The translations under genes were made by a program, and so were the position numbers. Of a stretch of DNA of 64,000 nucleotides, positions 1 through 64,000 are shown piece by piece. Location: the IMG/VR virus record IMGVR_UViG_3300007513_000001, positions 186,001 through 250,000 of that record; one strand, given 5' to 3'. Positions within the stretch are counted from its first letter, which is position 1. The number at the start of each line of letters is the position of its first letter. Under the pieces are notes generated by a model that saw only the letters and a list, made by a program, of their open reading frames with translations, made no database searches and was not told where the DNA came from.

Positions 1-1044
1 GGACTAAACGTTTTAAATAAAGCTAACGCGCTTATGAATGATAGAGCAGCCTCTACAGATCCAAAAGGTCTTGCTGGGGATGATCCACCGGGCGGTGGAC
101 TCGGTCTTGGCGGAACAGCTGGAAACGGATCAATGTCTGGGCTGGGACGCCAAAACAACGTAGTTTTCTCTTACAGAAAAGCTGTAGAGATTATGACTGA
201 TCCAATGATAGTCAACACTAATCTTCTTGCGGTACCAGGCATAAGAGATCCATTCATTACTGATCTTGCTGCTGATAGAACTAGAGATTATTCAATGGCT
301 ATGTATGTTATGGACATTCAGCAGTACGACGAAGATGAAAATAGACTGTTTGATTCTGACACTGCGAAGCGAGATGTAAGAGAAACTGCCGAGCAGTTTG
401 AAGGCCGTAGAGTTAATAACAACTATGCTGCGACTTACTTCCCCGACGTATATATCGATGACCCAGTTAATAATAAGAGTGTTTTAGTTCCTTCATCTGT
501 AGTTGCTATGGGGGCTTTGGGTTATAACGACACTGTAGCATATCCTTGGTTCGCGCCTGCTGGATTTAACCGCGGATCATTAGACAACGTTAGAAATACT
601 GCGGTGAGATTAACTGCTGGAGATAGAGATGAGCTATATGATGCTAGAGTTAATCCTATAGCTAATTTTCCAAATGGCGGATTCGTCATCTTCGGCCAAA
701 AGACCCTGCAGATCAACAAGAGTGCGCTTGACAGGGTAAACGTTCGAAGAATGTTACTTGAAGTCAAGAGATTAGTGGTTCAAGTAGCAGATAGACTGTT
801 ATTCGAACCAAACACACCGGCAACAAGATCGAGATTTATTTCTCAAGTTGCACCAATTTTAGCACTAGTTCAATCACAGGCAGGTATAGAGAAGTTTTCT
901 GTGGTCATGGACGACACAAACAATTCGCCACAAGATGTAGAGCAAAATAAACTGAATGGTAGAATAGTGGTTGTTCCCACTCGTTCTGTTGAATTCATTG
1001 CTATTGACTTTATTATCACAAATAGTGGCGTATTGTTCATGTAA
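1..1044 (+). CDS. Contractile tail sheath protein 1, C-terminal part (5' end outside the window)
   Basis: The frame is open from base 1 (GLNVLNKANALMND...). It carries the sheath C-terminal motifs PWFAPAGFNRG, FGQKTLQ...SALDRVNVRR, LFEPN and PTRSVEFIAIDF. Confidence 0.93.
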   Translation, partial: GLNVLNKANALMNDRAASTDPKGLAGDDPPGGGLGLGGTAGNGSMSGLGRQNNVVFSYRKAVEIMTDPMIVNTNLLAVPGIRDPFITDLAADRTRDYSMAMYVMDIQQYDEDENRLFDSDTAKRDVRETAEQFEGRRVNNNYAATYFPDVYIDDPVNNKSVLVPSSVVAMGALGYNDTVAYPWFAPAGFNRGSLDNVRNTAVRLTAGDRDELYDARVNPIANFPNGGFVIFGQKTLQINKSALDRVNVRRMLLEVKRLVVQVADRLLFEPNTPATRSRFISQVAPILALVQSQAGIEKFSVVMDDTNNSPQDVEQNKLNGRIVVVPTRSVEFIAIDFIITNSGVLFM

Positions 1045-1085
1045 TGAATAGTTACTTGTAAGAGAAATTTTAGGAGCACAAATAA

Positions 1086-4000
1086 ATGGCTGAATTAACT
1101 TTTAAAAGTCCGGGAGTTGCAACAAGGGAGATTGACCTTTCAGGTCCGACTAGTGTTGCCCCTCAAGGTACCCCAGCTGGAATAATCGCTACGGCAAATC
1201 AAGGTCGAGCTTTTGTTCCAGTGACAGTTGCTACTTACCAAGATTTCATCGCAACATTCGGAGCTTCCGATGGCGAGAAATTTGGACCGTTAGCTATGAA
1301 CGAATGGATGAGAAATGCAAAGGCGGGTACTTATCTAAGAGTTCTCGGCGTTGGCGATGGAAAAAAGAGAATTACATCGCAAACAACAGATGCTGGTGGT
1401 TACGACATTTATCCTGGAGCAGTAAAAAATGCAGGATTTATTGTAGGGACCAAACAATTAAACGATAAAGGATACCTCAACACTAACGTTTATGCTTACG
1501 ACTATGGTGTAGCTGGCGGAACATATATGTTTGGCGCACTAATGTCTGAATCTGCAGGAAGTACAATATTTTCCGATGCGGGTTTGCAGAGCAAAAATTA
1601 TTCGTGGATTGGATATGGCGCAAAAGCAGTTCCAATTTTAAGAGCTGTTTTAATGGTTGCATCTGGTGTTACTTTAGGACTTTCTGGCAACTTAGTTAAA
1701 GGGCCGGGCGCTGGAGTTGTAACAGCTTCTGCCACAGGAACAAAGGGAATATTAAGCTCTGCGTTTGACGGCGGTGCAAGTTGGGGAGAGCTAGATCTTA
1801 CCTCGGCAAACCACTACAACTTTACAATGCTGTTAAACGGGCACAAGAACACCTCGGCTTATCCAAATACAATTACAGCTTCTATGTCTCCTTGGAGCCC
1901 TTCATATTTTACAAATGTATTCAACACAGATCCAACTAAACTACAGCAAGCTGGATATTATATGTACACGCATTATGATATTGCTCCAACTCTTGCGGTT
2001 GTTACTGGTACCGGAGTAGTTTCAGTCAATGCTTGGACCGGATCTTATGCAGCTTCGAACTATGAGCCCTGCTTATTCGTTCTAACAGCTTCTGATGGAG
2101 TTAACCAAGGAACGACTACTAAACCTAATTACGAAAACTTCTCTGACAGGTTCCGAACAGCTTTCTCTCCTTGGGCAATATCTCAGAAATTCGGTGGAAA
2201 ATATAAAAACTTGTTTAGATTCCACTGCTTAGATGACGGCCAATATCCAAACACTTTAACAAAAGTTTCTATTAGTAATTTTAAAAAGGGTGCCACTGAA
2301 GAAAATTATGGAACTTTCGATGTAGAAATTAGGGCTTTCGGAGACACCGACGCTGAAAAACAAGTTTTAGAATCCTACCTTGGAGTTAATTTAGATCCAA
2401 CTTCTGATGATTACATTGCAAGAAGAATTGGAAATGTCCACCAATACTTTGATTTTGACCACAAGGTCGCAAGTCAAAAATTGGTAATTGAAGGCATTCA
2501 TCCAAACATGAGTAAATACGTTAGGGTAGAAGTGCACAACGAAGTAGATGTTCAAAATACTCCGGTCACTTCCTTACCGATAGGATATCGTGGTCCTTAT
2601 CACTTAGTTACATCTGGTTCAGACATATTCTCAGATCCAGGTTATCCTGCAATGAATACTATTACAGGCTCAGCTGCTGACGCTGACGGTAGTGGGGTCA
2701 TGGCCCAAGGAACTGTAATCGCGCAATCAACTTGGGGCGAAAGAATGGTAGAACCCCCTATCCCTTATAGACTTTGTATCTCAAACAACACAGGAGATAA
2801 AAGAACGGCTAATAGCTCTTATTATTGGGGTGTCCAGTTTACTAAGCAAGATAGGATTTATGAAAAAGGCCCTAACGCTAGTAACGTTTTGGAAGAGTCA
2901 TTAGCTTCTTATACTAAATACTTTCCTCGGTTCGCCACCGGCCAACGACACGTTTCAGTCGGGAATAACGCCGGAGCTTTAGACGCTAGTGGAACCGTAT
3001 TAGACTCAGATAAATTTAATAACAATATCTTCACGCTCGAAAGAGTTCAAGTTCACACTAAATCTTCAGAAGACAAAGTAGATTCTAAAGAGTGGGCATT
3101 CTCAGTCTATAGAAGATCAGGGGTGTTAAGTTCTTCACTTCTAAAGAGCGATGGAACTTATTCAACTGGTCGCTTCTTAAATGTCGATAAAGACTTTGGA
3201 GATGTAGCTTCTCGCAAATACATGAAATTTACGATGTTTATGCAGGGAGGATTTGACGGCGTTAATATCTTCGATGAAGATAAAGCTAAGCTTAATAATG
3301 CTGCTGCATCCCGCGAGATGGATGATGAGAACCAAGGCTACGCGCAAGGTCCAACAGTTGCAACTTACATGAAAGCTATCGATGTAATGTCTGAAAAATC
3401 AGATGCTGATATTATGCTCTTAGCTATTCCTGGAATCCGCGAGACAAAAATTACTGATCACGCACTAGACAGAACTGAAGAGCGTTTCGATGCTATGTAC
3501 GTCATGGATATTGAAGAAAGAGACACTCAGAATAATGTAGTAACTGGATCTCTAGAGATAATTGGTGTTAATAACACTGTTACTAATTTTAAATCTAGAA
3601 ATCTTGATAGCTCATTTGGAGCTGCTTACTTCCCAGACACCTATATTACTGATCCAGCGACTGGAACCAATGTAAGGTGTCCACCATCAGTTTCAGTTTT
3701 AGGAGCTATGTCGTTAAACGATGCAGTTGCATATCCATGGTATGCTCCAGCAGGATTTACTCGAGGCGCTCTGTCTACTACTCTTTGGGCTCACGTCCAG
3801 TTGAGTCGAGCTAATTTAGACACACTTTATGATGCTGATATTAACCCAATAACAAACTTCCCAACTTCTAACGGGGTCGTAGTATTCGGTCAAAAGACAA
3901 TACTCCGGTCTGCTAGCGCTTTGGATAGAGTAAACGTTAGAAGGCTTCTTATCGATATTCGTAGAAAAGTTAGAAAAATTGCAGATACTTTCCTCTTTGA

Positions 4001-4235
4001 GCCTAACCGAGAAGATACTCTTGCTAGATTCTCTGCTTCAGTAACGCCTGTTCTTACAAGAATTCAGCAACAGCAGGGTCTCGATAGGTTCAAGGTCTTA
4101 ATTGACACCACAACCACCACCCAGGCTGATGTAGAAAATAATACTATTAGAGGAAAAATATTCTTGCAGCCCACTCGCTCTGTCGAGTTCATATCTCTTG
4201 ATTTCGTTGTTACAAATAATGGGACAGAGATTTAG
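1086..4235 (+). CDS. Contractile tail sheath protein 2 (T4 gp18-like)
   Basis: N-terminal SPGVATREID and C-terminal PWYAPAGFTRG / SALDRVNVRR / PTRSVEFISLDF motifs. AGGAG SD. Confidence 0.95.
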   Translation: MAELTFKSPGVATREIDLSGPTSVAPQGTPAGIIATANQGRAFVPVTVATYQDFIATFGASDGEKFGPLAMNEWMRNAKAGTYLRVLGVGDGKKRITSQTTDAGGYDIYPGAVKNAGFIVGTKQLNDKGYLNTNVYAYDYGVAGGTYMFGALMSESAGSTIFSDAGLQSKNYSWIGYGAKAVPILRAVLMVASGVTLGLSGNLVKGPGAGVVTASATGTKGILSSAFDGGASWGELDLTSANHYNFTMLLNGHKNTSAYPNTITASMSPWSPSYFTNVFNTDPTKLQQAGYYMYTHYDIAPTLAVVTGTGVVSVNAWTGSYAASNYEPCLFVLTASDGVNQGTTTKPNYENFSDRFRTAFSPWAISQKFGGKYKNLFRFHCLDDGQYPNTLTKVSISNFKKGATEENYGTFDVEIRAFGDTDAEKQVLESYLGVNLDPTSDDYIARRIGNVHQYFDFDHKVASQKLVIEGIHPNMSKYVRVEVHNEVDVQNTPVTSLPIGYRGPYHLVTSGSDIFSDPGYPAMNTITGSAADADGSGVMAQGTVIAQSTWGERMVEPPIPYRLCISNNTGDKRTANSSYYWGVQFTKQDRIYEKGPNASNVLEESLASYTKYFPRFATGQRHVSVGNNAGALDASGTVLDSDKFNNNIFTLERVQVHTKSSEDKVDSKEWAFSVYRRSGVLSSSLLKSDGTYSTGRFLNVDKDFGDVASRKYMKFTMFMQGGFDGVNIFDEDKAKLNNAAASREMDDENQGYAQGPTVATYMKAIDVMSEKSDADIMLLAIPGIRETKITDHALDRTEERFDAMYVMDIEERDTQNNVVTGSLEIIGVNNTVTNFKSRNLDSSFGAAYFPDTYITDPATGTNVRCPPSVSVLGAMSLNDAVAYPWYAPAGFTRGALSTTLWAHVQLSRANLDTLYDADINPITNFPTSNGVVVFGQKTILRSASALDRVNVRRLLIDIRRKVRKIADTFLFEPNREDTLARFSASVTPVLTRIQQQQGLDRFKVLIDTTTTTQADVENNTIRGKIFLQPTRSVEFISLDFVVTNNGTEI

Positions 4236-4275
4236 TTTGCGTAATACTTAGTTTATACCATAGGAGAAAAAGAAA

Positions 4276-4764
4276 ATGGCCGAAACTCTCGCAGTTCAAG
4301 ACATGCTTCCAAATAAATTTGAGCCAAAAAGAAAATTTAGATGGATATTTGCTATCGAAGGAATCGATGCTTTCTTAATGAAGGCAGCGGCTCGCCCCAA
4401 CGTTACAATTTCTGAACAGGAATTGCACTTCATTAATTCACGGAGATACCTTGCTGGTAAGATGAATTATGATCCAATCAGTGTTACCCTTTATGATCCA
4501 ATTGCTCCATCTGGAGCTCAACAGGTCATGGAGTGGGTTCGTACACATTCAGAATCTGTTTCTGGTAGATCTGGTTATGCTGATTTCTATAAAAGAGATT
4601 GCCAGCTTAAAATGCTAGATCCAGTAGGAACAGTAGTGGAGCTCTGGGATCTTAAGGGATGCTTTTTAACTAATGCTAACTTTAACGATCTAGATTATAC
4701 AGCTGAAGATCCAACCGAAATTGCTTTGACGATTAGATTCGACAATTGCGTACTTCAATACTGA
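4276..4764 (+). CDS. Tail tube protein (T4 gp19-like)
   Basis: 162 aa directly after the sheath, with FEPKRKFRW, ITLYDP-like, QQVMEW and YKRD...LDP.G..VE.W.L motifs. Confidence 0.9.
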   Translation: MAETLAVQDMLPNKFEPKRKFRWIFAIEGIDAFLMKAAARPNVTISEQELHFINSRRYLAGKMNYDPISVTLYDPIAPSGAQQVMEWVRTHSESVSGRSGYADFYKRDCQLKMLDPVGTVVELWDLKGCFLTNANFNDLDYTAEDPTEIALTIRFDNCVLQY

Positions 4765-4802
4765 TATTTTCTCCATTTTCTTTTTAGTTTTGAACTGCTT
4801 AG

Positions 4803-4835
4803 CAGCTCCGTTTAACGACGGAGCTGTTTTATTTT
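4803..4835 (+). terminator. Intrinsic terminator after the tail tube gene
   Basis: Perfect 9-bp stem CAGCTCCGT / ACGGAGCTG with a 6-nt loop, followed by TTTTATTTT. Confidence 0.85.
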
Positions 4836-4888
4836 ACATTTGCTGAAATTGGTAAAAATTACAGTAAGATCTTTATTTAGGAGATTAA

Positions 4889-5755
4889 ATGTCTGATAAC
4901 AGTGATAGAGCAAAAAGAAACGAAGTTTTCGGATCTGGCAACGGACCTACTGGTCACGCTCCCGGCATGCCGACTAGAAATGTAATGAAAGACGATTTTG
5001 GCTTGGATATTCCAGTCGACATCGTTCCATTGCCTTCGAAGGGGGTAGTCTACCCAGTAGATTCTGCGATGTATGGAAAGGAAACAGTTTCCATCAGAGC
5101 AATGACAGCTAGAGAAGAAGATATTTTAACTTCTAGAGCTCTTATTAAAAATGGAACGGTTATTTCCGAGCTTCTAAAGTCCTGTATTGTTGACGAAGGC
5201 TTCGAGCCTATGAATATGTTAACTGGCGACCGGAATGCCCTGATGACAGCTCTGAGGATCACGGGCTATGGTGCTGAGTATAGTGTGGAAGTTAATTGTC
5301 CAGCATGTAGTGAAAGATCTAAACAAGATTTTAATCTTGCAGAACTTCCAGTCAAAAGATTAGAAATAAATCCAGTTTCCGATGGCGCTAATTTGTTCGA
5401 AGTTGATTTACCGGTAACTAAGAAAACAGCACGGTTTAAGTTTTTAATAGGCTCTGATGAGCAAGAAATATCTACTGTTTCTGAAAGAAGAAAGAAGGCG
5501 GGTCAGAGAACTGATAATTTAGTTACGACAAGACTTCAATATTCTCTAGTTTCTATTGGCGGTATTACCGATAAATCTAAGCTTAATATTTTTATTAGAA
5601 GCATGCCAGCTAAAGACTCTCTTTTCTTGAGAAGATATATTGATGCTAACGAACCAGGAATAGAAATGAAGGCTTGGATGGAATGCCCATCTTGTTTTGA
5701 GTCTTCGGAGGTAAAAATGCCGCTTGGCGCAAGCTTTTTTTGGCCTGAATCCTGA
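4889..5755 (+). CDS. Tail/baseplate-hub assembly chaperone (T4 gp26-like)
   Basis: LPSKG..Y, MTAREEDIL and GDR.A....LR..GYG motifs, two CxxC pairs, FFWP end. Lies between the tube and tape-measure genes. Confidence 0.75.
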   Translation: MSDNSDRAKRNEVFGSGNGPTGHAPGMPTRNVMKDDFGLDIPVDIVPLPSKGVVYPVDSAMYGKETVSIRAMTAREEDILTSRALIKNGTVISELLKSCIVDEGFEPMNMLTGDRNALMTALRITGYGAEYSVEVNCPACSERSKQDFNLAELPVKRLEINPVSDGANLFEVDLPVTKKTARFKFLIGSDEQEISTVSERRKKAGQRTDNLVTTRLQYSLVSIGGITDKSKLNIFIRSMPAKDSLFLRRYIDANEPGIEMKAWMECPSCFESSEVKMPLGASFFWPES

Positions 5756-5993
5756 AGATAAAAAAGTGTTTTTAGAACACACTTTCTTGCTTATGTATTA
5801 TAGCGGTTTTTCTTACATTGAGTGCTATAATATGCCGATATGGCAGAGGGTGTGGTTTATTAATCGAATTAATGAAGAAATAAAGAAATCGCAAGGTCAG
5901 TCTCACGCCGCGCATCACAACGATCCTCAAACAAGAGCCATGATGAATCGAGCTCGATCAAATGTGCCCAGTAAATTAAGAAGATTTACTTGA
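5724..5993 (+). CDS. Small tail-assembly ORF overlapping the chaperone, possibly a frameshift extension
   Basis: Has only a TTG start with no SD and overlaps the upstream gene across a T7 run. Contains a Y.MP...R.W motif typical of T/gp51-like extensions. Confidence 0.6.
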   Translation: MAQAFFGLNPEDKKVFLEHTFLLMYYSGFSYIECYNMPIWQRVWFINRINEEIKKSQGQSHAAHHNDPQTRAMMNRARSNVPSKLRRFT

Positions 5994-6022
5994 TGGGTAA
6001 TAGTTATATTGAGAGGCGCAAA

Positions 6023-6283
6023 ATGTCAAAGAAAAACAATGCTGGTGAGAAAAAATTATTCGCAGCTTCAGCTGCTTATATTTTGGGTTTGGGTCCCGTT
6101 CAAACGATACGTGGAACCCCAGTCCAAGTAGAAGCTTATAAAAAAACAATAGCAGCCTCTAGAAATCTTTACGAAGCTTTAGAGATAAGTGAAGACTCAA
6201 GTGCAGTTTTGGCTTTAATTGAAGAAAAGAATAAGAAAGCAAGAGACTTATATAACAAAACGGGCATTCGCTGGCCATTTTAG
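6023..6283 (+). CDS. Hypothetical protein (tail module)
   Basis: GAGAGG SD before the ATG at 6023; preceded by an ATAGTTA motif. Confidence 0.6.
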   Translation: MSKKNNAGEKKLFAASAAYILGLGPVQTIRGTPVQVEAYKKTIAASRNLYEALEISEDSSAVLALIEEKNKKARDLYNKTGIRWPF

Positions 6284-6369
6284 TTTACTACAGCTTCAGA
6301 TTTAACACCATAAATTTCTGGAGAAGATATTTATTACATAAGTCGTAAAATTGCATGTAGAGAATATTA

Positions 6370-9300
6370 ATGGCCAATGACGATCAGCACCAGTTAGACA
6401 TCCAATCACAGATAAATAAAGTTATCGAAGCTCGTGCTGCGCTAATGAAAAATGTGACTTCTGAAATAAGCGCGCAAGTTTCAATGGCCCAGGAATTATG
6501 CAAGGCTTTAGATTGCGAAGATCTCGAAGGCATGCAAGAGAGGATGGATGGTTTCCACGAAGCTCTTAATAGAGCGGGAGATTCTGCTAGGGATATGGAT
6601 TCAACCCTAGTTGACATCGGCGAAGCCGCGGAGGATTCTGCCAGCTCAGCGAATAATTTAGTTAGTGAATTAGCAGATATTGCTCCAAAAGCCACGGGCG
6701 CCGTTGGGGCGATGAATGCGTTTAAGGGCGTAAAAACTTCTCTCCATGGCCTTTGGGATACTGTTAGTGGATTAGGCAGTTCTTTGATGAATATTGGCGG
6801 CGCTATAATGGGCGCTGTTTCTGCTGGAATAGGTTTTTTAGCTGATAAAGCTATGCAGGCTGGAAATGCTAATGTTGGCTTTGCTAACGCAATGAACAAA
6901 CTAAATGCCGCGTTTGGGGAATCTTCAGCGCAAGCAAAAAATGTGCGCGGAGCTTTTGATAATATAAAATCTGGCTCCAACGCAATGGGAGAGGCTGGAG
7001 TTTCTCTCACGGCCATTTATGGCCGAGGCCCAGATGGTATGGCTGCAGCCTTAGAAGATATAACTGAACTAGCTAAAGAGATGGGAACTGAGTTCAACAA
7101 GCTAGGCGACGACTTTGAAAAAAATGCTGGCCAGTATATGCTTGCTTATAAGGGCTTGGGACTCTCGGCCGAAGCTTTAGCAAATATAAACAAAGAAGCC
7201 ATGGCTGGTGGAAAAAAGACTTCCGATGTTTTAAAGATGCAGGCAAAGATGGTGGGTCATCTCTCTAAAGAGTATGGCGTATCCGTCAAGCAGATGGGAA
7301 AGAATTTGTCCGAAATGGCAGAGGCACATGAGACATTCGGAGGAATGTCTCAAAAGCAGTTAACTGCGACTGCAGCTTTTGCTGCGAAGCTTGGTGTTGA
7401 GATTAAATCCCTGGCAAGCGTTACTAAAAAATGGGACGATTTTGCCAGTGCGGCGGAAGGAGCTTCTGAATTGGCAGCCAGCTTTGGCATGGCTATTGAC
7501 ACTATGGATATGATGAATGCGGATCCAGCTGAGAAAATAGGGATGCTCAGAGACAGTTTCCACGCAGCAGGAAAATCTTTCGCAGATATGTCCAGGCAAG
7601 AAAAGGCCAGGTTGGCAGAGCTTTCAGGCGGACTCTCAACTAAAGAACTCGAGACAATGTTAGATCCAGCTAATGCTGGTTTATCTTTTGATGAGCTCGA
7701 AGCCGCAGCTCAAGATGCTGCCGATGGAGCAATCACTCAAGAAGAAGCCAATGTGATGTTAGCTAAATCTATTGAAAAGCTTACGGAAGCTTTTGGTGGA
7801 ATGACAAACGTTGGCGGACCGCTAGATGCGTTTTTGCAGGGTGTAACTCAGGGAATAATGAAGTCTCCACAAATGAGAGAGATTTTAAATAATTTCCGAG
7901 AAGTCTTAATGACTATCTACAACGCTGGAAAAGAAGTCGGTAAAATGTTCATGGAGCTCTTTCCCGGAATGGAACAGTTTGCGGGTGGTTTTGCTGAGCT
8001 TCTTAATCCTGAACAATGGAAAGCCATGATGGGAGATGTCGTTGAAGCTTTTAGAGAGTTCTTTATTCTGTTAGAGACAGATCCAGAAGCTGCAATGGAT
8101 AACTTGATAGAAAAAATTAAAACTATTTTTACTGACTTTTTTGCTGGTAACGAAGGCTCTAGCATGATGCAAGAAGGTCTACAAAAAATGTGGGGGGCTA
8201 TCCAGGGTATTGTTGGTTGGCTAGCCAAAAAATTAGCTGAATTTATGGCGCAAATATTTGATGCTCTTATGAAGAGCGCGCTGTTTAAGAAAGCTGCAAC
8301 TGCTCTTGGTATGTTTGTCGGCGCCAGATTTGCTCTTGGTTTAGCAATGGCTGCTGGGCAAGCAATGTTTGTCGAGTGGTTAAAGAATAAGTTTTTTCCA
8401 AAAGGTGCGGCTGATAAGATTGCTAAGACAGCTGGTAAAGGTGTTGGCGGCGCAGTCGGTGAAGGCGCAGAAGACGGAGTCAGGTCTAATAAAGGAATAA
8501 TAGAAGCTCTAAAGGAAATTACTGAGAAAGACATCAAAAAAGCTTTTAAAATTGGAATGTATTTAGTCGCGTTCGTTTCTATAGCTATGGTAGCGTTGGC
8601 TGGAGCTTTCTTTTTGGTATCTAAAATATTAGGTGCTCTTTCAGTAGAAGAAATGGTGAAGGGCATAGTAGGATTAGCTTCGGCATTAGGTGCAACTTGG
8701 GTAATGATTCAATTTGCTAAAATGATGAAGAAAGCTGATATCATGAAAGCTTCTATGGGTATGTTGGCCGCGGCGGGAATGTTTTTGGTATCTGGTTATT
8801 TATATGCTACAGGCTTAAAACTTATGCACGGTGTTCTCGAGGGCATTCCGTTGTTGCGAATGGTAGAGGTTATGGCTATGCTTGGTATGGCTCTGCTAGC
8901 AACTTGGGGTATGATCCTTTTGGGTTCTTTGCTGGTAGCCGATGGTGGAGTCATGATGGCCATGACAGCTCTCGGAATGCTCGCTGCTGGATTATTGTTC
9001 TTGATTACTGCTCCAATATTCGGTGCTGGCTTAGTGGCTTTACACGATACCATGGCCGGTATTGATCTCATGAGAATGATCGAAGTCATGGCGATGTTGG
9101 GAATGGCACTATTAGCAACTTGGGGGATGGTTATGGTTGGAGCTACATTAGGCTCTTCTCTCGTAGCCATCGGCCTTGCATTAATTGGTAGTTTGGCTGC
9201 TGGCGCTTTGTTTGTAGTCATGTCAACAGTTCTAGGCGCTGCGATGATAGAGTTTTATAATGCAATGTCTGGTATAGACGCAACAAGAATGATTCTTCTT

Positions 9301-11127
9301 TTATCAGCAATGGGTCAAGTTCTGCTAATGGTTACTTTGTTCATGCCAATTGCCGCTGCTTTAGGCTTGGTAGCCATGGCTTCTTTTGGAATGGGGATCG
9401 CTGTTGTGAAAAAAGGATTTAAAGTTATTGGAGAACTTGCTTCCTCGATGGCTGAATCGTTAGTTCCAGCTATAGAAACAATAGGCGCCATGCGAATCGG
9501 AGATCCAACCGCTTTTGAGAAAAAGATGGATGCTATTTTTCAAATTATTGAAGCTACTGAAAAATTCGGAGATATGGCAATAAAAATTGCTGTATTAGAT
9601 ACCATAGCAACGGCCGAAGGCGGCGAAGCTGGAGCGATACTAGAGGGAGCAGCTTCGTTTATAGATTCAATGCTTGGCGGTATGGTCGATCTAATAGATG
9701 CCATGGTGTTGATGACAAACTTAATAGGCGAAGATGATATAGGAAAACTTGGTGCAATGGGCAGTCTTATAGCCTCAATATCGACTTTAATGACATCACT
9801 TCAGCCTCCACCCGCTTTACTTGAAGCTATGAAACCATCATATAGTGTTGGAATGCTTGGAGTGTCAAGGCAAGCTCCAGACGTGGCGGGAATTATGGGA
9901 GCCTATGGTGGCGCAGTAGTACGAATCATGAAGACTATGACAAAGCACTTACCGCCAATGCTTAAATCTATTATGGAGCTTGATCTAGGCGAAGACCCCT
10001 GTAAAGCAATACAAAAAATGCAAGCCATCGCTATTGCAATAGACGCAATAGGCAAGATGGCAGCTACTATGGGTGGTATGGCAGCTGAAATGATGTGCAT
10101 CCATGAAAATCAGCGCCATTGGTATAGTAATGATGCTAGTATGACTGATACTATGAAAACTTATAATGGCGCGATTGTATCTATTATGAAATCCATGAAA
10201 CAGCACATTCCAGAAATGCTAGAAGTAGTTATCGAAGCTGCTAAAAAGATAGACAATCCAGAAAAAGCATTGAAAAGCATGGAAGTTGTATCTAAAGCTC
10301 TTACTGCTGTTGGGTCTTTTGCTTCAGGGATAGGATCAATCGCTTCTTTAATACCAGAAGATGATTCTTGGAACCCATTCGCCGATGATCCAGATAGGGC
10401 GGCTCAGTTGACCAACGATATAAGAGACATAGTTGATGCTGTTAAAGACGCCATACCTGGATTAGTTGAGGCTTTATTAAGTGTAGAGATTGGAAATCCC
10501 CAAGCTGCAATGGGCAAATTAGAAGTAGTAAGTGCTGTCTTAGAAAGAGTGGCTCAGTTTGGAAGAGTTATAAAAGGCATCGGTGGAGATATGGGCGATG
10601 CAGGAGGAGCATTAGCTTTTGCCGCTGATGCAACTAACGCATTTGATATAGTGACAACCATTATTACAGGCCACGGAAAGTCTATGGAAGGCAAGTCTAG
10701 CATGCGGGATCTGGTGACAGCTATTAATGATCTTCCAATTAGTAGAAGTACGGGCACAAACTTAGAAATCGCTGGTCAAATGATTGAACACGTTGCGCAA
10801 TTTATAAATCACTCAACAGCGATAATGGAGACAATTAGTGGCACATCATCTTTGGCAATTGGCACTGCTGTTGGCACCGCAGTAGATGCTTATAATGCAG
10901 TTTCTCAAGAACTAACAAGAATAGACCCCATAAACATTGACGCTATTATGTCTGCAGTTGAAACAGGGCTGCAAGTCAACAGAGATCAGATTACAGTCCA
11001 AGATAATGGGCTTACAATTCAGTTAAGCCTTAACGTTACTATGGAAGCTGACGACTTAGCAGAAGTGCTAGTTGAAAAGAAACTTGTTGTAGCCGGAACA
11101 GGCATGGAAAATCAAAACCCAAACTAG
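6370..11127 (+). CDS. Tape measure protein
   Basis: 1585 aa, Ala/Gly/Met-rich and helical, with hydrophobic internal repeats. Sits after the tube and chaperone genes. Confidence 0.85.
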   Translation: MANDDQHQLDIQSQINKVIEARAALMKNVTSEISAQVSMAQELCKALDCEDLEGMQERMDGFHEALNRAGDSARDMDSTLVDIGEAAEDSASSANNLVSELADIAPKATGAVGAMNAFKGVKTSLHGLWDTVSGLGSSLMNIGGAIMGAVSAGIGFLADKAMQAGNANVGFANAMNKLNAAFGESSAQAKNVRGAFDNIKSGSNAMGEAGVSLTAIYGRGPDGMAAALEDITELAKEMGTEFNKLGDDFEKNAGQYMLAYKGLGLSAEALANINKEAMAGGKKTSDVLKMQAKMVGHLSKEYGVSVKQMGKNLSEMAEAHETFGGMSQKQLTATAAFAAKLGVEIKSLASVTKKWDDFASAAEGASELAASFGMAIDTMDMMNADPAEKIGMLRDSFHAAGKSFADMSRQEKARLAELSGGLSTKELETMLDPANAGLSFDELEAAAQDAADGAITQEEANVMLAKSIEKLTEAFGGMTNVGGPLDAFLQGVTQGIMKSPQMREILNNFREVLMTIYNAGKEVGKMFMELFPGMEQFAGGFAELLNPEQWKAMMGDVVEAFREFFILLETDPEAAMDNLIEKIKTIFTDFFAGNEGSSMMQEGLQKMWGAIQGIVGWLAKKLAEFMAQIFDALMKSALFKKAATALGMFVGARFALGLAMAAGQAMFVEWLKNKFFPKGAADKIAKTAGKGVGGAVGEGAEDGVRSNKGIIEALKEITEKDIKKAFKIGMYLVAFVSIAMVALAGAFFLVSKILGALSVEEMVKGIVGLASALGATWVMIQFAKMMKKADIMKASMGMLAAAGMFLVSGYLYATGLKLMHGVLEGIPLLRMVEVMAMLGMALLATWGMILLGSLLVADGGVMMAMTALGMLAAGLLFLITAPIFGAGLVALHDTMAGIDLMRMIEVMAMLGMALLATWGMVMVGATLGSSLVAIGLALIGSLAAGALFVVMSTVLGAAMIEFYNAMSGIDATRMILLLSAMGQVLLMVTLFMPIAAALGLVAMASFGMGIAVVKKGFKVIGELASSMAESLVPAIETIGAMRIGDPTAFEKKMDAIFQIIEATEKFGDMAIKIAVLDTIATAEGGEAGAILEGAASFIDSMLGGMVDLIDAMVLMTNLIGEDDIGKLGAMGSLIASISTLMTSLQPPPALLEAMKPSYSVGMLGVSRQAPDVAGIMGAYGGAVVRIMKTMTKHLPPMLKSIMELDLGEDPCKAIQKMQAIAIAIDAIGKMAATMGGMAAEMMCIHENQRHWYSNDASMTDTMKTYNGAIVSIMKSMKQHIPEMLEVVIEAAKKIDNPEKALKSMEVVSKALTAVGSFASGIGSIASLIPEDDSWNPFADDPDRAAQLTNDIRDIVDAVKDAIPGLVEALLSVEIGNPQAAMGKLEVVSAVLERVAQFGRVIKGIGGDMGDAGGALAFAADATNAFDIVTTIITGHGKSMEGKSSMRDLVTAINDLPISRSTGTNLEIAGQMIEHVAQFINHSTAIMETISGTSSLAIGTAVGTAVDAYNAVSQELTRIDPINIDAIMSAVETGLQVNRDQITVQDNGLTIQLSLNVTMEADDLAEVLVEKKLVVAGTGMENQNPN

Positions 11128-11138
11128 AGAGGAAATAA

Positions 11139-11438
11139 GTGAGTAAAGACGATAAAAAAGAAGATGCATTTACGGAAGAGCAGTTAAAAGACGTAAATCA
11201 AAAATTGAATGACAGCGCCATTCCAGAATTTGATGTGAAGGGCACCTTGGAGTCCCTAGAAGCATATTCTCACTTTTTAGATCAGTGCCCAGAAGAACAA
11301 AAAGAAAAAGTTTTAGAAGATGTCCAAAAGCAAACAGATGCTTGGCAAAAAGTGTTTGATGGTTTTAAAGAAGCGTTAAAAGATCCAGAGTCGAAACAGC
11401 GTTTAAGAAAAATGATAATAGATGGCTGGAAAAAATAA
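11139..11438 (+). CDS. Hypothetical protein
   Basis: GTG start with GAGG SD; charged helical 99 aa. Confidence 0.6.
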   Translation: MSKDDKKEDAFTEEQLKDVNQKLNDSAIPEFDVKGTLESLEAYSHFLDQCPEEQKEKVLEDVQKQTDAWQKVFDGFKEALKDPESKQRLRKMIIDGWKK

Positions 11439-11485
11439 AGCCTTGCTATTTATGAATAGCGGTAAATAAATTAAAAGGAGATAAA

Positions 11486-14400
11486 ATGAGTGAAATAAAA
11501 GATTCTGATTTTGCTCCTGAGCCGTCTAATGCTGACGGGACAGTTAATATTGATTTACCCGATGAGATCCAAGGTATCACTAGCGCTGATCCCCCTAAGC
11601 AAACTTTGGGAGATTGGCTTGCAGACACAACTTCAAAAAATACATACGGCCCAGCAAGCGGGTTAGAGAGAAATCCAGCATTCCAAGGGCAAATAGAAAG
11701 ACCTCCAATTGTAACTGGGGGAGAAAGTTCTAGTGCAAGGGTATTTTTTGATGATGTGTTAGATCAAGCTTCTTCTTATTTTGAAAACATTACCGCTGGT
11801 GGTACACCTGACACCCGCGAGGGCGGAACTTTTACACCAACTCAATTAGCTACTTTATTAGAAAAAAATAACCCACAATCTGCAGATGAAGCAAAAACGG
11901 GAAACACACTATTGTCTAGCGTCGAAGGAGACCCCTTTAATACAGCTGGCACTACAAACTATGGAGATAGTTCTAAAACTGCTTTGCAGGGAAGGATAAA
12001 CGGAGTCTTAAGATATAATAGATTTAGCCCTGGAGGAGAGTCTCCGTATATCCAAGACAGAGAGTACTCAAGAGGAATTTGGGCTAATCAAACAAAGTTT
12101 GGCGAGTTCGATGAAAATGGAAAAACTCCTTCTTTGGAAGATTTAGCAAAAGTTGGTCTATCCCTTATGTTAAGAGCAACAGGAGATAATTCTGATCCAG
12201 ATAGTCAAGGCACTGGTGGCGCGATGTTAACTGGAATATTACCTCAGCTAGCAATGAAAAAAGTGGATGTGGTAGATTTAGATGCTGCTGCCACCCTAGA
12301 TTCAGTTGCAGGAATCACCACTGAAGGATCTACTTTTAACTATATTGATGAGAAAGGTATACGCAGAAAGGGTTCTGCTACAGAGCCTCTAGATGCTGAA
12401 AGCAAAAAATCATTCGGGCAACTAAACAGTTATCTCGAGCCTTTTGGAGGACCACTCCCAACTTCAATGATTTTATTGGCTGTTTTATCTGCGTTAGCAA
12501 CTTTAGTTGCTGGAGTCATCATCGGCCTATTTTTAGATTTAATAATCTTAATATTTCCAAATGTAGACGCTACTCAACCTGGGCAAATATATCCATTGGG
12601 AGCTGCATCTGGAACTCCCGCATATGGAAGAGGTGGCACTGGCCAAAGTATTAAAAAGTTTTTAAACATGCCAGTTCTTAGATCTGGAGAGCCATTCTGG
12701 AAATGTATGTCCTTGGGCGCAGTTCAGTTTTACTCTAAGCTTTTGGGAGTGAGCGCCGGATATTATACTATAGTGTCTAGAGCCGCAATTCGAGATGTAG
12801 AGCAAATAGCTGACGCTTTTTCAAATATGCCATCAATTACAGATCCGATAGGCTTTATCGCAGGCTTGTTTATGATAATGGAGGCATTTGCAACTTCTAC
12901 AACGTTTAATTTTTTAAACACTATAGCCAAAATAGGCGATATTGGTTATCTCACTGGCGGGTGGGGCGGCAAAGGTCCATGGACTCAAAGCCCTTATCCA
13001 GATGGAATTCCGCCTGAACAAATTAAGCCAACGCTTGCTGTTGCACACACAAAGTCTAGAACACTGGTTGCTGGGCAAACAGATGATTCTACTTCTTTAT
13101 CATGGAGATTTGGATCTACTCCGTCTATGCATTTACTTCCTGCTGGTTTTGATACTTACGTGAAAAGAAAAAATTGGCCAGGATTATCTCTAAAAAATGC
13201 TTTTACTTCTGAGGCAGATTCTACTGATAATCCAAACGGATATGAAAAAATACAACGTATGCCAGCTGGTAAATTTAGAATAGACCAAGAGGAAGTAGAT
13301 AGGATAGAAAACATTTTAGATACTTCTTATATGCCATTTTATTTACATGATGTAAGAACTAATGAAATTCTTTCTTTCCATGCGTTTTTTGAAGCGATCA
13401 CAGATAGTTTCGCGCCAAAATGGAAAGAAGAAGAAGGCTTTGGTCGAATGGACCCAGTCCAAATATACCAAAACACTCAGCGAAAAATGGGGATAAACTT
13501 TTATATAGCTGCAACTAATCCAGATGATCATGATGAAATGTGGTATTCTATAAACAGATTGGTCGCAATGGTGTATCCACAGTGGTCTAAAGGAATTCAG
13601 CGGCAAGACGCTGAAGGTAATAAGTTTATTCAGCCATTTTCGCAAATTCCAACTGCTTCACCATTAGTCAGGTTGAGGGTAGGAGAATTATTTAAAACAA
13701 ATTATTCTGATTTAAATCTTGAAAGGCTTTTTGGAATTGTGACCAATGCTTTTGGCTTAGTTGTAGACGATGCAGAAAAATCACAAGAGATTCAAGAAAA
13801 AATTGAAGCTGCCAGCGCTAATGCTCGTGCTTTATTAGAAAAAGCAAATCTCGGCCCTCCTCCGTATGGTGATGTCCTTGGCCTCATAACTACTCTTTCT
13901 TTAGGCCTGCCGGTCATGCCAGCCCAGGGCTTTGCTCCAGATATGCCCGTTGAAGTAACAGCCAACAAGTTCCCGCGGGCAAAATCTGGCTTAGTTCCTG
14001 GAACTTTCGAAATCGATTCAGCTGCTGGAGAGATACAATTAACAGAAGCGCAAAATAGAGAAGGTGTCGTGAAGGGCTGGATTGCCACACCCATGATCAC
14101 TTTGGGAATGTCGGAAGATGATGTTTCTAAAGCTGGCCAAGAAGCGGAGCAACCGCCAGAAGTCAAATATATTGTTGAACTACCTTCTTTGGGGGACGAT
14201 CCAGTAGTTGTTATAGCGAATCAAGCAAATGTGTCAACAGAAAAATCAAACATTCAACAGCGGTACATAAACGCTTTTATAGCCGAAGCTTTTGCAGCTG
14301 GTGGAGCCGCAATACCGCCAGCTGGTATGCCAGGAGCTGCTGGTGATACTAGTGGCAGGGCTGGAATAGCAAACGACGCAGAGTGGTTTTATGCAGAAGA

Positions 14401-14785
14401 AGTGAGAAAATTCTTTTCTGCTGAAGAAAATGCAGTTGTTCGGTCATTTAAGTCTGCGGGTGGACAAGGAATAGCTGGGGTAATAAACGCGCTAGATTTT
14501 GATTATATGATAGACAAGGTTGGTTGGGAAACTGCTCCTGGAAGCAGAGCTCCACAAATGGTTAAAGTTTCTATTGGATTTTCTCCAATACATGATATTC
14601 CTCTTGGCTTGGCGCACGACGGTTCAATGAGGGCAGTTTCACATCCAGTTGGAAGTAAAGTTAGGGGCTTGTATGGAGCTCCAAACGCAGGATATGGAGA
14701 CGAAGCGTACTTCAGGGCCCTCGAAGTGTTTAAGTCAATGACTACTCCGCCACCTCCGCCCACTACTACACCGGAACTGGAATAA
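11486..14785 (+). CDS. Baseplate/tail-tube initiator-like protein (gp48/gp54-type tube domain) with hydrophobic segments
   Basis: Segment PFYLHDVRTNEILSFHAF...D.F.P.W....FGRMDPV..Y.NT.R and SPLVRLRVG resembles tube-initiator domains. Located between the TMP and LysM genes. Confidence 0.6.
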   Translation: MSEIKDSDFAPEPSNADGTVNIDLPDEIQGITSADPPKQTLGDWLADTTSKNTYGPASGLERNPAFQGQIERPPIVTGGESSSARVFFDDVLDQASSYFENITAGGTPDTREGGTFTPTQLATLLEKNNPQSADEAKTGNTLLSSVEGDPFNTAGTTNYGDSSKTALQGRINGVLRYNRFSPGGESPYIQDREYSRGIWANQTKFGEFDENGKTPSLEDLAKVGLSLMLRATGDNSDPDSQGTGGAMLTGILPQLAMKKVDVVDLDAAATLDSVAGITTEGSTFNYIDEKGIRRKGSATEPLDAESKKSFGQLNSYLEPFGGPLPTSMILLAVLSALATLVAGVIIGLFLDLIILIFPNVDATQPGQIYPLGAASGTPAYGRGGTGQSIKKFLNMPVLRSGEPFWKCMSLGAVQFYSKLLGVSAGYYTIVSRAAIRDVEQIADAFSNMPSITDPIGFIAGLFMIMEAFATSTTFNFLNTIAKIGDIGYLTGGWGGKGPWTQSPYPDGIPPEQIKPTLAVAHTKSRTLVAGQTDDSTSLSWRFGSTPSMHLLPAGFDTYVKRKNWPGLSLKNAFTSEADSTDNPNGYEKIQRMPAGKFRIDQEEVDRIENILDTSYMPFYLHDVRTNEILSFHAFFEAITDSFAPKWKEEEGFGRMDPVQIYQNTQRKMGINFYIAATNPDDHDEMWYSINRLVAMVYPQWSKGIQRQDAEGNKFIQPFSQIPTASPLVRLRVGELFKTNYSDLNLERLFGIVTNAFGLVVDDAEKSQEIQEKIEAASANARALLEKANLGPPPYGDVLGLITTLSLGLPVMPAQGFAPDMPVEVTANKFPRAKSGLVPGTFEIDSAAGEIQLTEAQNREGVVKGWIATPMITLGMSEDDVSKAGQEAEQPPEVKYIVELPSLGDDPVVVIANQANVSTEKSNIQQRYINAFIAEAFAAGGAAIPPAGMPGAAGDTSGRAGIANDAEWFYAEEVRKFFSAEENAVVRSFKSAGGQGIAGVINALDFDYMIDKVGWETAPGSRAPQMVKVSIGFSPIHDIPLGLAHDGSMRAVSHPVGSKVRGLYGAPNAGYGDEAYFRALEVFKSMTTPPPPPTTTPELE

Positions 14786-14788
14786 AAA

Positions 14789-15082
14789 ATGAGCGTTTCT
14801 AGATATGGAAGAACACAAATTGTAAAAGGTGGTACTCAGTATGGCACTTCTAAAGGTTCCACAGCCATTTATTATGCTGTTAAGCGCGGCCAAATTAGTT
14901 ACTACAGAAGAGTATCCAAAGAGGGCGAGCGCTTAGACACTATCGCTGGAGAAGTTTGGGGCAACGCGTCCCTGTGGTGGATCATAGCCGCAGCTTCTGG
15001 TATCGGGTGGGGAACTCAAGTTCCGCCAGGCGTAGTTTTAAGAATACCTTCTAATTTAGAAGATATAGCGATGTTTGTTTAA
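14789..15082 (+). CDS. LysM/tail-X baseplate wedge protein (gp53-like)
   Basis: GERLDTIA...WG...LWWIIA..SGI...PG..LRIP motif. Confidence 0.85.
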   Translation: MSVSRYGRTQIVKGGTQYGTSKGSTAIYYAVKRGQISYYRRVSKEGERLDTIAGEVWGNASLWWIIAAASGIGWGTQVPPGVVLRIPSNLEDIAMFV

Positions 15083-15092
15083 GGGGGCCACT

Positions 15093-18000
15093 ATGGGAAA
15101 AGCAGAAATGCTAGAACAGGCTTGCCAATCCCTTGGTGGGTATTTTGGTGCCAACACAAAAGATCGCTTTATGGACAAAGTTTTAGAAACTAATCCAGAG
15201 TTTGTGGAACAACCAGATGGGTCTGTGATGATCGTCTATTATAAAGTAGACGATGAGCTAGCTAAAGAAGTAGTATCTATAGTTGATGGCGGAAAATATT
15301 CGTATGAACTTTTGTCATCTAGCAAATTTGATGGAATAGACGCAGAATCTAAATCTGCGCTTCAAAATGCTTTTATTTTTGTCTGTAAAGATGATGTTGG
15401 AGACCCAGCTGGCTTACGGCACGAAGCAGTAACGATGGCTGATATGTTGGGAGCTACAGCAGCAGGAGTAAACCAAAATCAGCCTTACATGAGATCTCAA
15501 CCCGCGCTTTCCACTATCCAGGTTTTACCAGTTAAGCTTAACTTTTCTAATAGAGATACTGGTGCCCTTCAAATTTTTCTTAATGCTATTCCTACAATTG
15601 AGTGGTCCAGAGCGGTTCCTTATCTATCAGCCGAAGTAATAAGTCCAGGCAATGTAATTCAGGGTGGATTCATTCAAAAAATGGGTTTAATGAGATTTTT
15701 AATGGGCACTGCATTCGTCCAAAGTGATTCTGGTGGCTCTCCCGATGAAATAATGGCAAATGCAGTCTCTGCCGACGTTGCAGGAATGAATGCTGCCGCT
15801 ATAATAGATGCAGCCATAGAAGAAAATAGACAGGCAGATTTACCCGAAGAGCTCCAGAGTGACGAAGAGGCTGCTCCAGCAACATATTCTTCTGCCGGGA
15901 TGGAAATTTTTACTGCTCCCCAGACACTAATAAATGCAGACGAACAATATAGATCTTTTGAAGGGATTGCTTATAGTCATATAGAGGGTGGAATCGCAGA
16001 TATAGGAGCTGCCATGTCGGCAGAAGAAAGAGCTAATAACCAAGAATTCTTTTTTCCCGGAGAGCCAGGATCTACGCGGCCCGCCCCCATTTTAGATCGG
16101 ATGCGGCCATTTATGAGCATCAACGATGTAAATATTAGCGTCAAGCCAACTAACGGAATGATGTCTCATAAATCTGCAAAAATGAAGCTTACTCTTCATG
16201 ATAGATCTAGATTGGCTGAAATAGCTGAATTCGTAAAACCTTCTAGTTTTGGCCAAACGGAAATCTTGCTAGAGTACGGCTGGAGTCATCCCGATTGGGC
16301 TACAAATGAATACGGAAAATTTATAAATTGTTTAAGAGTTAAAGAGAAATTTGGTGTCTACAATACAGCTTACAGCTTTGATGACGCGGGCCAGGTTAAA
16401 ATTACGCTAGATATGGTAACTAAAGGTACTGCCCATATGAATATTACTGACATCGGCATGAGCAGTGAAGTTCAAGCTAAGTGGTATTTCATGGAAAAGC
16501 TGATCGAAAAAATCCGTCAAGTAAGAAGACAAGTTCTTTCTGATGAGGGTATGAGAGATGTAATTGGAATGAGTGTAATTTCTTCTTTAAGCCCTAGCAA
16601 CATTGGAGACGCTTTTGATGGAGAAAAACTTCAAGAGCTTAATGCCTTTATTTCAAATAGTCTTAATAGTGAAAATGAAGATATGGCTGATCTTGCCACA
16701 TATATGAATGACTTAAAGAGTAGTGTAGAAAGTTTTAATACTACGATTGGTGATGTGATCGCTGCTAAAATAACTCAAGCAAAAGCTGTGGGAGACCCTT
16801 TTTTAGTTAAAAGAAATGGAGATCCTTTAATAACTCCATGGATTCAACCTTCTTGGCAGGGGAGGGGAAGCGCTACTATATCTCCAGAAGACAATGCGAA
16901 CTACTGTTCATTAGCAAAAATAATGAACTTATTTTTAGGTTTGCCTATTGCAGAGAGCGGAAGATTTGAAGAAGTTCAAATGATATTTTATTGCTTTAAT
17001 GATAGAGCAAGCCATATGGCTAAATACAATATAGGCTCTTATCCAGTTAGAATAGATGGGGATAATGGATTTGATAAACTTTTCACAGCATATCAAGAAG
17101 AGAAAATTCAAGTTTCTCCTGCTAGATTTATAAATTTTATGAATACTAACTTTTTAAGCAATCAGGCCGCAGAAGCATATGGATTCTCTAAACTATACAC
17201 AAGAAATGACGACGGAAAAGTTGAAGTCACCGAAACTTCAAACAACAATCCTGGAGACACTAAGACGTTTAAGGATGCGGTCCTTGAAGAGGCTTACGGT
17301 ACAACAGAAGGCTTAGTATTTAAACTTCCAAGAGTACAAATGTATGTTGAAGCCGTTCCTCATACCGCAGATGTAGATCCAAGCGAAGCAGGTGAACCTT
17401 GGAGACCCGGCCACGGAAACACAATACTTCGGCTACATTTCTTTGATGCTGTTGCAACAAAATATGCTGGGGAAGCAGATTTAATTAAAGCGTCAAGAAA
17501 TAGCGATATAGGATCTATAGCTTCTGTTTTAAGAGATGTTATATCGACAGAAGATGGAGATCAAAGCCAGCACGGCATTCAGTTCAAACAAACTATGGAA
17601 TCAGCTGTAGAGCACGGACTGCTAGAAAAAGTTGTCGCTAGTGCAGCAGCTGGAGGTGGAGAATTCTGGCGTCCTGTTGGTGGAGTACCAAGACTTAAAC
17701 ACTTTGTCAAAATGTCAATGCCAACAATAAATTATGGGAGCCAAAACTGTTCTGTGAAATCAATATCTGCAGATTCTATGCATAACTCTAAAGATACTAC
17801 TATTCATATGCAAAGAGCTCAAAGAAATGCGTCTTCAGACGCTAATGCTCCCGGAGAACAAGACCGTGGCCTTCCGTTAAGAATGATGCCAATGAAAATA
17901 AAAATCAAGTCTTTGGGTTGTCCTTTAGTTTCTCACGGTCAGCAAATGTTTGTAGACTTCTTTACAGGAACTTCGGTTGACAACACTTATGCAGTAAATG

Positions 18001-18146
18001 GCTTAACTCACGACCTTTCTCCTGGCACTTTTGAAACAAGTTTTGATATGGTTCCATTTGGAGATGCTTATGGAGCTTACGAATCTTTAGACACCATGAT
18101 TCAAAAAGCTTCTGGTATAGTTGAAAGAGCTCAAGAAGGCGAATAA
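15093..18146 (+). CDS. Baseplate hub-like protein (gp27 / late control D-like)
   Basis: Follows the LysM gene, with LLEYGWS and a C-terminal G.P....Q.....G...D..Y.V....H....G.FET motif. Start moved to the ATG at 15093. Confidence 0.6.
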   Translation: MGKAEMLEQACQSLGGYFGANTKDRFMDKVLETNPEFVEQPDGSVMIVYYKVDDELAKEVVSIVDGGKYSYELLSSSKFDGIDAESKSALQNAFIFVCKDDVGDPAGLRHEAVTMADMLGATAAGVNQNQPYMRSQPALSTIQVLPVKLNFSNRDTGALQIFLNAIPTIEWSRAVPYLSAEVISPGNVIQGGFIQKMGLMRFLMGTAFVQSDSGGSPDEIMANAVSADVAGMNAAAIIDAAIEENRQADLPEELQSDEEAAPATYSSAGMEIFTAPQTLINADEQYRSFEGIAYSHIEGGIADIGAAMSAEERANNQEFFFPGEPGSTRPAPILDRMRPFMSINDVNISVKPTNGMMSHKSAKMKLTLHDRSRLAEIAEFVKPSSFGQTEILLEYGWSHPDWATNEYGKFINCLRVKEKFGVYNTAYSFDDAGQVKITLDMVTKGTAHMNITDIGMSSEVQAKWYFMEKLIEKIRQVRRQVLSDEGMRDVIGMSVISSLSPSNIGDAFDGEKLQELNAFISNSLNSENEDMADLATYMNDLKSSVESFNTTIGDVIAAKITQAKAVGDPFLVKRNGDPLITPWIQPSWQGRGSATISPEDNANYCSLAKIMNLFLGLPIAESGRFEEVQMIFYCFNDRASHMAKYNIGSYPVRIDGDNGFDKLFTAYQEEKIQVSPARFINFMNTNFLSNQAAEAYGFSKLYTRNDDGKVEVTETSNNNPGDTKTFKDAVLEEAYGTTEGLVFKLPRVQMYVEAVPHTADVDPSEAGEPWRPGHGNTILRLHFFDAVATKYAGEADLIKASRNSDIGSIASVLRDVISTEDGDQSQHGIQFKQTMESAVEHGLLEKVVASAAAGGGEFWRPVGGVPRLKHFVKMSMPTINYGSQNCSVKSISADSMHNSKDTTIHMQRAQRNASSDANAPGEQDRGLPLRMMPMKIKIKSLGCPLVSHGQQMFVDFFTGTSVDNTYAVNGLTHDLSPGTFETSFDMVPFGDAYGAYESLDTMIQKASGIVERAQEGE

Positions 18147-18190
18147 TTTATAGCTAACCATTTATGGTTTCGTGGTTATTTTATAATATC

Positions 18191-19396
18191 ATGAAACTAT
18201 TGATAGCGTCATCTAATTTTGGAAAAGATAAGCATTTAGCTTATGATGGCGAAAATTATTCTTGGGTTTCGTCAATTGACAATGATTCTTTAATTTTGTG
18301 TGGTGATCCGCACAAGAGTTACGCTATAGATCATCTTTGTTCTTTGCTTAAGCTAGAAAAACCTTCACTTCTTGATGAAGCTCAAAAAAAATCTTTTGAA
18401 GAACTTGGAGTGTCTACATCAGAAATTCCAACTATGTGGATTTACCCTTCAGAAAAATTTAAAAAGCGCTTAGAAAAAATCACAGAATGGGCTTCTGATA
18501 TATACGAAAATTTAGATGGGTATTCCTATATAAAGACGTTCCAAGAAGAACTAGAGTTACTTCAGGGTATGGAAGCGGCTATGTTTGACACAACCTCATT
18601 TAATCGGTGGTGCTTGGGTAAAAGTATAGACAAAAAAGTTAAAAAATCTTTTGCCACAAATCGCTTTGGGTATCTAGAAAGAGTCTCTTACAACAATTAT
18701 TCTACAAGGACTGGAAGGATAGTAACACAGTCTGGACCGCAACTTTTGACGGCTAACAAAGAAATTAGAAAATTTTTAAAATCTAGATACAAAAATGGAA
18801 AGATAATTCAGTTAGATTTCGTATCTCTCGAGCCAAGAGTGGCTTTGTATGCTGCTGAAAATGATTTTGTTCAAGATGTTTACAAGATGTTTAATGAAGT
18901 TTATTTTGCTAATTCTTTAGAGCGCTCTCAAATTAAAAAGCTCGTGCTGTGCGCTCTGTACGGAGCAGGTACAAGAACTTTAAAGAAAATATTGCCAGAA
19001 AACATTTCTCCTTCTAAGGCGGTGAAAAATGTTAGAGAAGCAATGAATTTTTCTAATTTAGTAGAAACCAAGAAAAAAGAACTTCAAGAAGATTCTGAGA
19101 TGACTAATTTTTTTGGAAGAAAAATAATTCCTTCATCTGATCGAGATTCTATCATTTTCAATAATTGGGTTCAATCTTCAGCGGTTGATGTCTCTTTACT
19201 TGGGTTTAGAAAATTGATAAAGAGGTTCAGAGACTTCAATATAAAATTTAATCCTCTCTTTTTAATTCACGACGCTTTAATAATTGACGCGTCTCCAGAA
19301 ATGATCGAAAAATTAGAACCTGAGAGCGATATTAATGTTTTTATAGACGCTTTGGGCAATTTTCCACTTTCGTTGGAATACCTATCCGAAAAGTGA
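18191..19396 (+). CDS. Short family-A DNA polymerase (polymerase domain only)
   Basis: TRTGR, motif A DFVSLEPR, motif B RSQIKKLVLCALYG, motif C LIHDAL. No exonuclease domains recognisable. Confidence 0.8.
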   Translation: MKLLIASSNFGKDKHLAYDGENYSWVSSIDNDSLILCGDPHKSYAIDHLCSLLKLEKPSLLDEAQKKSFEELGVSTSEIPTMWIYPSEKFKKRLEKITEWASDIYENLDGYSYIKTFQEELELLQGMEAAMFDTTSFNRWCLGKSIDKKVKKSFATNRFGYLERVSYNNYSTRTGRIVTQSGPQLLTANKEIRKFLKSRYKNGKIIQLDFVSLEPRVALYAAENDFVQDVYKMFNEVYFANSLERSQIKKLVLCALYGAGTRTLKKILPENISPSKAVKNVREAMNFSNLVETKKKELQEDSEMTNFFGRKIIPSSDRDSIIFNNWVQSSAVDVSLLGFRKLIKRFRDFNIKFNPLFLIHDALIIDASPEMIEKLEPESDINVFIDALGNFPLSLEYLSEK

Positions 19397-19419
19397 TATT
19401 TATATCAAAGGTGTTGAAA

Positions 19420-20202
19420 ATGAGAGAAGCTCAACTTAGAAAATATATTCAGAAAATTATAAAAGAGCAAGCTAAAAAAGAACCTCAAGAAACTGAGAAG
19501 CTTAAAGGTGGTAGATACAAGAAGGAAATTGAATCCTTGAAACTTGTTCCCCCTGGCGAACTAATGAAACGCTTAAAAGCAAAGAAAGCATCGGGTGATT
19601 CGACCGGACAAAAGCTTGCTTCTTTTCTTGGTTCCGCTGCTGGTGGCGTAGAAGAAATGAGGCTAGTTTATGGTAAACCCATAAGAAAAGAAGACAAGGC
19701 CGGGCACCAGGGAGTATCAATCCCGCTCAATTCTATCAAGGGCGGAGCTGGAACAATTCCGCCAAGAGACGGAAGAAGATATATACAGCATACAGTAACT
19801 GCGGGTTTAGAATCTGGATATTTACCGCTCCCTAAAAAAGAAGTCCAAATAGAGATTTTTGGTAAGGGAGTTTTGGTATATGTGGCTAAAAAGAAATATT
19901 CGTGGGGCAAAGGAGAAAAGAAAAAAGAAGAAAAACCAAAAGATGAATCTCATCACGGAGTAGATGAAGAGCTTTTGGGTGAGCCAGATCTTTCGCAAGA
20001 AGATGAAAGGCAGGACGATGAAACAAAAGACGAATATAGTGTTTCAGCTAACGTAGCCGGAGTTGTAACGCCTCTTGGGACTGGACCTGACGGCGGAAAA
20101 GGAAAAAAGAAGAAAAATTCTCCAAGAAAAAGAGCGATAGACGCTAATAAAAGAGCTTTCGGAGGCGGAGAGATATACAAGCCCGCAAAGAAAAATAAAT
20201 AA
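19420..20202 (+). CDS. Hypothetical basic protein, possible internal virion protein
   Basis: N-terminal LRKYIQKIIKEQ motif shared with other ORFs; late-type motif upstream. Confidence 0.55.
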   Translation: MREAQLRKYIQKIIKEQAKKEPQETEKLKGGRYKKEIESLKLVPPGELMKRLKAKKASGDSTGQKLASFLGSAAGGVEEMRLVYGKPIRKEDKAGHQGVSIPLNSIKGGAGTIPPRDGRRYIQHTVTAGLESGYLPLPKKEVQIEIFGKGVLVYVAKKKYSWGKGEKKKEEKPKDESHHGVDEELLGEPDLSQEDERQDDETKDEYSVSANVAGVVTPLGTGPDGGKGKKKKNSPRKRAIDANKRAFGGGEIYKPAKKNK

Positions 20203-20244
20203 ATCGCTCTCGAAATCTTATATCTAATAATATAAGGTTCCAAC

Positions 20245-20685
20245 ATGAAAAAAACGAAACCACAATTCAACGTGGGCGATTTGATAGCAGTCTTTGGTGG
20301 AGAGATAAAACAAGAGACAGAAAGTGCCGACAAAGTTTATTTCTGTGAAATAATATCAGTCGGCCAAAGTGATCTAATGGTAGAAGAAAAGTCTGATTCT
20401 TATTCCGTTAGAAAGCTTTTTTATATAGTCCCTAAAGATATATGCGTTAAGATCGAAATTGATCCGACCGTTGTGGTCAAAGCGCGATGCTTGGAACCGA
20501 AGATTGGAGATTTAGTCCTTTCTTATATAAGAGAAGCGTTCAAAAAAGAAGAACCTGTTGAAATAACTGGAATATTGTATAAAATAGTTTATAAGTTCGG
20601 CCGGCCATCAAAAGCAACAATAATTCATGACAATGAAATGAAAGAAGTACCCTTTTCAAGTTTAATGGTTTTGCAAAGAAATTAA
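20245..20685 (+). CDS. Hypothetical protein (two SH3/KOW-like beta segments)
   Basis: Repeated F/P.vGDL motifs. Confidence 0.5.
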   Translation: MKKTKPQFNVGDLIAVFGGEIKQETESADKVYFCEIISVGQSDLMVEEKSDSYSVRKLFYIVPKDICVKIEIDPTVVVKARCLEPKIGDLVLSYIREAFKKEEPVEITGILYKIVYKFGRPSKATIIHDNEMKEVPFSSLMVLQRN

Positions 20686-20686
20686 A

Positions 20687-20715
20687 TTGAACAATTCACT
20701 ATAAAGTTATAGATT
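20687..20715 (+). promoter_or_regulatory. Sigma70-like promoter upstream of the SSB gene
   Basis: TTGAAC-N17-TAGATT. Confidence 0.6.
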
Positions 20716-20782
20716 TATTATGTGGTTATCTACCACACTTCAAACTAAAAATCTGCACATTTAAACATTTAAGGAGTTAAAA

Positions 20783-21592
20783 ATGGCAATCGATCTAGAT
20801 GCAATCCGCAAGAAGCTAAATCAGCTTTCTGGCAACAATTCAAAGCGTAATTCGATGTGGCGTCCCCAAGAGGGAGAAGATCACACAGTTCGAATTCTAG
20901 CTTTTTCTGATAACGACGGACAACCCTTTAAGGAGCGTTGGTTCTATTATAATATTGGCAACAATCCAGGCCTCCTTGCGCCTCACCAGTTTGGTCAACC
21001 AGATCCTATTCAAGATCTGATCAACACTCTTAGGAATGATGGAACTAAGGAGTCTTATGAGCTAGCTAAGAAGCTTTATCCAAAAATGCGAGCTTACGCT
21101 CCAGTGATTGTTCGAGGAGAAGAATCGCAAGGAGTTCGTCTCTGGTCTTTTGGAAAGACGGTGTATCAGTCACTTCTCAACTTGATGCTTGATGATGAAG
21201 TGGGCGATATTACAGATCCAACAACCGGCCGCGACATTAAAGTAACTTGCACGAAACCCCCCGGCCGGATGTGGGCCACGACTGAAGTTCGTCCTCGTAT
21301 GAGTACTTCGGATCTAGCAGAGAGCGCAAAGCAAGCTAAGCAGTGGCTCTCAGAAATTCCAGATTTGGATGATTTGTACCAATGCAAAACTTATGAAGAG
21401 TTGGAAACTATTGTTAACGCATGGCTCAACGGAGATACTGAAGAAAATTCTAACGACTATGGCTCCACTCGTGGAGGAAACACGACAACTCAGCCGAAAA
21501 CGCCTCAAACAACCGAGGCAGATAATTCTAAAATGGCTGAGAAGTATGCAAGTCTCGATGACGCTTTCGCTGATATCGAAAAAGATTTCTAA
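20783..21592 (+). CDS. ssDNA-binding protein (T4 gp32-like)
   Basis: W.P......VRIL, G..LW.FGK and DITDP..GRD motifs, plus an acidic C-terminal tail (LDDAFADIEKDF). Confidence 0.88.
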   Translation: MAIDLDAIRKKLNQLSGNNSKRNSMWRPQEGEDHTVRILAFSDNDGQPFKERWFYYNIGNNPGLLAPHQFGQPDPIQDLINTLRNDGTKESYELAKKLYPKMRAYAPVIVRGEESQGVRLWSFGKTVYQSLLNLMLDDEVGDITDPTTGRDIKVTCTKPPGRMWATTEVRPRMSTSDLAESAKQAKQWLSEIPDLDDLYQCKTYEELETIVNAWLNGDTEENSNDYGSTRGGNTTTQPKTPQTTEADNSKMAEKYASLDDAFADIEKDF

Positions 21593-21623
21593 GATATAGA
21601 TTAAAGCATCATCTTAATTTCGG

Positions 21624-21665
21624 GGCGCCGGCTTTCTTTAAAAGAGTTTAGCCGGCGCCTTTTTT
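21624..21665 (+). terminator. Intrinsic terminator after the SSB gene
   Basis: 10-bp stem GGCGCCGGCT / AGCCGGCGCC followed by T6. Confidence 0.85.
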
Positions 21666-21666
21666 G

Positions 21667-21695
21667 ATGAACATCGAAGACTCTTTTTTTATATT
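21667..21695 (+). promoter_or_regulatory. Sigma70-like promoter for the recA-exonuclease-helicase-RNR operon
   Basis: ATGAAC-N17-TATATT directly after the terminator. Confidence 0.55.
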
Positions 21696-21714
21696 ACAAT
21701 AGGAGAATTAATTT

Positions 21715-22908
21715 ATGGCAAAAAAGAAAAAAGAAAAAACTCAAGCTGATGATTTTACTAGCGATTTAATAAAGCAGCTCAACAAGGAACACGGCTCTAA
21801 AGTTGCCTACAATTTAGAAAATGATGAATCTCCTACGCATATCAAACGCTGGATAAGCACGGGCTGCAAACAACTAGACTATATTGTTTCTAATCGTCCG
21901 AATGGTGGATTGCCAGAGGGAAGAATTATTGAAATATTCGGTCCTCCATCTATTGGGAAATCTCACATTGCTATTCAAATTGCACGCACAACTCAAAAAA
22001 TGGGAGGAATTGTAGTTTATATCGATACTGAAAATGCTACCTCAGTTGAAAACTTGGGCAATTTAGGCGTTAACATTTCTAAACGTTTTGTGTACGTCGA
22101 CACTCATTGCACCGAAGAAGTGTTATCAATAGCAGAGTCAACGATTCTAAAAGCAAGAGCGATGGAGAAGGATGTCCCAATTACTATTATTTGGGATTCT
22201 GTAGCGGCTTCTTCTCCGAAGGCTGAACTAAATGGTACTTATGAGCAAAACTCTATCGGACTTCAGGCGAGAGCTATTTCCAAAGGAATGCGTAAAATAA
22301 CTGGCGTCATCGGTCAAACGAATGCTTTGTTCGTGATTCTTAATCAAATTAGAACTAAGATTGGCGTAATGTATGGAGATCCAACTACGACCCCTGGCGG
22401 GAAAGCAATTCCATTCCACTCTTCTGTTAGAATTAAGCTTGGAGCTGGCCAGCAGATCCAAAACAAAGACAAAGAAGTCATTGGTATCAACGTGTCTGCA
22501 AAGACTATCAAGAATAAAGTTGCGCCACCATTTCGGACTGCTAATTTTGAGATACATTTTGGCAAAGGTGTATATGAACACGAGCAAGTCTTTGATTTAT
22601 TGAGAAAGCATGGTCCAGAAATCGTAGATGGAAACGAAATTAACATATCTGGTACAGGAGCTTGGAAAAATCTCGCAGTCGTAAATGTAGAAACGGGTGA
22701 AATTTTAGTAGAGAAGAAATTTTATAAAGCTGACTTTGGAGAAGTTTGGAAAAACCCTGAATATGAGCCGTATATTGAGAAGCTGCTTAATTGTTGTTTA
22801 GTAAAAACTTTAAAAGATCCCGAAAGCATGGATTTAGACATTGAATCATTTGAAGAAGTAAGATCTCTAGCAATGGAAGCAGATTTGTTATTAGAGTCTA
22901 ATGAATAA
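21715..22908 (+). CDS. recA: RecA recombinase
   Basis: GGLPEGRIIEIFGPPSIGKS Walker A, IDTE, DSVAA, NQIR.KIGVMYGDP.TTPGGKA and KNKVAPPF. Confidence 0.95.
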   Translation: MAKKKKEKTQADDFTSDLIKQLNKEHGSKVAYNLENDESPTHIKRWISTGCKQLDYIVSNRPNGGLPEGRIIEIFGPPSIGKSHIAIQIARTTQKMGGIVVYIDTENATSVENLGNLGVNISKRFVYVDTHCTEEVLSIAESTILKARAMEKDVPITIIWDSVAASSPKAELNGTYEQNSIGLQARAISKGMRKITGVIGQTNALFVILNQIRTKIGVMYGDPTTTPGGKAIPFHSSVRIKLGAGQQIQNKDKEVIGINVSAKTIKNKVAPPFRTANFEIHFGKGVYEHEQVFDLLRKHGPEIVDGNEINISGTGAWKNLAVVNVETGEILVEKKFYKADFGEVWKNPEYEPYIEKLLNCCLVKTLKDPESMDLDIESFEEVRSLAMEADLLLESNE

Positions 22909-23863
22909 AAAAGAAAGACCAATAGTTTTTATCGATGCTTTGAATTTTTTTATGCGTCATTTCACAGTAAACCCTTCAGTTGGTGTGAATGGCCAGCATG
23001 TAGGCGGAGCTTTAGGGTTCTTAAGGGGCTTGGGATATTTAGCCGATTTATTAAACCCAGAGTGTGTATATGTGGTCTGGGAAGGGGGCGGCTCGCCTCG
23101 AAGAAGAAACATATTTCCCGAATACAAGAAAAACAAACGACCAGTAAAGCTTAATAGGTTTTACGAGGGAGATATTCCAAACACGATAGAAAATCGAAAC
23201 TATCAAGTTAATCTTATAGTCAACCTTTTAAAAAGGTCAGGCATAAAACAAATATACACCTCGGATTGCGAAGCAGATGATGTTATAGGCTACGTTTGCA
23301 AAAGAGAATTTAAAGAAAACCAAAAAGTGATAGTTTCGTCAGACAAAGATTATTATCAACTTTTAGAAGATGAAAAAATAAGAGTCTGGTCTCCAGGCCA
23401 GAAAGATTTCGTAACTTCTGAAAAAATTTTAAAAAAATTTGGTGTCACTGCTGCCAATTATTGCCTATGTCGATGCTTTACTGGCGATGGTTCTGACGGC
23501 ATTCCGGGAATAAAAGGTGTTGGTTTTCGATCATTAGTGAAACGATTTCCAGATTTAGCTTCTTCTGGATCGATGAATGTAGAAGAAATAGTTAGTTTAA
23601 GTAGATCCAAAGCGGTGAACAGCAAACTTCAGATCTATCAAAATATCATCAAAGATGATGAAATAGTCAGGAGAAATTGGAAATTGATGTACTTAGATAC
23701 TTCCAATCTCTCGTTTAACCAAATACAAAAAATAAAAAGTCAACTGGAATCCGAGATTCCAAAAATGAATAAAATGGATTTTATGAGGATTATTCTAAGA
23801 GAAGGAATTCAAGATTTCGATGTAGAAAAATTCTTCATGAGCATGAAAGCAATGAGCTATTAG
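22901..23863 (+). CDS. 5'-3' exonuclease / flap endonuclease (Pol I N-terminal or T4 RNase H family)
   Basis: ID..N, YK..K, EADDVI, SSDKDYYQL and GD.SDGIPGIKGVG. Confidence 0.92.
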   Translation: MNKKERPIVFIDALNFFMRHFTVNPSVGVNGQHVGGALGFLRGLGYLADLLNPECVYVVWEGGGSPRRRNIFPEYKKNKRPVKLNRFYEGDIPNTIENRNYQVNLIVNLLKRSGIKQIYTSDCEADDVIGYVCKREFKENQKVIVSSDKDYYQLLEDEKIRVWSPGQKDFVTSEKILKKFGVTAANYCLCRCFTGDGSDGIPGIKGVGFRSLVKRFPDLASSGSMNVEEIVSLSRSKAVNSKLQIYQNIIKDDEIVRRNWKLMYLDTSNLSFNQIQKIKSQLESEIPKMNKMDFMRIILREGIQDFDVEKFFMSMKAMSY

Positions 23864-23871
23864 GAGTAATT

Positions 23872-25284
23872 GTGCTATCAGAAAATTATGACGTGTCTCC
23901 CAGCTCGGGAGTTTCATATTTCTCTAAATATGGAAAGCATTTTCAAGAAAAAATATTTCAGGGTCTATTGACAGACCATCGATGGGCTGCCCAAATAATG
24001 GAGGTAATGCATCCTGATTTTTTTGAACTTAAATACTTGACATATCTTTCAGAAAAATACTTTTCTTATTTTGAAAAATATAATACGTTTCCCACTCCAC
24101 AGTTGTTGATCTCTATAGTAAAGGAAGATTTATCTGATACTGGCGACATTCTTCTTAAAGAGCAAGTTGTAGAATTTCTTCATAGGCTCAAATCAAATCC
24201 AGATTTGGGAGACCAAAGCTATGTCAAAGACAAGGCTTTAGATTTCTGCAAATGCCAAGTTTTCAAAGAAGCTTTAGACAAGGCTGTAGATCTTATTTCT
24301 ACTGAAAAATTTGATTCTGTTGTCGGGCTCATGAAAGAAGCAGTTTCTGTTGGTATGCCAAGTAGTTTGGGTCACGATTTTTTCGAAGATATGGACTCTA
24401 GATTTGTTAAGAATACTAGAATCGTAATCCCTACGGGTCTTGCTAGATTAGATGCACACGACATTTTGCGCGGAGGCCTTGGCAGGGGAGAAATTGGCGT
24501 CATAACCGCAAATACTGGCGTGGGAAAATCTCATTGGCTTGTGGAGATGGGCGCTAATGCAATGCGTGCTGGCAAAAATGTTGTTCATTACACTTTCGAG
24601 CTTTCTGAAGAAGCCGTTGGCCTCAGGTATGATTCAAATCTTTGTGATATTGCAAATAATGATATCGTAAATCACAAAGAGAGCGTAGTTGATCACTATA
24701 AAGACAACGAGATGGGTAAATTAATAATCAAAGAGTACCCAACAGGGTCAGCTAGCGTTTTAACTTTAAAGAACCATTTAGACAAATTACTTTTGAAAAA
24801 TTTCAAGCCGCACATTATCATTGTAGATTATGCTGATATTATGAGATCAACAAGGTCTTTTGATTCTTTGAGGCATGAATTGAAATTAGTTTACGAAGAA
24901 TTAAGAAATTTAGCTATGGAACTTAGCATTCCAGTGTGGACGGCATCTCAAGCTAATAGAGATTCAGCAAATTCTGATATTGTCGGACTCGAAAATATGT
25001 CAGAAGCTTATGGCAAGGCAATGGTTGCTGATTTGGTGGTTTCTATATCGAGAAAAGCTACTGAAAAAGCTTCTGGAAAAGGTAGACTTTTTATTGCAAA
25101 AAATCGAGCTGGGCGAGACGGCCTTCTTTTTCCACTCTCAATCGACACCGCGAAATCTAAATTCGAGATTTTAGATGAAAATCACCTTACACTAAACGAA
25201 GCAGTAAAACAAGATAATAATGAAATGAAAGATCAGCTTCGCCTTCGATGGCAAGAAGTGAGAGGAATACAGAGAAATGGCTAA
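23872..25284 (+). CDS. Replicative DnaB-like helicase (gp41-like)
   Basis: ANTGVGKS Walker A, IIVDYAD, WTASQANR and AKNRAG. Confidence 0.92.
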   Translation: MLSENYDVSPSSGVSYFSKYGKHFQEKIFQGLLTDHRWAAQIMEVMHPDFFELKYLTYLSEKYFSYFEKYNTFPTPQLLISIVKEDLSDTGDILLKEQVVEFLHRLKSNPDLGDQSYVKDKALDFCKCQVFKEALDKAVDLISTEKFDSVVGLMKEAVSVGMPSSLGHDFFEDMDSRFVKNTRIVIPTGLARLDAHDILRGGLGRGEIGVITANTGVGKSHWLVEMGANAMRAGKNVVHYTFELSEEAVGLRYDSNLCDIANNDIVNHKESVVDHYKDNEMGKLIIKEYPTGSASVLTLKNHLDKLLLKNFKPHIIIVDYADIMRSTRSFDSLRHELKLVYEELRNLAMELSIPVWTASQANRDSANSDIVGLENMSEAYGKAMVADLVVSISRKATEKASGKGRLFIAKNRAGRDGLLFPLSIDTAKSKFEILDENHLTLNEAVKQDNNEMKDQLRLRWQEVRGIQRNG

Positions 25285-27718
25285 AATCTATCAAAAGGAA
25301 GAGGTAATAAAAGAAACTAATCTATATTTTGGTGGAGATGAATTAGCAACTAGCGCTATAGTAAACAAATACTTGCTTAGAGACGCTGAGGGAAATTGGT
25401 TAGAAAAAAATCCAGACCAAATGCATAAAAGGTTATCTAAAGAGTTTGCTAGAATAGAAAAAAAGTATAACGGATCTAGAGCTCTTGACGAAAATCAAAT
25501 TTATGATTTGTTAAAGAATTTCAAGCAAATTATTCCCCAGGGTTCTCCCATGTTCGGGATTGGAAATGATTATGCCATCGCAAGTCTTTCAAATTGTGTA
25601 GTTGTTGATTCGCCAGCAGATGATATAAGTTCTATTTTAAATCGGGGTAAAGATTTAGCGAATTTGTTTAAAAGAAGGTGCGGGGTTGGAATCGATATAT
25701 CGACGCTCCGGCCAGAAGGGACTTTTGTTTCAAATTCTGCAAGAACAACAACTGGTGCTTGGAGCTTTGCAGATTTTTATAGTTACGTTTGTCGTATGAT
25801 AGGTCAAAATGGTCGCCGTGGTGCTTTAATGATCACTCTCGACGTTCGTCATCCCGACATCGAAAATTTTGTAACTATGAAGCATGATCTCAAGAAAGTT
25901 ACTGGCGCTAATGTTTCTGTAAAAATAAACGATGAATTCATGAGAGCTGTGGAAAATAAACAGCCATTTACTCTGCAGTTTCCAATAGACTCAGATAATC
26001 CAACTATAGTTAAAGAAATAGACGCGCAATCTTTATGGAGCGTTATTATAGATAGCGCTACGAAAACAGCAGAGCCCGGATTAATGATGTGGGATAATAT
26101 CCTCGAAGATCTCCCGGCAGAATCTTATAGTAGCGATGGATTTAAAACGATTACCACGAACCCTTGCGGAGAAATTCCTTTAAGCGCTTACGATTCTTGC
26201 AGATTAATAGCCATTAATTTAACTAGTTTCGTAAACAATCCATTTGAAGCGAGCGCCGCTTTTGATTTTGAAAAATTCAAAATGATCTCAAGATACGCGA
26301 TGAGATTAAGCGATGATCTTATTGATTTAGAAGCAGAAAAATTAAAAACTATATTGGAAAAAGTAGATACGGAAGATGAAAAAATTTTATGGACAAAACT
26401 TTTAAAAGCTTGCTTAAACGGTAGGAGAACCGGTTTAGGAACTCTTGGTTTGGGTGATGTATTAGCCTCTCTTGGTTTGGTTTATGGTTCTGAAGAATCT
26501 ATTTTTCTTATAGAAAAGATATACGAAAGCTTAAAAATATCAGCTTATACAGAAAGCGTTATTCTTTCTGAAGAAAGGGGCCCTTTTAAAGTTTGGGATT
26601 GGGAAAAAGAAAAAGACAACTCTTTTATTAAGCGGCTCCCTGAAAGTCTCAAGTCTGCTATTAAAAAACACGGCCGCCGAAACATAGCTTGTTTAACAAA
26701 CGCCCCTACTGGCACGTGTTCAATTGCAGCTCAAACTTCAAGCGGAATTGAGCCTATTTTTAGGTTAAGCTACACAAGAAGAAAAAAAATAAATCCAGAC
26801 GAAAATGAAAAACCAGATTTCGTTGATAGCCTTGGAGATAAATGGAAAGAGTTTGAAATATATCATCATTCCGTAAAACAATACATGGAGATTAACAAAA
26901 AAAATAAAGATAATCTTCCAAACTATTTTATTACTTCTGAAGAAATTGACTGGTCTAAAAGAATCGAAGTTCAAGCTGCCATCCAGCGCCACATCGATCA
27001 CTCCATAAGCAGTACTATTAATTTACCCGCCAACACTAAACCAGAAGTTGTCGACACCCTTTACAGAAAAGCTTGGAAGCATGGTTTGAAAGGGGTGACA
27101 GTTTACGTTGACGGATCTAGAGCTGGAGTGCTAATCACTAAAAAAGAAAAGAAGTCCAAACTACAGTACCACTCTGCTCCAAAAAGAGAAGAAATGTTGA
27201 GTTGTGAGATACATAGAGCTTCTATAACAGGAGATGATTGGACTATTTTAGTTGGGTTGTACGATGGAAAGCCATACGAAATTTTCGGAGGTCTTTCAGA
27301 ATATGTAGAGATCCCTAGAAAGCATACTAGCGGAAAAATTAGAAAAAGGTCTAGAAAAACAGTAGAATCAAAATATGATCTAATTTTAGGTGAAGGAGAA
27401 GACGAATTAACTATAAAAGATGTAGTAAGCGTTTTTAGAAACCCTAACCATACAGCTTTTACAAGGACTATTTCACTGTCGATGCGCCACGGAGTGCCAG
27501 TCCAGTATTTAGTAGAGCAGCTTCAAAAAGATAAAGAAGCTGATTTATTTTCTTTCAGTAAAGTTATAGCTAGAGTGCTAAAAAAATATATTAAAGACGG
27601 AACAAAAGTAAGCAACGGAATCATAGATTGTAATTGTGAAAATAGAGAGCATTCTAAAGTGGTGTATCAAGAAGGGTGCGCTACTTGTCTGACTTGCGGA
27701 CATGCTAAGTGTGGATAA
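25277..27718 (+). CDS. nrdJ: Class II (adenosylcobalamin-dependent) ribonucleotide reductase
   Basis: SNC, GRRGALM, TNPCGEIPL, APTGT, ISSTINL and KGVTVY motifs, with a C-terminal EGC..C..CG. No beta-subunit gene nearby. Confidence 0.9.
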   Translation: MAKIYQKEEVIKETNLYFGGDELATSAIVNKYLLRDAEGNWLEKNPDQMHKRLSKEFARIEKKYNGSRALDENQIYDLLKNFKQIIPQGSPMFGIGNDYAIASLSNCVVVDSPADDISSILNRGKDLANLFKRRCGVGIDISTLRPEGTFVSNSARTTTGAWSFADFYSYVCRMIGQNGRRGALMITLDVRHPDIENFVTMKHDLKKVTGANVSVKINDEFMRAVENKQPFTLQFPIDSDNPTIVKEIDAQSLWSVIIDSATKTAEPGLMMWDNILEDLPAESYSSDGFKTITTNPCGEIPLSAYDSCRLIAINLTSFVNNPFEASAAFDFEKFKMISRYAMRLSDDLIDLEAEKLKTILEKVDTEDEKILWTKLLKACLNGRRTGLGTLGLGDVLASLGLVYGSEESIFLIEKIYESLKISAYTESVILSEERGPFKVWDWEKEKDNSFIKRLPESLKSAIKKHGRRNIACLTNAPTGTCSIAAQTSSGIEPIFRLSYTRRKKINPDENEKPDFVDSLGDKWKEFEIYHHSVKQYMEINKKNKDNLPNYFITSEEIDWSKRIEVQAAIQRHIDHSISSTINLPANTKPEVVDTLYRKAWKHGLKGVTVYVDGSRAGVLITKKEKKSKLQYHSAPKREEMLSCEIHRASITGDDWTILVGLYDGKPYEIFGGLSEYVEIPRKHTSGKIRKRSRKTVESKYDLILGEGEDELTIKDVVSVFRNPNHTAFTRTISLSMRHGVPVQYLVEQLQKDKEADLFSFSKVIARVLKKYIKDGTKVSNGIIDCNCENREHSKVVYQEGCATCLTCGHAKCG

Positions 27719-27757
27719 ATCTGTAACGGATAAAATTTATAAAAGTAGAGAAGAGAA

Positions 27758-28360
27758 ATGAAGTGGATTACGAAAATATCTCCATTAGTTAAAGAATTTG
27801 AATTGAGAAAAAACCCGATTATTATTCGAGTAAATAAGTTCGATGAAGAAGCAGCTAAAAAGTTTAGTCAGGAAGTAGCGCAAGCTCATAACACTGGCCA
27901 AAAAGTTATTCCAGTAGTAATAGATTCTTACGGAGGGCAAGTATATAGTTTAATGTCTATGATTAGCGCTATTAAAAACTCTGAGCTTCCTGTAGCCACA
28001 ATAGTTGAGGGCAAGGCTATGTCGTGCGGTGCTATATTGTTTTCTTTCGGTACAGCCGGCTATAGGTTTATGGATGCTGATGCAACAGTAATGATTCATG
28101 ACGTTTCTTCTATGGATATGGGTAAGGTTGAAGAATTAAAAGCTGGAGCAATGGAAGCAGATCGATTAAATCAAATTGTGTATAAAATGATGGCACAAAA
28201 CTGTGGTAAAAAAGACGATTATTTCATGAAGCTTGTAGACAAGAAAAAGCACGCCGATTGGTTCTTAGACGCTAATGAAGCTAAAAAGCACGGGCTAGCA
28301 AATCACGTCAGAGTTCCGGTTTTACACGTTAAAGTAAATGTAGACTTAGATTTTGAGTAG
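27758..28360 (+). CDS. ClpP-like protease
   Basis: IDSYGG, G.AMSCGA (catalytic Ser), MIHD (His) and D.FL.A.EA...GL. Confidence 0.88.
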   Translation: MKWITKISPLVKEFELRKNPIIIRVNKFDEEAAKKFSQEVAQAHNTGQKVIPVVIDSYGGQVYSLMSMISAIKNSELPVATIVEGKAMSCGAILFSFGTAGYRFMDADATVMIHDVSSMDMGKVEELKAGAMEADRLNQIVYKMMAQNCGKKDDYFMKLVDKKKHADWFLDANEAKKHGLANHVRVPVLHVKVNVDLDFE

Positions 28361-28374
28361 ATAGGAGCTACAAA

Positions 28375-29310
28375 ATGGCTATAGACAAAGTTTTTTATAA
28401 CAAGAGCTCAGCAGATTCTTTGGGTTGGAAACCAGATTGGTTCAACGCGAAATATCATGATGAAGATCTAGTTAAAGCAATTCGAGCTTGGCAAAAAGAA
28501 AGGGGCTTAACAGCCGACGGGCTTTGTGGACCAGCGACGTATAGAAGAATCTGGACAGAAAGAGACGCTGAAATAGGAAACTATATACCTTATCATCATA
28601 AAGCAAAAGATCGTAATTTTATCATTCACAACAGTAAGCCAATCCACATAGAGTGGGATAAAGTCGTGTTATGGTCTGATGAGGGTGGATTAAAAATGAA
28701 GCCAGGTACATATTACGATTATGGTGGCAAACCAGATAGAAATCCCTCACATTTCGTGAATCATTGGGATGTATGCCTTTCTTCTGAGTCGTGCGTAAAA
28801 GTTCTTAACAAAAGAGGGGTTTCCGTACATTTTTGCATTGATAACGATGGAACAATATACCAAATTTTGGACACTCAACACGGAGCTTGGCACGCTGGAA
28901 ACGTTTATGGAAACAAACAAGGGATTGGCGTAGAGATAAGCAATGCTTATTACACAAAATACCAAAACTGGTATGTTAAAAATGGATTCGGAGAAAGACC
29001 AATTCAAGAACACGGTTACGTACACGGCAGAACTCTAGACCCGTTCACCGATTTTTATCCAGTTCAACTCGAAGCGCTTAAAGCTCTGTGGAAAGCTGTT
29101 CACCTTGGACTTGGTGTTCCTCTAGAATATCCAAAAAATTCTGATGGATATATTGAAACTGGGGTCCACAAAGATGTTTCAAAGGGTAAGTTCGCTGGTT
29201 TTTGTAATCATTATAATTTTACTAGAAACAAAATAGACTGCGCTGGCTTAGACCTTCCCTCTCTTCTTCAAGATGTTATAAATTCTCCAAAGTATTGTTT
29301 GGACGACTAA
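28375..29310 (+). CDS. Endolysin: peptidoglycan-binding domain plus N-acetylmuramoyl-L-alanine amidase
   Basis: WQ...GLTADGLCGP.T PG-binding motif; SVHF.ID.DG.IYQ, AWHAG, IGVEI and H......K.DC amidase_2 motifs. Confidence 0.88.
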   Translation: MAIDKVFYNKSSADSLGWKPDWFNAKYHDEDLVKAIRAWQKERGLTADGLCGPATYRRIWTERDAEIGNYIPYHHKAKDRNFIIHNSKPIHIEWDKVVLWSDEGGLKMKPGTYYDYGGKPDRNPSHFVNHWDVCLSSESCVKVLNKRGVSVHFCIDNDGTIYQILDTQHGAWHAGNVYGNKQGIGVEISNAYYTKYQNWYVKNGFGERPIQEHGYVHGRTLDPFTDFYPVQLEALKALWKAVHLGLGVPLEYPKNSDGYIETGVHKDVSKGKFAGFCNHYNFTRNKIDCAGLDLPSLLQDVINSPKYCLDD

Positions 29311-29311
29311 A

Positions 29312-29758
29312 ATGGCAAACATAAAAAATCGCTGGAGAACGATGAGTTTAGTTTCTACGCATCTGTGTAAAACTAGCGACGTTGGATTTCATGGAAATCT
29401 TTTTGGAGGTAAGCTTTTAGCTTGGCTCGACGAAGCAGGAGCTGCTTTATCGGCTGAGTTTACAGAGACGGGAAAAATTGTTACGAAACATATTTCAGAA
29501 GTAAACTTTCAAAGCCCTGTCAGGCCAGGCCAGCTTATTAAGATTTATGGAAAGATTTTAAAAGTTGGAAAAACGTCTTTGACGATAGAAGTAGAAGCTA
29601 GGAGACACAGTATTTATAACGGAACGCAAAAACCAGTTTGTAAATGTCAGATGGTTTTTGTTAGAATCGATGGTGATGGAGAGGCTGTGCCTATCCCTCC
29701 CCATATTCACCAAAAATTCGCTCGGCCCATTGAAAGAGGAAATAAAGATGGAAAATAA
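29312..29758 (+). CDS. Hotdog-fold acyl-CoA thioesterase (YciA-like)
   Basis: HGNLFGGKLLAWLDEA, F..PV..G and VGKTS. Confidence 0.85.
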   Translation: MANIKNRWRTMSLVSTHLCKTSDVGFHGNLFGGKLLAWLDEAGAALSAEFTETGKIVTKHISEVNFQSPVRPGQLIKIYGKILKVGKTSLTIEVEARRHSIYNGTQKPVCKCQMVFVRIDGDGEAVPIPPHIHQKFARPIERGNKDGK

Positions 29759-30464
29759 ATCAATAGAGCTTTATGGAGACGGCATTGGCTCTGTAGATTA
29801 TGTCGACCACATGGGTTCCGATCTTACTATTGTCAACAGCGCTCGCGTATCATTTGGCAAGCAAAAAATGACAATGGATAAAAGAGATGAAAAACTTATT
29901 AAGTACCTTATGGAACACAAGCACACCTCAACGATGGAACACAATATTGTTACGTTTCGTTTTACTGTTCCTCTTTACGTTAGGTCTCAGCATCATCGTC
30001 ATAGAACTTGGTCCTATAATGAGATCTCTCGCAGATACACGGATGTAGATATTAGATTTTATGAACCAAAATCTTTTAGAACTCAGCATGAATCAAATCG
30101 ACAAGCGTCTAATACAAAAGAATTAATCAATCCAGAGTTAAATTTGGGCGGCGGCAAATATAAGATGACAGCTGCGGAGGCATCAATCGGACTTCGAAAT
30201 ACTTCACTAGAACTTTTTAATTTATTGATTGAATCTGGTGTTTGCCGAGAACAAGCCAGAGGAATACTCCCGCAAAACATGTACACAGAATACTATGGTA
30301 CTGTCGATCTAAATAATTTGCTTAAATTTGTTGAGCTTAGAACGCATGATGGTGCTCAGTGGGAAATTCAAAAAGTCGCTGAAGCTTGTTTAGATATTGC
30401 TGAAACTCTGTGGCCAATTACTATTAATTGTTACAGAGAAACTAGGGGCAAAACTCATGAATGA
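29748..30464 (+). CDS. thyX: Flavin-dependent thymidylate synthase
   Basis: RHRTWSYNEISRRY signature, ARVSF, EQAR..LP and AQWEI. Start at ATG 29748 with GAGG SD. Confidence 0.95.
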   Translation: MENKSIELYGDGIGSVDYVDHMGSDLTIVNSARVSFGKQKMTMDKRDEKLIKYLMEHKHTSTMEHNIVTFRFTVPLYVRSQHHRHRTWSYNEISRRYTDVDIRFYEPKSFRTQHESNRQASNTKELINPELNLGGGKYKMTAAEASIGLRNTSLELFNLLIESGVCREQARGILPQNMYTEYYGTVDLNNLLKFVELRTHDGAQWEIQKVAEACLDIAETLWPITINCYRETRGKTHE

Positions 30465-30675
30465 AAATGACAGATCTACCCTTAATGACAAGCAAATGCT
30501 TTTCACGCTTATTACAGCTTTGGTTAAGCGTGAGGGTGGAGAAATACGAATTTCTGAAGAAGAGATGGATTCCGTTATAAAACAAGACATCATGATGATG
30601 TATTATGATAAAAAATTAGCTGAAATAATTTTAACAGTAAAGCTTTTGGGGTCTGAAATATCTGGAGAACAATGA
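30457..30675 (+). CDS. Hypothetical protein
   Basis: ATG overlaps the end of thyX; GGGG SD. Confidence 0.5.
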   Translation: MNENDRSTLNDKQMLFTLITALVKREGGEIRISEEEMDSVIKQDIMMMYYDKKLAEIILTVKLLGSEISGEQ

Positions 30676-30709
30676 TTAAATCTTCTATACTTATAGAAGT
30701 GGTGAAGAG

Positions 30710-30892
30710 ATGTTTTTTCTAAAAATTTGGAATTTTTTAAAAATAAAATTTAAAAAAAAAGATCCTATTGCTGATGAGCTCCCAGAAACCATAATTTATT
30801 TTAATGAGTACTCGCATTATAGACTAAAGTTTAATGCTGATAAAAACATGTATCAAAAAGTTCTCGAATATCAAGAAGAGAACATAGATTAA
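30710..30892 (+). CDS. Hypothetical small protein
   Basis: GGTG SD and ATACTTA motif upstream. Confidence 0.4.
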   Translation: MFFLKIWNFLKIKFKKKDPIADELPETIIYFNEYSHYRLKFNADKNMYQKVLEYQEENID

Positions 30893-30937
30893 TAGAAGAA
30901 CGTATTATATTTATAGACGTTAACCCAGTGAGCGTTT

Positions 30938-31177
30938 ATGTCTAGTTCTAATAAGTGCATTGAAGTCTCTGAATCGATATTAAAGTTAAGAACTTTAAGA
31001 GAAAAGCTCTGTAAAAATGACGATGAATGGAAAAAAGCTTTTGAAGTAAGAGACTATGTTATAAGTGGATTGCAAGAACTTCAAGACATGCTTGACGATG
31101 AAACAACAGCTAAAAAAGATTGTTCTTTAAAATTGAGAGAAATATTACATTACTTCAAGGAAAACAACAATGTCTGA
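30938..31177 (+). CDS. Hypothetical protein
   Basis: ORF track; overlaps the next gene. Confidence 0.5.
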   Translation: MSSSNKCIEVSESILKLRTLREKLCKNDDEWKKAFEVRDYVISGLQELQDMLDDETTAKKDCSLKLREILHYFKENNNV

Positions 31178-31490
31178 TCAAGATGGCTGGAGCGAATATT
31201 CTCGTTTAGTTCTTAAAGAGCTTGAAACCTTAGCGTCAAGCATACAATCTTTAAATTCTGAAATTCAAGAGCTCAAACAAGAGATTGCTAGAATGAGAGA
31301 ACGCGAAGACCGAGTTGACGAGCTTCGAGCGTGGAAAGAAAAAGTCGATGAAGTTGCTTCCCCATCTCAATTACAAACTGTACTCAAAGAAGTAGATGAT
31401 CTCAAACAGTTTAAAACGAAAGCAGTTACAATCTTTGCGGTTGTGCAGTTTGGCATGGCGTTTTTCGCTTGGGCAATGAAATTTATGTAA
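31170..31490 (+). CDS. Coiled-coil protein with a C-terminal membrane anchor
   Basis: Heptad-rich N-terminal part followed by AVTIFAVVQFGMAFFAWAM. Confidence 0.6.
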   Translation: MSDQDGWSEYSRLVLKELETLASSIQSLNSEIQELKQEIARMREREDRVDELRAWKEKVDEVASPSQLQTVLKEVDDLKQFKTKAVTIFAVVQFGMAFFAWAMKFM

Positions 31491-31513
31491 AGATTATTTG
31501 ATTGTGTTATAAT
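31485..31513 (+). promoter_or_regulatory. Sigma70-like promoter with extended -10, probably leaderless
   Basis: ATGTAA-N17-TATAAT with TG at -15/-14; ATG lies 6 nt downstream. Confidence 0.65.
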
Positions 31514-31519
31514 CAAATA

Positions 31520-32329
31520 ATGACGAATGAAGAATTCCAGCGCTTACTTGGAAAAGGTTTATGGTGGGACCAAGTAATTAATCCAAAGACAAGATCGTGC
31601 TACGATGATCTTAAAAATCTGCCGAATGTATTTGAGTGTTTCTGCCAGGCTCATCCCCTTCCAATACGCCCAGCTTTACCATATTACGATGGCGATAAAA
31701 AAATCACAACTTTGCTAGCAGGAATTCCAAGATCGGGAAACACTGTTACCTGGCAGATTTTAAACTCTTTAACCGATGGCCATGTTGTTAGAACCCACGG
31801 GTTTGCGGATAGCTGCCCTCTTTTATATGATTTTAGCGAAATTATTATAACTGTTAGGCACCCTTATGATGTAGCACATTCTATGAAAAGGCTGGGGTGG
31901 TATTCTAAAGAAAAAAATAAAGAAATTTGGAGCGATTTAAAAAACTTTACAAAGGTCAGTCAGTTTCAAAACTTAGGTTATCGCGCTGATTTAAAAATAA
32001 CGTATTTAAAATACGAAGAAGTCTGGAATAAGCCAGAGCAAAGAATAAGATATTTGAGCGACTTTTTAAATAAAAAACTGACAAATCAAGAGTTCAAAAA
32101 TGTTCTTTACGATACATCGATAGAAAAAAATATAAAAAGATCTAAAGCTCAAAGAATTCTATCTTTTAAAGCTGGGAAAAAGATTCAAGATAAAAATAAA
32201 ATTAATCCAAACCATATCGGCCCAAGAAAGGGTGCTCCCGGCGAAGGCCAAAATCTAAATAGAGATACGAAGATGGAAGTTTTTCAAACTTGCAGTTGGG
32301 CTTTTAATTGTTTTGGATATGAAAGATAG
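31520..32329 (+). CDS. Sulfotransferase-family protein
   Basis: 5'-PSB loop GIPRSGNT, 3'-PB motif VRHPYDVAHS and LKYEE. Confidence 0.7.
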   Translation: MTNEEFQRLLGKGLWWDQVINPKTRSCYDDLKNLPNVFECFCQAHPLPIRPALPYYDGDKKITTLLAGIPRSGNTVTWQILNSLTDGHVVRTHGFADSCPLLYDFSEIIITVRHPYDVAHSMKRLGWYSKEKNKEIWSDLKNFTKVSQFQNLGYRADLKITYLKYEEVWNKPEQRIRYLSDFLNKKLTNQEFKNVLYDTSIEKNIKRSKAQRILSFKAGKKIQDKNKINPNHIGPRKGAPGEGQNLNRDTKMEVFQTCSWAFNCFGYER

Positions 32330-32337
32330 GAGAAGAT

Positions 32338-33144
32338 ATGCCTGAAGGGCCAGAATGTAAAAGGATTGGGGAGTCTCTCGCTCGAGAAGTCTCTAATAAG
32401 ACCATCGTGGGTATCGATATTTTAGGAGGCAGATATACTAAGAAAGAGCCTTCCGGTTTATCAGATTTAATTTCTGAATTGCCAGTAGGCGTCGTTGGAG
32501 TGGGCGTGCATGGAAAATTTATTTATTGGATCTTGCTCAAAGAATACTCTCTTTGGAACACGTTGGGAATGAGTGGATTTTGGTCTGGTGAAAAACAAAA
32601 GCATTCTAGAATAAGATTTAGCTTTTTAGATGGCTCTCAAGTTTATTTTAACGACACTAGAAATTTTGGAACTGTTAAGTTAGTAAAGGGAAAATCTGAG
32701 CTAGTAAAAAAACTACAGTCTCTTGGACCAGACATGCTTTCAGAAGACGTAGAAGACTCAACTTTTATTTCAGCTTTAAGAAAAAAGAATAAGCACAACA
32801 TTTGCAAAGTTATCATGGATCAAAGCGTAATAGCTGGTGTCGGAAATTATGTAAAAGCAGAATCTCTTTGGCTTGCTAAAATTAATCCAGCTAACGCAGT
32901 ATCAGAGTTAAATGATGAAAAGCTTGTTTCGCTTAACACTTCTATAAAAAATGTTCTTAGAGCTTCTTACCAAAGCGGAGGAGCAACAATTAAATCATAT
33001 CAAAATTTTAACGGTGAAATTGGAGATTACTCTTCGAAGTTTTTAGTATATAATCAGAAAACTGATCCTCACGGAAACAAAGTAATCAAATATCGAACTC
33101 CAGACGGAAGAACGACGCACTGGGTACCAGAAATTCAAATTTAG
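32338..33144 (+). CDS. Fpg/Nei DNA glycosylase-AP lyase lacking a Zn finger
   Basis: N-terminal MPEGPE, HGKF, LGMSG, F.D.R.FG, LGPD and H2TH DQ..IAGVGNY...E.L. The C-terminus GRTTHWVP has no cysteines. Confidence 0.92.
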   Translation: MPEGPECKRIGESLAREVSNKTIVGIDILGGRYTKKEPSGLSDLISELPVGVVGVGVHGKFIYWILLKEYSLWNTLGMSGFWSGEKQKHSRIRFSFLDGSQVYFNDTRNFGTVKLVKGKSELVKKLQSLGPDMLSEDVEDSTFISALRKKNKHNICKVIMDQSVIAGVGNYVKAESLWLAKINPANAVSELNDEKLVSLNTSIKNVLRASYQSGGATIKSYQNFNGEIGDYSSKFLVYNQKTDPHGNKVIKYRTPDGRTTHWVPEIQI

Positions 33145-33153
33145 GAGAATAAA

Positions 33154-33432
33154 ATGGCAGAAAATAATTATAAAATGACAGATCACGCAATCGCGCACGT
33201 TGCTAAGCTCGTTCAGGTTGCTATGCTTACTGGCACAGATATTGTCGACCACTTGAGATCTCTAGAGTTTTCTTTAGATGAGTCTGGAAATCTTGTACCG
33301 GCAGAAAAGTCTTTATCTTCTTTAGGCATGGAAATTGAATCTATGTTTACTGAAATTGAAAATTCGCAACCCCAAGAAGAAGAAAACAATTTTCAATTAG
33401 ATTCTCGAAACGTCTCTATTTTTGAAGCTTAA
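33154..33432 (+). CDS. Hypothetical protein
   Basis: AGGAG SD; QVAMLTGTDIVDHLR segment. Confidence 0.6.
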   Translation: MAENNYKMTDHAIAHVAKLVQVAMLTGTDIVDHLRSLEFSLDESGNLVPAEKSLSSLGMEIESMFTEIENSQPQEEENNFQLDSRNVSIFEA

Positions 33433-33471
33433 AGCGAAAATGTGATACTTAGCATTAGCAAGTGTCATACA

Positions 33472-34281
33472 ATGAAAGCATCAAACAAAAGAGAAAAAAT
33501 AAAGCTTAGCCAAAAATATTCAGAAATGAATTTTTGGAAGAGCTCTCTTGAAGATATAAAAGATTTATTTCATGCTTATGATATAGAATTATCTGATTTT
33601 TTGCAACAACTAGAATTTGCGGTCGGGGAATCTGTTAAATCTCCAACAGAAGAAACTTCAATAATAAACCGAGAAGAAAAAGAAGATCCTCAAGCTAAGC
33701 TTGAAAACCCCCAATCTTGCAAAGAGTCTTTTGAAGAAAAAGAAAGAGAAGTTTACAATAATTCTGCTCCTTCGTGGATGAAAAAAGCTTTTAAAGCTAT
33801 TGCGATAAAAACGCATCCAGACAAAGTTTTATTTAGAGACGACTTATCTGAATCGCAAAAAGAAGATTTAGTAAAAAAATATGCTGCAGCTGCTGATGCA
33901 ATAGCGTCATCAAGCGGAATTGCTCTGTTGGAGATATCGAAATCTTTAGATATTGAATTAGATCTTTCGCCTAAAGAGCAGATTGATATGCTAGAAAACA
34001 AAATAAAAAAAATAAAATCTGAAATCCATGATCATAAAGCAATGGTTTCTTGGTCTTGGGGAGAATCTGAAGGAGATTTAAGCACTAGGACTAATTTAAT
34101 AGTTTACGTTAGAAGCTATTTGAAAAAACCAGTTTTAAATGCTAGCACAATAAAAACTCTTATAGAGAAATACGAAAATGGAGAAACTCTTTTTGAAAAA
34201 AACAATAAAAGAGATAAAATATTAAAAAGAAAAGTAGGAACGCACCCACATCCAAGCATCGGGAAAATGAGAAAAAAATGA
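33472..34281 (+). CDS. J-domain (DnaJ-like) protein
   Basis: KKAFKAIAIKTHPDK, the helix II-HPD motif. Confidence 0.7.
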   Translation: MKASNKREKIKLSQKYSEMNFWKSSLEDIKDLFHAYDIELSDFLQQLEFAVGESVKSPTEETSIINREEKEDPQAKLENPQSCKESFEEKEREVYNNSAPSWMKKAFKAIAIKTHPDKVLFRDDLSESQKEDLVKKYAAAADAIASSSGIALLEISKSLDIELDLSPKEQIDMLENKIKKIKSEIHDHKAMVSWSWGESEGDLSTRTNLIVYVRSYLKKPVLNASTIKTLIEKYENGETLFEKNNKRDKILKRKVGTHPHPSIGKMRKK

Positions 34282-34538
34282 AAGAAGGATCTCTTATTGT
34301 TTTTGAGCAATCAGCCCACGGTCAAGCTTTAGCAGACTACAAACTAAAAAATGTAGAAAATCAAATGGAGCTTTTTACATACCATTCAGCTCTAATAGAG
34401 CCTGGTGATTATGGAGTAATATGTAAATTACAAAAATTTGACTCTTTTAACCATGTGCTTTTAGCTGATGTTTTGATTGGAGATACTTTAATTTTCGATG
34501 TAGATCTAAGCGTTACTGAAATTTCTATAGTAAATTAG
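34278..34538 (+). CDS. Hypothetical protein
   Basis: ATGA overlap with the preceding gene. Confidence 0.5.
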   Translation: MKEGSLIVFEQSAHGQALADYKLKNVENQMELFTYHSALIEPGDYGVICKLQKFDSFNHVLLADVLIGDTLIFDVDLSVTEISIVN

Positions 34539-35269
34539 AAACATTCTCTAGCTAAAGATACGCTGCCACCTTCACCAACTATAAAAGTTTTGATTTTGAC
34601 GTGAGGAAAATAATCTTTGCAAAGGTCGGCAATAGCATTGACGTTTCCTGAGCTGTCATCATAGAAATAAACTTCTTCTGGGTTATACTGATCTATGTAA
34701 GATCTCATTATTTTAGCTTTTGCTCCTGGTCCACCGCCACTGTCTCCCGCGGTGTTGATGTCAGAGCTAGATATGCTTAGTCCTTGATCAGATAAAAATT
34801 GAGCTATGTCTTTTTGATTAGTTGGGGTTATATTTTTTCCAGCTAGCGATTGAAGGTTTGAAGTTCCAGACCTAGCAGTAATGATTACTAGCATAGATCC
34901 GGGCATACCTTGCGCGCTTTTCGCGATAGACAAAACATTGTCTATGGGAGAAACTGTATCTAAATCAATGCTTGCTGTTTTAGAAAAATCAAACTTGTCT
35001 TCTAGTTCGTTGGCTGTTAAGAAATTTAGGTCTTTTCTTGCTTTTTCTTCGTATTTAGCAAAATCTTCTGAAGAGAACCAAACAACTTCACTCGAAGTTT
35101 CTCGATCATCAACAGCTTCAAAGTCTAAATTGTTATCGATAATCCAGTCCATAAATTGCGGATCTGATTCGTTGTTAGAATTAATTCTTTGTACTCCGAT
35201 TATACTGTTGGTGATAGCCAACGTATCATCAAAATCAAAAGCGAACAATTTTTTGATATTTTGAGGCAT
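34535..35269 (-). CDS. HAD-superfamily hydrolase
   Basis: Motif I FDFDDTL, II ITARS, III K, IV FYDDS. AGGA SD. Confidence 0.8.
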   Translation of the reverse strand: MPQNIKKLFAFDFDDTLAITNSIIGVQRINSNNESDPQFMDWIIDNNLDFEAVDDRETSSEVVWFSSEDFAKYEEKARKDLNFLTANELEDKFDFSKTASIDLDTVSPIDNVLSIAKSAQGMPGSMLVIITARSGTSNLQSLAGKNITPTNQKDIAQFLSDQGLSISSSDINTAGDSGGGPGAKAKIMRSYIDQYNPEEVYFYDDSSGNVNAIADLCKDYFPHVKIKTFIVGEGGSVSLARECF

Positions 35270-35321
35270 TTTTTAGTTTCCTTTTATAAAATATAAATAT
35301 TAATGATAAAGTGAGATACTA

Positions 35322-35612
35322 ATGAATTCTTTACGTCTGTTAATTAGAGAGATTCTAAGAGAGCAAGTTGTTGGCTATACGCCGCCGTCTAAAGATGACG
35401 ATGACAATAGCGGTTATATAGAGTTTGGCGATTTGTCGGCACCTTCGAAAGAAAAAACTTCTGAAACAGAAGATCCAGAAGATCAAGAACAGCTAAGCGC
35501 GCAAGAGCAACAATTAACTCAGCAGCGCCAGCAAGACATAGACAAAAAAGACGCTAATGCTGTAAACTACGACGGAAGGGAACTACAAAGATTAAGAAAT
35601 TCAACAGGATAA
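35322..35612 (+). CDS. Hypothetical acidic protein, possible internal virion protein
   Basis: N-terminal LRLLIREILREQ motif. Confidence 0.55.
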   Translation: MNSLRLLIREILREQVVGYTPPSKDDDDNSGYIEFGDLSAPSKEKTSETEDPEDQEQLSAQEQQLTQQRQQDIDKKDANAVNYDGRELQRLRNSTG

Positions 35613-35613
35613 A

Positions 35614-35642
35614 GTGAAAAACCTCTCGTTATTTGATATAAT
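35614..35642 (+). promoter_or_regulatory. Sigma70-like promoter for dnaE
   Basis: GTGAAA-N17-TATAAT with an extended TG. Confidence 0.65.
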
Positions 35643-35665
35643 GGATTATCAATAGAGGTTTTTAA

Positions 35666-38600
35666 GTGAAGGTTCCTAGTAAGTTTTTTGGTTTGCATTC
35701 CCATTCTGGTTTTTCTATTTTTGATGGTCTTGGATACCCCCAAGAGCATATTGACTTTTGCCGCGAAAATGGATTAGATGGTTGGTCTTTGACCGATCAT
35801 GGTCATATGAACGGTTTTGCGCATGCTTATCTCCATACAGAAAAATTAAATAAAGCTGGAGGCAACTTTAAGCTTATTCCGGGTTGTGAAATGTATGTCC
35901 ACCCAGATTTAGACGTGTGGAAGCTAGATTATGAAATAAACAAAATGGCTAAAAAAGGCGACAAAGAAGCTTTGGATATTCTAAAAAAGCAAAGAGAAGC
36001 AATTCAAACTCCGCTTTTAGCTTTTGTAGATGAACACGATGAAACTTTAGATGTCGGTTTAGAGGGTGCCTCTTTAACTGTTGAAAACGAGGAAGAAACG
36101 AAATCAGGAAAATTTTACGATCCAATCAAACGTCGACACCATTTAGTAGTTTTACCGAAAACGTCTGAAGGTCTACAAAGGTTGTTTCATTTGATTTCTA
36201 GAGGGTACACAGAAGGATTCTATAGGTTTCCAAGAGTGGACTATAAGATGCTTAAAGAGGCAGCCAAGGGAGGCCATCTAATGGTTTCGACAGCTTGTAT
36301 TGGCGGCCCTTTAGCTTATGACGTATTTCAACCACTACAAGAAACTAACTTTGAAGATCTTATTCCTTCGCTTTTTGATGACGAATCTTTGAGAAATAAA
36401 ATTCTTTCTAAGTTTGAATATTCTTATGACCAGCTCGCAGACGCTGTTGGCGAAGAAAACGTTATGCTAGAACTTCAATTCAACAAGCTTCCAGCTCAGC
36501 ACTTAGTGAATAGAGCAATATTAGAATTTGCAAGAACACGGTCTTTAACCGACCAACTTGTCGTTACTTGCGATTCTCATTATGCTTCTCCAGAGCACTG
36601 GAAAGAAAGAGAACTCTATAAAAAGTTGGGCTGGCTAAATTATAAAAGCTTTAATCCAGACAATCTTCCAAAATCTAAAGACGATCTTAAGTGTGAGCTT
36701 TATCCTAAAAATGCTCAACAGGTGTGGGAATCTTATCTTGAAACTTCTGCTGAGCATGATTTTTATAATAGCGATGAAATATTTGAAGCTATCGAAAGAA
36801 CTCACGATGTAGCTCACGAAATGATTGGCGAGATACACCCAGACCGCAAAATGAAACTTCCGTCGTATGTCGTTCCAGAAGGGGTGACAGCAAATAAAGC
36901 TCTTTTAGAAGCTTCTAAAGAGGGGCTGGTCAAGCGAGGGCTAGCAAATAAGCCAGAATATGTGGAGCGGATGAAAACCGAGCTAAAAGTTATTTTTGAT
37001 AAAAACTTTTCTGAGTATTTTCTTACAATGAAAGCAATTATTGATTTAGCTCGAGAAAAAATGCTAGCTGGCCCAGGTCGAGGCTCTGGTGCGGGATCTT
37101 TAGTAAACTATGCACTGTATATTACGGATATCGATCCTGTAGAATATGGGCTTTTGTTTGAGCGTTTTATGTCTCCAGAGCGTACTGAAATGCCAGATAT
37201 CGATACAGATATTGCGGATAGAGATGAGCTCATCAAGATTCTTAGAAGTAATTTTGGAAATAAAAACGTAATTCCAATTTCAAATTACAATACTTTTAAA
37301 ATCAAGAGTCTTCTTAAAGATGTATCTAGGTTTTACGGCATTGAGTTTTCTGAAGTAAACAAAACTTTAGCTTCATTAGAAAGAGAAGTAGCCCAAGGAA
37401 GAAAAGCTGACGGCGTAGATGCAGCTTTTGATATTAGTTTTGAAGAAGCTAAAAAGTATTCTACGAAAGTCAGAGATTATCTAGAAAAATACCCGCAAAT
37501 TGCTGATCCTATAAACGTGTTATATAAGCAAAACAAGGCTCTCGGCCGACACGCTGGTGGAGTAATTGTATCTGAAAAGATCGAAGAAAGAATGCCGTTG
37601 ATTGTTGCTAGGGGAGAAATGCAAACTCCTTGGGTAGAAGGCATGAACTATAAACATCTAGAAGAATTTGGGTGGATCAAATTTGATTTACTTGGATTGG
37701 AAACACTTAGAATTATTGAGAGGACTATTTCTCTTGTTTTAGAAAAGTCTGGAATAGAAAATCCTTCTTTCGAGCAAATTGTTGAATGGTACAATTCTCA
37801 TATTGCTCCAAATGTGATAGATTTCAACGACCAAAAAGTTTATGAAAATGTTTATCACTCTGGAAGATGGGCTGGAATTTTTCAGTGTACTCAGCGAGGA
37901 GCTCAAGCGCTTTTCAAAAGAGCTAAGCCGGTAGGGTTAGTTGATTTGGCTACTTTGACTTCTATTTACCGACCAGGTCCACTGTCTGCCAAAGTAGACA
38001 AACTTTATATTAAGGCTAAAAACAATCCAGAAAATGTTTTTTATGGTCATCCATTGATTGAACAAGTTCTTAATTCAACTTATGGAATGATTATTTTTCA
38101 AGAGCAAGTAATGGAGCTTTGCCACGTGGTTGCTGGATTCCCTAAAGCTGAATGTAACAAACTTAGAAAAATGATGAAGCCAGTTGGTTCTGGTAATGAA
38201 AACATAAAGAAAGCTGCCGCCCTTAAGAATAAGTTTGTAGAAGGCGCATCAAAAAATGGTGTAGAGAAAAATATTGCTAGCGAGCTTTATGATAGGATTC
38301 TGTATTTCTCTGGGTACGGATTTAATAAGTCTCACGCGGTTTCTTATGCTGTGAACTCATATCATTGTGCATGGTTCATGACCTATTTTGAACAAGAGTG
38401 GATTCAAGCTTACTTAGAAGCATGTTCAGGAAATCCTAAAAAGCTTTCAAAGGCTTTAAGCGAAGTAAAGGCGCTTGGCTATAAAATAGTCCCAATTGAC
38501 ATTAATAAAGCTGGTAAAGCTTGGACTTGCATAGACGATAATTCTTTGATGCCCTCATTTTTGTCTTGCAAAGGTGTGGGCGCAGCAGCGGTTGAAGAAA

Positions 38601-39265
38601 TTTTGGAAAAACGCCCTTACAAATCGCTTGAAGATATGTTTTGGAGTGAAGATGGAACTTGGAAGCATGCTAAATTCAACAAGAGAGCTATAGAGTCCTT
38701 GATAAAAATTAGAGCTTTTGACTCCCTAGAGTGCGTCGGCCCAGACAAAGATTTTAAGAGTTATGCGCATATGCACTCTGTTGTTATAGAAAACTTTAAC
38801 GAGCTTAGAAAACGTACTAAGAAAGATCCTTATCGTGGAAAAAATAATTTCTTTAAAATTCTTGTAGAGAGCTCTGAAATTTCTGAGTGGTCTTTCGACG
38901 CAATGATGAATTTTGAACAAGAGCTTTTGGGAACCATTAATGTAGAAGCTCTTTTACCAGAAAAATTTGTAAAAAGAATGAATGACAAAAATATTCTTTC
39001 TTTAGATGAACATTGTGGTAGAGAGTTTTACTGGTTTGTTTTAACAAAAGCAATCCCCAAACTCACAAAAAACAAGAAGCCGTACTTACTCTTGAACGGC
39101 ATAGCTTCAACAGGAAAATCTCATAGAATGTTTTGCTGGGGAGTGCCCAAAGATGCTGATTTAGATCCTTTTACTTTTTGCATCGCAGAAGTAGATAAAA
39201 ATGATTTCGGAATGTCTACGAAGTGGAACAGGATCAAAAAATTTAGCTTTAATGATCTTTCTTAA
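35666..39265 (+). CDS. dnaE: DNA polymerase III alpha subunit (family C)
   Basis: PHP motifs HSH..FS..DG, TDHG, GCE, CDSHY; also GPGRGSGAGSLV, FERF, PDIDTD, RHAGG, KFDLLGL and GYGFNKSHA. Confidence 0.96.
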   Translation: MKVPSKFFGLHSHSGFSIFDGLGYPQEHIDFCRENGLDGWSLTDHGHMNGFAHAYLHTEKLNKAGGNFKLIPGCEMYVHPDLDVWKLDYEINKMAKKGDKEALDILKKQREAIQTPLLAFVDEHDETLDVGLEGASLTVENEEETKSGKFYDPIKRRHHLVVLPKTSEGLQRLFHLISRGYTEGFYRFPRVDYKMLKEAAKGGHLMVSTACIGGPLAYDVFQPLQETNFEDLIPSLFDDESLRNKILSKFEYSYDQLADAVGEENVMLELQFNKLPAQHLVNRAILEFARTRSLTDQLVVTCDSHYASPEHWKERELYKKLGWLNYKSFNPDNLPKSKDDLKCELYPKNAQQVWESYLETSAEHDFYNSDEIFEAIERTHDVAHEMIGEIHPDRKMKLPSYVVPEGVTANKALLEASKEGLVKRGLANKPEYVERMKTELKVIFDKNFSEYFLTMKAIIDLAREKMLAGPGRGSGAGSLVNYALYITDIDPVEYGLLFERFMSPERTEMPDIDTDIADRDELIKILRSNFGNKNVIPISNYNTFKIKSLLKDVSRFYGIEFSEVNKTLASLEREVAQGRKADGVDAAFDISFEEAKKYSTKVRDYLEKYPQIADPINVLYKQNKALGRHAGGVIVSEKIEERMPLIVARGEMQTPWVEGMNYKHLEEFGWIKFDLLGLETLRIIERTISLVLEKSGIENPSFEQIVEWYNSHIAPNVIDFNDQKVYENVYHSGRWAGIFQCTQRGAQALFKRAKPVGLVDLATLTSIYRPGPLSAKVDKLYIKAKNNPENVFYGHPLIEQVLNSTYGMIIFQEQVMELCHVVAGFPKAECNKLRKMMKPVGSGNENIKKAAALKNKFVEGASKNGVEKNIASELYDRILYFSGYGFNKSHAVSYAVNSYHCAWFMTYFEQEWIQAYLEACSGNPKKLSKALSEVKALGYKIVPIDINKAGKAWTCIDDNSLMPSFLSCKGVGAAAVEEILEKRPYKSLEDMFWSEDGTWKHAKFNKRAIESLIKIRAFDSLECVGPDKDFKSYAHMHSVVIENFNELRKRTKKDPYRGKNNFFKILVESSEISEWSFDAMMNFEQELLGTINVEALLPEKFVKRMNDKNILSLDEHCGREFYWFVLTKAIPKLTKNKKPYLLLNGIASTGKSHRMFCWGVPKDADLDPFTFCIAEVDKNDFGMSTKWNRIKKFSFNDLS

Positions 39266-39294
39266 TTGTAAAAATCACAAACTCGGAGTAGAAT
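39266..39294 (+). promoter_or_regulatory. Sigma70-like promoter heading the base-modification operon
   Basis: TTGTAA-N17-TAGAAT; ATG lies 6 nt downstream. Confidence 0.65.
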
Positions 39295-39300
39295 AATCTT

Positions 39301-40146
39301 ATGGTTGAAAACTATATAAATTTAAATCAAGCGTTTGTTGAAGAATTAGTAGACCTCAAATTTAACGGTGAAGAAGTTAAGTCGAGAGGATTCACGCAAA
39401 AAGAAAAATTGTTTTGCTCTTTCATTATAAAAGATCCAACAGATCTAAAGATCAAAGTGCCCGCCCGCAAGTTTAATGAAGATTACGCTGTTTTAGAGTG
39501 GCTTTGGTATCTTACTTCCAATTGCGAAGTAAGCAATATTGGGAAGTTTGCTGATATATGGAATAAAATAGCTGATGAAGATAATTTAGTTGAATCAAAT
39601 TATGGAAGTTATATAAAGCCTGCTTGGTATGATTTAGTAAACGAGCTTCTTAACGATAGAGATACAAGAAGAGCTACTTGCGTAATTAACCAACCTCACC
39701 ATCGATGGAAAAATCCTAACGACTACCCCTGCACTCATTATATTCATTTTTTTATTAGAGGAGATGCTCTTCACTTGGGAGTTTACATGAGATCTAACGA
39801 TGCAGTTTTTGGTTTTTGCAATGACGTTTTTACTTTTGCGTTGTTTCAACAGCTTATGTTAAACGAACTAAATTCTCGTGGTGCTAATTTAAAGCTAGGC
39901 AATTATTACCATTCAGCTGGAAGCTTTCATGTTTATGATCGACATTACGAAATGCTAGAAAAAATCTCAAAAAACTACTTTAAGAAAGCTAGAAAAGAAG
40001 GGTATCCCACATTTGAAAAAATGACTTTAAATCCAGATTTAACTTGGCCAAAAATGGAAAAATTTATATCTTTTTTTGAAGAAAACCTAGACAAAGACGA
40101 AATATCGAGTAAGATTAAAGAGATTAGGGAGATTATCTTTCAATGA
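39301..40146 (+). CDS. Thymidylate-synthase-fold dNMP-modifying enzyme, dCMP hydroxymethylase-like
   Basis: TRRA, catalytic YPCT, MRSNDAVFGFCND and SFHVY. Has Asp at the position of E. coli ThyA Asn177. Confidence 0.85.
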   Translation: MVENYINLNQAFVEELVDLKFNGEEVKSRGFTQKEKLFCSFIIKDPTDLKIKVPARKFNEDYAVLEWLWYLTSNCEVSNIGKFADIWNKIADEDNLVESNYGSYIKPAWYDLVNELLNDRDTRRATCVINQPHHRWKNPNDYPCTHYIHFFIRGDALHLGVYMRSNDAVFGFCNDVFTFALFQQLMLNELNSRGANLKLGNYYHSAGSFHVYDRHYEMLEKISKNYFKKARKEGYPTFEKMTLNPDLTWPKMEKFISFFEENLDKDEISSKIKEIREIIFQ

Positions 40147-40424
40147 ATATTCTTGACGAAGCTAACAAAATTATTAACGAAAGATCTGAAGAAAAAGAAA
40201 GACAATATGGCCCGATGGGCGAAGGCTTAGAGCGCGCTGCAATGATTGCTTCTGGGATGACTGGAAAAGATTTTACTGCCGACGATATTTTTGCTGCTTT
40301 AGTAGCTCTTAAGTTTTCGAGGCACTCATACAATTATAAAGAAGATAATTTTTTAGATGCCGCAGCTTATCTGGGCGCGTGGAATAACTACATTCAAAAG
40401 GGTTTGAAAAATGAAAATAAGTAA
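40143..40424 (+). CDS. Small all-alpha protein (DUF6378 / NTP-pyrophosphohydrolase-like)
   Basis: IL.EA..II..R....YG and LK.SR.......D...D...Y pattern. Confidence 0.6.
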   Translation: MNILDEANKIINERSEEKERQYGPMGEGLERAAMIASGMTGKDFTADDIFAALVALKFSRHSYNYKEDNFLDAAAYLGAWNNYIQKGLKNENK

Positions 40425-40845
40425 AGTAAGAAGTGTTAAAACTCCAACTCGAGGAACTCCTGAATCTGCAGGCATAGATTTTTATGTTCCGCAAGGAATG
40501 GTTGTTAGCTTACCTCCGGGTTATTCTTGTTTGATGCCAAGCGGAATAAAGGCTAATGTTCCAGCAGGCCATGCTTTAATTGCATTTAACAAGAGTGGCG
40601 TAGCTGTAAAAAAGAATCTCCACGTCGGCGCATGCGTTGTTGATGAAGATTATCAAGGAGAGATCCATATTAACTTGATCAATGTTGGCAGAGAAACAGT
40701 GAAAATTTCTTCTGGAGAAAAAATTATACAATTTGTTTTACTTCCAGTATTTTATGACACAATTGAAGAAGTAGAACTAGAAAATCTTTATGAACAACAA
40801 ACCCAGCGCGGCGAAGGCGGATTTGGAAGTACGGGAGTTGAGTGA
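40411..40845 (+). CDS. dut: Trimeric dUTPase
   Basis: SAGIDF, KSG, VDEDYQGEI, IIQFV and RGEGGFGSTG. Confidence 0.93.
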   Translation: MKISKVRSVKTPTRGTPESAGIDFYVPQGMVVSLPPGYSCLMPSGIKANVPAGHALIAFNKSGVAVKKNLHVGACVVDEDYQGEIHINLINVGRETVKISSGEKIIQFVLLPVFYDTIEEVELENLYEQQTQRGEGGFGSTGVE

Positions 40846-41900
40846 TGAATTATTTTGTAGATTATGAATTACCAAAAAGTTGCAAAATCGGTATTGATGG
40901 ATTAGAGCGCAATATTCCAACTCGTAAACATAGTCACAACGCGGCTTGGGTTCATTTGTATAAAAACATGCTTCAATCTGCCGGCTGGGAAGACGTTCAC
41001 GTCTTGGGAAATCATGATACTTACGAAGGCTATGAAGCCATGATTTTTTATCCTGGAATTGCTTATTCGGGAGCCATTAATTTCTTTTTTGGAGTGGATG
41101 ATAATGTCGTTAGAAGATTTTCTAGAGTTCAAGACTTTGAAGGCCCGACATTTATTTTAAATCATGAAATGCCCCTTATCGGAAACACGATCAAAGGAAG
41201 ACTTCATAATAAATCTACTAGTAGTCGAGTTGGAAACCTTAAGCTAGACTTGTTAGACGATATCTGCAAGTCTACTCGTAGAATCGACTATGTAGAAAGA
41301 TCGAAAAAACTTTGTTTTGGAGACAGCCACTGCTTCTCAACTTATGCCCCCGGGTATTCTGTTTGTCGAAACGATGGTCTTACACTTTTTTCTACTTTAC
41401 GAAATGGAGTGAAGCAAACCATTGAAGAAAAATCGGGTATGATGACTAAAGATTTAACTCATCTTACGTTTTATATGGGTAATATTGATATTCGACATCA
41501 CCTCATGAGACAAGAAAACCCTTTTGAAAAAGCCCATGCAATGGGAATAGAATTGGGATACCAGCTTAAATCTTTAGGCATTCCAAACATAGAAATTGTT
41601 CACGTTCTTCCAATTGAAAATATTTCTCGAAAACTTCCAAAAACTGGCTACTATAAGAAGACTCCATATTTTGGAACTTGGGAAGAAAGAACCAAACTAG
41701 TCAATACATTTAACAACGCTGTGGATAAAATTTGTATAGAAAACAAATGGAATACTTTCCATTGGCCCGAAGAGTTTTTAAATGATTCTAAAGAGTTGGA
41801 TTTTGAATATATGGAGCGTCCAAAAAGTGTTCATTTAAGCCCAGTTTCTTATAGGTGGGATCTTTTTGAAAATAAATTAAATAGCTTGCATAGTAGCTAA
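40842..41900 (+). CDS. Conserved phage protein with an SGNH/GDSL-like C-terminal domain
   Basis: FGDSH (block I), G..L (block II), YMGNIDIRHH (block III) and SVHL (block V). Confidence 0.55.
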   Translation: MMNYFVDYELPKSCKIGIDGLERNIPTRKHSHNAAWVHLYKNMLQSAGWEDVHVLGNHDTYEGYEAMIFYPGIAYSGAINFFFGVDDNVVRRFSRVQDFEGPTFILNHEMPLIGNTIKGRLHNKSTSSRVGNLKLDLLDDICKSTRRIDYVERSKKLCFGDSHCFSTYAPGYSVCRNDGLTLFSTLRNGVKQTIEEKSGMMTKDLTHLTFYMGNIDIRHHLMRQENPFEKAHAMGIELGYQLKSLGIPNIEIVHVLPIENISRKLPKTGYYKKTPYFGTWEERTKLVNTFNNAVDKICIENKWNTFHWPEEFLNDSKELDFEYMERPKSVHLSPVSYRWDLFENKLNSLHSS

Positions 41901-41914
41901 AAATGGAGAAAAAT

Positions 41915-43105
41915 ATGCCAAAAAATAAATCAATTCGAGTTGCAATTGTCGGTGTCGGAAATTGCGCTAATTCTTTCTATCAAGGATTAACATATTATGC
42001 TGGATACACCGAAGGCCAAGAGCGCGACGGCGTTATGAAGAGCCGAATCGGAGGATATTCAGTAGCTGACCTCGATGTTGTAGCTGCGTTTGATATAGAC
42101 AAAAGAAAAGTCGGCAAGTGTTTTAGAGAAGCTATGTGGGCTAAACCAAACTGTACTCCAGAATATGAACCTAATGTTCCCGATGGTCCAATAGTTCAGA
42201 TGGGCCCAGTGTTAGATGGGGTACCGTCTTTGATGAAATCTTATCCAGACGATGAAGCTTTTAGACCAGCTGATTTAGAGCCCGTAGATGTGGCTCAGAT
42301 ATTAACAGACTTAAAGGTGGATATTCTAATCAACTATCTACCAGTGGGTTCTCAGAAGGCTACTGAGTGGTATGCAGAACAGTGTCTAAAGACGGGAGTT
42401 TCTCTTCTTAACTGTATTCCAGTCTTTATTGCTTCTAATCCAATTTGGGAACAGAAGTTTATTGATGCTGGAATTCCTTTGGTTGGGGACGATATGAAAT
42501 CTCAGTTTGGGGCGTCTATTTTATCTCAAATGCTGCAAGAATTAGCTTTCGCCCGAGGACTAAATGTGAATGCTCATATTCAGCGTAATGTTGGTGGAAA
42601 TACTGATTTCTTGAATATGGTCGATCAATCTAGGTTAAAGTATAAAAAGGTTTCTAAGGAAAATGTAATTCGATCTCAGCATGTTATCAGGGGAGTTGAT
42701 CCAGAAGAATCATTCTTACATGCTGGCCCTTCAGAATATATTCGTTTTTATGGAGATAACAAGGTTGCCAATTTTAGAGTAGAGATGGAAGGTTTCCTCG
42801 GCGCACCAGTAATTCTAGACGCGCAACTTTCCGTAATCGACTCTCCAAACTCTGGTGGAGTTGTTATCGACGCGGCTCGATATCTAAAGGTTGCGAGAGA
42901 AATGGGGATTGTTGGAGCTTTGCGTGGGCCATCTGCCTTTACGCAAAAAACCCCGCCCCAACAATTAATGTTTTCAGAAACTCTTTACGAATGCGACGCT
43001 CTTTCAGAGAGAAAGCTTACTAGATTTACAAAGAGGCAAACTCAAAATTACAGTGCGGAAGAGTTGTATCAATCTTGCCCAGCAGGAAACAAGGAAGTAG
43101 ATTAA
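41915..43105 (+). CDS. ino1: Myo-inositol-1-phosphate synthase (bacterial/archaeal type)
   Basis: VAIVGVGNCA, AFDID.RKVG, NYLPVGS, GDD.KSQ.GA, NVGGNTDFLNM, YGDNK and DSPNSGGVVIDA. Confidence 0.95.
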   Translation: MPKNKSIRVAIVGVGNCANSFYQGLTYYAGYTEGQERDGVMKSRIGGYSVADLDVVAAFDIDKRKVGKCFREAMWAKPNCTPEYEPNVPDGPIVQMGPVLDGVPSLMKSYPDDEAFRPADLEPVDVAQILTDLKVDILINYLPVGSQKATEWYAEQCLKTGVSLLNCIPVFIASNPIWEQKFIDAGIPLVGDDMKSQFGASILSQMLQELAFARGLNVNAHIQRNVGGNTDFLNMVDQSRLKYKKVSKENVIRSQHVIRGVDPEESFLHAGPSEYIRFYGDNKVANFRVEMEGFLGAPVILDAQLSVIDSPNSGGVVIDAARYLKVAREMGIVGALRGPSAFTQKTPPQQLMFSETLYECDALSERKLTRFTKRQTQNYSAEELYQSCPAGNKEVD

Positions 43106-43106
43106 A

Positions 43107-43823
43107 ATGCCGAAAATCCACGAGCAAAAAGGGAAATTATTTAATCCTGAAGCTGGAAATTTTGAAGAATGCATTATTAAACTAAACCCTCGTAATAACT
43201 TTTGGTATCGTCCTGGCACTTTTGATCTTAATTCTATTAGAGAGTGCCGAGACAACTATAGTGAAATAGACACTTGCGGAAAAGTTGTTCTAGATCTGGG
43301 TGCCAATATTGGCGGTTTTGCTCGGATGGCTCTTCAAAAGGGCGCGAAACAAGTTATTGCTCTAGAGCCGTGCCCATATAATTTTCAACTGCTAGAGATT
43401 AATGCTGAAAATGCTGAAAACATAAATGCAGCAGTTTCAGAAGAAGATACTGATAGCGTTGTTTTTCATTATGCTAGTTCTAAAAGAAATTCTGTTTCTT
43501 CTTCTACGGTTCGACGCAGAAACGCTTCGGGAACCACTATTTCAGTCCCAGGCCTTTCTTTTGGAGGGCTATTAGAGAAATATAAGCCTGAAATTCTTAA
43601 AATTGATATCGAAGGAAAAGAGTATGATATTTTAGATTCGATTAAAGAGATACCAGATTTTGTAGAAGTTGTTGGTATTGAATTTCACAATACTCGAAAA
43701 CCATATTCGGAATATCCTTCTCGTTTTTTTCCAGAATCTACTTGGAAAAAAGTAGAGCACCCTATTTTGATGTACGGACAGAAAAAGGTTTTAGATTACA
43801 CATTTTATCGCAAAGTTGTTTAG
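43107..43823 (+). CDS. FkbM-family SAM-dependent (O-)methyltransferase
   Basis: VLDLGANIG, ALEP...NF..L..N and LKIDIEG.EY....EFH. Confidence 0.88.
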   Translation: MPKIHEQKGKLFNPEAGNFEECIIKLNPRNNFWYRPGTFDLNSIRECRDNYSEIDTCGKVVLDLGANIGGFARMALQKGAKQVIALEPCPYNFQLLEINAENAENINAAVSEEDTDSVVFHYASSKRNSVSSSTVRRRNASGTTISVPGLSFGGLLEKYKPEILKIDIEGKEYDILDSIKEIPDFVEVVGIEFHNTRKPYSEYPSRFFPESTWKKVEHPILMYGQKKVLDYTFYRKVV

Positions 43824-43832
43824 GAGAAAATA

Positions 43833-44249
43833 ATGGTTGTTAATGGTTTTGATATTGACGGAGTGATTCACCTTGGAGATAGTGTCTGTGGAATCCGCCC
43901 TGGTCCTGGTGATGTGATTATTACCGGTCGAAGTTTTGAGGAAGAGGCCGAAACTCTAGCTTTTCTTCGTCGTAATGGAATTAATAATCCAGTATTTTTT
44001 AACCAGTGTCATTATGATGAAAAAACTCGTGAAGGTTCTGGTTGGCACAAAGGCGAAACTATTAAGTTGTTGCATCGAGCTGGCCTCAGCATTCGATATT
44101 TTTTCGAAGACGATGAAGTTCAAAAAGCCGAAATTGAAAGAATTTTAGCAGAAAAAGAAATCTGGAATATGCCAACCAAAGTAATTCACGTTAACAATCC
44201 ACATGTAGCGAAAGAGAATAGACGTCACTTAGAGGATTTACATGAGTAA
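43833..44249 (+). CDS. Capless HAD phosphatase
   Basis: GFDIDGVI, IITGRS, HK and FFEDD. Confidence 0.85.
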   Translation: MVVNGFDIDGVIHLGDSVCGIRPGPGDVIITGRSFEEEAETLAFLRRNGINNPVFFNQCHYDEKTREGSGWHKGETIKLLHRAGLSIRYFFEDDEVQKAEIERILAEKEIWNMPTKVIHVNNPHVAKENRRHLEDLHE

Positions 44250-45687
44250 TTCTGAGCTTCTTAAAATGACTGATAAGCAGCTTTTTGATGAAATTCCCTC
44301 TCATAAAAAGCAAGATTTTATAGACTTTATAAAAGAGCTTAATCGAAGAGAGTATTTAGTTAGATTTGCAAAATCGTGCACCTTTGAAAGCTTTCAGCAT
44401 TTACCTGGTACTTCTTTTAAATTTGGTAATGGTTTTATCGTAAATGGAAAATCAGTCCCTTATTTCCACCCCAATCGTAGCTTTCATGATGAAATTATTT
44501 GGTTGAATGAAAATCTTTTCTACAACCCTCATGCTACTTTTGAAGACAAGCTCATCAACGCAGCGATTGTAAAGTTTTATGGGCCATCTAACACTTTGAA
44601 GCTTATTGCTAGCGGAACAGGAAAGAATTTTGTAGATTATAAACGATTCATAGGAGACGCTAAGTATCTTCAACAAGTTTGTGTAAATTTGGAAACAGCT
44701 GTGAAAAATAAAGAGAAGATATACGGAACCACAGAACTAAGAACAAGCCTACAAACTGCTGCTCGAAACTACGCAAGAGACGTTGGTTCTCCAATAGATA
44801 AACTTGAATTAATTCCGTTGGTAGATAGAAAAGTTAGATCATGTCGACCTTCTGATATTCTTTTTTGGTTTACTAAGATCGGTCCAGATTTTGTAAATTT
44901 TTATAAGAAGACTCCAAACATGGAAGAGTCTTTCAAGTTTTTAAATTCTTTTAGAGGGATTGGAAATTATTATGGTTATCATTTTAGTTGCAATCTTGCT
45001 CGTATGCCCTCCGTTGGAAATTTAATATTCAAGGGTACCCCTGGCAAAATCGATGAAGATGATGAATATGTTGTTCCGGGTGTTGGAGCGATGTCTGCGA
45101 TAAATTGGTTTTATGAACACCGCGGCCACTCTATAAACACAAAAGTTGGAAAAAAATTAATAAACGCTATTCGCGAACACCAAAATGATTTCTTCGATTT
45201 AAAGAAATCTGACAATTCTAAATTTTATATGGAAAAAGTTTCTGAGCTTGGGTATTTTACTAATTTCGGCTGTGAAATATCTTGCTGCCAGTTCGGAGTT
45301 TATCGAAGATTAAGAGAAGATAAAAAATTAGCTTTAAGAAGAGCAGCTGCACCAATTTCAAAAGAGGAAGTCAAAATGATTCTTACGCCAAAAACCCTAA
45401 TGCAAAAACTGGGTCTTATTTCAGAAGATAAGCCTTCTGAAGAACACATCCAAACCACCAATCCCGCTTTAGATTTTTCTTCTACAAGCAAAGAAGATTT
45501 AATTCTTGCTATTGTCGATGAATCTGGAGGAGCTTGTTCACATTCTGCAGTGGCAAAAATGATAGAAGAAAAGGGATATACTCAATATAAACAGTCTGGA
45601 AGCTGGAAAGAAAGCTGGGTAATAATGAGAGAATTAGTTAAAAAGGGTGCTCTAGTTAAAGATGGAAAATTTTATCGGAGGTCGTAA
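44242..45687 (+). CDS. aGPT-Pplase / amino acid:DNA transferase-like protein (HhH glycosylase fold) with a C-terminal wHTH-like tail
   Basis: GIGNYYGYH...NL (HhH), VVPGVGA..AI and EISCCQF..Y, matching the family G.G.f.a / GpGa / E...Ce..ky pattern. Confidence 0.65.
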   Translation: MSNSELLKMTDKQLFDEIPSHKKQDFIDFIKELNRREYLVRFAKSCTFESFQHLPGTSFKFGNGFIVNGKSVPYFHPNRSFHDEIIWLNENLFYNPHATFEDKLINAAIVKFYGPSNTLKLIASGTGKNFVDYKRFIGDAKYLQQVCVNLETAVKNKEKIYGTTELRTSLQTAARNYARDVGSPIDKLELIPLVDRKVRSCRPSDILFWFTKIGPDFVNFYKKTPNMEESFKFLNSFRGIGNYYGYHFSCNLARMPSVGNLIFKGTPGKIDEDDEYVVPGVGAMSAINWFYEHRGHSINTKVGKKLINAIREHQNDFFDLKKSDNSKFYMEKVSELGYFTNFGCEISCCQFGVYRRLREDKKLALRRAAAPISKEEVKMILTPKTLMQKLGLISEDKPSEEHIQTTNPALDFSSTSKEDLILAIVDESGGACSHSAVAKMIEEKGYTQYKQSGSWKESWVIMRELVKKGALVKDGKFYRRS

Positions 45688-46865
45688 TGCAAAACGTGAG
45701 GTGGGGAACTATCATTCCCCTTATTGGGGGTAGCGCTATAGGGTGCTCTCAAGCCACTAAAAATAAGCCAGAATTTCATCTTAGTTATTCTGCTTTTGGC
45801 GCTAACGAAAAGTATTTAACCGATTATTGGAAAGACGTACCTCGTATAGTTTTAGATGAAGGTGGAGAAATCCCAAATCAGCAAATTGATTTTATCAACT
45901 CAGTTTGTCCATGCGCGGGTTTAAGTCAGCTTAATACTTCTAGAAGCAAAGATATGCGTGAATCTAAAAATTACTGGATGTACGAATCCGCTCAAAGGAT
46001 AATGGGAGAACTTAAACCGAGAGTTTACTGGGGAGAAAATGCTCCCGGCCTTTTTACTAATTCGGGTGCGTACGTACGTGACAAGCTTAAAACCCTGGCC
46101 AAAGAACATGGTTATTCCTTTTCTCTTTATAAAACTGATACTCAAAAACATGGAATACCACAGCGAAGAGTAAGAACTTTTTATTTTTTTTGGAGAGATA
46201 CTAATCCGCCTATTTTAAATTATTTTGATCAAACTCCTGTCCCTTTTGCAGAGTACATCAAAGAGATACCAGATACAGCAACTTTACAAGATCAGTTTAA
46301 TATTGCGGGAAAAATTTCTGACAATTTTGATTCTTACGCTTTCGTTCTTCAGAAGTTGAAAATAACCCACAGAGAATTCGTGAAATCTAATGATTCCGGG
46401 TCTATTCATTCAATTTTTTCTTACCTTGCTGAAAATGAACTTTTAAAAGAGTGCATAGACTGGATAGAAAAAAACAAAAATGAAGAAACAGCTGAACACA
46501 GAAGATTGAAAGCTATTTATAAAAAAGTTCAATCTGGTGGGAGATTTATGGATGCTTCTCCGGGGTATTATTATGCTAGAACTAACGCTATAGTGGGAAG
46601 GACTTTAACGCATTTAGTTCACCCCACTGAAGATCGCGGCATGTCTATTCGAGAGCTGCTTCATATGATGGGGCTGCCTCATGACTTTGAAATGAGCGAT
46701 AGAAAATCCTTGAATGTAATAGCGCAGAACGTTCCTACGTGTACAGCCCGAGATATGGCTACTCAAGTTATTGAATACTTAAACGGTGGTTTACAAATTG
46801 CAGAAAACAGTTTTTTAATGCAAAATAACTTAAAACAGGAGACCACGTTATGCGAGCCCTTGTAA
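45687..46865 (+). CDS. DNA cytosine-C5 methyltransferase-fold protein with an atypical motif I
   Basis: Motif IV CPCAGLS, VI ENAP, VIII PQRRVR, IX R.MS.RE...MGLP and X AQNVP. Motif I reads IPLIGG instead of FxGxGG. Confidence 0.85.
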   Translation: MQNVRWGTIIPLIGGSAIGCSQATKNKPEFHLSYSAFGANEKYLTDYWKDVPRIVLDEGGEIPNQQIDFINSVCPCAGLSQLNTSRSKDMRESKNYWMYESAQRIMGELKPRVYWGENAPGLFTNSGAYVRDKLKTLAKEHGYSFSLYKTDTQKHGIPQRRVRTFYFFWRDTNPPILNYFDQTPVPFAEYIKEIPDTATLQDQFNIAGKISDNFDSYAFVLQKLKITHREFVKSNDSGSIHSIFSYLAENELLKECIDWIEKNKNEETAEHRRLKAIYKKVQSGGRFMDASPGYYYARTNAIVGRTLTHLVHPTEDRGMSIRELLHMMGLPHDFEMSDRKSLNVIAQNVPTCTARDMATQVIEYLNGGLQIAENSFLMQNNLKQETTLCEPL

Positions 46866-47836
46866 CTGGAGGTTGCGGATTTATTGGATCATGCATCTCT
46901 AAAAAATTAGTAGATTCAGGATGGGATGTTGAGATAGTTGACGATATGTCTAATGGGAATTATGAGTTTTTAGATGGCTATCGCATAAGATCAGTTCCGG
47001 TTCAGCTTGGTGAAAGTTTTGAAAACCAAGTCAAAAAGCAAGAACATCAAATTTTAGTTTTGGTTGGAGATTTTACTAGCTACGAAGTCGTTAGAAGAAT
47101 TGTGGAAAAAAAATATGATGTAATATTTCATTGCGCAGCCAATCCACGCGTAGAATACTCAGTTCAAAACCCTGTTGAAACAACAGACGAAAATCTAACT
47201 AAAACAATTAAGCTTTTTACTCACTCTATTGGAAACGTCAAAAGGATAGTGTTTTCCTCTAGTTGTTCAATATACGGTGATCCGTGGACTCTTCCTACTA
47301 CAGAATCTCACGGAAAAAATCCAAATAGTCCATACGCGCTTCAAAAGCTTTGTGTCGAAGAGTTTGCGCGACTGTATTCTAAAACTTATGATTTAGACAT
47401 AGCTTGTTTGCGATACTTCAATGTTTATGGCCCTTATCAATATGGAGGGTCTCCATATTCTACAGCTATCGTATCTTGGTGTGACAAAGTAAAAAATGGT
47501 TTACCGCTTCGCAGTGATGGTGATGGAACGCAGTCTAGAGATATGGTTTTTGTAGAAGACGTTGCGAGAGCAAATATTTTAGCTGCGACTCATAAAGAAA
47601 ACTTTAGTGGAAAATGCATTAATATTGGAACTGGAGCTTCTTATACTAATAATCAAATTTTAGATATTTTTAAGTCTAAGTTTCCCGACATAGAAATTAG
47701 TCATGCACCAGAAAGATCCGGAGACGTAAAACACACTCAGGCATGCACAAAAGAAGCAAGGAATTTTTTAGGATTCAGAACTGAATATTCTTTAGAAGAA
47801 GGTCTAGAAAAAACTTTTGACTGGTGGGAGATTTGA
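46850..47836 (+). CDS. NAD-dependent NDP-sugar epimerase/dehydratase
   Basis: GGCGFIG, FSSS...YG, YALQK, LRYFNVYGP and GDG.Q.RD. Confidence 0.92.
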   Translation: MRALVTGGCGFIGSCISKKLVDSGWDVEIVDDMSNGNYEFLDGYRIRSVPVQLGESFENQVKKQEHQILVLVGDFTSYEVVRRIVEKKYDVIFHCAANPRVEYSVQNPVETTDENLTKTIKLFTHSIGNVKRIVFSSSCSIYGDPWTLPTTESHGKNPNSPYALQKLCVEEFARLYSKTYDLDIACLRYFNVYGPYQYGGSPYSTAIVSWCDKVKNGLPLRSDGDGTQSRDMVFVEDVARANILAATHKENFSGKCINIGTGASYTNNQILDIFKSKFPDIEISHAPERSGDVKHTQACTKEARNFLGFRTEYSLEEGLEKTFDWWEI

Positions 47837-48393
47837 TGAAAAATGAATTTGTTATGTTTGTCGGACCCATGTTTGGTGGGAAAACTACTAAACTTTTAAG
47901 CGCGATAGACAGATATCGATATCAAGGTAGAGACATTCATGTGTTTAAACCGATAGTAGATGAAAGATATTCTAAGGAAGAAATAGTAACCCATTGGGGA
48001 ACTAAAATTCCAGCTACTAGAATCACCTCTCCAGTTAGCAGCCTTCATCCAGTATTTGAGCCTTTCTATCACCTTAAAGAATCTTGCGTTTTAGCAGTAG
48101 ATGAAGCTTTTATGTTAGAGGGAGTTGGAAAAGTTTTGGTCGACCTGTTTAGAAGAGGCCACACAGTGCTTGTTTCTTCTCTTCAGCTTTCTTCTGATTT
48201 TACTCCATATAAAGAGCTTCAAACCATGCTTCCGTACGCTACAAAAGTAGAAGTTTGTCCGGCAGTATGCTCTACGTGCGGCGCAGACGCGCACTATACT
48301 AAAAAGGTTGGCGGTCGTTCTGATCACGCAATCGAGGTAGGGGGATCAGAGATGTATCAGCCTAAGTGTTTAGAGCATTTTTATTTGGGATAA
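47836..48393 (+). CDS. tdk: Thymidine kinase
   Basis: GPMFGGKTT, D.RY, VDEA, C..CG and Y.P.C..H. TGATG coupling to the preceding gene. Confidence 0.9.
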   Translation: MKNEFVMFVGPMFGGKTTKLLSAIDRYRYQGRDIHVFKPIVDERYSKEEIVTHWGTKIPATRITSPVSSLHPVFEPFYHLKESCVLAVDEAFMLEGVGKVLVDLFRRGHTVLVSSLQLSSDFTPYKELQTMLPYATKVEVCPAVCSTCGADAHYTKKVGGRSDHAIEVGGSEMYQPKCLEHFYLG

Positions 48394-48395
48394 TT

Positions 48396-48424
48396 ATGAA
48401 ATTCTAGTTAATTCTAGTTATAAT
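48396..48424 (+). promoter_or_regulatory. Sigma70-like promoter containing a 10-bp direct repeat
   Basis: ATGAAA-N17-TATAAT; ATTCTAGTTA occurs twice at 48401-48420. Confidence 0.5.
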
Positions 48425-48428
48425 TTTA

Positions 48429-48869
48429 TTGAAGGATATTTTAACATTGTCAGACAAACACCACAAATCATCTTGGAAGTCTAGATCTTCTCTTGCTGTT
48501 ACCCCATGGGGATCTGAGATCCGATGGGCTGCAACTGCCGGAGTAAATGGAAAATGCCTCAGCATTAACAAGGGCATGAGAACAAGCTTAAAATACTATA
48601 AGTTAAAAGACGAAGTTCTTTTTCTTTACAAGGGGAAGATTTTAGTAACTCACGGAGATGAAAAAACTATAACGCATCCAGAAACACATCCATATGTTCA
48701 ATCTATTCTTGCGCCTGGAGAAATGGTAATAGTGCAGAGCCATTGCCCTTACAGGATTGAAGCTTTAGAAGATTCTGAAGTTATTGAAATAGGCTCTCGA
48801 GGTCCAGGCGACACAGTCATGCTGGAGGATGATTTCGGGAGAGCAGATAAAGCAGATAAGGAGCTTTAA
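48429..48869 (+). CDS. Cupin (mannose-6-phosphate-isomerase type II C-terminal-like); start uncertain
   Basis: PWG.E, TSL..Y..K.E, RI.A.EDS...E and EDDFGR. Confidence 0.7.
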   Translation: MKDILTLSDKHHKSSWKSRSSLAVTPWGSEIRWAATAGVNGKCLSINKGMRTSLKYYKLKDEVLFLYKGKILVTHGDEKTITHPETHPYVQSILAPGEMVIVQSHCPYRIEALEDSEVIEIGSRGPGDTVMLEDDFGRADKADKEL

Positions 48870-49775
48870 ATGACAGTAACTGACCCATCTTCAGTCAATG
48901 TAGTGATATATCACGCAGACTGCACTGACGGATTCGGAGCTGCATACGCAGCTTGGAAACTACTTGGAAATAGAGCTGAATATCATGCATGTAAACATGG
49001 TAAACCACCGCCAGACGTAAAAGGAAAAGTTGTTGCTATTTTAGATTTTTCTTATGACAATGCTACAACTAAACGAATGATAGAAGACGCGGAAGGGCTG
49101 ATCATCATCGATCATCATAAGTCAGCAGTCGTAGAATTGCACGATATCAGTAATGCTATTTTTGATATGGCTCATTCTGGAACAGTTCTTTCTTGGAACT
49201 TTTTTCACCCGGGAAAAGAATCTCCTAAGTTTTTGACTTATATTGAAGATCGCGATCTTTGGAAGTGGGAACTCCCATATTCAAAAGAATTTAGTGCAGC
49301 ATTTGATATGGTTCCATTTGAATTCGAGGAATTTGAAAAATTTGAAGACGATTCTGTATTCGATGACGCTGTAAAACGAGGTTCTTACATTTTGGCGTAT
49401 TCAAAAACTGTTGTAAAGAAAGTTTGTGAAAAAGCTGAGCCGAGAAAGTTTGAAGGTAAGGATGTACTAGTCGTCAATGCGTCTCACTGGATGTCAGAGA
49501 TTGGAGCTCGTCTTTCTCCAGACTGCGATTTTGCGATGATCTGGTATTGGGATCACGTTGCGCAGCACACTAAAGTTTCTCTAAGAGCTTTTCATGAAAC
49601 TGTGGACGTTTCTGAAATTTCTAAAAAGTTCGGTGGCGGCGGCCACAAAAAAGCAGCTGGATTTCAGCTTTCCAAAAGTAAGCATGTTGAAGATTTATTT
49701 GATAAGCCGAAAACAACTAGAAAAAAATCTACTAAATCTTCAGCTAAAACTGTAAAGAAAACGGAGACTTCTTGA
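48870..49775 (+). CDS. DHH/DHHA1 phosphoesterase
   Basis: YH.DC.DG, DHH, EDRDLW, SLR and GGGGH..AAG. Confidence 0.9.
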   Translation: MTVTDPSSVNVVIYHADCTDGFGAAYAAWKLLGNRAEYHACKHGKPPPDVKGKVVAILDFSYDNATTKRMIEDAEGLIIIDHHKSAVVELHDISNAIFDMAHSGTVLSWNFFHPGKESPKFLTYIEDRDLWKWELPYSKEFSAAFDMVPFEFEEFEKFEDDSVFDDAVKRGSYILAYSKTVVKKVCEKAEPRKFEGKDVLVVNASHWMSEIGARLSPDCDFAMIWYWDHVAQHTKVSLRAFHETVDVSEISKKFGGGGHKKAAGFQLSKSKHVEDLFDKPKTTRKKSTKSSAKTVKKTETS

Positions 49776-50173
49776 GACCGTCGTGGGATAAAATATGGAT
49801 GGATTTCGCAAGCTCAATCGCTGAGAGATCTTACGACCCAAGATTTCAAGTGGGCGCTGTTATTATTACTGAAGACAACAGCCAAGTTTTAGCTGTTGGA
49901 TATAACGGAAATTACGCTGGAGGTCCCAATGAAGTAGAATCAGAAACCCCTGGGGAATCTGGCATGCTTCATGCTGAAATTAATGCATTACTTAAAATGG
50001 ATTACAACAACCCTAAAAAGAAAAAGCTTTATCTAACTCTTTCTCCTTGTAGAATGTGCGCAAAGGCTATAATTAATAGCGGAATTAATGAAGTAGTTTA
50101 TGCTGAATCTTATAGGGACCTATCGGGGATAGAACTTTTAAAAGAATGTGGCATATCTGTAAGACACGTTTGA
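49772..50173 (+). CDS. dCMP deaminase
   Basis: VGAVI, GYNG, HAE.NA and SPC.MC. Confidence 0.92.
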   Translation: MRPSWDKIWMDFASSIAERSYDPRFQVGAVIITEDNSQVLAVGYNGNYAGGPNEVESETPGESGMLHAEINALLKMDYNNPKKKKLYLTLSPCRMCAKAIINSGINEVVYAESYRDLSGIELLKECGISVRHV

Positions 50174-50220
50174 TTCAGAACTTAATATGTAGTAATGAAT
50201 TGTAATTAACGAGGACCGTA

Positions 50221-51621
50221 ATGTCACGATTAACTATGAAAGAGAGATTCGAGCTTTTTGCGAAGTGTGGAGCTTTCGGAAATTTAGAAGATTTAATGCT
50301 TCAAGAATCCAGCGTTTCTTTTCTAATGATAGAACAATTAGAAAATGACGACGTTCAAAAACTTAGAACGTCTATTGCTAATAGTAAAAAGGTAGTAAAC
50401 CAAGCGAAATCATCTCTAGCTGATAAGTTTCCTAAATCTTTAGGACCTTATTTGTCTGGGCATGCTTCAAACCTTGACAAGGCTGAGCAGTTAGCTTCTA
50501 AAATAGATTTGTCTAACCCGGAAGGACTTAAGGGCATGCTTTCAAGCATGCTTGGCGGCAAAGTCGACGTCGGCAGAGCTCTTCAGGGAGTGTTAGAAAT
50601 TGAAGCACAGTCAAATCAATCGTTAGAAACTTTTAAAAATGCTATCGCCTTAATACACAGAAATCTTGATGGTAAGCTAGAAGACGACACGAAACTTTCG
50701 GAAATTCCAGCGGATGTGGGAATTACTTCAGATCAATTAAAAGACGCTGTTAAAAAAGCGTTTAAGGGAGCTGGCAAAAAAGGCGTATTCGCAAAGATGG
50801 CCGGCTTTTTTAAGAAAAAAGCGGCAGATATTCCTGGCGCTGAAGAGGTTGGAGAATTTCCAGCTGAAGAGTTTGCTACTGAACTTTTAGAATTACCGTT
50901 TAAAGAGCTGAAAGCTTTGGCTTCTGGCACGCAGAAATTAGAGCCTCCTGCGCCAAACGAAGATGCTATTACCGATGTAAATCAAAAAGCAGAAGAAGAA
51001 ACTACAGAAACCCCGGGAGAAGAAACTACAGAAACCCCGGGAGAAGACGCTGAAGAAACCCCTGGAGAAGATACTGAAGAGCCAGATGCTCCAGAAAACC
51101 CAGACCAAGAACAAGCGGAAAACGAAGCCGCTCTAGATGCGGCTGTTTCCGCTGAAGAAAACCAAGCCCAATCCCCCTTAAAAGCTGCCATGGACGCAGT
51201 TGATGGGTGGGTTAGTGGTCTTTCGCCATCATCTCAACAAACTCTCAAAAGAGGAAAAAGAGACGAAGAGCTTAAAACAGGGATTCAATCTGCCGTAGAG
51301 GACGTCGCCGGGGCTTTACAAAAAGCCGTGAAAGGCTCAATAGATAAGTGGGTTGGTACGCACGGTGAAACCCTTATTAAATCTAAACGTTTTAAGAAGG
51401 GAACTTTTGAAAATATGTCAGACACTATTGCTGACCTCATGGCCAATTTAATGATTTCCACTAACGAATCTGGAATACCACTTACTAAAAACAAGGTTCA
51501 AAAATCAGTTTATTCTTATTTAAACAGAAAATATTTGACTGATTACGATTCTATGATAAGTGAATCATCTAAAATTATGGATAGGTGGAATCATTTAGCG
51601 GGTTTAGATCATGAAAATTGA
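50221..51621 (+). CDS. Hypothetical protein with acidic repeats, probable internal virion protein
   Basis: EETTETPG repeats; C-terminal RWNHLAGL motif. Confidence 0.6.
   Translation: MSRLTMKERFELFAKCGAFGNLEDLMLQESSVSFLMIEQLENDDVQKLRTSIANSKKVVNQAKSSLADKFPKSLGPYLSGHASNLDKAEQLASKIDLSNPEGLKGMLSSMLGGKVDVGRALQGVLEIEAQSNQSLETFKNAIALIHRNLDGKLEDDTKLSEIPADVGITSDQLKDAVKKAFKGAGKKGVFAKMAGFFKKKAADIPGAEEVGEFPAEEFATELLELPFKELKALASGTQKLEPPAPNEDAITDVNQKAEEETTETPGEETTETPGEDAEETPGEDTEEPDAPENPDQEQAENEAALDAAVSAEENQAQSPLKAAMDAVDGWVSGLSPSSQQTLKRGKRDEELKTGIQSAVEDVAGALQKAVKGSIDKWVGTHGETLIKSKRFKKGTFENMSDTIADLMANLMISTNESGIPLTKNKVQKSVYSYLNRKYLTDYDSMISESSKIMDRWNHLAGLDHEN
50995..51084 (+). repeat. 24-bp tandem repeat (about 3.7 copies) encoding EETTETPG
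   Basis: GAAGAAACTACAGAAACCCCGGGA twice exactly, then degenerate copies. Confidence 0.85.
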
Positions 51622-51979
51622 TAAATTAGCTAATCGTCTCTTGCACGCAAGATATAAACAGCGGCTTCTTGAAGCGATATCAGAGGTAGATGTTGTAGAC
51701 GATCAAGGAAATATTATTATTGCTAAAGACTTAAAAGTTCGCCATAAAGATTCTGGTTACGAATATACGGTAGACGATGTAGTTGATGACGCCGGCGCAA
51801 TTAGTGTAGTTTTAAGAGAACCTTCAGAGCCCAGGTTTGAGCCGGCTGGCTCCGAAGCGCTATTGGGCTCTCCGCCAAACCAACAGCTTGATCTAAACGA
51901 AGACGACGCTGCCGAAGAAGAAGAGGTAGTTTTTATAGTAGACCAGGCAGAATTTGAAAAGGAGTACGAAGTCAAATGA
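51611..51979 (+). CDS. Hypothetical acidic protein
   Basis: Overlapping operon gene. Confidence 0.6.
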   Translation: MKIDKLANRLLHARYKQRLLEAISEVDVVDDQGNIIIAKDLKVRHKDSGYEYTVDDVVDDAGAISVVLREPSEPRFEPAGSEALLGSPPNQQLDLNEDDAAEEEEVVFIVDQAEFEKEYEVK

Positions 51980-52662
51980 GCAATTTAGAAAGAGATATAA
52001 AAAATCAAATTATTTCTGATTTGGGATTAGAAAATAGAGAGCTCTCTGAAGCTTATGTGACTCAAGCGAAGCAGTTTGAATTGAACACTGAATTATTGAG
52101 TTCGAAAACTAAGAAAGTTCAGCAAGAGATGATGAATGGTTATGTTGAAACTCTTAATCACGTTGCTGCTTCACTAGATACTGCCGCAGAAGACAACGCT
52201 AATTCAGATTCTTCAAAGTTCAGATCTTTAAAAATAGACGAAGTTTACAACATGAATGGTGCGTTTTTGTTCGGAATGCACTTTGAAAATATATCGGACC
52301 CTCAATCTAAAATAATGGTAGATTCTTTGACATTTATGCGCTTAGAGAGAGACTTTGGGACTTTTGATGAGTGGCAAAAAGATTTCATCGGTTGCGCCCT
52401 ATCATCTCGCTCGGGCTGGGTAGTGACAGTTTATAACGGGTTTTTAAATCGGTACATGAATGTCTGCATTGATTCTAACGATATTAGTGTACCACTCAAT
52501 TGTTATCCCCTTATAGTATTAAGCATGCACCCAGAGTCTTACGTGAGGGATTATCTGGGGGATAAGAAAGCCTATGTTTATGCGATGATGCAAGAATTTA
52601 AGTGGGACGTAGTAGAATCTAGATTCAAAAAATCTGATAAAATCAGCAAGGTGCTTAAATGA
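51976..52662 (+). CDS. Fe/Mn superoxide-dismutase homologue lacking metal ligands
   Basis: YV..LN, RDFGTFDEW..DF, GW, PL.VL, Y..DY...K..Y and W..V..RF are present, but the His/Asp ligands are replaced. Confidence 0.8.
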   Translation: MSNLERDIKNQIISDLGLENRELSEAYVTQAKQFELNTELLSSKTKKVQQEMMNGYVETLNHVAASLDTAAEDNANSDSSKFRSLKIDEVYNMNGAFLFGMHFENISDPQSKIMVDSLTFMRLERDFGTFDEWQKDFIGCALSSRSGWVVTVYNGFLNRYMNVCIDSNDISVPLNCYPLIVLSMHPESYVRDYLGDKKAYVYAMMQEFKWDVVESRFKKSDKISKVLK

Positions 52663-53318
52663 AAAGAGACGACCTAAAAGAATATTTCAGAAAATTTTAT
52701 TCTGACACTCTTTTGACTGAGCAAGATGATTTATTTGGCGATGACGAGAACGCAGATGATGAAGCGGCAGACGAAGAAGGCGATACTGAAGCTGAAGAAG
52801 AAGCAGCTCCAGAAGAGGAAGAAGAAGAAGAAGTAGAAATCGAAGCTGGAGACGAAGTCCGATTAAACAAGCCGTTCGAAGCTCAGATAGATTCAATTCT
52901 TTCAGATTTCGAAATGGATGCTCTAAAGAGTGCACAAATTAATGTTGTTGATTCTGAAGTTACCGCAGAGTCTAAATGGTGGAAAAAATCTCTTTCTAAT
53001 ATTTTGCTTGAGCAAGATGAAGAAGAAGTTACTACAGAAGCTGATATAGATTTAGATTTATTTGCATCTGATGTTGCTAGGCTTATTGGAAATTATGATG
53101 TTTTGTTAGACATGGAGTCGATTCTTTACAATAAAGCTAGAGAGCTGTTGGCGGTGAAGTATACTGAAGAAACTGCTGCTGCTTTCGATGAAATACTTCA
53201 AACTCGCTACGGGATAGAGTTAGCAAAACCTGTAGACGGTAAAGTTTCTTCTCCCGGAGAAGAAGTACAGCCCCCTCTTTCTGTGGGCGCAACTGGTGGA
53301 GAGGGCGGAGCAGCGTGA
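52659..53318 (+). CDS. Highly acidic hypothetical protein
   Basis: Glu/Asp-rich; LLTEQ and LLEQ motifs. Confidence 0.6.
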   Translation: MKRDDLKEYFRKFYSDTLLTEQDDLFGDDENADDEAADEEGDTEAEEEAAPEEEEEEEVEIEAGDEVRLNKPFEAQIDSILSDFEMDALKSAQINVVDSEVTAESKWWKKSLSNILLEQDEEEVTTEADIDLDLFASDVARLIGNYDVLLDMESILYNKARELLAVKYTEETAAAFDEILQTRYGIELAKPVDGKVSSPGEEVQPPLSVGATGGEGGAA

Positions 53319-53596
53319 CTAGCCCATTTCAAACTAGAAAATCTGTGCATGTTAATTTAACCACTGGTACTCATGCTGAGTTTAGAATGTCTCTTTTTGA
53401 AAGAGGTCTTTCGATGCAAGAAGTTTTTGAACATTTAGCATGTTCGATTGTTGACGGAGATTCTTACTTAAATAATCTTTTAGACAATCTTGAATATAAT
53501 AAGAAATATAGAGTAGGCACAAAGCAAATTATAAGCTCAGATTCTGAGACTATATTTGAGGAAATTAAAGCCAACAATACTTTTGGAGAAGATTAA
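53315..53596 (+). CDS. Possible ribbon-helix-helix DNA-binding protein
   Basis: RKSVHVNL beta-ribbon, then two helices with G.SMQE. Confidence 0.5.
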   Translation: MTSPFQTRKSVHVNLTTGTHAEFRMSLFERGLSMQEVFEHLACSIVDGDSYLNNLLDNLEYNKKYRVGTKQIISSDSETIFEEIKANNTFGED

Positions 53597-53887
53597 ATGT
53601 TTGATTTTTTGTTTAGAGATAATAAGGCTCGCGAAAACGTAGTTAGGCTTTCTAAAGAAGTTGATTCTCTCAACAAAGAATTAAACGAAGTAAAAGAAGA
53701 TTTAGATAAGATAAAAATTTCGTTAACAGAACTTCAAATGAGCTTAACTCTAGTTTTAGGTGCAACTCAAGGAGTGGCTGACGACTTAGCAGTGCTTTAT
53801 ACGACTGTTTTTGGATCTGAGCAGAAAAAAATATCAGCTTTGTCTTTTACAATGACAAAAACTGATGATGAAGACTACGAAAACTAA
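53597..53887 (+). CDS. Coiled-coil hypothetical protein
   Basis: GGAG SD; heptad pattern. Confidence 0.55.
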   Translation: MFDFLFRDNKARENVVRLSKEVDSLNKELNEVKEDLDKIKISLTELQMSLTLVLGATQGVADDLAVLYTTVFGSEQKKISALSFTMTKTDDEDYEN

Positions 53888-53910
53888 TATTTAAAAGTAG
53901 GAGGTGGTTT

Positions 53911-54102
53911 ATGAAGACACCACTTATGGATAAATTAGTTAATAAGTTAATTTCTAGGAAGTTTTTAGTTTTTCTTACGGCTACTGGACTTCTTACTTGG
54001 TCTGGATTAGATTCAGACACATGGGGCATGATCGCAATAGTCTACATTGGGGGACAATCAGTGATCGATGCTGCTTTAGCTTGGAAACATGGCGATAATT
54101 AG
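53911..54102 (+). CDS. Holin-like small membrane protein
   Basis: 63 aa, KL.SRKF followed by two hydrophobic segments; strong AGGAGG SD. Confidence 0.6.
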   Translation: MKTPLMDKLVNKLISRKFLVFLTATGLLTWSGLDSDTWGMIAIVYIGGQSVIDAALAWKHGDN

Positions 54103-54523
54103 TACAATGGCTACAGCGCTTTGGTGGATATCATTTCAAGCATGGCTTAAAAAAGCTTTGGCTTGGTGTAAGAAAAACTGGAAGCTTTTTGTGGGTATGG
54201 CTATCCCTATATTGATAATGATTATCTCTAGGAAGCGAGTCGATCTCAAAAAAGTTTTAGATAGAACTCGAGAAGATTACGAAAAAGAATTAGATCTAAT
54301 AGAAGAATCTAAACAAAAAGAGCTAGAGAAGCGAGATGAAGCTCGTAAAAATTATTTTTCTACTGTTGAAGAGATTAAAGAAAAATATGAAGAAGAAAGA
54401 AGCTCATTAGAGAAAGAAAAAACAGAAGCAATAGATAAACTTTTAGAAGAATACGCAGATGACCCCAAGGTTCTTACTGAGAAGATTAAAAGTTTAACAG
54501 GCGTAAGCATATATAATAAATGA
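54089..54523 (+). CDS. Membrane-anchored coiled-coil protein (i-spanin-like)
   Basis: N-terminal TM segment plus a charged coiled coil; overlaps the holin-like gene. Confidence 0.5.
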   Translation: MAIISTMATALWWISFQAWLKKALAWCKKNWKLFVGMAIPILIMIISRKRVDLKKVLDRTREDYEKELDLIEESKQKELEKRDEARKNYFSTVEEIKEKYEEERSSLEKEKTEAIDKLLEEYADDPKVLTEKIKSLTGVSIYNK

Positions 54524-54542
54524 ACTAATGGAGCAAAATTAA

Positions 54543-56117
54543 ATGTCCTATTCTTTAAAAGACGTTTACGGTTTTAATAAAAAGAAATCTAACCCTAAAA
54601 AAGTCCGCGCAAGAGATGTTGCTAAGCTAATACTCAGAGAAGCTATTTTAATAGAACAAGAAGAATTAGCGAAACAAGTTCAGTCTGCTGGTGGAAAGCC
54701 TATTACTCTTGTTGTTCTTTATGGACCACCAGCGGCCGGAAAGGGAGCTGCGAAAAAAGATATAGGTACTTTCATAGGAGCTTCTGGCGAGAAAGATTTT
54801 GAGAAATGGCTAGAAGACATTGGAGACGAAGGAAACAAGCATTTCCAAGAAGAAGATGCCGCCATGGTAAATATAACTACAAAGCAAATGGCACCTGCAG
54901 TGTATGGAGAAATTTCTAAGAGAGTCTCTGCCGGAGAAAATTTTGACGACGTAGTTCAAGAATATTTTCATGTAAATGAATCTGGCAAAAAGTTTTCAGT
55001 TGCTGATATTTTAAGCAAATCAGCTTTCGATAAACTTGAAAAGTCTGGAGGCGCAGAAGAATTTGCAAATTTCCCTCAAACCCAGGCATTCTTTACACAA
55101 GCTAGAGGTTTTTCTAAGCCTGTTGAGGGTTTATCTGACGACGTTAATAAAATGATGGGCCCAAGTGACGATTCACCCACACTTGGCATTCGAGCAGCCG
55201 CCGCTGGCAGATACATGAAAGATGTAAAATCGGAACTTCAGGGAATGTTAAGCACTGAAGAAATCGGATCTACTCCCTATGCCACAGTCTATTTAGCGGA
55301 TCAAGCTGGAGAGTCTACAGCTGATACAGCTAGAATTGCAGCTCTTGGAAAAATGAAAGAAGATCCAGAATTTGACGCTCTTAAAATAATCGGTGTATAT
55401 ATTCATCAACCAGCTGAAAGAACAAGGATAGCCAATCTTCATAGAGCATCTACTGGCGGCCGCCGAGTTGCTCAAAAAGAAGTTGACCGTATCTTTAAAG
55501 CGGGTCCAGAGATCGGAGCTGATGGAAACCTTGTAAATAAAGGAGCTGCTCTCGAAGCAATGGAAGGCGCTGGATTTGATCAAATTCACTTATACCACCC
55601 GCCAGACCCATTTGATCCTGAGGGAGTTGAAGTTAATGGGCGCCCAATAGGTAATGCTATTTGCGAACCTCTTGGATCCGGCAAGGGCCACTTAGATATC
55701 GAGGGCTGTGATCAGGAATCTGAGGGATCAGCGACAGGCGCAAAATCATTGAAGGGGATGGAAAAATACGCAGTTAAGCAAGCTAAAATTCCTGATGAAG
55801 AAGTTGAAGCAGCCGGTGGCGGAATTCCCGAAGATTTAGAAGCTGAAGAAAAAGAAAAGATAATTGCTGCTTTTAACAAAATGGGCTTCAGCGGAGTTTC
55901 AAGTGGAGATTTAGACAGCTACCTTACTACTTTAGCACCACCCAACGTAAGAGGTGCTTCTAAGCATGGAAAAGTCCCGTGGGCTGGTGATTTATTTGGA
56001 AAAGGAACAAATCCAACTGAGAAAATCACGCTTAAAGGAGAAAATGCCAGAAGTCAAAAGACTCAAGACGATGTTCTTCTTGAAAGGTGGCAACGCCTCG
56101 CGGGTTTACTTAAGTAG
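54543..56117 (+). CDS. P-loop kinase (zeta-toxin/AAA_33-like)
   Basis: VVLYGPPAAGKG Walker A and N..R...GGR.V lid motif; C-terminal RWQRLAGL. Confidence 0.6.
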   Translation: MSYSLKDVYGFNKKKSNPKKVRARDVAKLILREAILIEQEELAKQVQSAGGKPITLVVLYGPPAAGKGAAKKDIGTFIGASGEKDFEKWLEDIGDEGNKHFQEEDAAMVNITTKQMAPAVYGEISKRVSAGENFDDVVQEYFHVNESGKKFSVADILSKSAFDKLEKSGGAEEFANFPQTQAFFTQARGFSKPVEGLSDDVNKMMGPSDDSPTLGIRAAAAGRYMKDVKSELQGMLSTEEIGSTPYATVYLADQAGESTADTARIAALGKMKEDPEFDALKIIGVYIHQPAERTRIANLHRASTGGRRVAQKEVDRIFKAGPEIGADGNLVNKGAALEAMEGAGFDQIHLYHPPDPFDPEGVEVNGRPIGNAICEPLGSGKGHLDIEGCDQESEGSATGAKSLKGMEKYAVKQAKIPDEEVEAAGGGIPEDLEAEEKEKIIAAFNKMGFSGVSSGDLDSYLTTLAPPNVRGASKHGKVPWAGDLFGKGTNPTEKITLKGENARSQKTQDDVLLERWQRLAGLLK

Positions 56118-56138
56118 CTAGAAGTTTAATATTTTCAT

Positions 56139-56588
56139 ATGATTATGAAAAAAATATTTGCGGGAATAATAAGCCTTCAGCTTATTTTCATTCCTGTTTC
56201 TGCTCACGCTGAAGAGCTAATCGCTAACGTCAATGAAGGAGATCCCGCACCATTTAGTGGTACGCTGTTTAATCCAGAAGCTAGCGCTAGAGTAATAATA
56301 GAGTTGGAGCACGCAAATGCAGCTTGCGACCTTAGAATATCAGAGGCAACTGATAGTTTAACTGCTCGCCATACTTTTGAATTAGAAGTACTTCAATCTT
56401 CGCTAACAAGTTGCAATGATTTATGTACGGCTAGATTAGATATTCGACAGAATCAAATTGATTTTCTAAACCAGGAATTAACTAAGCAAAAGCCAGCAAA
56501 CCAAACGCTTTATTTTATAATTGGGGCAGTGCTGGGAGTTGGCTTAACTTTGGGTACTTCTTACGCATATTCAAATATTGTAAATTAG
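56139..56588 (+). CDS. Exported coiled-coil protein with a C-terminal TM segment (spanin-like)
   Basis: Signal peptide ending AHA, G.PAPF.G.L motif, coiled coil and C-terminal hydrophobic helix. Confidence 0.5.
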   Translation: MIMKKIFAGIISLQLIFIPVSAHAEELIANVNEGDPAPFSGTLFNPEASARVIIELEHANAACDLRISEATDSLTARHTFELEVLQSSLTSCNDLCTARLDIRQNQIDFLNQELTKQKPANQTLYFIIGAVLGVGLTLGTSYAYSNIVN

Positions 56589-56626
56589 CTTTCATCTACA
56601 TACTTAGTTATGTTCACGGAGTCATT

Positions 56627-57667
56627 ATGCCCAAGAGTAAAAGATCCAACTTATTAAAAACGATAGACAGCATTCTGTTCGAAGACGTATGGCAAAAGTA
56701 CGGTTCCGAATATATGTCTCATCCAATGGATCAAAAAGATTTTGAAGATACCACAGTACCACCAAGCTTGCCCATACAAGCTTTGGATCAAATGGCAACT
56801 CAGCTTACAGTAGAGCGTCCGCCAGTTGAAGATCCCGATTATATTCCTGATGGCGTAGAAGAGCTTTCTAGATCTGCTAGCACCCTTGCGCAGCAAGTTC
56901 CGAGAGATCAAGTCGCTTTTTTCTACGAGAAGATAAAAAAAGATTTAGAAGTTGCAATTGAAAATGAAAACAATCCAGAAACAGTAACTACTAAAAAAGA
57001 AGAAGAAGAGGCGGAAGAAGCTTCGCAGGCAGTTGAAAAAATGGACGAAACTAAAAACTTAAGAAGATATTTAAAAGGTTTGCTAAAAGAACAAGGTCGA
57101 GGACCTTCTGATTGGTCTCAGTTTAAACTGGGTAAACATTATGATGAAGATGAGCCAGAGGAATGGGAACTAGAAGACGAAGATCCACAACCCGCTGGAG
57201 GCTCTAATAAAGATACTATAAAGGGCAAACACATAGCAAAATACTACGGGAAAGCTGGTCCATCAGGAGTAAACGTATCTAGCGATAGATTAATGCAGAA
57301 TTTTCTCGCCCCACTTTTTAGCGTACCCTCAGAAGATTTAAGAGATGCAATGGATTATATTCGTTATTTCTATCGCGAGCACGCTACCGGAGAAGAGCCA
57401 CAAGGATCTGAGCAGTCATTTGTGAGTTATGTTCTTAAAAAAGTGGTGAAAGATTTAGTTAAAAAGAATCCTGACATAACTCAAACTCTTTTGCCTGCGG
57501 TTGTACAGCACGTTAAAGAAATGCCAGATAAACAATTTTCAAAACTCATAGACAAAGCTTCGAAAGAATCTTCTAGTGAAATTAAAGCTAGGGGAGAACT
57601 TGCGGATACTTTAGAAAGAGAAGATCCAGAACAATTTGAGGTCCTTCAAGATTTAGGGCTAGCTTAA
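56627..57667 (+). CDS. Hypothetical protein, probable virion protein
   Basis: Late-type motif upstream; internal LRRYLKGLLKEQ motif. Confidence 0.55.
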   Translation: MPKSKRSNLLKTIDSILFEDVWQKYGSEYMSHPMDQKDFEDTTVPPSLPIQALDQMATQLTVERPPVEDPDYIPDGVEELSRSASTLAQQVPRDQVAFFYEKIKKDLEVAIENENNPETVTTKKEEEEAEEASQAVEKMDETKNLRRYLKGLLKEQGRGPSDWSQFKLGKHYDEDEPEEWELEDEDPQPAGGSNKDTIKGKHIAKYYGKAGPSGVNVSSDRLMQNFLAPLFSVPSEDLRDAMDYIRYFYREHATGEEPQGSEQSFVSYVLKKVVKDLVKKNPDITQTLLPAVVQHVKEMPDKQFSKLIDKASKESSSEIKARGELADTLEREDPEQFEVLQDLGLA

Positions 57668-58047
57668 TGAACCTTCAAGATGTCTTAAAAGAGTATTTTG
57701 AAACTGAAGATTCTCCAAGGTCTTCTTTGAATGAGAGCATGGGCATGTTTTGTTCAGTTCCGGTGCAGCCAACGCAAAGAGACGATTGGGAAGTTGTGGC
57801 TAGTCCAAACCGCTTGAATAAAACATATGAATTTGAAAATTCGCAAATTCTTAAAGCTTTTTTACTAGAAATGCTAGACTATCAAGAGTCTGTTTCTCAT
57901 CATGGTAAATTTATTGTAGATTATCCAAAGGTCACCGTAGAAGTATATACACATGATCTAGACGATGTCACTGAAATAGATTTGGAATGGTCAAAAATGG
58001 CTGACAATATATACAGAGACGTTAATGACTATGCCCCAAGATACTGA
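57667..58047 (+). CDS. Pterin-4a-carbinolamine dehydratase-like protein
   Basis: W......L.K.Y.F, HH and V.V...THD...VT..D pattern. Confidence 0.75.
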   Translation: MNLQDVLKEYFETEDSPRSSLNESMGMFCSVPVQPTQRDDWEVVASPNRLNKTYEFENSQILKAFLLEMLDYQESVSHHGKFIVDYPKVTVEVYTHDLDDVTEIDLEWSKMADNIYRDVNDYAPRY

Positions 58048-58441
58048 TCCAGAGTTGTCTAGAGTCCTTTCGAATCCAGACAACTTGATAATAAGCGAGT
58101 CTCTTCTAGAGAGGCTTCCGACAAAAAAAGAGCCCCTACTACAAAGATGCAGTTTAAAAATTAACGACGCTTTGTATTCTGGTTTTTGTTTGCAGATAAA
58201 TTTTCAAAAAGATAAAGCAAAAATTTCTATAGAGCTAGAATCTAATGAGCCTAAATTTAAATTTATAGATTCTAATTTTCCAAATTCTCTCTTTCAGCAC
58301 CGCGTTTCTATTACGTTAGACGAAGAAGAAAAAATCATAACTGGTAAACTGCTTGAAGTTTCTTATGATTTATCTCTAAGCTCTAAATGTATAATGTCGT
58401 TAGAGATATATAATTACCAATTGGAGGGTCATCATGGCTGA
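58025..58441 (+). CDS. Hypothetical protein
   Basis: ORF track; overlaps both neighbours. Confidence 0.45.
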   Translation: MTMPQDTDPELSRVLSNPDNLIISESLLERLPTKKEPLLQRCSLKINDALYSGFCLQINFQKDKAKISIELESNEPKFKFIDSNFPNSLFQHRVSITLDEEEKIITGKLLEVSYDLSLSSKCIMSLEIYNYQLEGHHG

Positions 58442-58604
58442 TGAATTCGATTTTTCTAAATTCGTGAAAGATATAGAAAAAAGAGAGAACGAAGCTAAAA
58501 AGAAAAGGCTTCAACATCAAGAAGGTCAAAAAGACCATCCTATTAGAAAGCTGAATATTCTCACTAGAGAACTATGGCAAAATCGTATTAAATGGAGAAA
58601 ATAA
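58434..58604 (+). CDS. Small 56-aa protein missing from the ORF track (MADEFDFSKFVKDIEKRE...NRIKWRK)
   Basis: GGAGG SD 6 nt upstream; its TAA overlaps the ATG of the next gene (TAATG); fills the apparent gap exactly. Confidence 0.75.
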   Translation: MADEFDFSKFVKDIEKRENEAKKKRLQHQEGQKDHPIRKLNILTRELWQNRIKWRK

Positions 58605-59254
58605 TGAATTTTTCTCAATTAGACGAAATAACAAAATCTTCAGTAACGCAAGCTATTAAAGAATTATACACTCAGCTGCTAGAAGAAAAAGAACAAACAA
58701 CACAACATAAAACATCTTCTGAAATAGATGACCTCAATCTTAGAGCTAAAAAAGAAGCTCAATCTACCGATGAAGAAGAAGAAGAAGAAAAAGTAGTAGT
58801 AAAATCTACATCTACTGAAAAAGCTTCTTCAGAAGAAAAACCTGAAATCGTCGTTCCTGAAAAGCTGCCTGACGTTTTAGAGCCAGAATCTATCATTAAA
58901 TCTATAAACGTGATAAGATCTGGAAACTCTTTAAAAGATGCGGGCGTTCAAGAGAGATTCCAAATTTATTTTGATAAATTAGATCCCGCAGAAAAAGTAG
59001 CTCTTAAGGGATTTTTAGACGGGCTCGCCCAAGTTATAGCTGGTGATATACCTGGACAAGATGCTGTTGCACCTTCGTCTCCGCCATATAACGTCTCAAT
59101 GAAAGACAAACCTTTACAAAAAAAATCTAGCGCTAAATCATCTCCAGATGCTGGGCTTGCTGTCGGCAATAGCCAACCAGACGCTCCTATTATTGTCGGA
59201 GAAAGTGCTAATAAACAATGGGTTAAAAATGTATTCTCAAAAAATAAAAAATAG
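58604..59254 (+). CDS. Hypothetical acidic protein
   Basis: TAATG coupling; N.IRSG.SL segment; LLEE motif. Confidence 0.6.
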   Translation: MNFSQLDEITKSSVTQAIKELYTQLLEEKEQTTQHKTSSEIDDLNLRAKKEAQSTDEEEEEEKVVVKSTSTEKASSEEKPEIVVPEKLPDVLEPESIIKSINVIRSGNSLKDAGVQERFQIYFDKLDPAEKVALKGFLDGLAQVIAGDIPGQDAVAPSSPPYNVSMKDKPLQKKSSAKSSPDAGLAVGNSQPDAPIIVGESANKQWVKNVFSKNKK

Positions 59255-59261
59255 TCTTTTT

Positions 59262-59390
59262 GGCGGGCGGCCGTTCCTATCTCAGGTCGACCATAGGTTA
59301 AGCTACATTTCGCTACTTTCTGGTGCTTCTCCCAGCGACTTAAGTCGCTATCAACCCCAAGCAGGATAGTTAGCTAGCCGGTCGTCCGCC
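59262..59390. ncRNA. Candidate structured non-coding RNA
   Basis: GC-rich intergenic island closed by a 12-bp helix, with several internal hairpins. Confidence 0.45.
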
Positions 59391-59411
59391 TCTTATATAG
59401 TAGATAAAATA

Positions 59412-59672
59412 ATGAAAACTCTTAGAAAACTAATAAAAGAAATGATTGCCCAAGAAGATTCTTGGAGAAGGGTGGATGGCTCTGTAGTTCCGTTTGGCTG
59501 CCCAGAGTGCGTTGATGATATTACTGGTAGAATAGAAGATACTTCTACGCTAAGAGATCAAATACCTAAGGGGTCTGCAGATCGCGCTCATTTAAATGGC
59601 GTGTTAGCTTTTTTAAGAAAAAAGAACAGACAAGCTCAAAAACTTACGCATAATTTTGAGGATAATCTGTAA
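59412..59672 (+). CDS. Hypothetical protein with CxxC
   Basis: N-terminal LRKLIKEMI motif; CPEC. Confidence 0.55.
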   Translation: MKTLRKLIKEMIAQEDSWRRVDGSVVPFGCPECVDDITGRIEDTSTLRDQIPKGSADRAHLNGVLAFLRKKNRQAQKLTHNFEDNL

Positions 59673-59697
59673 AAAACTCCCTTTTTTATGGTATAAT
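59668..59697 (+). promoter_or_regulatory. Sigma70-like extended -10 promoter
   Basis: TGTAAA-N18-TATAAT with a TG extension. Confidence 0.55.
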
Positions 59698-59722
59698 ATA
59701 TCTATAATAAGGAGTAACGTCT

Positions 59723-61003
59723 ATGGGTGGTGTAGGTAAACATCTGAGTCATACTTGGGAAAACCTTGATATGACATTTGGAGAACTAAAAGGAATTCTT
59801 TCTGAGGCAAGTCTGGGAACACTGGAGGTTGTCGAGAAGTTTGACGGAGTTAACTTGCACTTTTGCGTTGACTCTCGTGGAATTCCACGATTCGCAAGAA
59901 ACGATACGCATAAAATGGGCGGCGGTCTCAATTTGAGAGAGCTTAGAGATTTCTTTGAAGGTCACCCAGCCCAGTCAACATTTGTGCGGGGTGCTACGGC
60001 AATTTGCGAGATGCTCACCGATGTTTGGTGGCCTCTTGGATTCACACGAAGAAATTGGGTTAATTGTGACGTCATCGACACAAAGAGGCCTCAATTACTT
60101 AATTATTCTCGCCCCGCAATTACTCTTCACGAAGTCGCTTCTTTTGATTCTTCTGGCAAAAAGTTAAACGTTAGTGAAAGCGTCCAAAATCAATTTAAGC
60201 GACTCATAGAATCAATGCCAGCAGCAGTCTCTTTTGATGGAGAAGAATTCGACGTTGTTGGGCCTCAAAAGATAGAGCTCAATCCGGTTGCTGGCACAGA
60301 AATCTATGATAGCGTGCTGCAGGCTATTTCTCACTGTCAATCAGCGACGCAAGTTAATAACGAAGATACTCTTCGAGAGTTTGCTTATCGCTCTATTTAC
60401 GCTGGAGTTACAAGCCAGATGAATATTTCAGAAAGACGAGCTAAAGATCTTGCTAATCTCATTGTTGGATATGACTCTCCAAAACTAGTAGAGATTAAAA
60501 AAGGTTTAAATCCCTCAGTAGCAAAACTAGTTTCTTCTGTTGGAAGAGCTAACGTAAGAGGCAAAGTAATAGCTGAAGCAATCCTTCCTATTGAAACCGC
60601 AATATCAACCCTTGGATCTTATATGCTGGATGGAGTATCTTCGGTACTTGTAGATAATCCTTCTGGAGAATGCGATAGAATCAAACTTGAATACATTTCA
60701 GCGCGCACTGTTTGCGAAAGCATTGATGATGGATATCAAGCACAAAGAATGGAGATCGTAGAAAAACATGTAAGAAAAATAGAGCTTGAAAATTATTCTT
60801 TGGAAAATTCGACATTTCAAGGCTTTGCAATTGAGGGTGTTGTTTTCGAACAATCCGGACAAAAATACAAACTGACAGGCCACTTCGCTGCAATCAATCA
60901 AATAGTCGGAACCACTCGCTACGGCCGAGGAAAAATTCCTGCTCTTGATGGAAACTCAGCAGAAAAGCAATATTCTATTTTAGAGAATCTGTCAGTCGGA
61001 TAA
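59723..61003 (+). CDS. Ligase-type covalent nucleotidyltransferase-fold protein (DUF6267-like)
   Basis: Motif I EKFDG, motif IV EGVV and motif V YKLTG; N-terminal HLSH..E. Confidence 0.6.
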   Translation: MGGVGKHLSHTWENLDMTFGELKGILSEASLGTLEVVEKFDGVNLHFCVDSRGIPRFARNDTHKMGGGLNLRELRDFFEGHPAQSTFVRGATAICEMLTDVWWPLGFTRRNWVNCDVIDTKRPQLLNYSRPAITLHEVASFDSSGKKLNVSESVQNQFKRLIESMPAAVSFDGEEFDVVGPQKIELNPVAGTEIYDSVLQAISHCQSATQVNNEDTLREFAYRSIYAGVTSQMNISERRAKDLANLIVGYDSPKLVEIKKGLNPSVAKLVSSVGRANVRGKVIAEAILPIETAISTLGSYMLDGVSSVLVDNPSGECDRIKLEYISARTVCESIDDGYQAQRMEIVEKHVRKIELENYSLENSTFQGFAIEGVVFEQSGQKYKLTGHFAAINQIVGTTRYGRGKIPALDGNSAEKQYSILENLSVG

Positions 61004-61567
61004 TAGAGCTTCTACGTTTTGATCTACGGTGTATTGAGAATAGCCTCTGTGGGTGTACACTAGTTCCATGTCTTCGTTAATGTAGAAAAAGGTTGGCCAA
61101 CTTTCAAGAGGCCACCCGTGGGGATCTGAGGGCTTAAGTAAACTTCTGTTACCAGCTAATACTGGTTCTGATATATTAAAAGTTTCTGCCCACCAAGTCA
61201 AATTGTTTGTTGTTGGATCTTCTCCAAAACTATTTTCTATTAATACAGTTATGTAATTTATTTCTGGAAAAGCAGCTACTGTTTCATCTATTCCACCAGC
61301 TGCAGATTGACAAGGGCCACACCACATAGCAGAAAAATCTAATACGATTGGCTCTCCATAAAAATCATACAAATTAACTTCGTTTCCGTTTTGATCTTTT
61401 AGAGAAAAATTGCAAGGATGACTCCCCACTTCAGCATCACAAGAATCCCAAGTTGCAAATGGGTATGGGTCTTGTTCACCGTCATCGATAATAACTGGAG
61501 TGGGTCCGCACCCATTACATCCGATCAGGCAAGTTGCTAAAATAATTGCAGAAAGTATTTTTTTCAT
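60992..61567 (-). CDS. TlpA/thioredoxin-like lipoprotein
   Basis: Lipobox LIGC, DFSAMWCGPC and WPTF. GAGGA SD before the ATG at 61567. Confidence 0.85.
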   Translation of the reverse strand: MKKILSAIILATCLIGCNGCGPTPVIIDDGEQDPYPFATWDSCDAEVGSHPCNFSLKDQNGNEVNLYDFYGEPIVLDFSAMWCGPCQSAAGGIDETVAAFPEINYITVLIENSFGEDPTTNNLTWWAETFNISEPVLAGNRSLLKPSDPHGWPLESWPTFFYINEDMELVYTHRGYSQYTVDQNVEALLSD

Positions 61568-61586
61568 AATGTCCTCTTTGTTTTTT

Positions 61587-63197
61587 TTATTGGCAAGACC
61601 AAATAGCATAATTAATGTTTATAGAGCTTCCATCGGCAGGTGATATTGAGAAAATAATCGTATTAGAAGAAGCTTCATAAGACCAATCAGATGAAACTAC
61701 TCCATCAACAGTCACCTCTATAGTGTCTTCAATTGGTGTATCAGATAGTGCAAACGCTAGTTGAGCGAGTGATTCTCTAGCCAATGTATCCATTGTGCTG
61801 CTCCAATCCGAAGCGCATATTGACATGAAAGTTCCACCTAAATCGTTTACTACGTCATAATAACCATCGCCAAACTGCGCCCCTCCATTAGTGGAACATC
61901 CAGAAGGATAATCTCCAGCAATTGCGTGAGCAACAACGAGGTCTGAAGAGCTTTTTAAAGTGGAAAGATTAGAAGAATAATCGGATGGTGACTTCGTAGG
62001 ATCACGATATGATTGGGATCCATCAGCTTCATCAGAAACATATACCACGACTAATCTTGCATCTGTTCGAAAAAATCCAGTTGAAGAAGTTGGAGAAGCA
62101 TCTCCACCATTGGTAGATTCATACGCTGCCCATAATCCAGCTTCAAGTGCGCTTCCCCTTGTTCCAATATAGTCGATTTGATCGTTGAATTCTGTTACAG
62201 GGTCAGGTGTCGAATTAGTAATAATATCGCCTACGAAATCAGGACTATCAGTAGTGATAAGCGCTATTTGATAAGAAACCCCCGCTGCGGAGAAAGCATT
62301 CATAAATGTGTCAAAGTTGTTCTGGAGATTTGTTTGATTTCCTCCCATGGATCCGGAGTTGTCAATAACAAAAAGAATATCTACGTCTACAGTTCCATCT
62401 TGTGTAAAAGAATCTGTTACCCAAGCCTCGACTTCTCCGAGTCCGTCTTGATCTGCAAAAGCCGTTGGTGTAGCTGGATCGTTAGACGAGATTTCTATAT
62501 ATGAAGCGTCGTCTAAAGTATCTACAGGGATATAATCTACATTAAGCTCTATTGTGTCTCCAGGAGAAACAGTGATAGGTAGTGCTCCCCATGAAGATTC
62601 ATATTCTTGTATAGAAAAATCTACGGGCAAGCTGGCAAAAAACTCAATATCTGAAATTATAAGATTTGAGTTTCCGATATTTCCTATTTCTACTGGAATT
62701 GTATCATCACATCCAAGATAAATTTTTCCGAAATCGTGGTAGTCTGGAGAAACTGTAATAACTGGTGCATCTCCAGATCCATCGAGAGTAACATTAACAA
62801 TAGGCTCATCTTCATCGTTAGAAACAATGCTAATTGTTTCGTAGTTAGTCTCATATGTCCCGGGAGAGTAAGAAACTATCAGAGCTACAGAGTTCAATGG
62901 CTCCACAATGCCAGTCGGCATAGATGTCAACGCGAAATTAGAATTTCCACTATGAAGATATATGTTAGAAATGTTGAGATCACCATTGCCGACATTGTCA
63001 ATATTGATAATAACATCTTGAGTTTCACTCCCTGCGCTTAGCGCTCCATAGCTGTGATGCGTGGGGTCTACTTCAATTTCAGGTGCCGTAATTCCAGGCT
63101 CTGCAGGTTCAACGTCTGGAGATATTTTATAGTCACTAGTACAGCTAATTGAAAGCAAAAATAAAGAAGAAAAAAAGAATTTAGTCCACGTATACAT
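61587..63197 (-). CDS. Lipoprotein with two Ig-like (choice-of-anchor D/ASH-like) domains and a vWA domain
   Basis: Lipobox SISC, repeated N.G...L.I / SND....P segments, MIDAS DNSGSM and VSDE. GAGGTG SD before the ATG at 63197. Confidence 0.8.
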   Translation of the reverse strand: MYTWTKFFFSSLFLLSISCTSDYKISPDVEPAEPGITAPEIEVDPTHHSYGALSAGSETQDVIINIDNVGNGDLNISNIYLHSGNSNFALTSMPTGIVEPLNSVALIVSYSPGTYETNYETISIVSNDEDEPIVNVTLDGSGDAPVITVSPDYHDFGKIYLGCDDTIPVEIGNIGNSNLIISDIEFFASLPVDFSIQEYESSWGALPITVSPGDTIELNVDYIPVDTLDDASYIEISSNDPATPTAFADQDGLGEVEAWVTDSFTQDGTVDVDILFVIDNSGSMGGNQTNLQNNFDTFMNAFSAAGVSYQIALITTDSPDFVGDIITNSTPDPVTEFNDQIDYIGTRGSALEAGLWAAYESTNGGDASPTSSTGFFRTDARLVVVYVSDEADGSQSYRDPTKSPSDYSSNLSTLKSSSDLVVAHAIAGDYPSGCSTNGGAQFGDGYYDVVNDLGGTFMSICASDWSSTMDTLARESLAQLAFALSDTPIEDTIEVTVDGVVSSDWSYEASSNTIIFSISPADGSSININYAIWSCQ

Positions 63198-64000
63198 TAT
63201 ATCCCACCTCCACGAGAGATCCATAGTCTGGAGTAGTGTCAAGTTTTACCGTATTTGTTTCTTCTGTGTAAGTCCATTCATAAATTGGGAATCTGTCAAC
63301 ATAGACGATAATTGATTCTAAAATAGGTTCCGGTTCGCTCAACTGGATAGAGTTTTGTTGTTGGGTGAGATAAGAAGATTCCGATAGCCAAACCGACCAA
63401 TCGTCGGTTTGCAAGTCTACAGTATCTTTTCCATATAGGTTAGCTAGCTCAATATATTTGAATCCTATTTCTTGAGCCCAACCATTCCCAGTTCCATCGT
63501 CTGGATTTACAACACAGACTACATCATGTCTTACATCTTGAAATTCGTCATGCATCCAATCGTAGAATAAATCAGAGGTGATAGCGCTTTGTTCATCTTC
63601 ATCAGAAATCAAAAATAACAGAAAGTCCGCCTCTTGACGCCTGAAGTCGTATAAATCTATGTTCGAAAAAAAAGTATAAGTAGAAGCAAAACCTTCTTCT
63701 GGCATTGTCATTGGAAGAAGGCCAGGCGCCATGAGCATGTCAATCGCTGAAGACGATGCATCATACGGGCCTGTATAAGATAGGTTGCTTGGGTCCATGG
63801 TAATATACCCAAATCGATAGTCAAGAGTGAGAGATTCAATATCTGCTCTCAATATATCCATTCCGTCTGCAACATCGTCATAATTGTCGCTCATAGAACC
63901 CGAGGTATCTAGTACGACTAAGACATCTAGCTCTTCTAGCTGTACTGGTTGAATATAAGAGTCAACAACTACTCTTACTTCGTGGTTATCAGTAACTTGA
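63181..64000 (-). CDS. vWA-domain protein, paralogue of the downstream gene (5' end outside the window)
   Basis: The frame is open to the window edge and reads LDVLVVLDTSGSM (MIDAS). Also ISDEDEQS and a shared C-terminal W.Y....NT....P..G....Y domain. Confidence 0.8.
   Translation of the reverse strand, partial: QVTDNHEVRVVVDSYIQPVQLEELDVLVVLDTSGSMSDNYDDVADGMDILRADIESLTLDYRFGYITMDPSNLSYTGPYDASSSAIDMLMAPGLLPMTMPEEGFASTYTFFSNIDLYDFRRQEADFLLFLISDEDEQSAITSDLFYDWMHDEFQDVRHDVVCVVNPDDGTGNGWAQEIGFKYIELANLYGKDTVDLQTDDWSVWLSESSYLTQQQNSIQLSEPEPILESIIVYVDRFPIYEWTYTEETNTVKLDTTPDYGSLVEVGYNVYVD

Follow-up and report, generated by a model that had tools for sequence, protein, structure and literature searches.

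A covarying three-armed RNA structure without an Rfam match in a predicted RNA-ligase gene module of jumbo phages

Between two genes of a 293-kb marine phage lies a 129-nt GC-rich, non-coding island that, on comparative sequence evidence, encodes a structured RNA: it is predicted to fold as a three-way junction, its fold has been kept in distant relatives through compensating mutations, it matches no known RNA family, and it sits inside a gene module containing a protein with a predicted RNA-ligase fold. The stretch analysed (henceforth the window) comprises 64,000 nucleotides, bases 186001–250000 of a 293,409-bp virus record (IMG/VR IMGVR_UViG_3300007513_000001) that has direct terminal repeats and is estimated to be complete. 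The genome is 39% G+C, whereas the island is 56% G+C and occupies most of a 157-nt gap between two open reading frames (ORF220 and ORF86, named for their lengths in amino acids). Genes in the vicinity are tightly packed and all neighbouring genes are on the + strand. Coordinates of the element and of its surroundings, given as window positions, are listed in the table.

Features of the element and its neighbourhood (window positions).
Feature	Position (strand)	Sequence or motif	Observations
Whole element, three-way junction	59262..59390 (+)	129 nt	Covariance-model match over the full length, 71.6 bits on +, 12.3 bits on −; single copy in the 293-kb genome; stops in all three + and all three − frames of this copy and in nearly all frames of the homologues
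P1, 5′ strand	59262..59273 (+)	GGCGGGCGGCCG	Pairs with 59379–59390; 10–14 bp in all 14 homologues; nearly invariant, but position 4 covaries (G-C / A-U / U-A)
P1, 3′ strand	59379..59390 (+)	CGGTCGTCCGCC	G6·U and G9·U wobbles exist only on the + strand
P2 hairpin	59276..59297 (+)	CCUAU / 12-nt loop / AUAGG	7 of 9 aligned stem columns with double-sided changes, e.g. CCUAU/AUAGG, CUUCU/AGAAG, AGAUUCA/UGAGUCU, GGAUUG/CAAUCC
Self-complementary stretch of the P2 loop, candidate kissing-loop dimerisation site	59285..59292 (+)	GGUCGACC	6–10 nt RNA palindrome at or near the 3′ end of the loop in every homologue
P3, 5′ strand	59302..59305 (+)	GCUA	Pairs with 59375–59378; stacked on P1; covaries as GCUA/UAGC, GUGA/UCAC, GCGAU/AUCGC and as 9-bp versions in clade B
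P3, 3′ strand	59375..59378 (+)	UAGC	
P5, 5′ strand	59325..59328 (+)	GCUU	Pairs with 59359–59362 (AAGC); 6 of 7 aligned columns with double-sided changes
Internal loop, 5′ strand	59329..59333 (+)	CUCCC	C-rich core (such as CUCCC, CCCCC or GCCCC) unpaired in all homologues
P6 hairpin	59334..59349 (+)	AGCGAC-UUAA-GUCGCU	6 of 6 stem columns with double-sided changes; loop sequence free to vary
Internal loop, 3′ strand	59350..59358 (+)	AUCAACCCC	C-rich; AUCCUCCC or UCCUCCCC in clade B, UUCCC or CCCCCC in clade A
Pyrimidine tail, possible 3′ end or terminator U-tract	59391..59394 (+)	UCUU	UCUU or UUUU follows P1 in all long-form homologues; UUUUAUUUUU in clade B
−10-like hexamer (inferred only)	59250..59255 (+)	AATAGT	7 nt before G1, overlapping the ORF220 stop codon; TATTTA, TTTAAT or TAATAT at about the same distance in homologues
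ORF220, upstream module gene	58592..59254 (+)		Stop codon 7 nt before the RNA; conserved upstream of the RNA, or of the ligase, in nearly every locus with enough flank
ORF86, small CxxC protein	59412..59672 (+)		Starts 21 nt after the RNA
Ligase promoter	59669..59700 (+)	GTAAAAAA-N15-TATAAT with TG	Conserved before the ligase in all relatives
426-aa protein with a predicted RNA-ligase fold (DUF6267-like)	59723..61003 (+)	E38-K39-x-D41-G42	Starts 333 nt after the RNA

The element was first recognised in a first-pass annotation made from the sequence alone, and the observation reported there holds. The two ends of the island pair over 12 bp, with two G·U pairs on the + strand, and the internal complementarities CCTAT/ATAGG, AGCGAC-TTAA-GTCGCT and (A)GCTA/TAGC(T) are present and were confirmed by comparative data as P2, P6 and P3, respectively. 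Two further complementarities that it listed, CTATC/GATAG and CTGG/CCAG, occur in the sequence but are not used by the covariation-supported consensus structure. The + strand of the island folds at −45.6 kcal/mol (z = −2.8, with 1 of 200 shuffles as good) and the minus strand with z = −2.0. Conservation with covariation in relatives shows that the element is far more than chance.

A blastn search of the phage collection found no nucleotide match, and a single-protein scan of viral contigs also returned nothing; relatives came only through a protein word search and alignment-based scans. The 426-aa protein downstream of the element has homologues at 77–25% identity, and their contigs are syntenic: a pterin-4a-like gene, two small ORFs, the ORF220 homologue, a gap, the ligase-like gene, and then convergent AhpC-like and VWA/Ig genes. 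The gap holds a homologous element in 14 distinct long-form sequences (the window and the relatives' loci that we label L005, L033, L006, L034, L007, L009, L013, L015, L036, L037, L014, L041 and L040), with close variants found afterwards in L206, L207 and L209. Ligases neighbouring the homologous elements are only 38–77% identical. A freshwater clade carries a short form of 73–75 nt (L016 and L057). Pattern scans keyed on P1 found nothing genuine elsewhere in viral contigs, returning one true locus and four chance hits; a scan of bacterial genomes returned hits mostly in high-GC genomes, which were taken for chance without inspection. In three other virus records, from relatives that lack the element at this site, the covariance model found no copy elsewhere, although this result is limited by the sensitivity of the model.

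Independent single-sequence folds give the same plan in nearly every homologue, with z from −2.2 to −4.9: a terminal helix (P1), a hairpin (P2), a helix stacked on P1 (P3), a helix closing a large internal loop (P5) and a terminal hairpin (P6). Alignments of distant members guided by a covariance model were poor and picked up a minus-strand row; covariation was therefore counted on a structural alignment of the 14 sequences made by hand and checked letter for letter against the loci. Of 491 helix cells 482 are canonical on the + strand, and 28 of 45 helix columns show changes on both sides. Because this alignment was fitted to the structure we repeated the test on an unfitted MAFFT alignment of nine clade-B sequences. 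From it RNAalifold recovered P1, P2, P3, P5 and P6 de novo (38 pairs, 16 of them with double-sided, compensatory changes). On this alignment 95.3% of cells pair, against 85.1±1.1% in shuffles; none of 500 shuffles reached either the observed pairing or the observed number of covarying pairs, and sliding the 3′ partners by 1–3 columns reduced pairing to 40–54%. Furthermore, a covariance model built from only three clade-A sequences found every clade-B copy at full length on the + strand when filters were off. No reading frame is consistently open across the homologues on either strand.

All 32 non-Watson-Crick pairs in the helices of the hand alignment are G·U or U·G on the + strand. On the minus strand these would be A·C mismatches, leaving 450 rather than 482 canonical cells. 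Covariance-model scores agree: 17–157 bits on the + strand against 10–20 bits on the minus strand. Folding energy alone, however, does not separate the strands (the minus strands of the homologues fold with z from −0.7 to −4.8). The RNA is thus on the + strand, and the suggestion of the first-pass annotation that a tRNA-like molecule is read from the minus strand, starting after a TACTAT box and ending in CCGCCA, is rejected. The TACTAT box is present in the window, but the corresponding flank is not conserved in homologues, and the CCA-like end exists only on the minus strand: the + strand ends GCC-UCUU.

The element does not correspond to a known RNA family. Against the 4227 models of Rfam 15 there was no hit at gathering score in the 64-kb window, none overlapping the element at E≤10, and none in the element in eight homologous loci at E≤5. 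ARAGORN found no tRNA or tmRNA gene in the window, whereas the same program finds eight tRNAs and a tmRNA elsewhere in the genome. A retron is rejected, given that there is no match to RVT_1 anywhere in the genome and that the downstream genes are ORF86 and the ligase. A profile search of the complete genome for a Ro60 (TROVE) domain (PF05731) likewise found nothing, although the controls responded; a host-encoded Ro60 is not excluded by this result. The first-pass annotation had named as refutation either no transcript and no covarying homologues, or a match to a known family; no family matches and covarying homologues exist. The core interpretation of the first-pass annotation is supported: a novel structured non-coding RNA of about 130 nt that is not a tRNA, tmRNA, SRP RNA or known ribozyme, lying next to a ligase-fold gene. 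Two of its details, the minus-strand reading and the two helices absent from the conserved fold, are wrong.

Three features of the structure are unusual. The first is that P1 is conserved in sequence and not just in pairing: it reads GGCNGGCGG...CCGYCNGCC with a single covarying position, whereas the other helices change freely. This points to sequence-specific recognition of P1 rather than to stability alone. The second is the self-complementary stretch in the P2 loop, which reads GGUCGACC, GUCGAC, GUCGGC (with G·U), GAACCGGUUC, GAGCUAGUUC (with G·U) or GAUCGAUC. The changes (GGUCGACC to GAUCGAUC, GAACCGGUUC to GAGCUAGUUC, and GUCGAC to GUCGGC) are compensating or wobble substitutions that keep self-pairing: G-C to A-U at positions 2 and 7, and C-G to U-A at the two central, adjacent bases. 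The central tetrads UCGA, UCGG, CCGG and CUAG are all self-complementary, and both departures from perfect DNA symmetry are G·U on the + strand. Adjacent central bases cannot pair within one hairpin, and the simplest reading is pairing between two copies, that is, a kissing dimer. Self-duplex energies are −6 to −16 kcal/mol and remain favourable after the cost of opening the loop; however, shuffle P values for individual loops are only 0.02–0.5 and the palindrome could partly be a short extension of the P2 hairpin, so dimerisation is inferred rather than demonstrated. The third feature is the large internal loop around P6, both strands of which are C-rich in every long-form homologue (cores such as CUCCC, CCCCC, GCCCC and CCUCCC). 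A search for complementarity of 11 nt or more between the RNA and either strand of the phage genome returned matches at chance level only.

How the ends of the RNA would be formed is a matter of inference. G1 is always preceded by U and a T-rich run, and an A/T-rich −10-like hexamer lies 5–7 nt upstream. The phage's clear promoter motif, GT(A/G)AAAAA-N15-TATAAT with TG upstream of the −10, occurs 14 times on the + strand of the genome, but between 52 and 62 kb of the window it is found only in front of the ligase, and no such motif lies within 7 kb upstream of the element. The RNA thus lies at the end of a long transcription unit: it may have a weak promoter of its own, may be cut out (for example by RNase P, which favours U−1/G+1 on a stack of roughly 12 bp), or may simply end the operon. 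A scan for intrinsic terminators reported no site in this region, but its rule (a loop of 3–8 nt followed by at least 5 U in 8) leaves no room for a helix enclosing 105 nt, and P1 with its UCUU or UUUU tail could still terminate transcription. Among public sequencing runs only DNA runs, and no RNA run, contain this phage; a discrete transcript is not shown.

The neighbouring genes place the RNA in a module. The 426-aa protein carries a KxDG motif, residues E38, K39, D41 and G42 are invariant in 21 homologues, and its AF2 model is confident (pLDDT 87). The closest structural matches to this model are RNA ligases: Foldseek top hits are Rnl3, Rnl1 and Trl1 (E = 5.7e-4 for archaeal Rnl3, 2vug), and VIA Z is 8.7–6.7 over 37 consecutive ligase entries, including T4 Rnl1, Trl1, REL1, NgrRnl, Rnl2 and Rnl3. 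Pfam gives no ligase match, whereas the Atlas relates the protein to viral DUF6267 proteins, which are often fused to a cytidylyltransferase-like domain (CTP_transf_like); the protein is an RNA ligase by predicted fold and motif alone. ORF220 has no match in Pfam or PHROG and no named Atlas family. ORF86 is a helical protein (AF2 pLDDT 85) with no informative PDB match; it is homologous across three RNA-bearing clades and belongs to a wider family of small proteins. Profile searches of all the loci obtained show ORF220 and an ORF86-like domain fused in one frame in locus L212, and ORF86 fused to the ligase in locus L064, and the order ORF220–ORF86–ligase is kept in distant phages, where an ORF of roughly 75 aa occupies the place of the RNA. 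The three proteins therefore form one functional module, with the RNA inside it. The fusion of ORF220 to ORF86 in L212 raised the possibility of an intron or of translational bypass, but this was rejected: ORF220 keeps its own stop codon, ORF86 keeps its own start codon, and the RNA persists where ORF86 is absent.

On a tree of the ligases the RNA is present in clade A (7 rows, support 100/100), clade B (11 rows, 95/93) and the short-form clade (100/100). Two clades of 11 and 5 rows that lack the RNA at this site group with these, on branches of weaker support. The tree needs 3 label changes, against 15.1 in shuffles. The likeliest history is that of an ancestral cassette of RNA plus ORF86 that was lost twice; ORF86 alone was lost at least three more times, while the RNA was never lost alone. 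The RNA has thus been kept across roughly 60% protein divergence, is dispensable for the ligase as such, and ORF86 appears to depend on it, although the events are few and the pattern only suggestive.

Taken together, these data establish a previously undescribed family of roughly 130-nt structured RNA in a lineage of marine and freshwater jumbo phages: the analysis itself shows that the element is non-coding and single-copy, that selection has maintained it at the RNA level on the + strand, that it folds as a three-way junction, and that it lies inside the conserved module ORF220–RNA–ORF86–ligase-fold protein. Everything beyond this is inference, including expression, dimerisation, binding to any module protein and ligase activity. 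Our preferred reading, which we regard as about as likely as not, is that the element is released as a discrete small RNA, with a 5′ end at G1 (from the weak −10-like element or by RNase P-type processing after U−1) and a 3′ end at P1 plus its U/C tail; that it pairs with a second copy through the P2 loop; and that it acts in trans as the RNA partner of the ligase module. In this view P1 would be the protein handle, and the two C-rich strands would be the surface that binds a G-rich RNA (GGAG/GGGG-like) or a module protein. A bolder version, which we consider unlikely although the evidence does not rule it out, is that the RNA is the guide or scaffold subunit of a phage RNA-ligase ribonucleoprotein: P1 would anchor ORF86, ORF220 or the ligase, the palindromic loop would make the particle dimeric, and the facing C-rich strands would form a bipartite pocket, analogous in geometry to an H/ACA pocket or a bridge-RNA loop, that base-pairs with the two G-rich halves of a broken host or phage RNA and presents them for sealing – an RNA-guided repair system used against host anti-phage ribonucleases.

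Other explanations need to be weighed against this. It is possible, though we doubt it, that the element is an elaborate intrinsic terminator or 3′-end protecting structure that acts only in cis for the long operon ending with ORF220 and insulates that operon from the ligase promoter. Its position fits: it starts 4–15 nt after the ORF220 stop codon in every homologue, ends in a GC-rich helix followed by UCUU or UUUU(AUUUUU), and is followed by the next phage-type promoter. However, a terminator does not need about 105 nt of internal structure kept by compensatory changes, a conserved palindromic loop or two conserved C-rich strands; the U-tract is weak in clade A; the sequence of P1 is conserved beyond what stability alone would require; and sister clades have no terminator at all at this junction. 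In addition, ORF86 starts shortly after the element in four lineages, in the window with no phage-type promoter motif in between, and so needs read-through. Equally tentative is the idea that the RNA is dedicated to ORF86, either as a cis-regulatory leader controlling its translation or as its partner in a small RNP or a type III toxin-antitoxin-like pair in which the RNA neutralises the protein. In the RNA-bearing clades ORF86 is never found without the RNA, the RNA persists after loss of ORF86 in at least three lineages, and both are absent together from the two RNA-less clades, as expected if the protein depends on the RNA. Yet the RNA is retained without ORF86 in most homologues and so has a role of its own, distant phages carry ORF86-like proteins with no such RNA, ORF86 has no nuclease-like fold match, and there are no internal or other repeats comparable to the tandem direct repeats of about 36 nt that precede a ToxN-like endoribonuclease in ToxI systems.

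Two further readings are very unlikely. The GC-rich 12-bp terminal inverted repeats, the length of about 130 bp, the T-rich flanks and the presence or absence of the element at one site among related phages could suggest a miniature inverted-repeat mobile element, or another DNA-level palindrome such as a protein binding site or origin, without RNA function. But there is one copy per genome, its presence follows the ligase phylogeny, and covarying internal helices with wobble pairs confined to one strand are not explained by selection on DNA. Least likely of all is a minus-strand tRNA-like RNA, for which only the stable minus-strand folds and the TACTAT box speak.

Phage-encoded structured RNAs with solid comparative support are few, and those known (pRNA, GOLLD and ROOL) have each revealed unexpected biology. 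The present RNA is small enough for direct biochemistry and structural work, and the self-complementarity of its loop appears to be under selection, which suggests an RNA homodimer. Should it prove to work with the ligase, it would be a second, independent case of an RNA partner in an RNA-repair system, after Y RNA with Ro60 and RtcB, and would provide a handle on how jumbo phages counter host attacks on RNA; should it be only an ornate terminator, it is still a well-defined new RNA motif for Rfam.

Comparison with known systems reveals partial resemblances. Like a Rho-independent terminator, the element presents a GC-rich helix followed by U-rich sequence at the end of an operon, but here the 'loop' is about 105 nt of conserved, covarying structure and the U-tract is short in clade A. 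C-rich-motif regulatory sRNAs (RsaE/RoxS and the UCCC-motif sRNAs of S. aureus) also have several unpaired YCCC/CCUCC motifs that could pair with G-rich Shine-Dalgarno-like sequences; in the phage RNA these lie on both strands of one internal loop rather than in hairpin loops, and there is no Rfam match. Palindromic kissing-loop sites (the HIV-1 DIS, and kissing contacts in ROOL, GOLLD and OLE homo-oligomers; PMC12286853) likewise expose a self-complementary sequence of 6–10 nt in a hairpin loop with substitutions that keep the self-complementarity, although the phage RNA is not a genomic RNA, is far smaller than ROOL or GOLLD and is unrelated to them in sequence, and its dimerisation is only inferred. 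The packaging RNA (pRNA) of phi29 is a phage-encoded RNA of about 120 nt with a helix joining its ends, a three-way junction and loops predicted to pair between copies; its loops, however, are cross-complementary rather than self-complementary and close a ring of five or six copies on the portal, whereas the single palindromic loop found here predicts dimers, there is no match to the Rfam pRNA model, the phage is a 293-kb virus with terminal repeats rather than a phi29-like podovirus, and the gene context is a ligase module, not packaging. The nearest functional analogy is Y RNA (YrlA) of bacterial Ro60-RtcB RNA-repair operons (Chen et al. 2014, PMC4201824; jumbo-phage TROVE systems and RNA repair are treated in PMC7824862). 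Membership fails on every defining feature tested except the pyrimidine-rich loop and the ligase context: P1 is an uninterrupted helix without the bulged Ro-binding site, there is no tRNA-like T/D domain, no Rfam Y RNA model matches, no TROVE/Ro60 gene occurs in the phage, and the ligase has an ATP-dependent, Rnl-type fold and is not RtcB. What the two share is a small RNA of about 100–130 nt whose ends form a sequence-conserved closing stem, with pyrimidine-rich unpaired internal regions and a U-rich 3′ tail, embedded in a gene set that contains an RNA ligase, in the phage by predicted fold.

Two gene fusions in other phages bear on the organization of the genes that surround the RNA. In locus L212 an ORF220-like domain and an ORF86-like domain share one reading frame, while in locus L064 an ORF86-like domain shares one frame with the ligase domain. 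These Rosetta-stone fusions tie the three genes of the window (ORF220, ORF86 and the ligase-fold gene) into one module. Distant phages with the same module carry, at the position where this clade has the RNA, a conserved small ORF of about 70–76 aa of unknown function: shared motifs include LPxGG and DDHxRM.

A short form of the RNA, 73–75 nt in length, is found in a freshwater clade (loci L016 and L057). The short form keeps P1, with an A-U to G-C compensation at position 9, together with two hairpins; however, it lacks both the C-rich internal loop and the long palindrome. ORF86 follows it. Within the phage genome itself (G000) there is also a 14-nt exact direct repeat of nt 33–46 of the RNA (AGGTTAAGCTACAT), but given that about one 13-mer match is expected by chance, the repeat is probably meaningless.

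The ligase gene is preceded by a phage-specific promoter-like motif, GT(A/G)AAAAA-N15-TATAAT with TG upstream of the −10. The motif occurs 14 times on the + strand of the genome and never on the minus strand, and in front of the ligase gene it is conserved in all relatives. The + strand operon also contains a pterin-4a-carbinolamine dehydratase-like gene (PF01329, E 2e-11) that is conserved in all syntenic relatives. On the other side, the ligase-fold gene and an AhpC/thioredoxin-like gene converge and overlap by 12 nt; behind them lies a gene encoding a 551-aa protein with VWA and HYDIN/ASH Ig-like domains. Outside the window the phage carries its own tmRNA gene (tag peptide ANNNYHFEADRLAA, as given by ARAGORN) and 8 tRNA genes, the latter in two clusters near the genome ends.

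Coordinates of features in the phage genome and in the loci of other phages
Sequence	Position	Strand	Feature
Genome G000	72354-72761		tmRNA gene
Genome G000	7607-9859 and 274609-279563		tRNA gene clusters
Genome G000	212761-212774 (window 26761-26774)		Direct repeat of RNA nt 33-46
Window	57667-58047	+	Pterin-4a-carbinolamine dehydratase-like gene
Window	58592-59254		ORF220
Window	59412-59672		ORF86
Window	59669-59700	+	Promoter-like motif (13 other sites in the genome)
Window	59723-61003	+	Ligase-fold gene
Window	60992-61003		Overlap of ligase-fold and AhpC/thioredoxin-like genes
Window	60992-61609	-	AhpC/thioredoxin-like gene
Window	61587-63242	-	VWA plus HYDIN/ASH Ig-like protein
L212	760-1725		ORF220-like/ORF86-like fusion
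L064	862-3288		ORF86-like/ligase fusion
L210	1209-1436		Small ORF at the position of the RNA
L025	about 980-1190		Small ORF at the position of the RNA
L020	about 1033-1220		Small ORF at the position of the RNA
L064	about 727-945		Small ORF at the position of the RNA
L016	2621-2693		Short form of the RNA
L057	805-879		Short form of the RNA
L021	1048-3441		Ligase-fold/cytidylyltransferase-like fusion
L026	1459-3807		Ligase-fold/cytidylyltransferase-like fusion

Fusion is also a feature of ligase-fold homologues in other phages: in loci L021 and L026 the homologue is joined to a cytidylyltransferase-like (PF01467) domain, an arrangement that the Atlas shows to be common for the DUF6267-like family.
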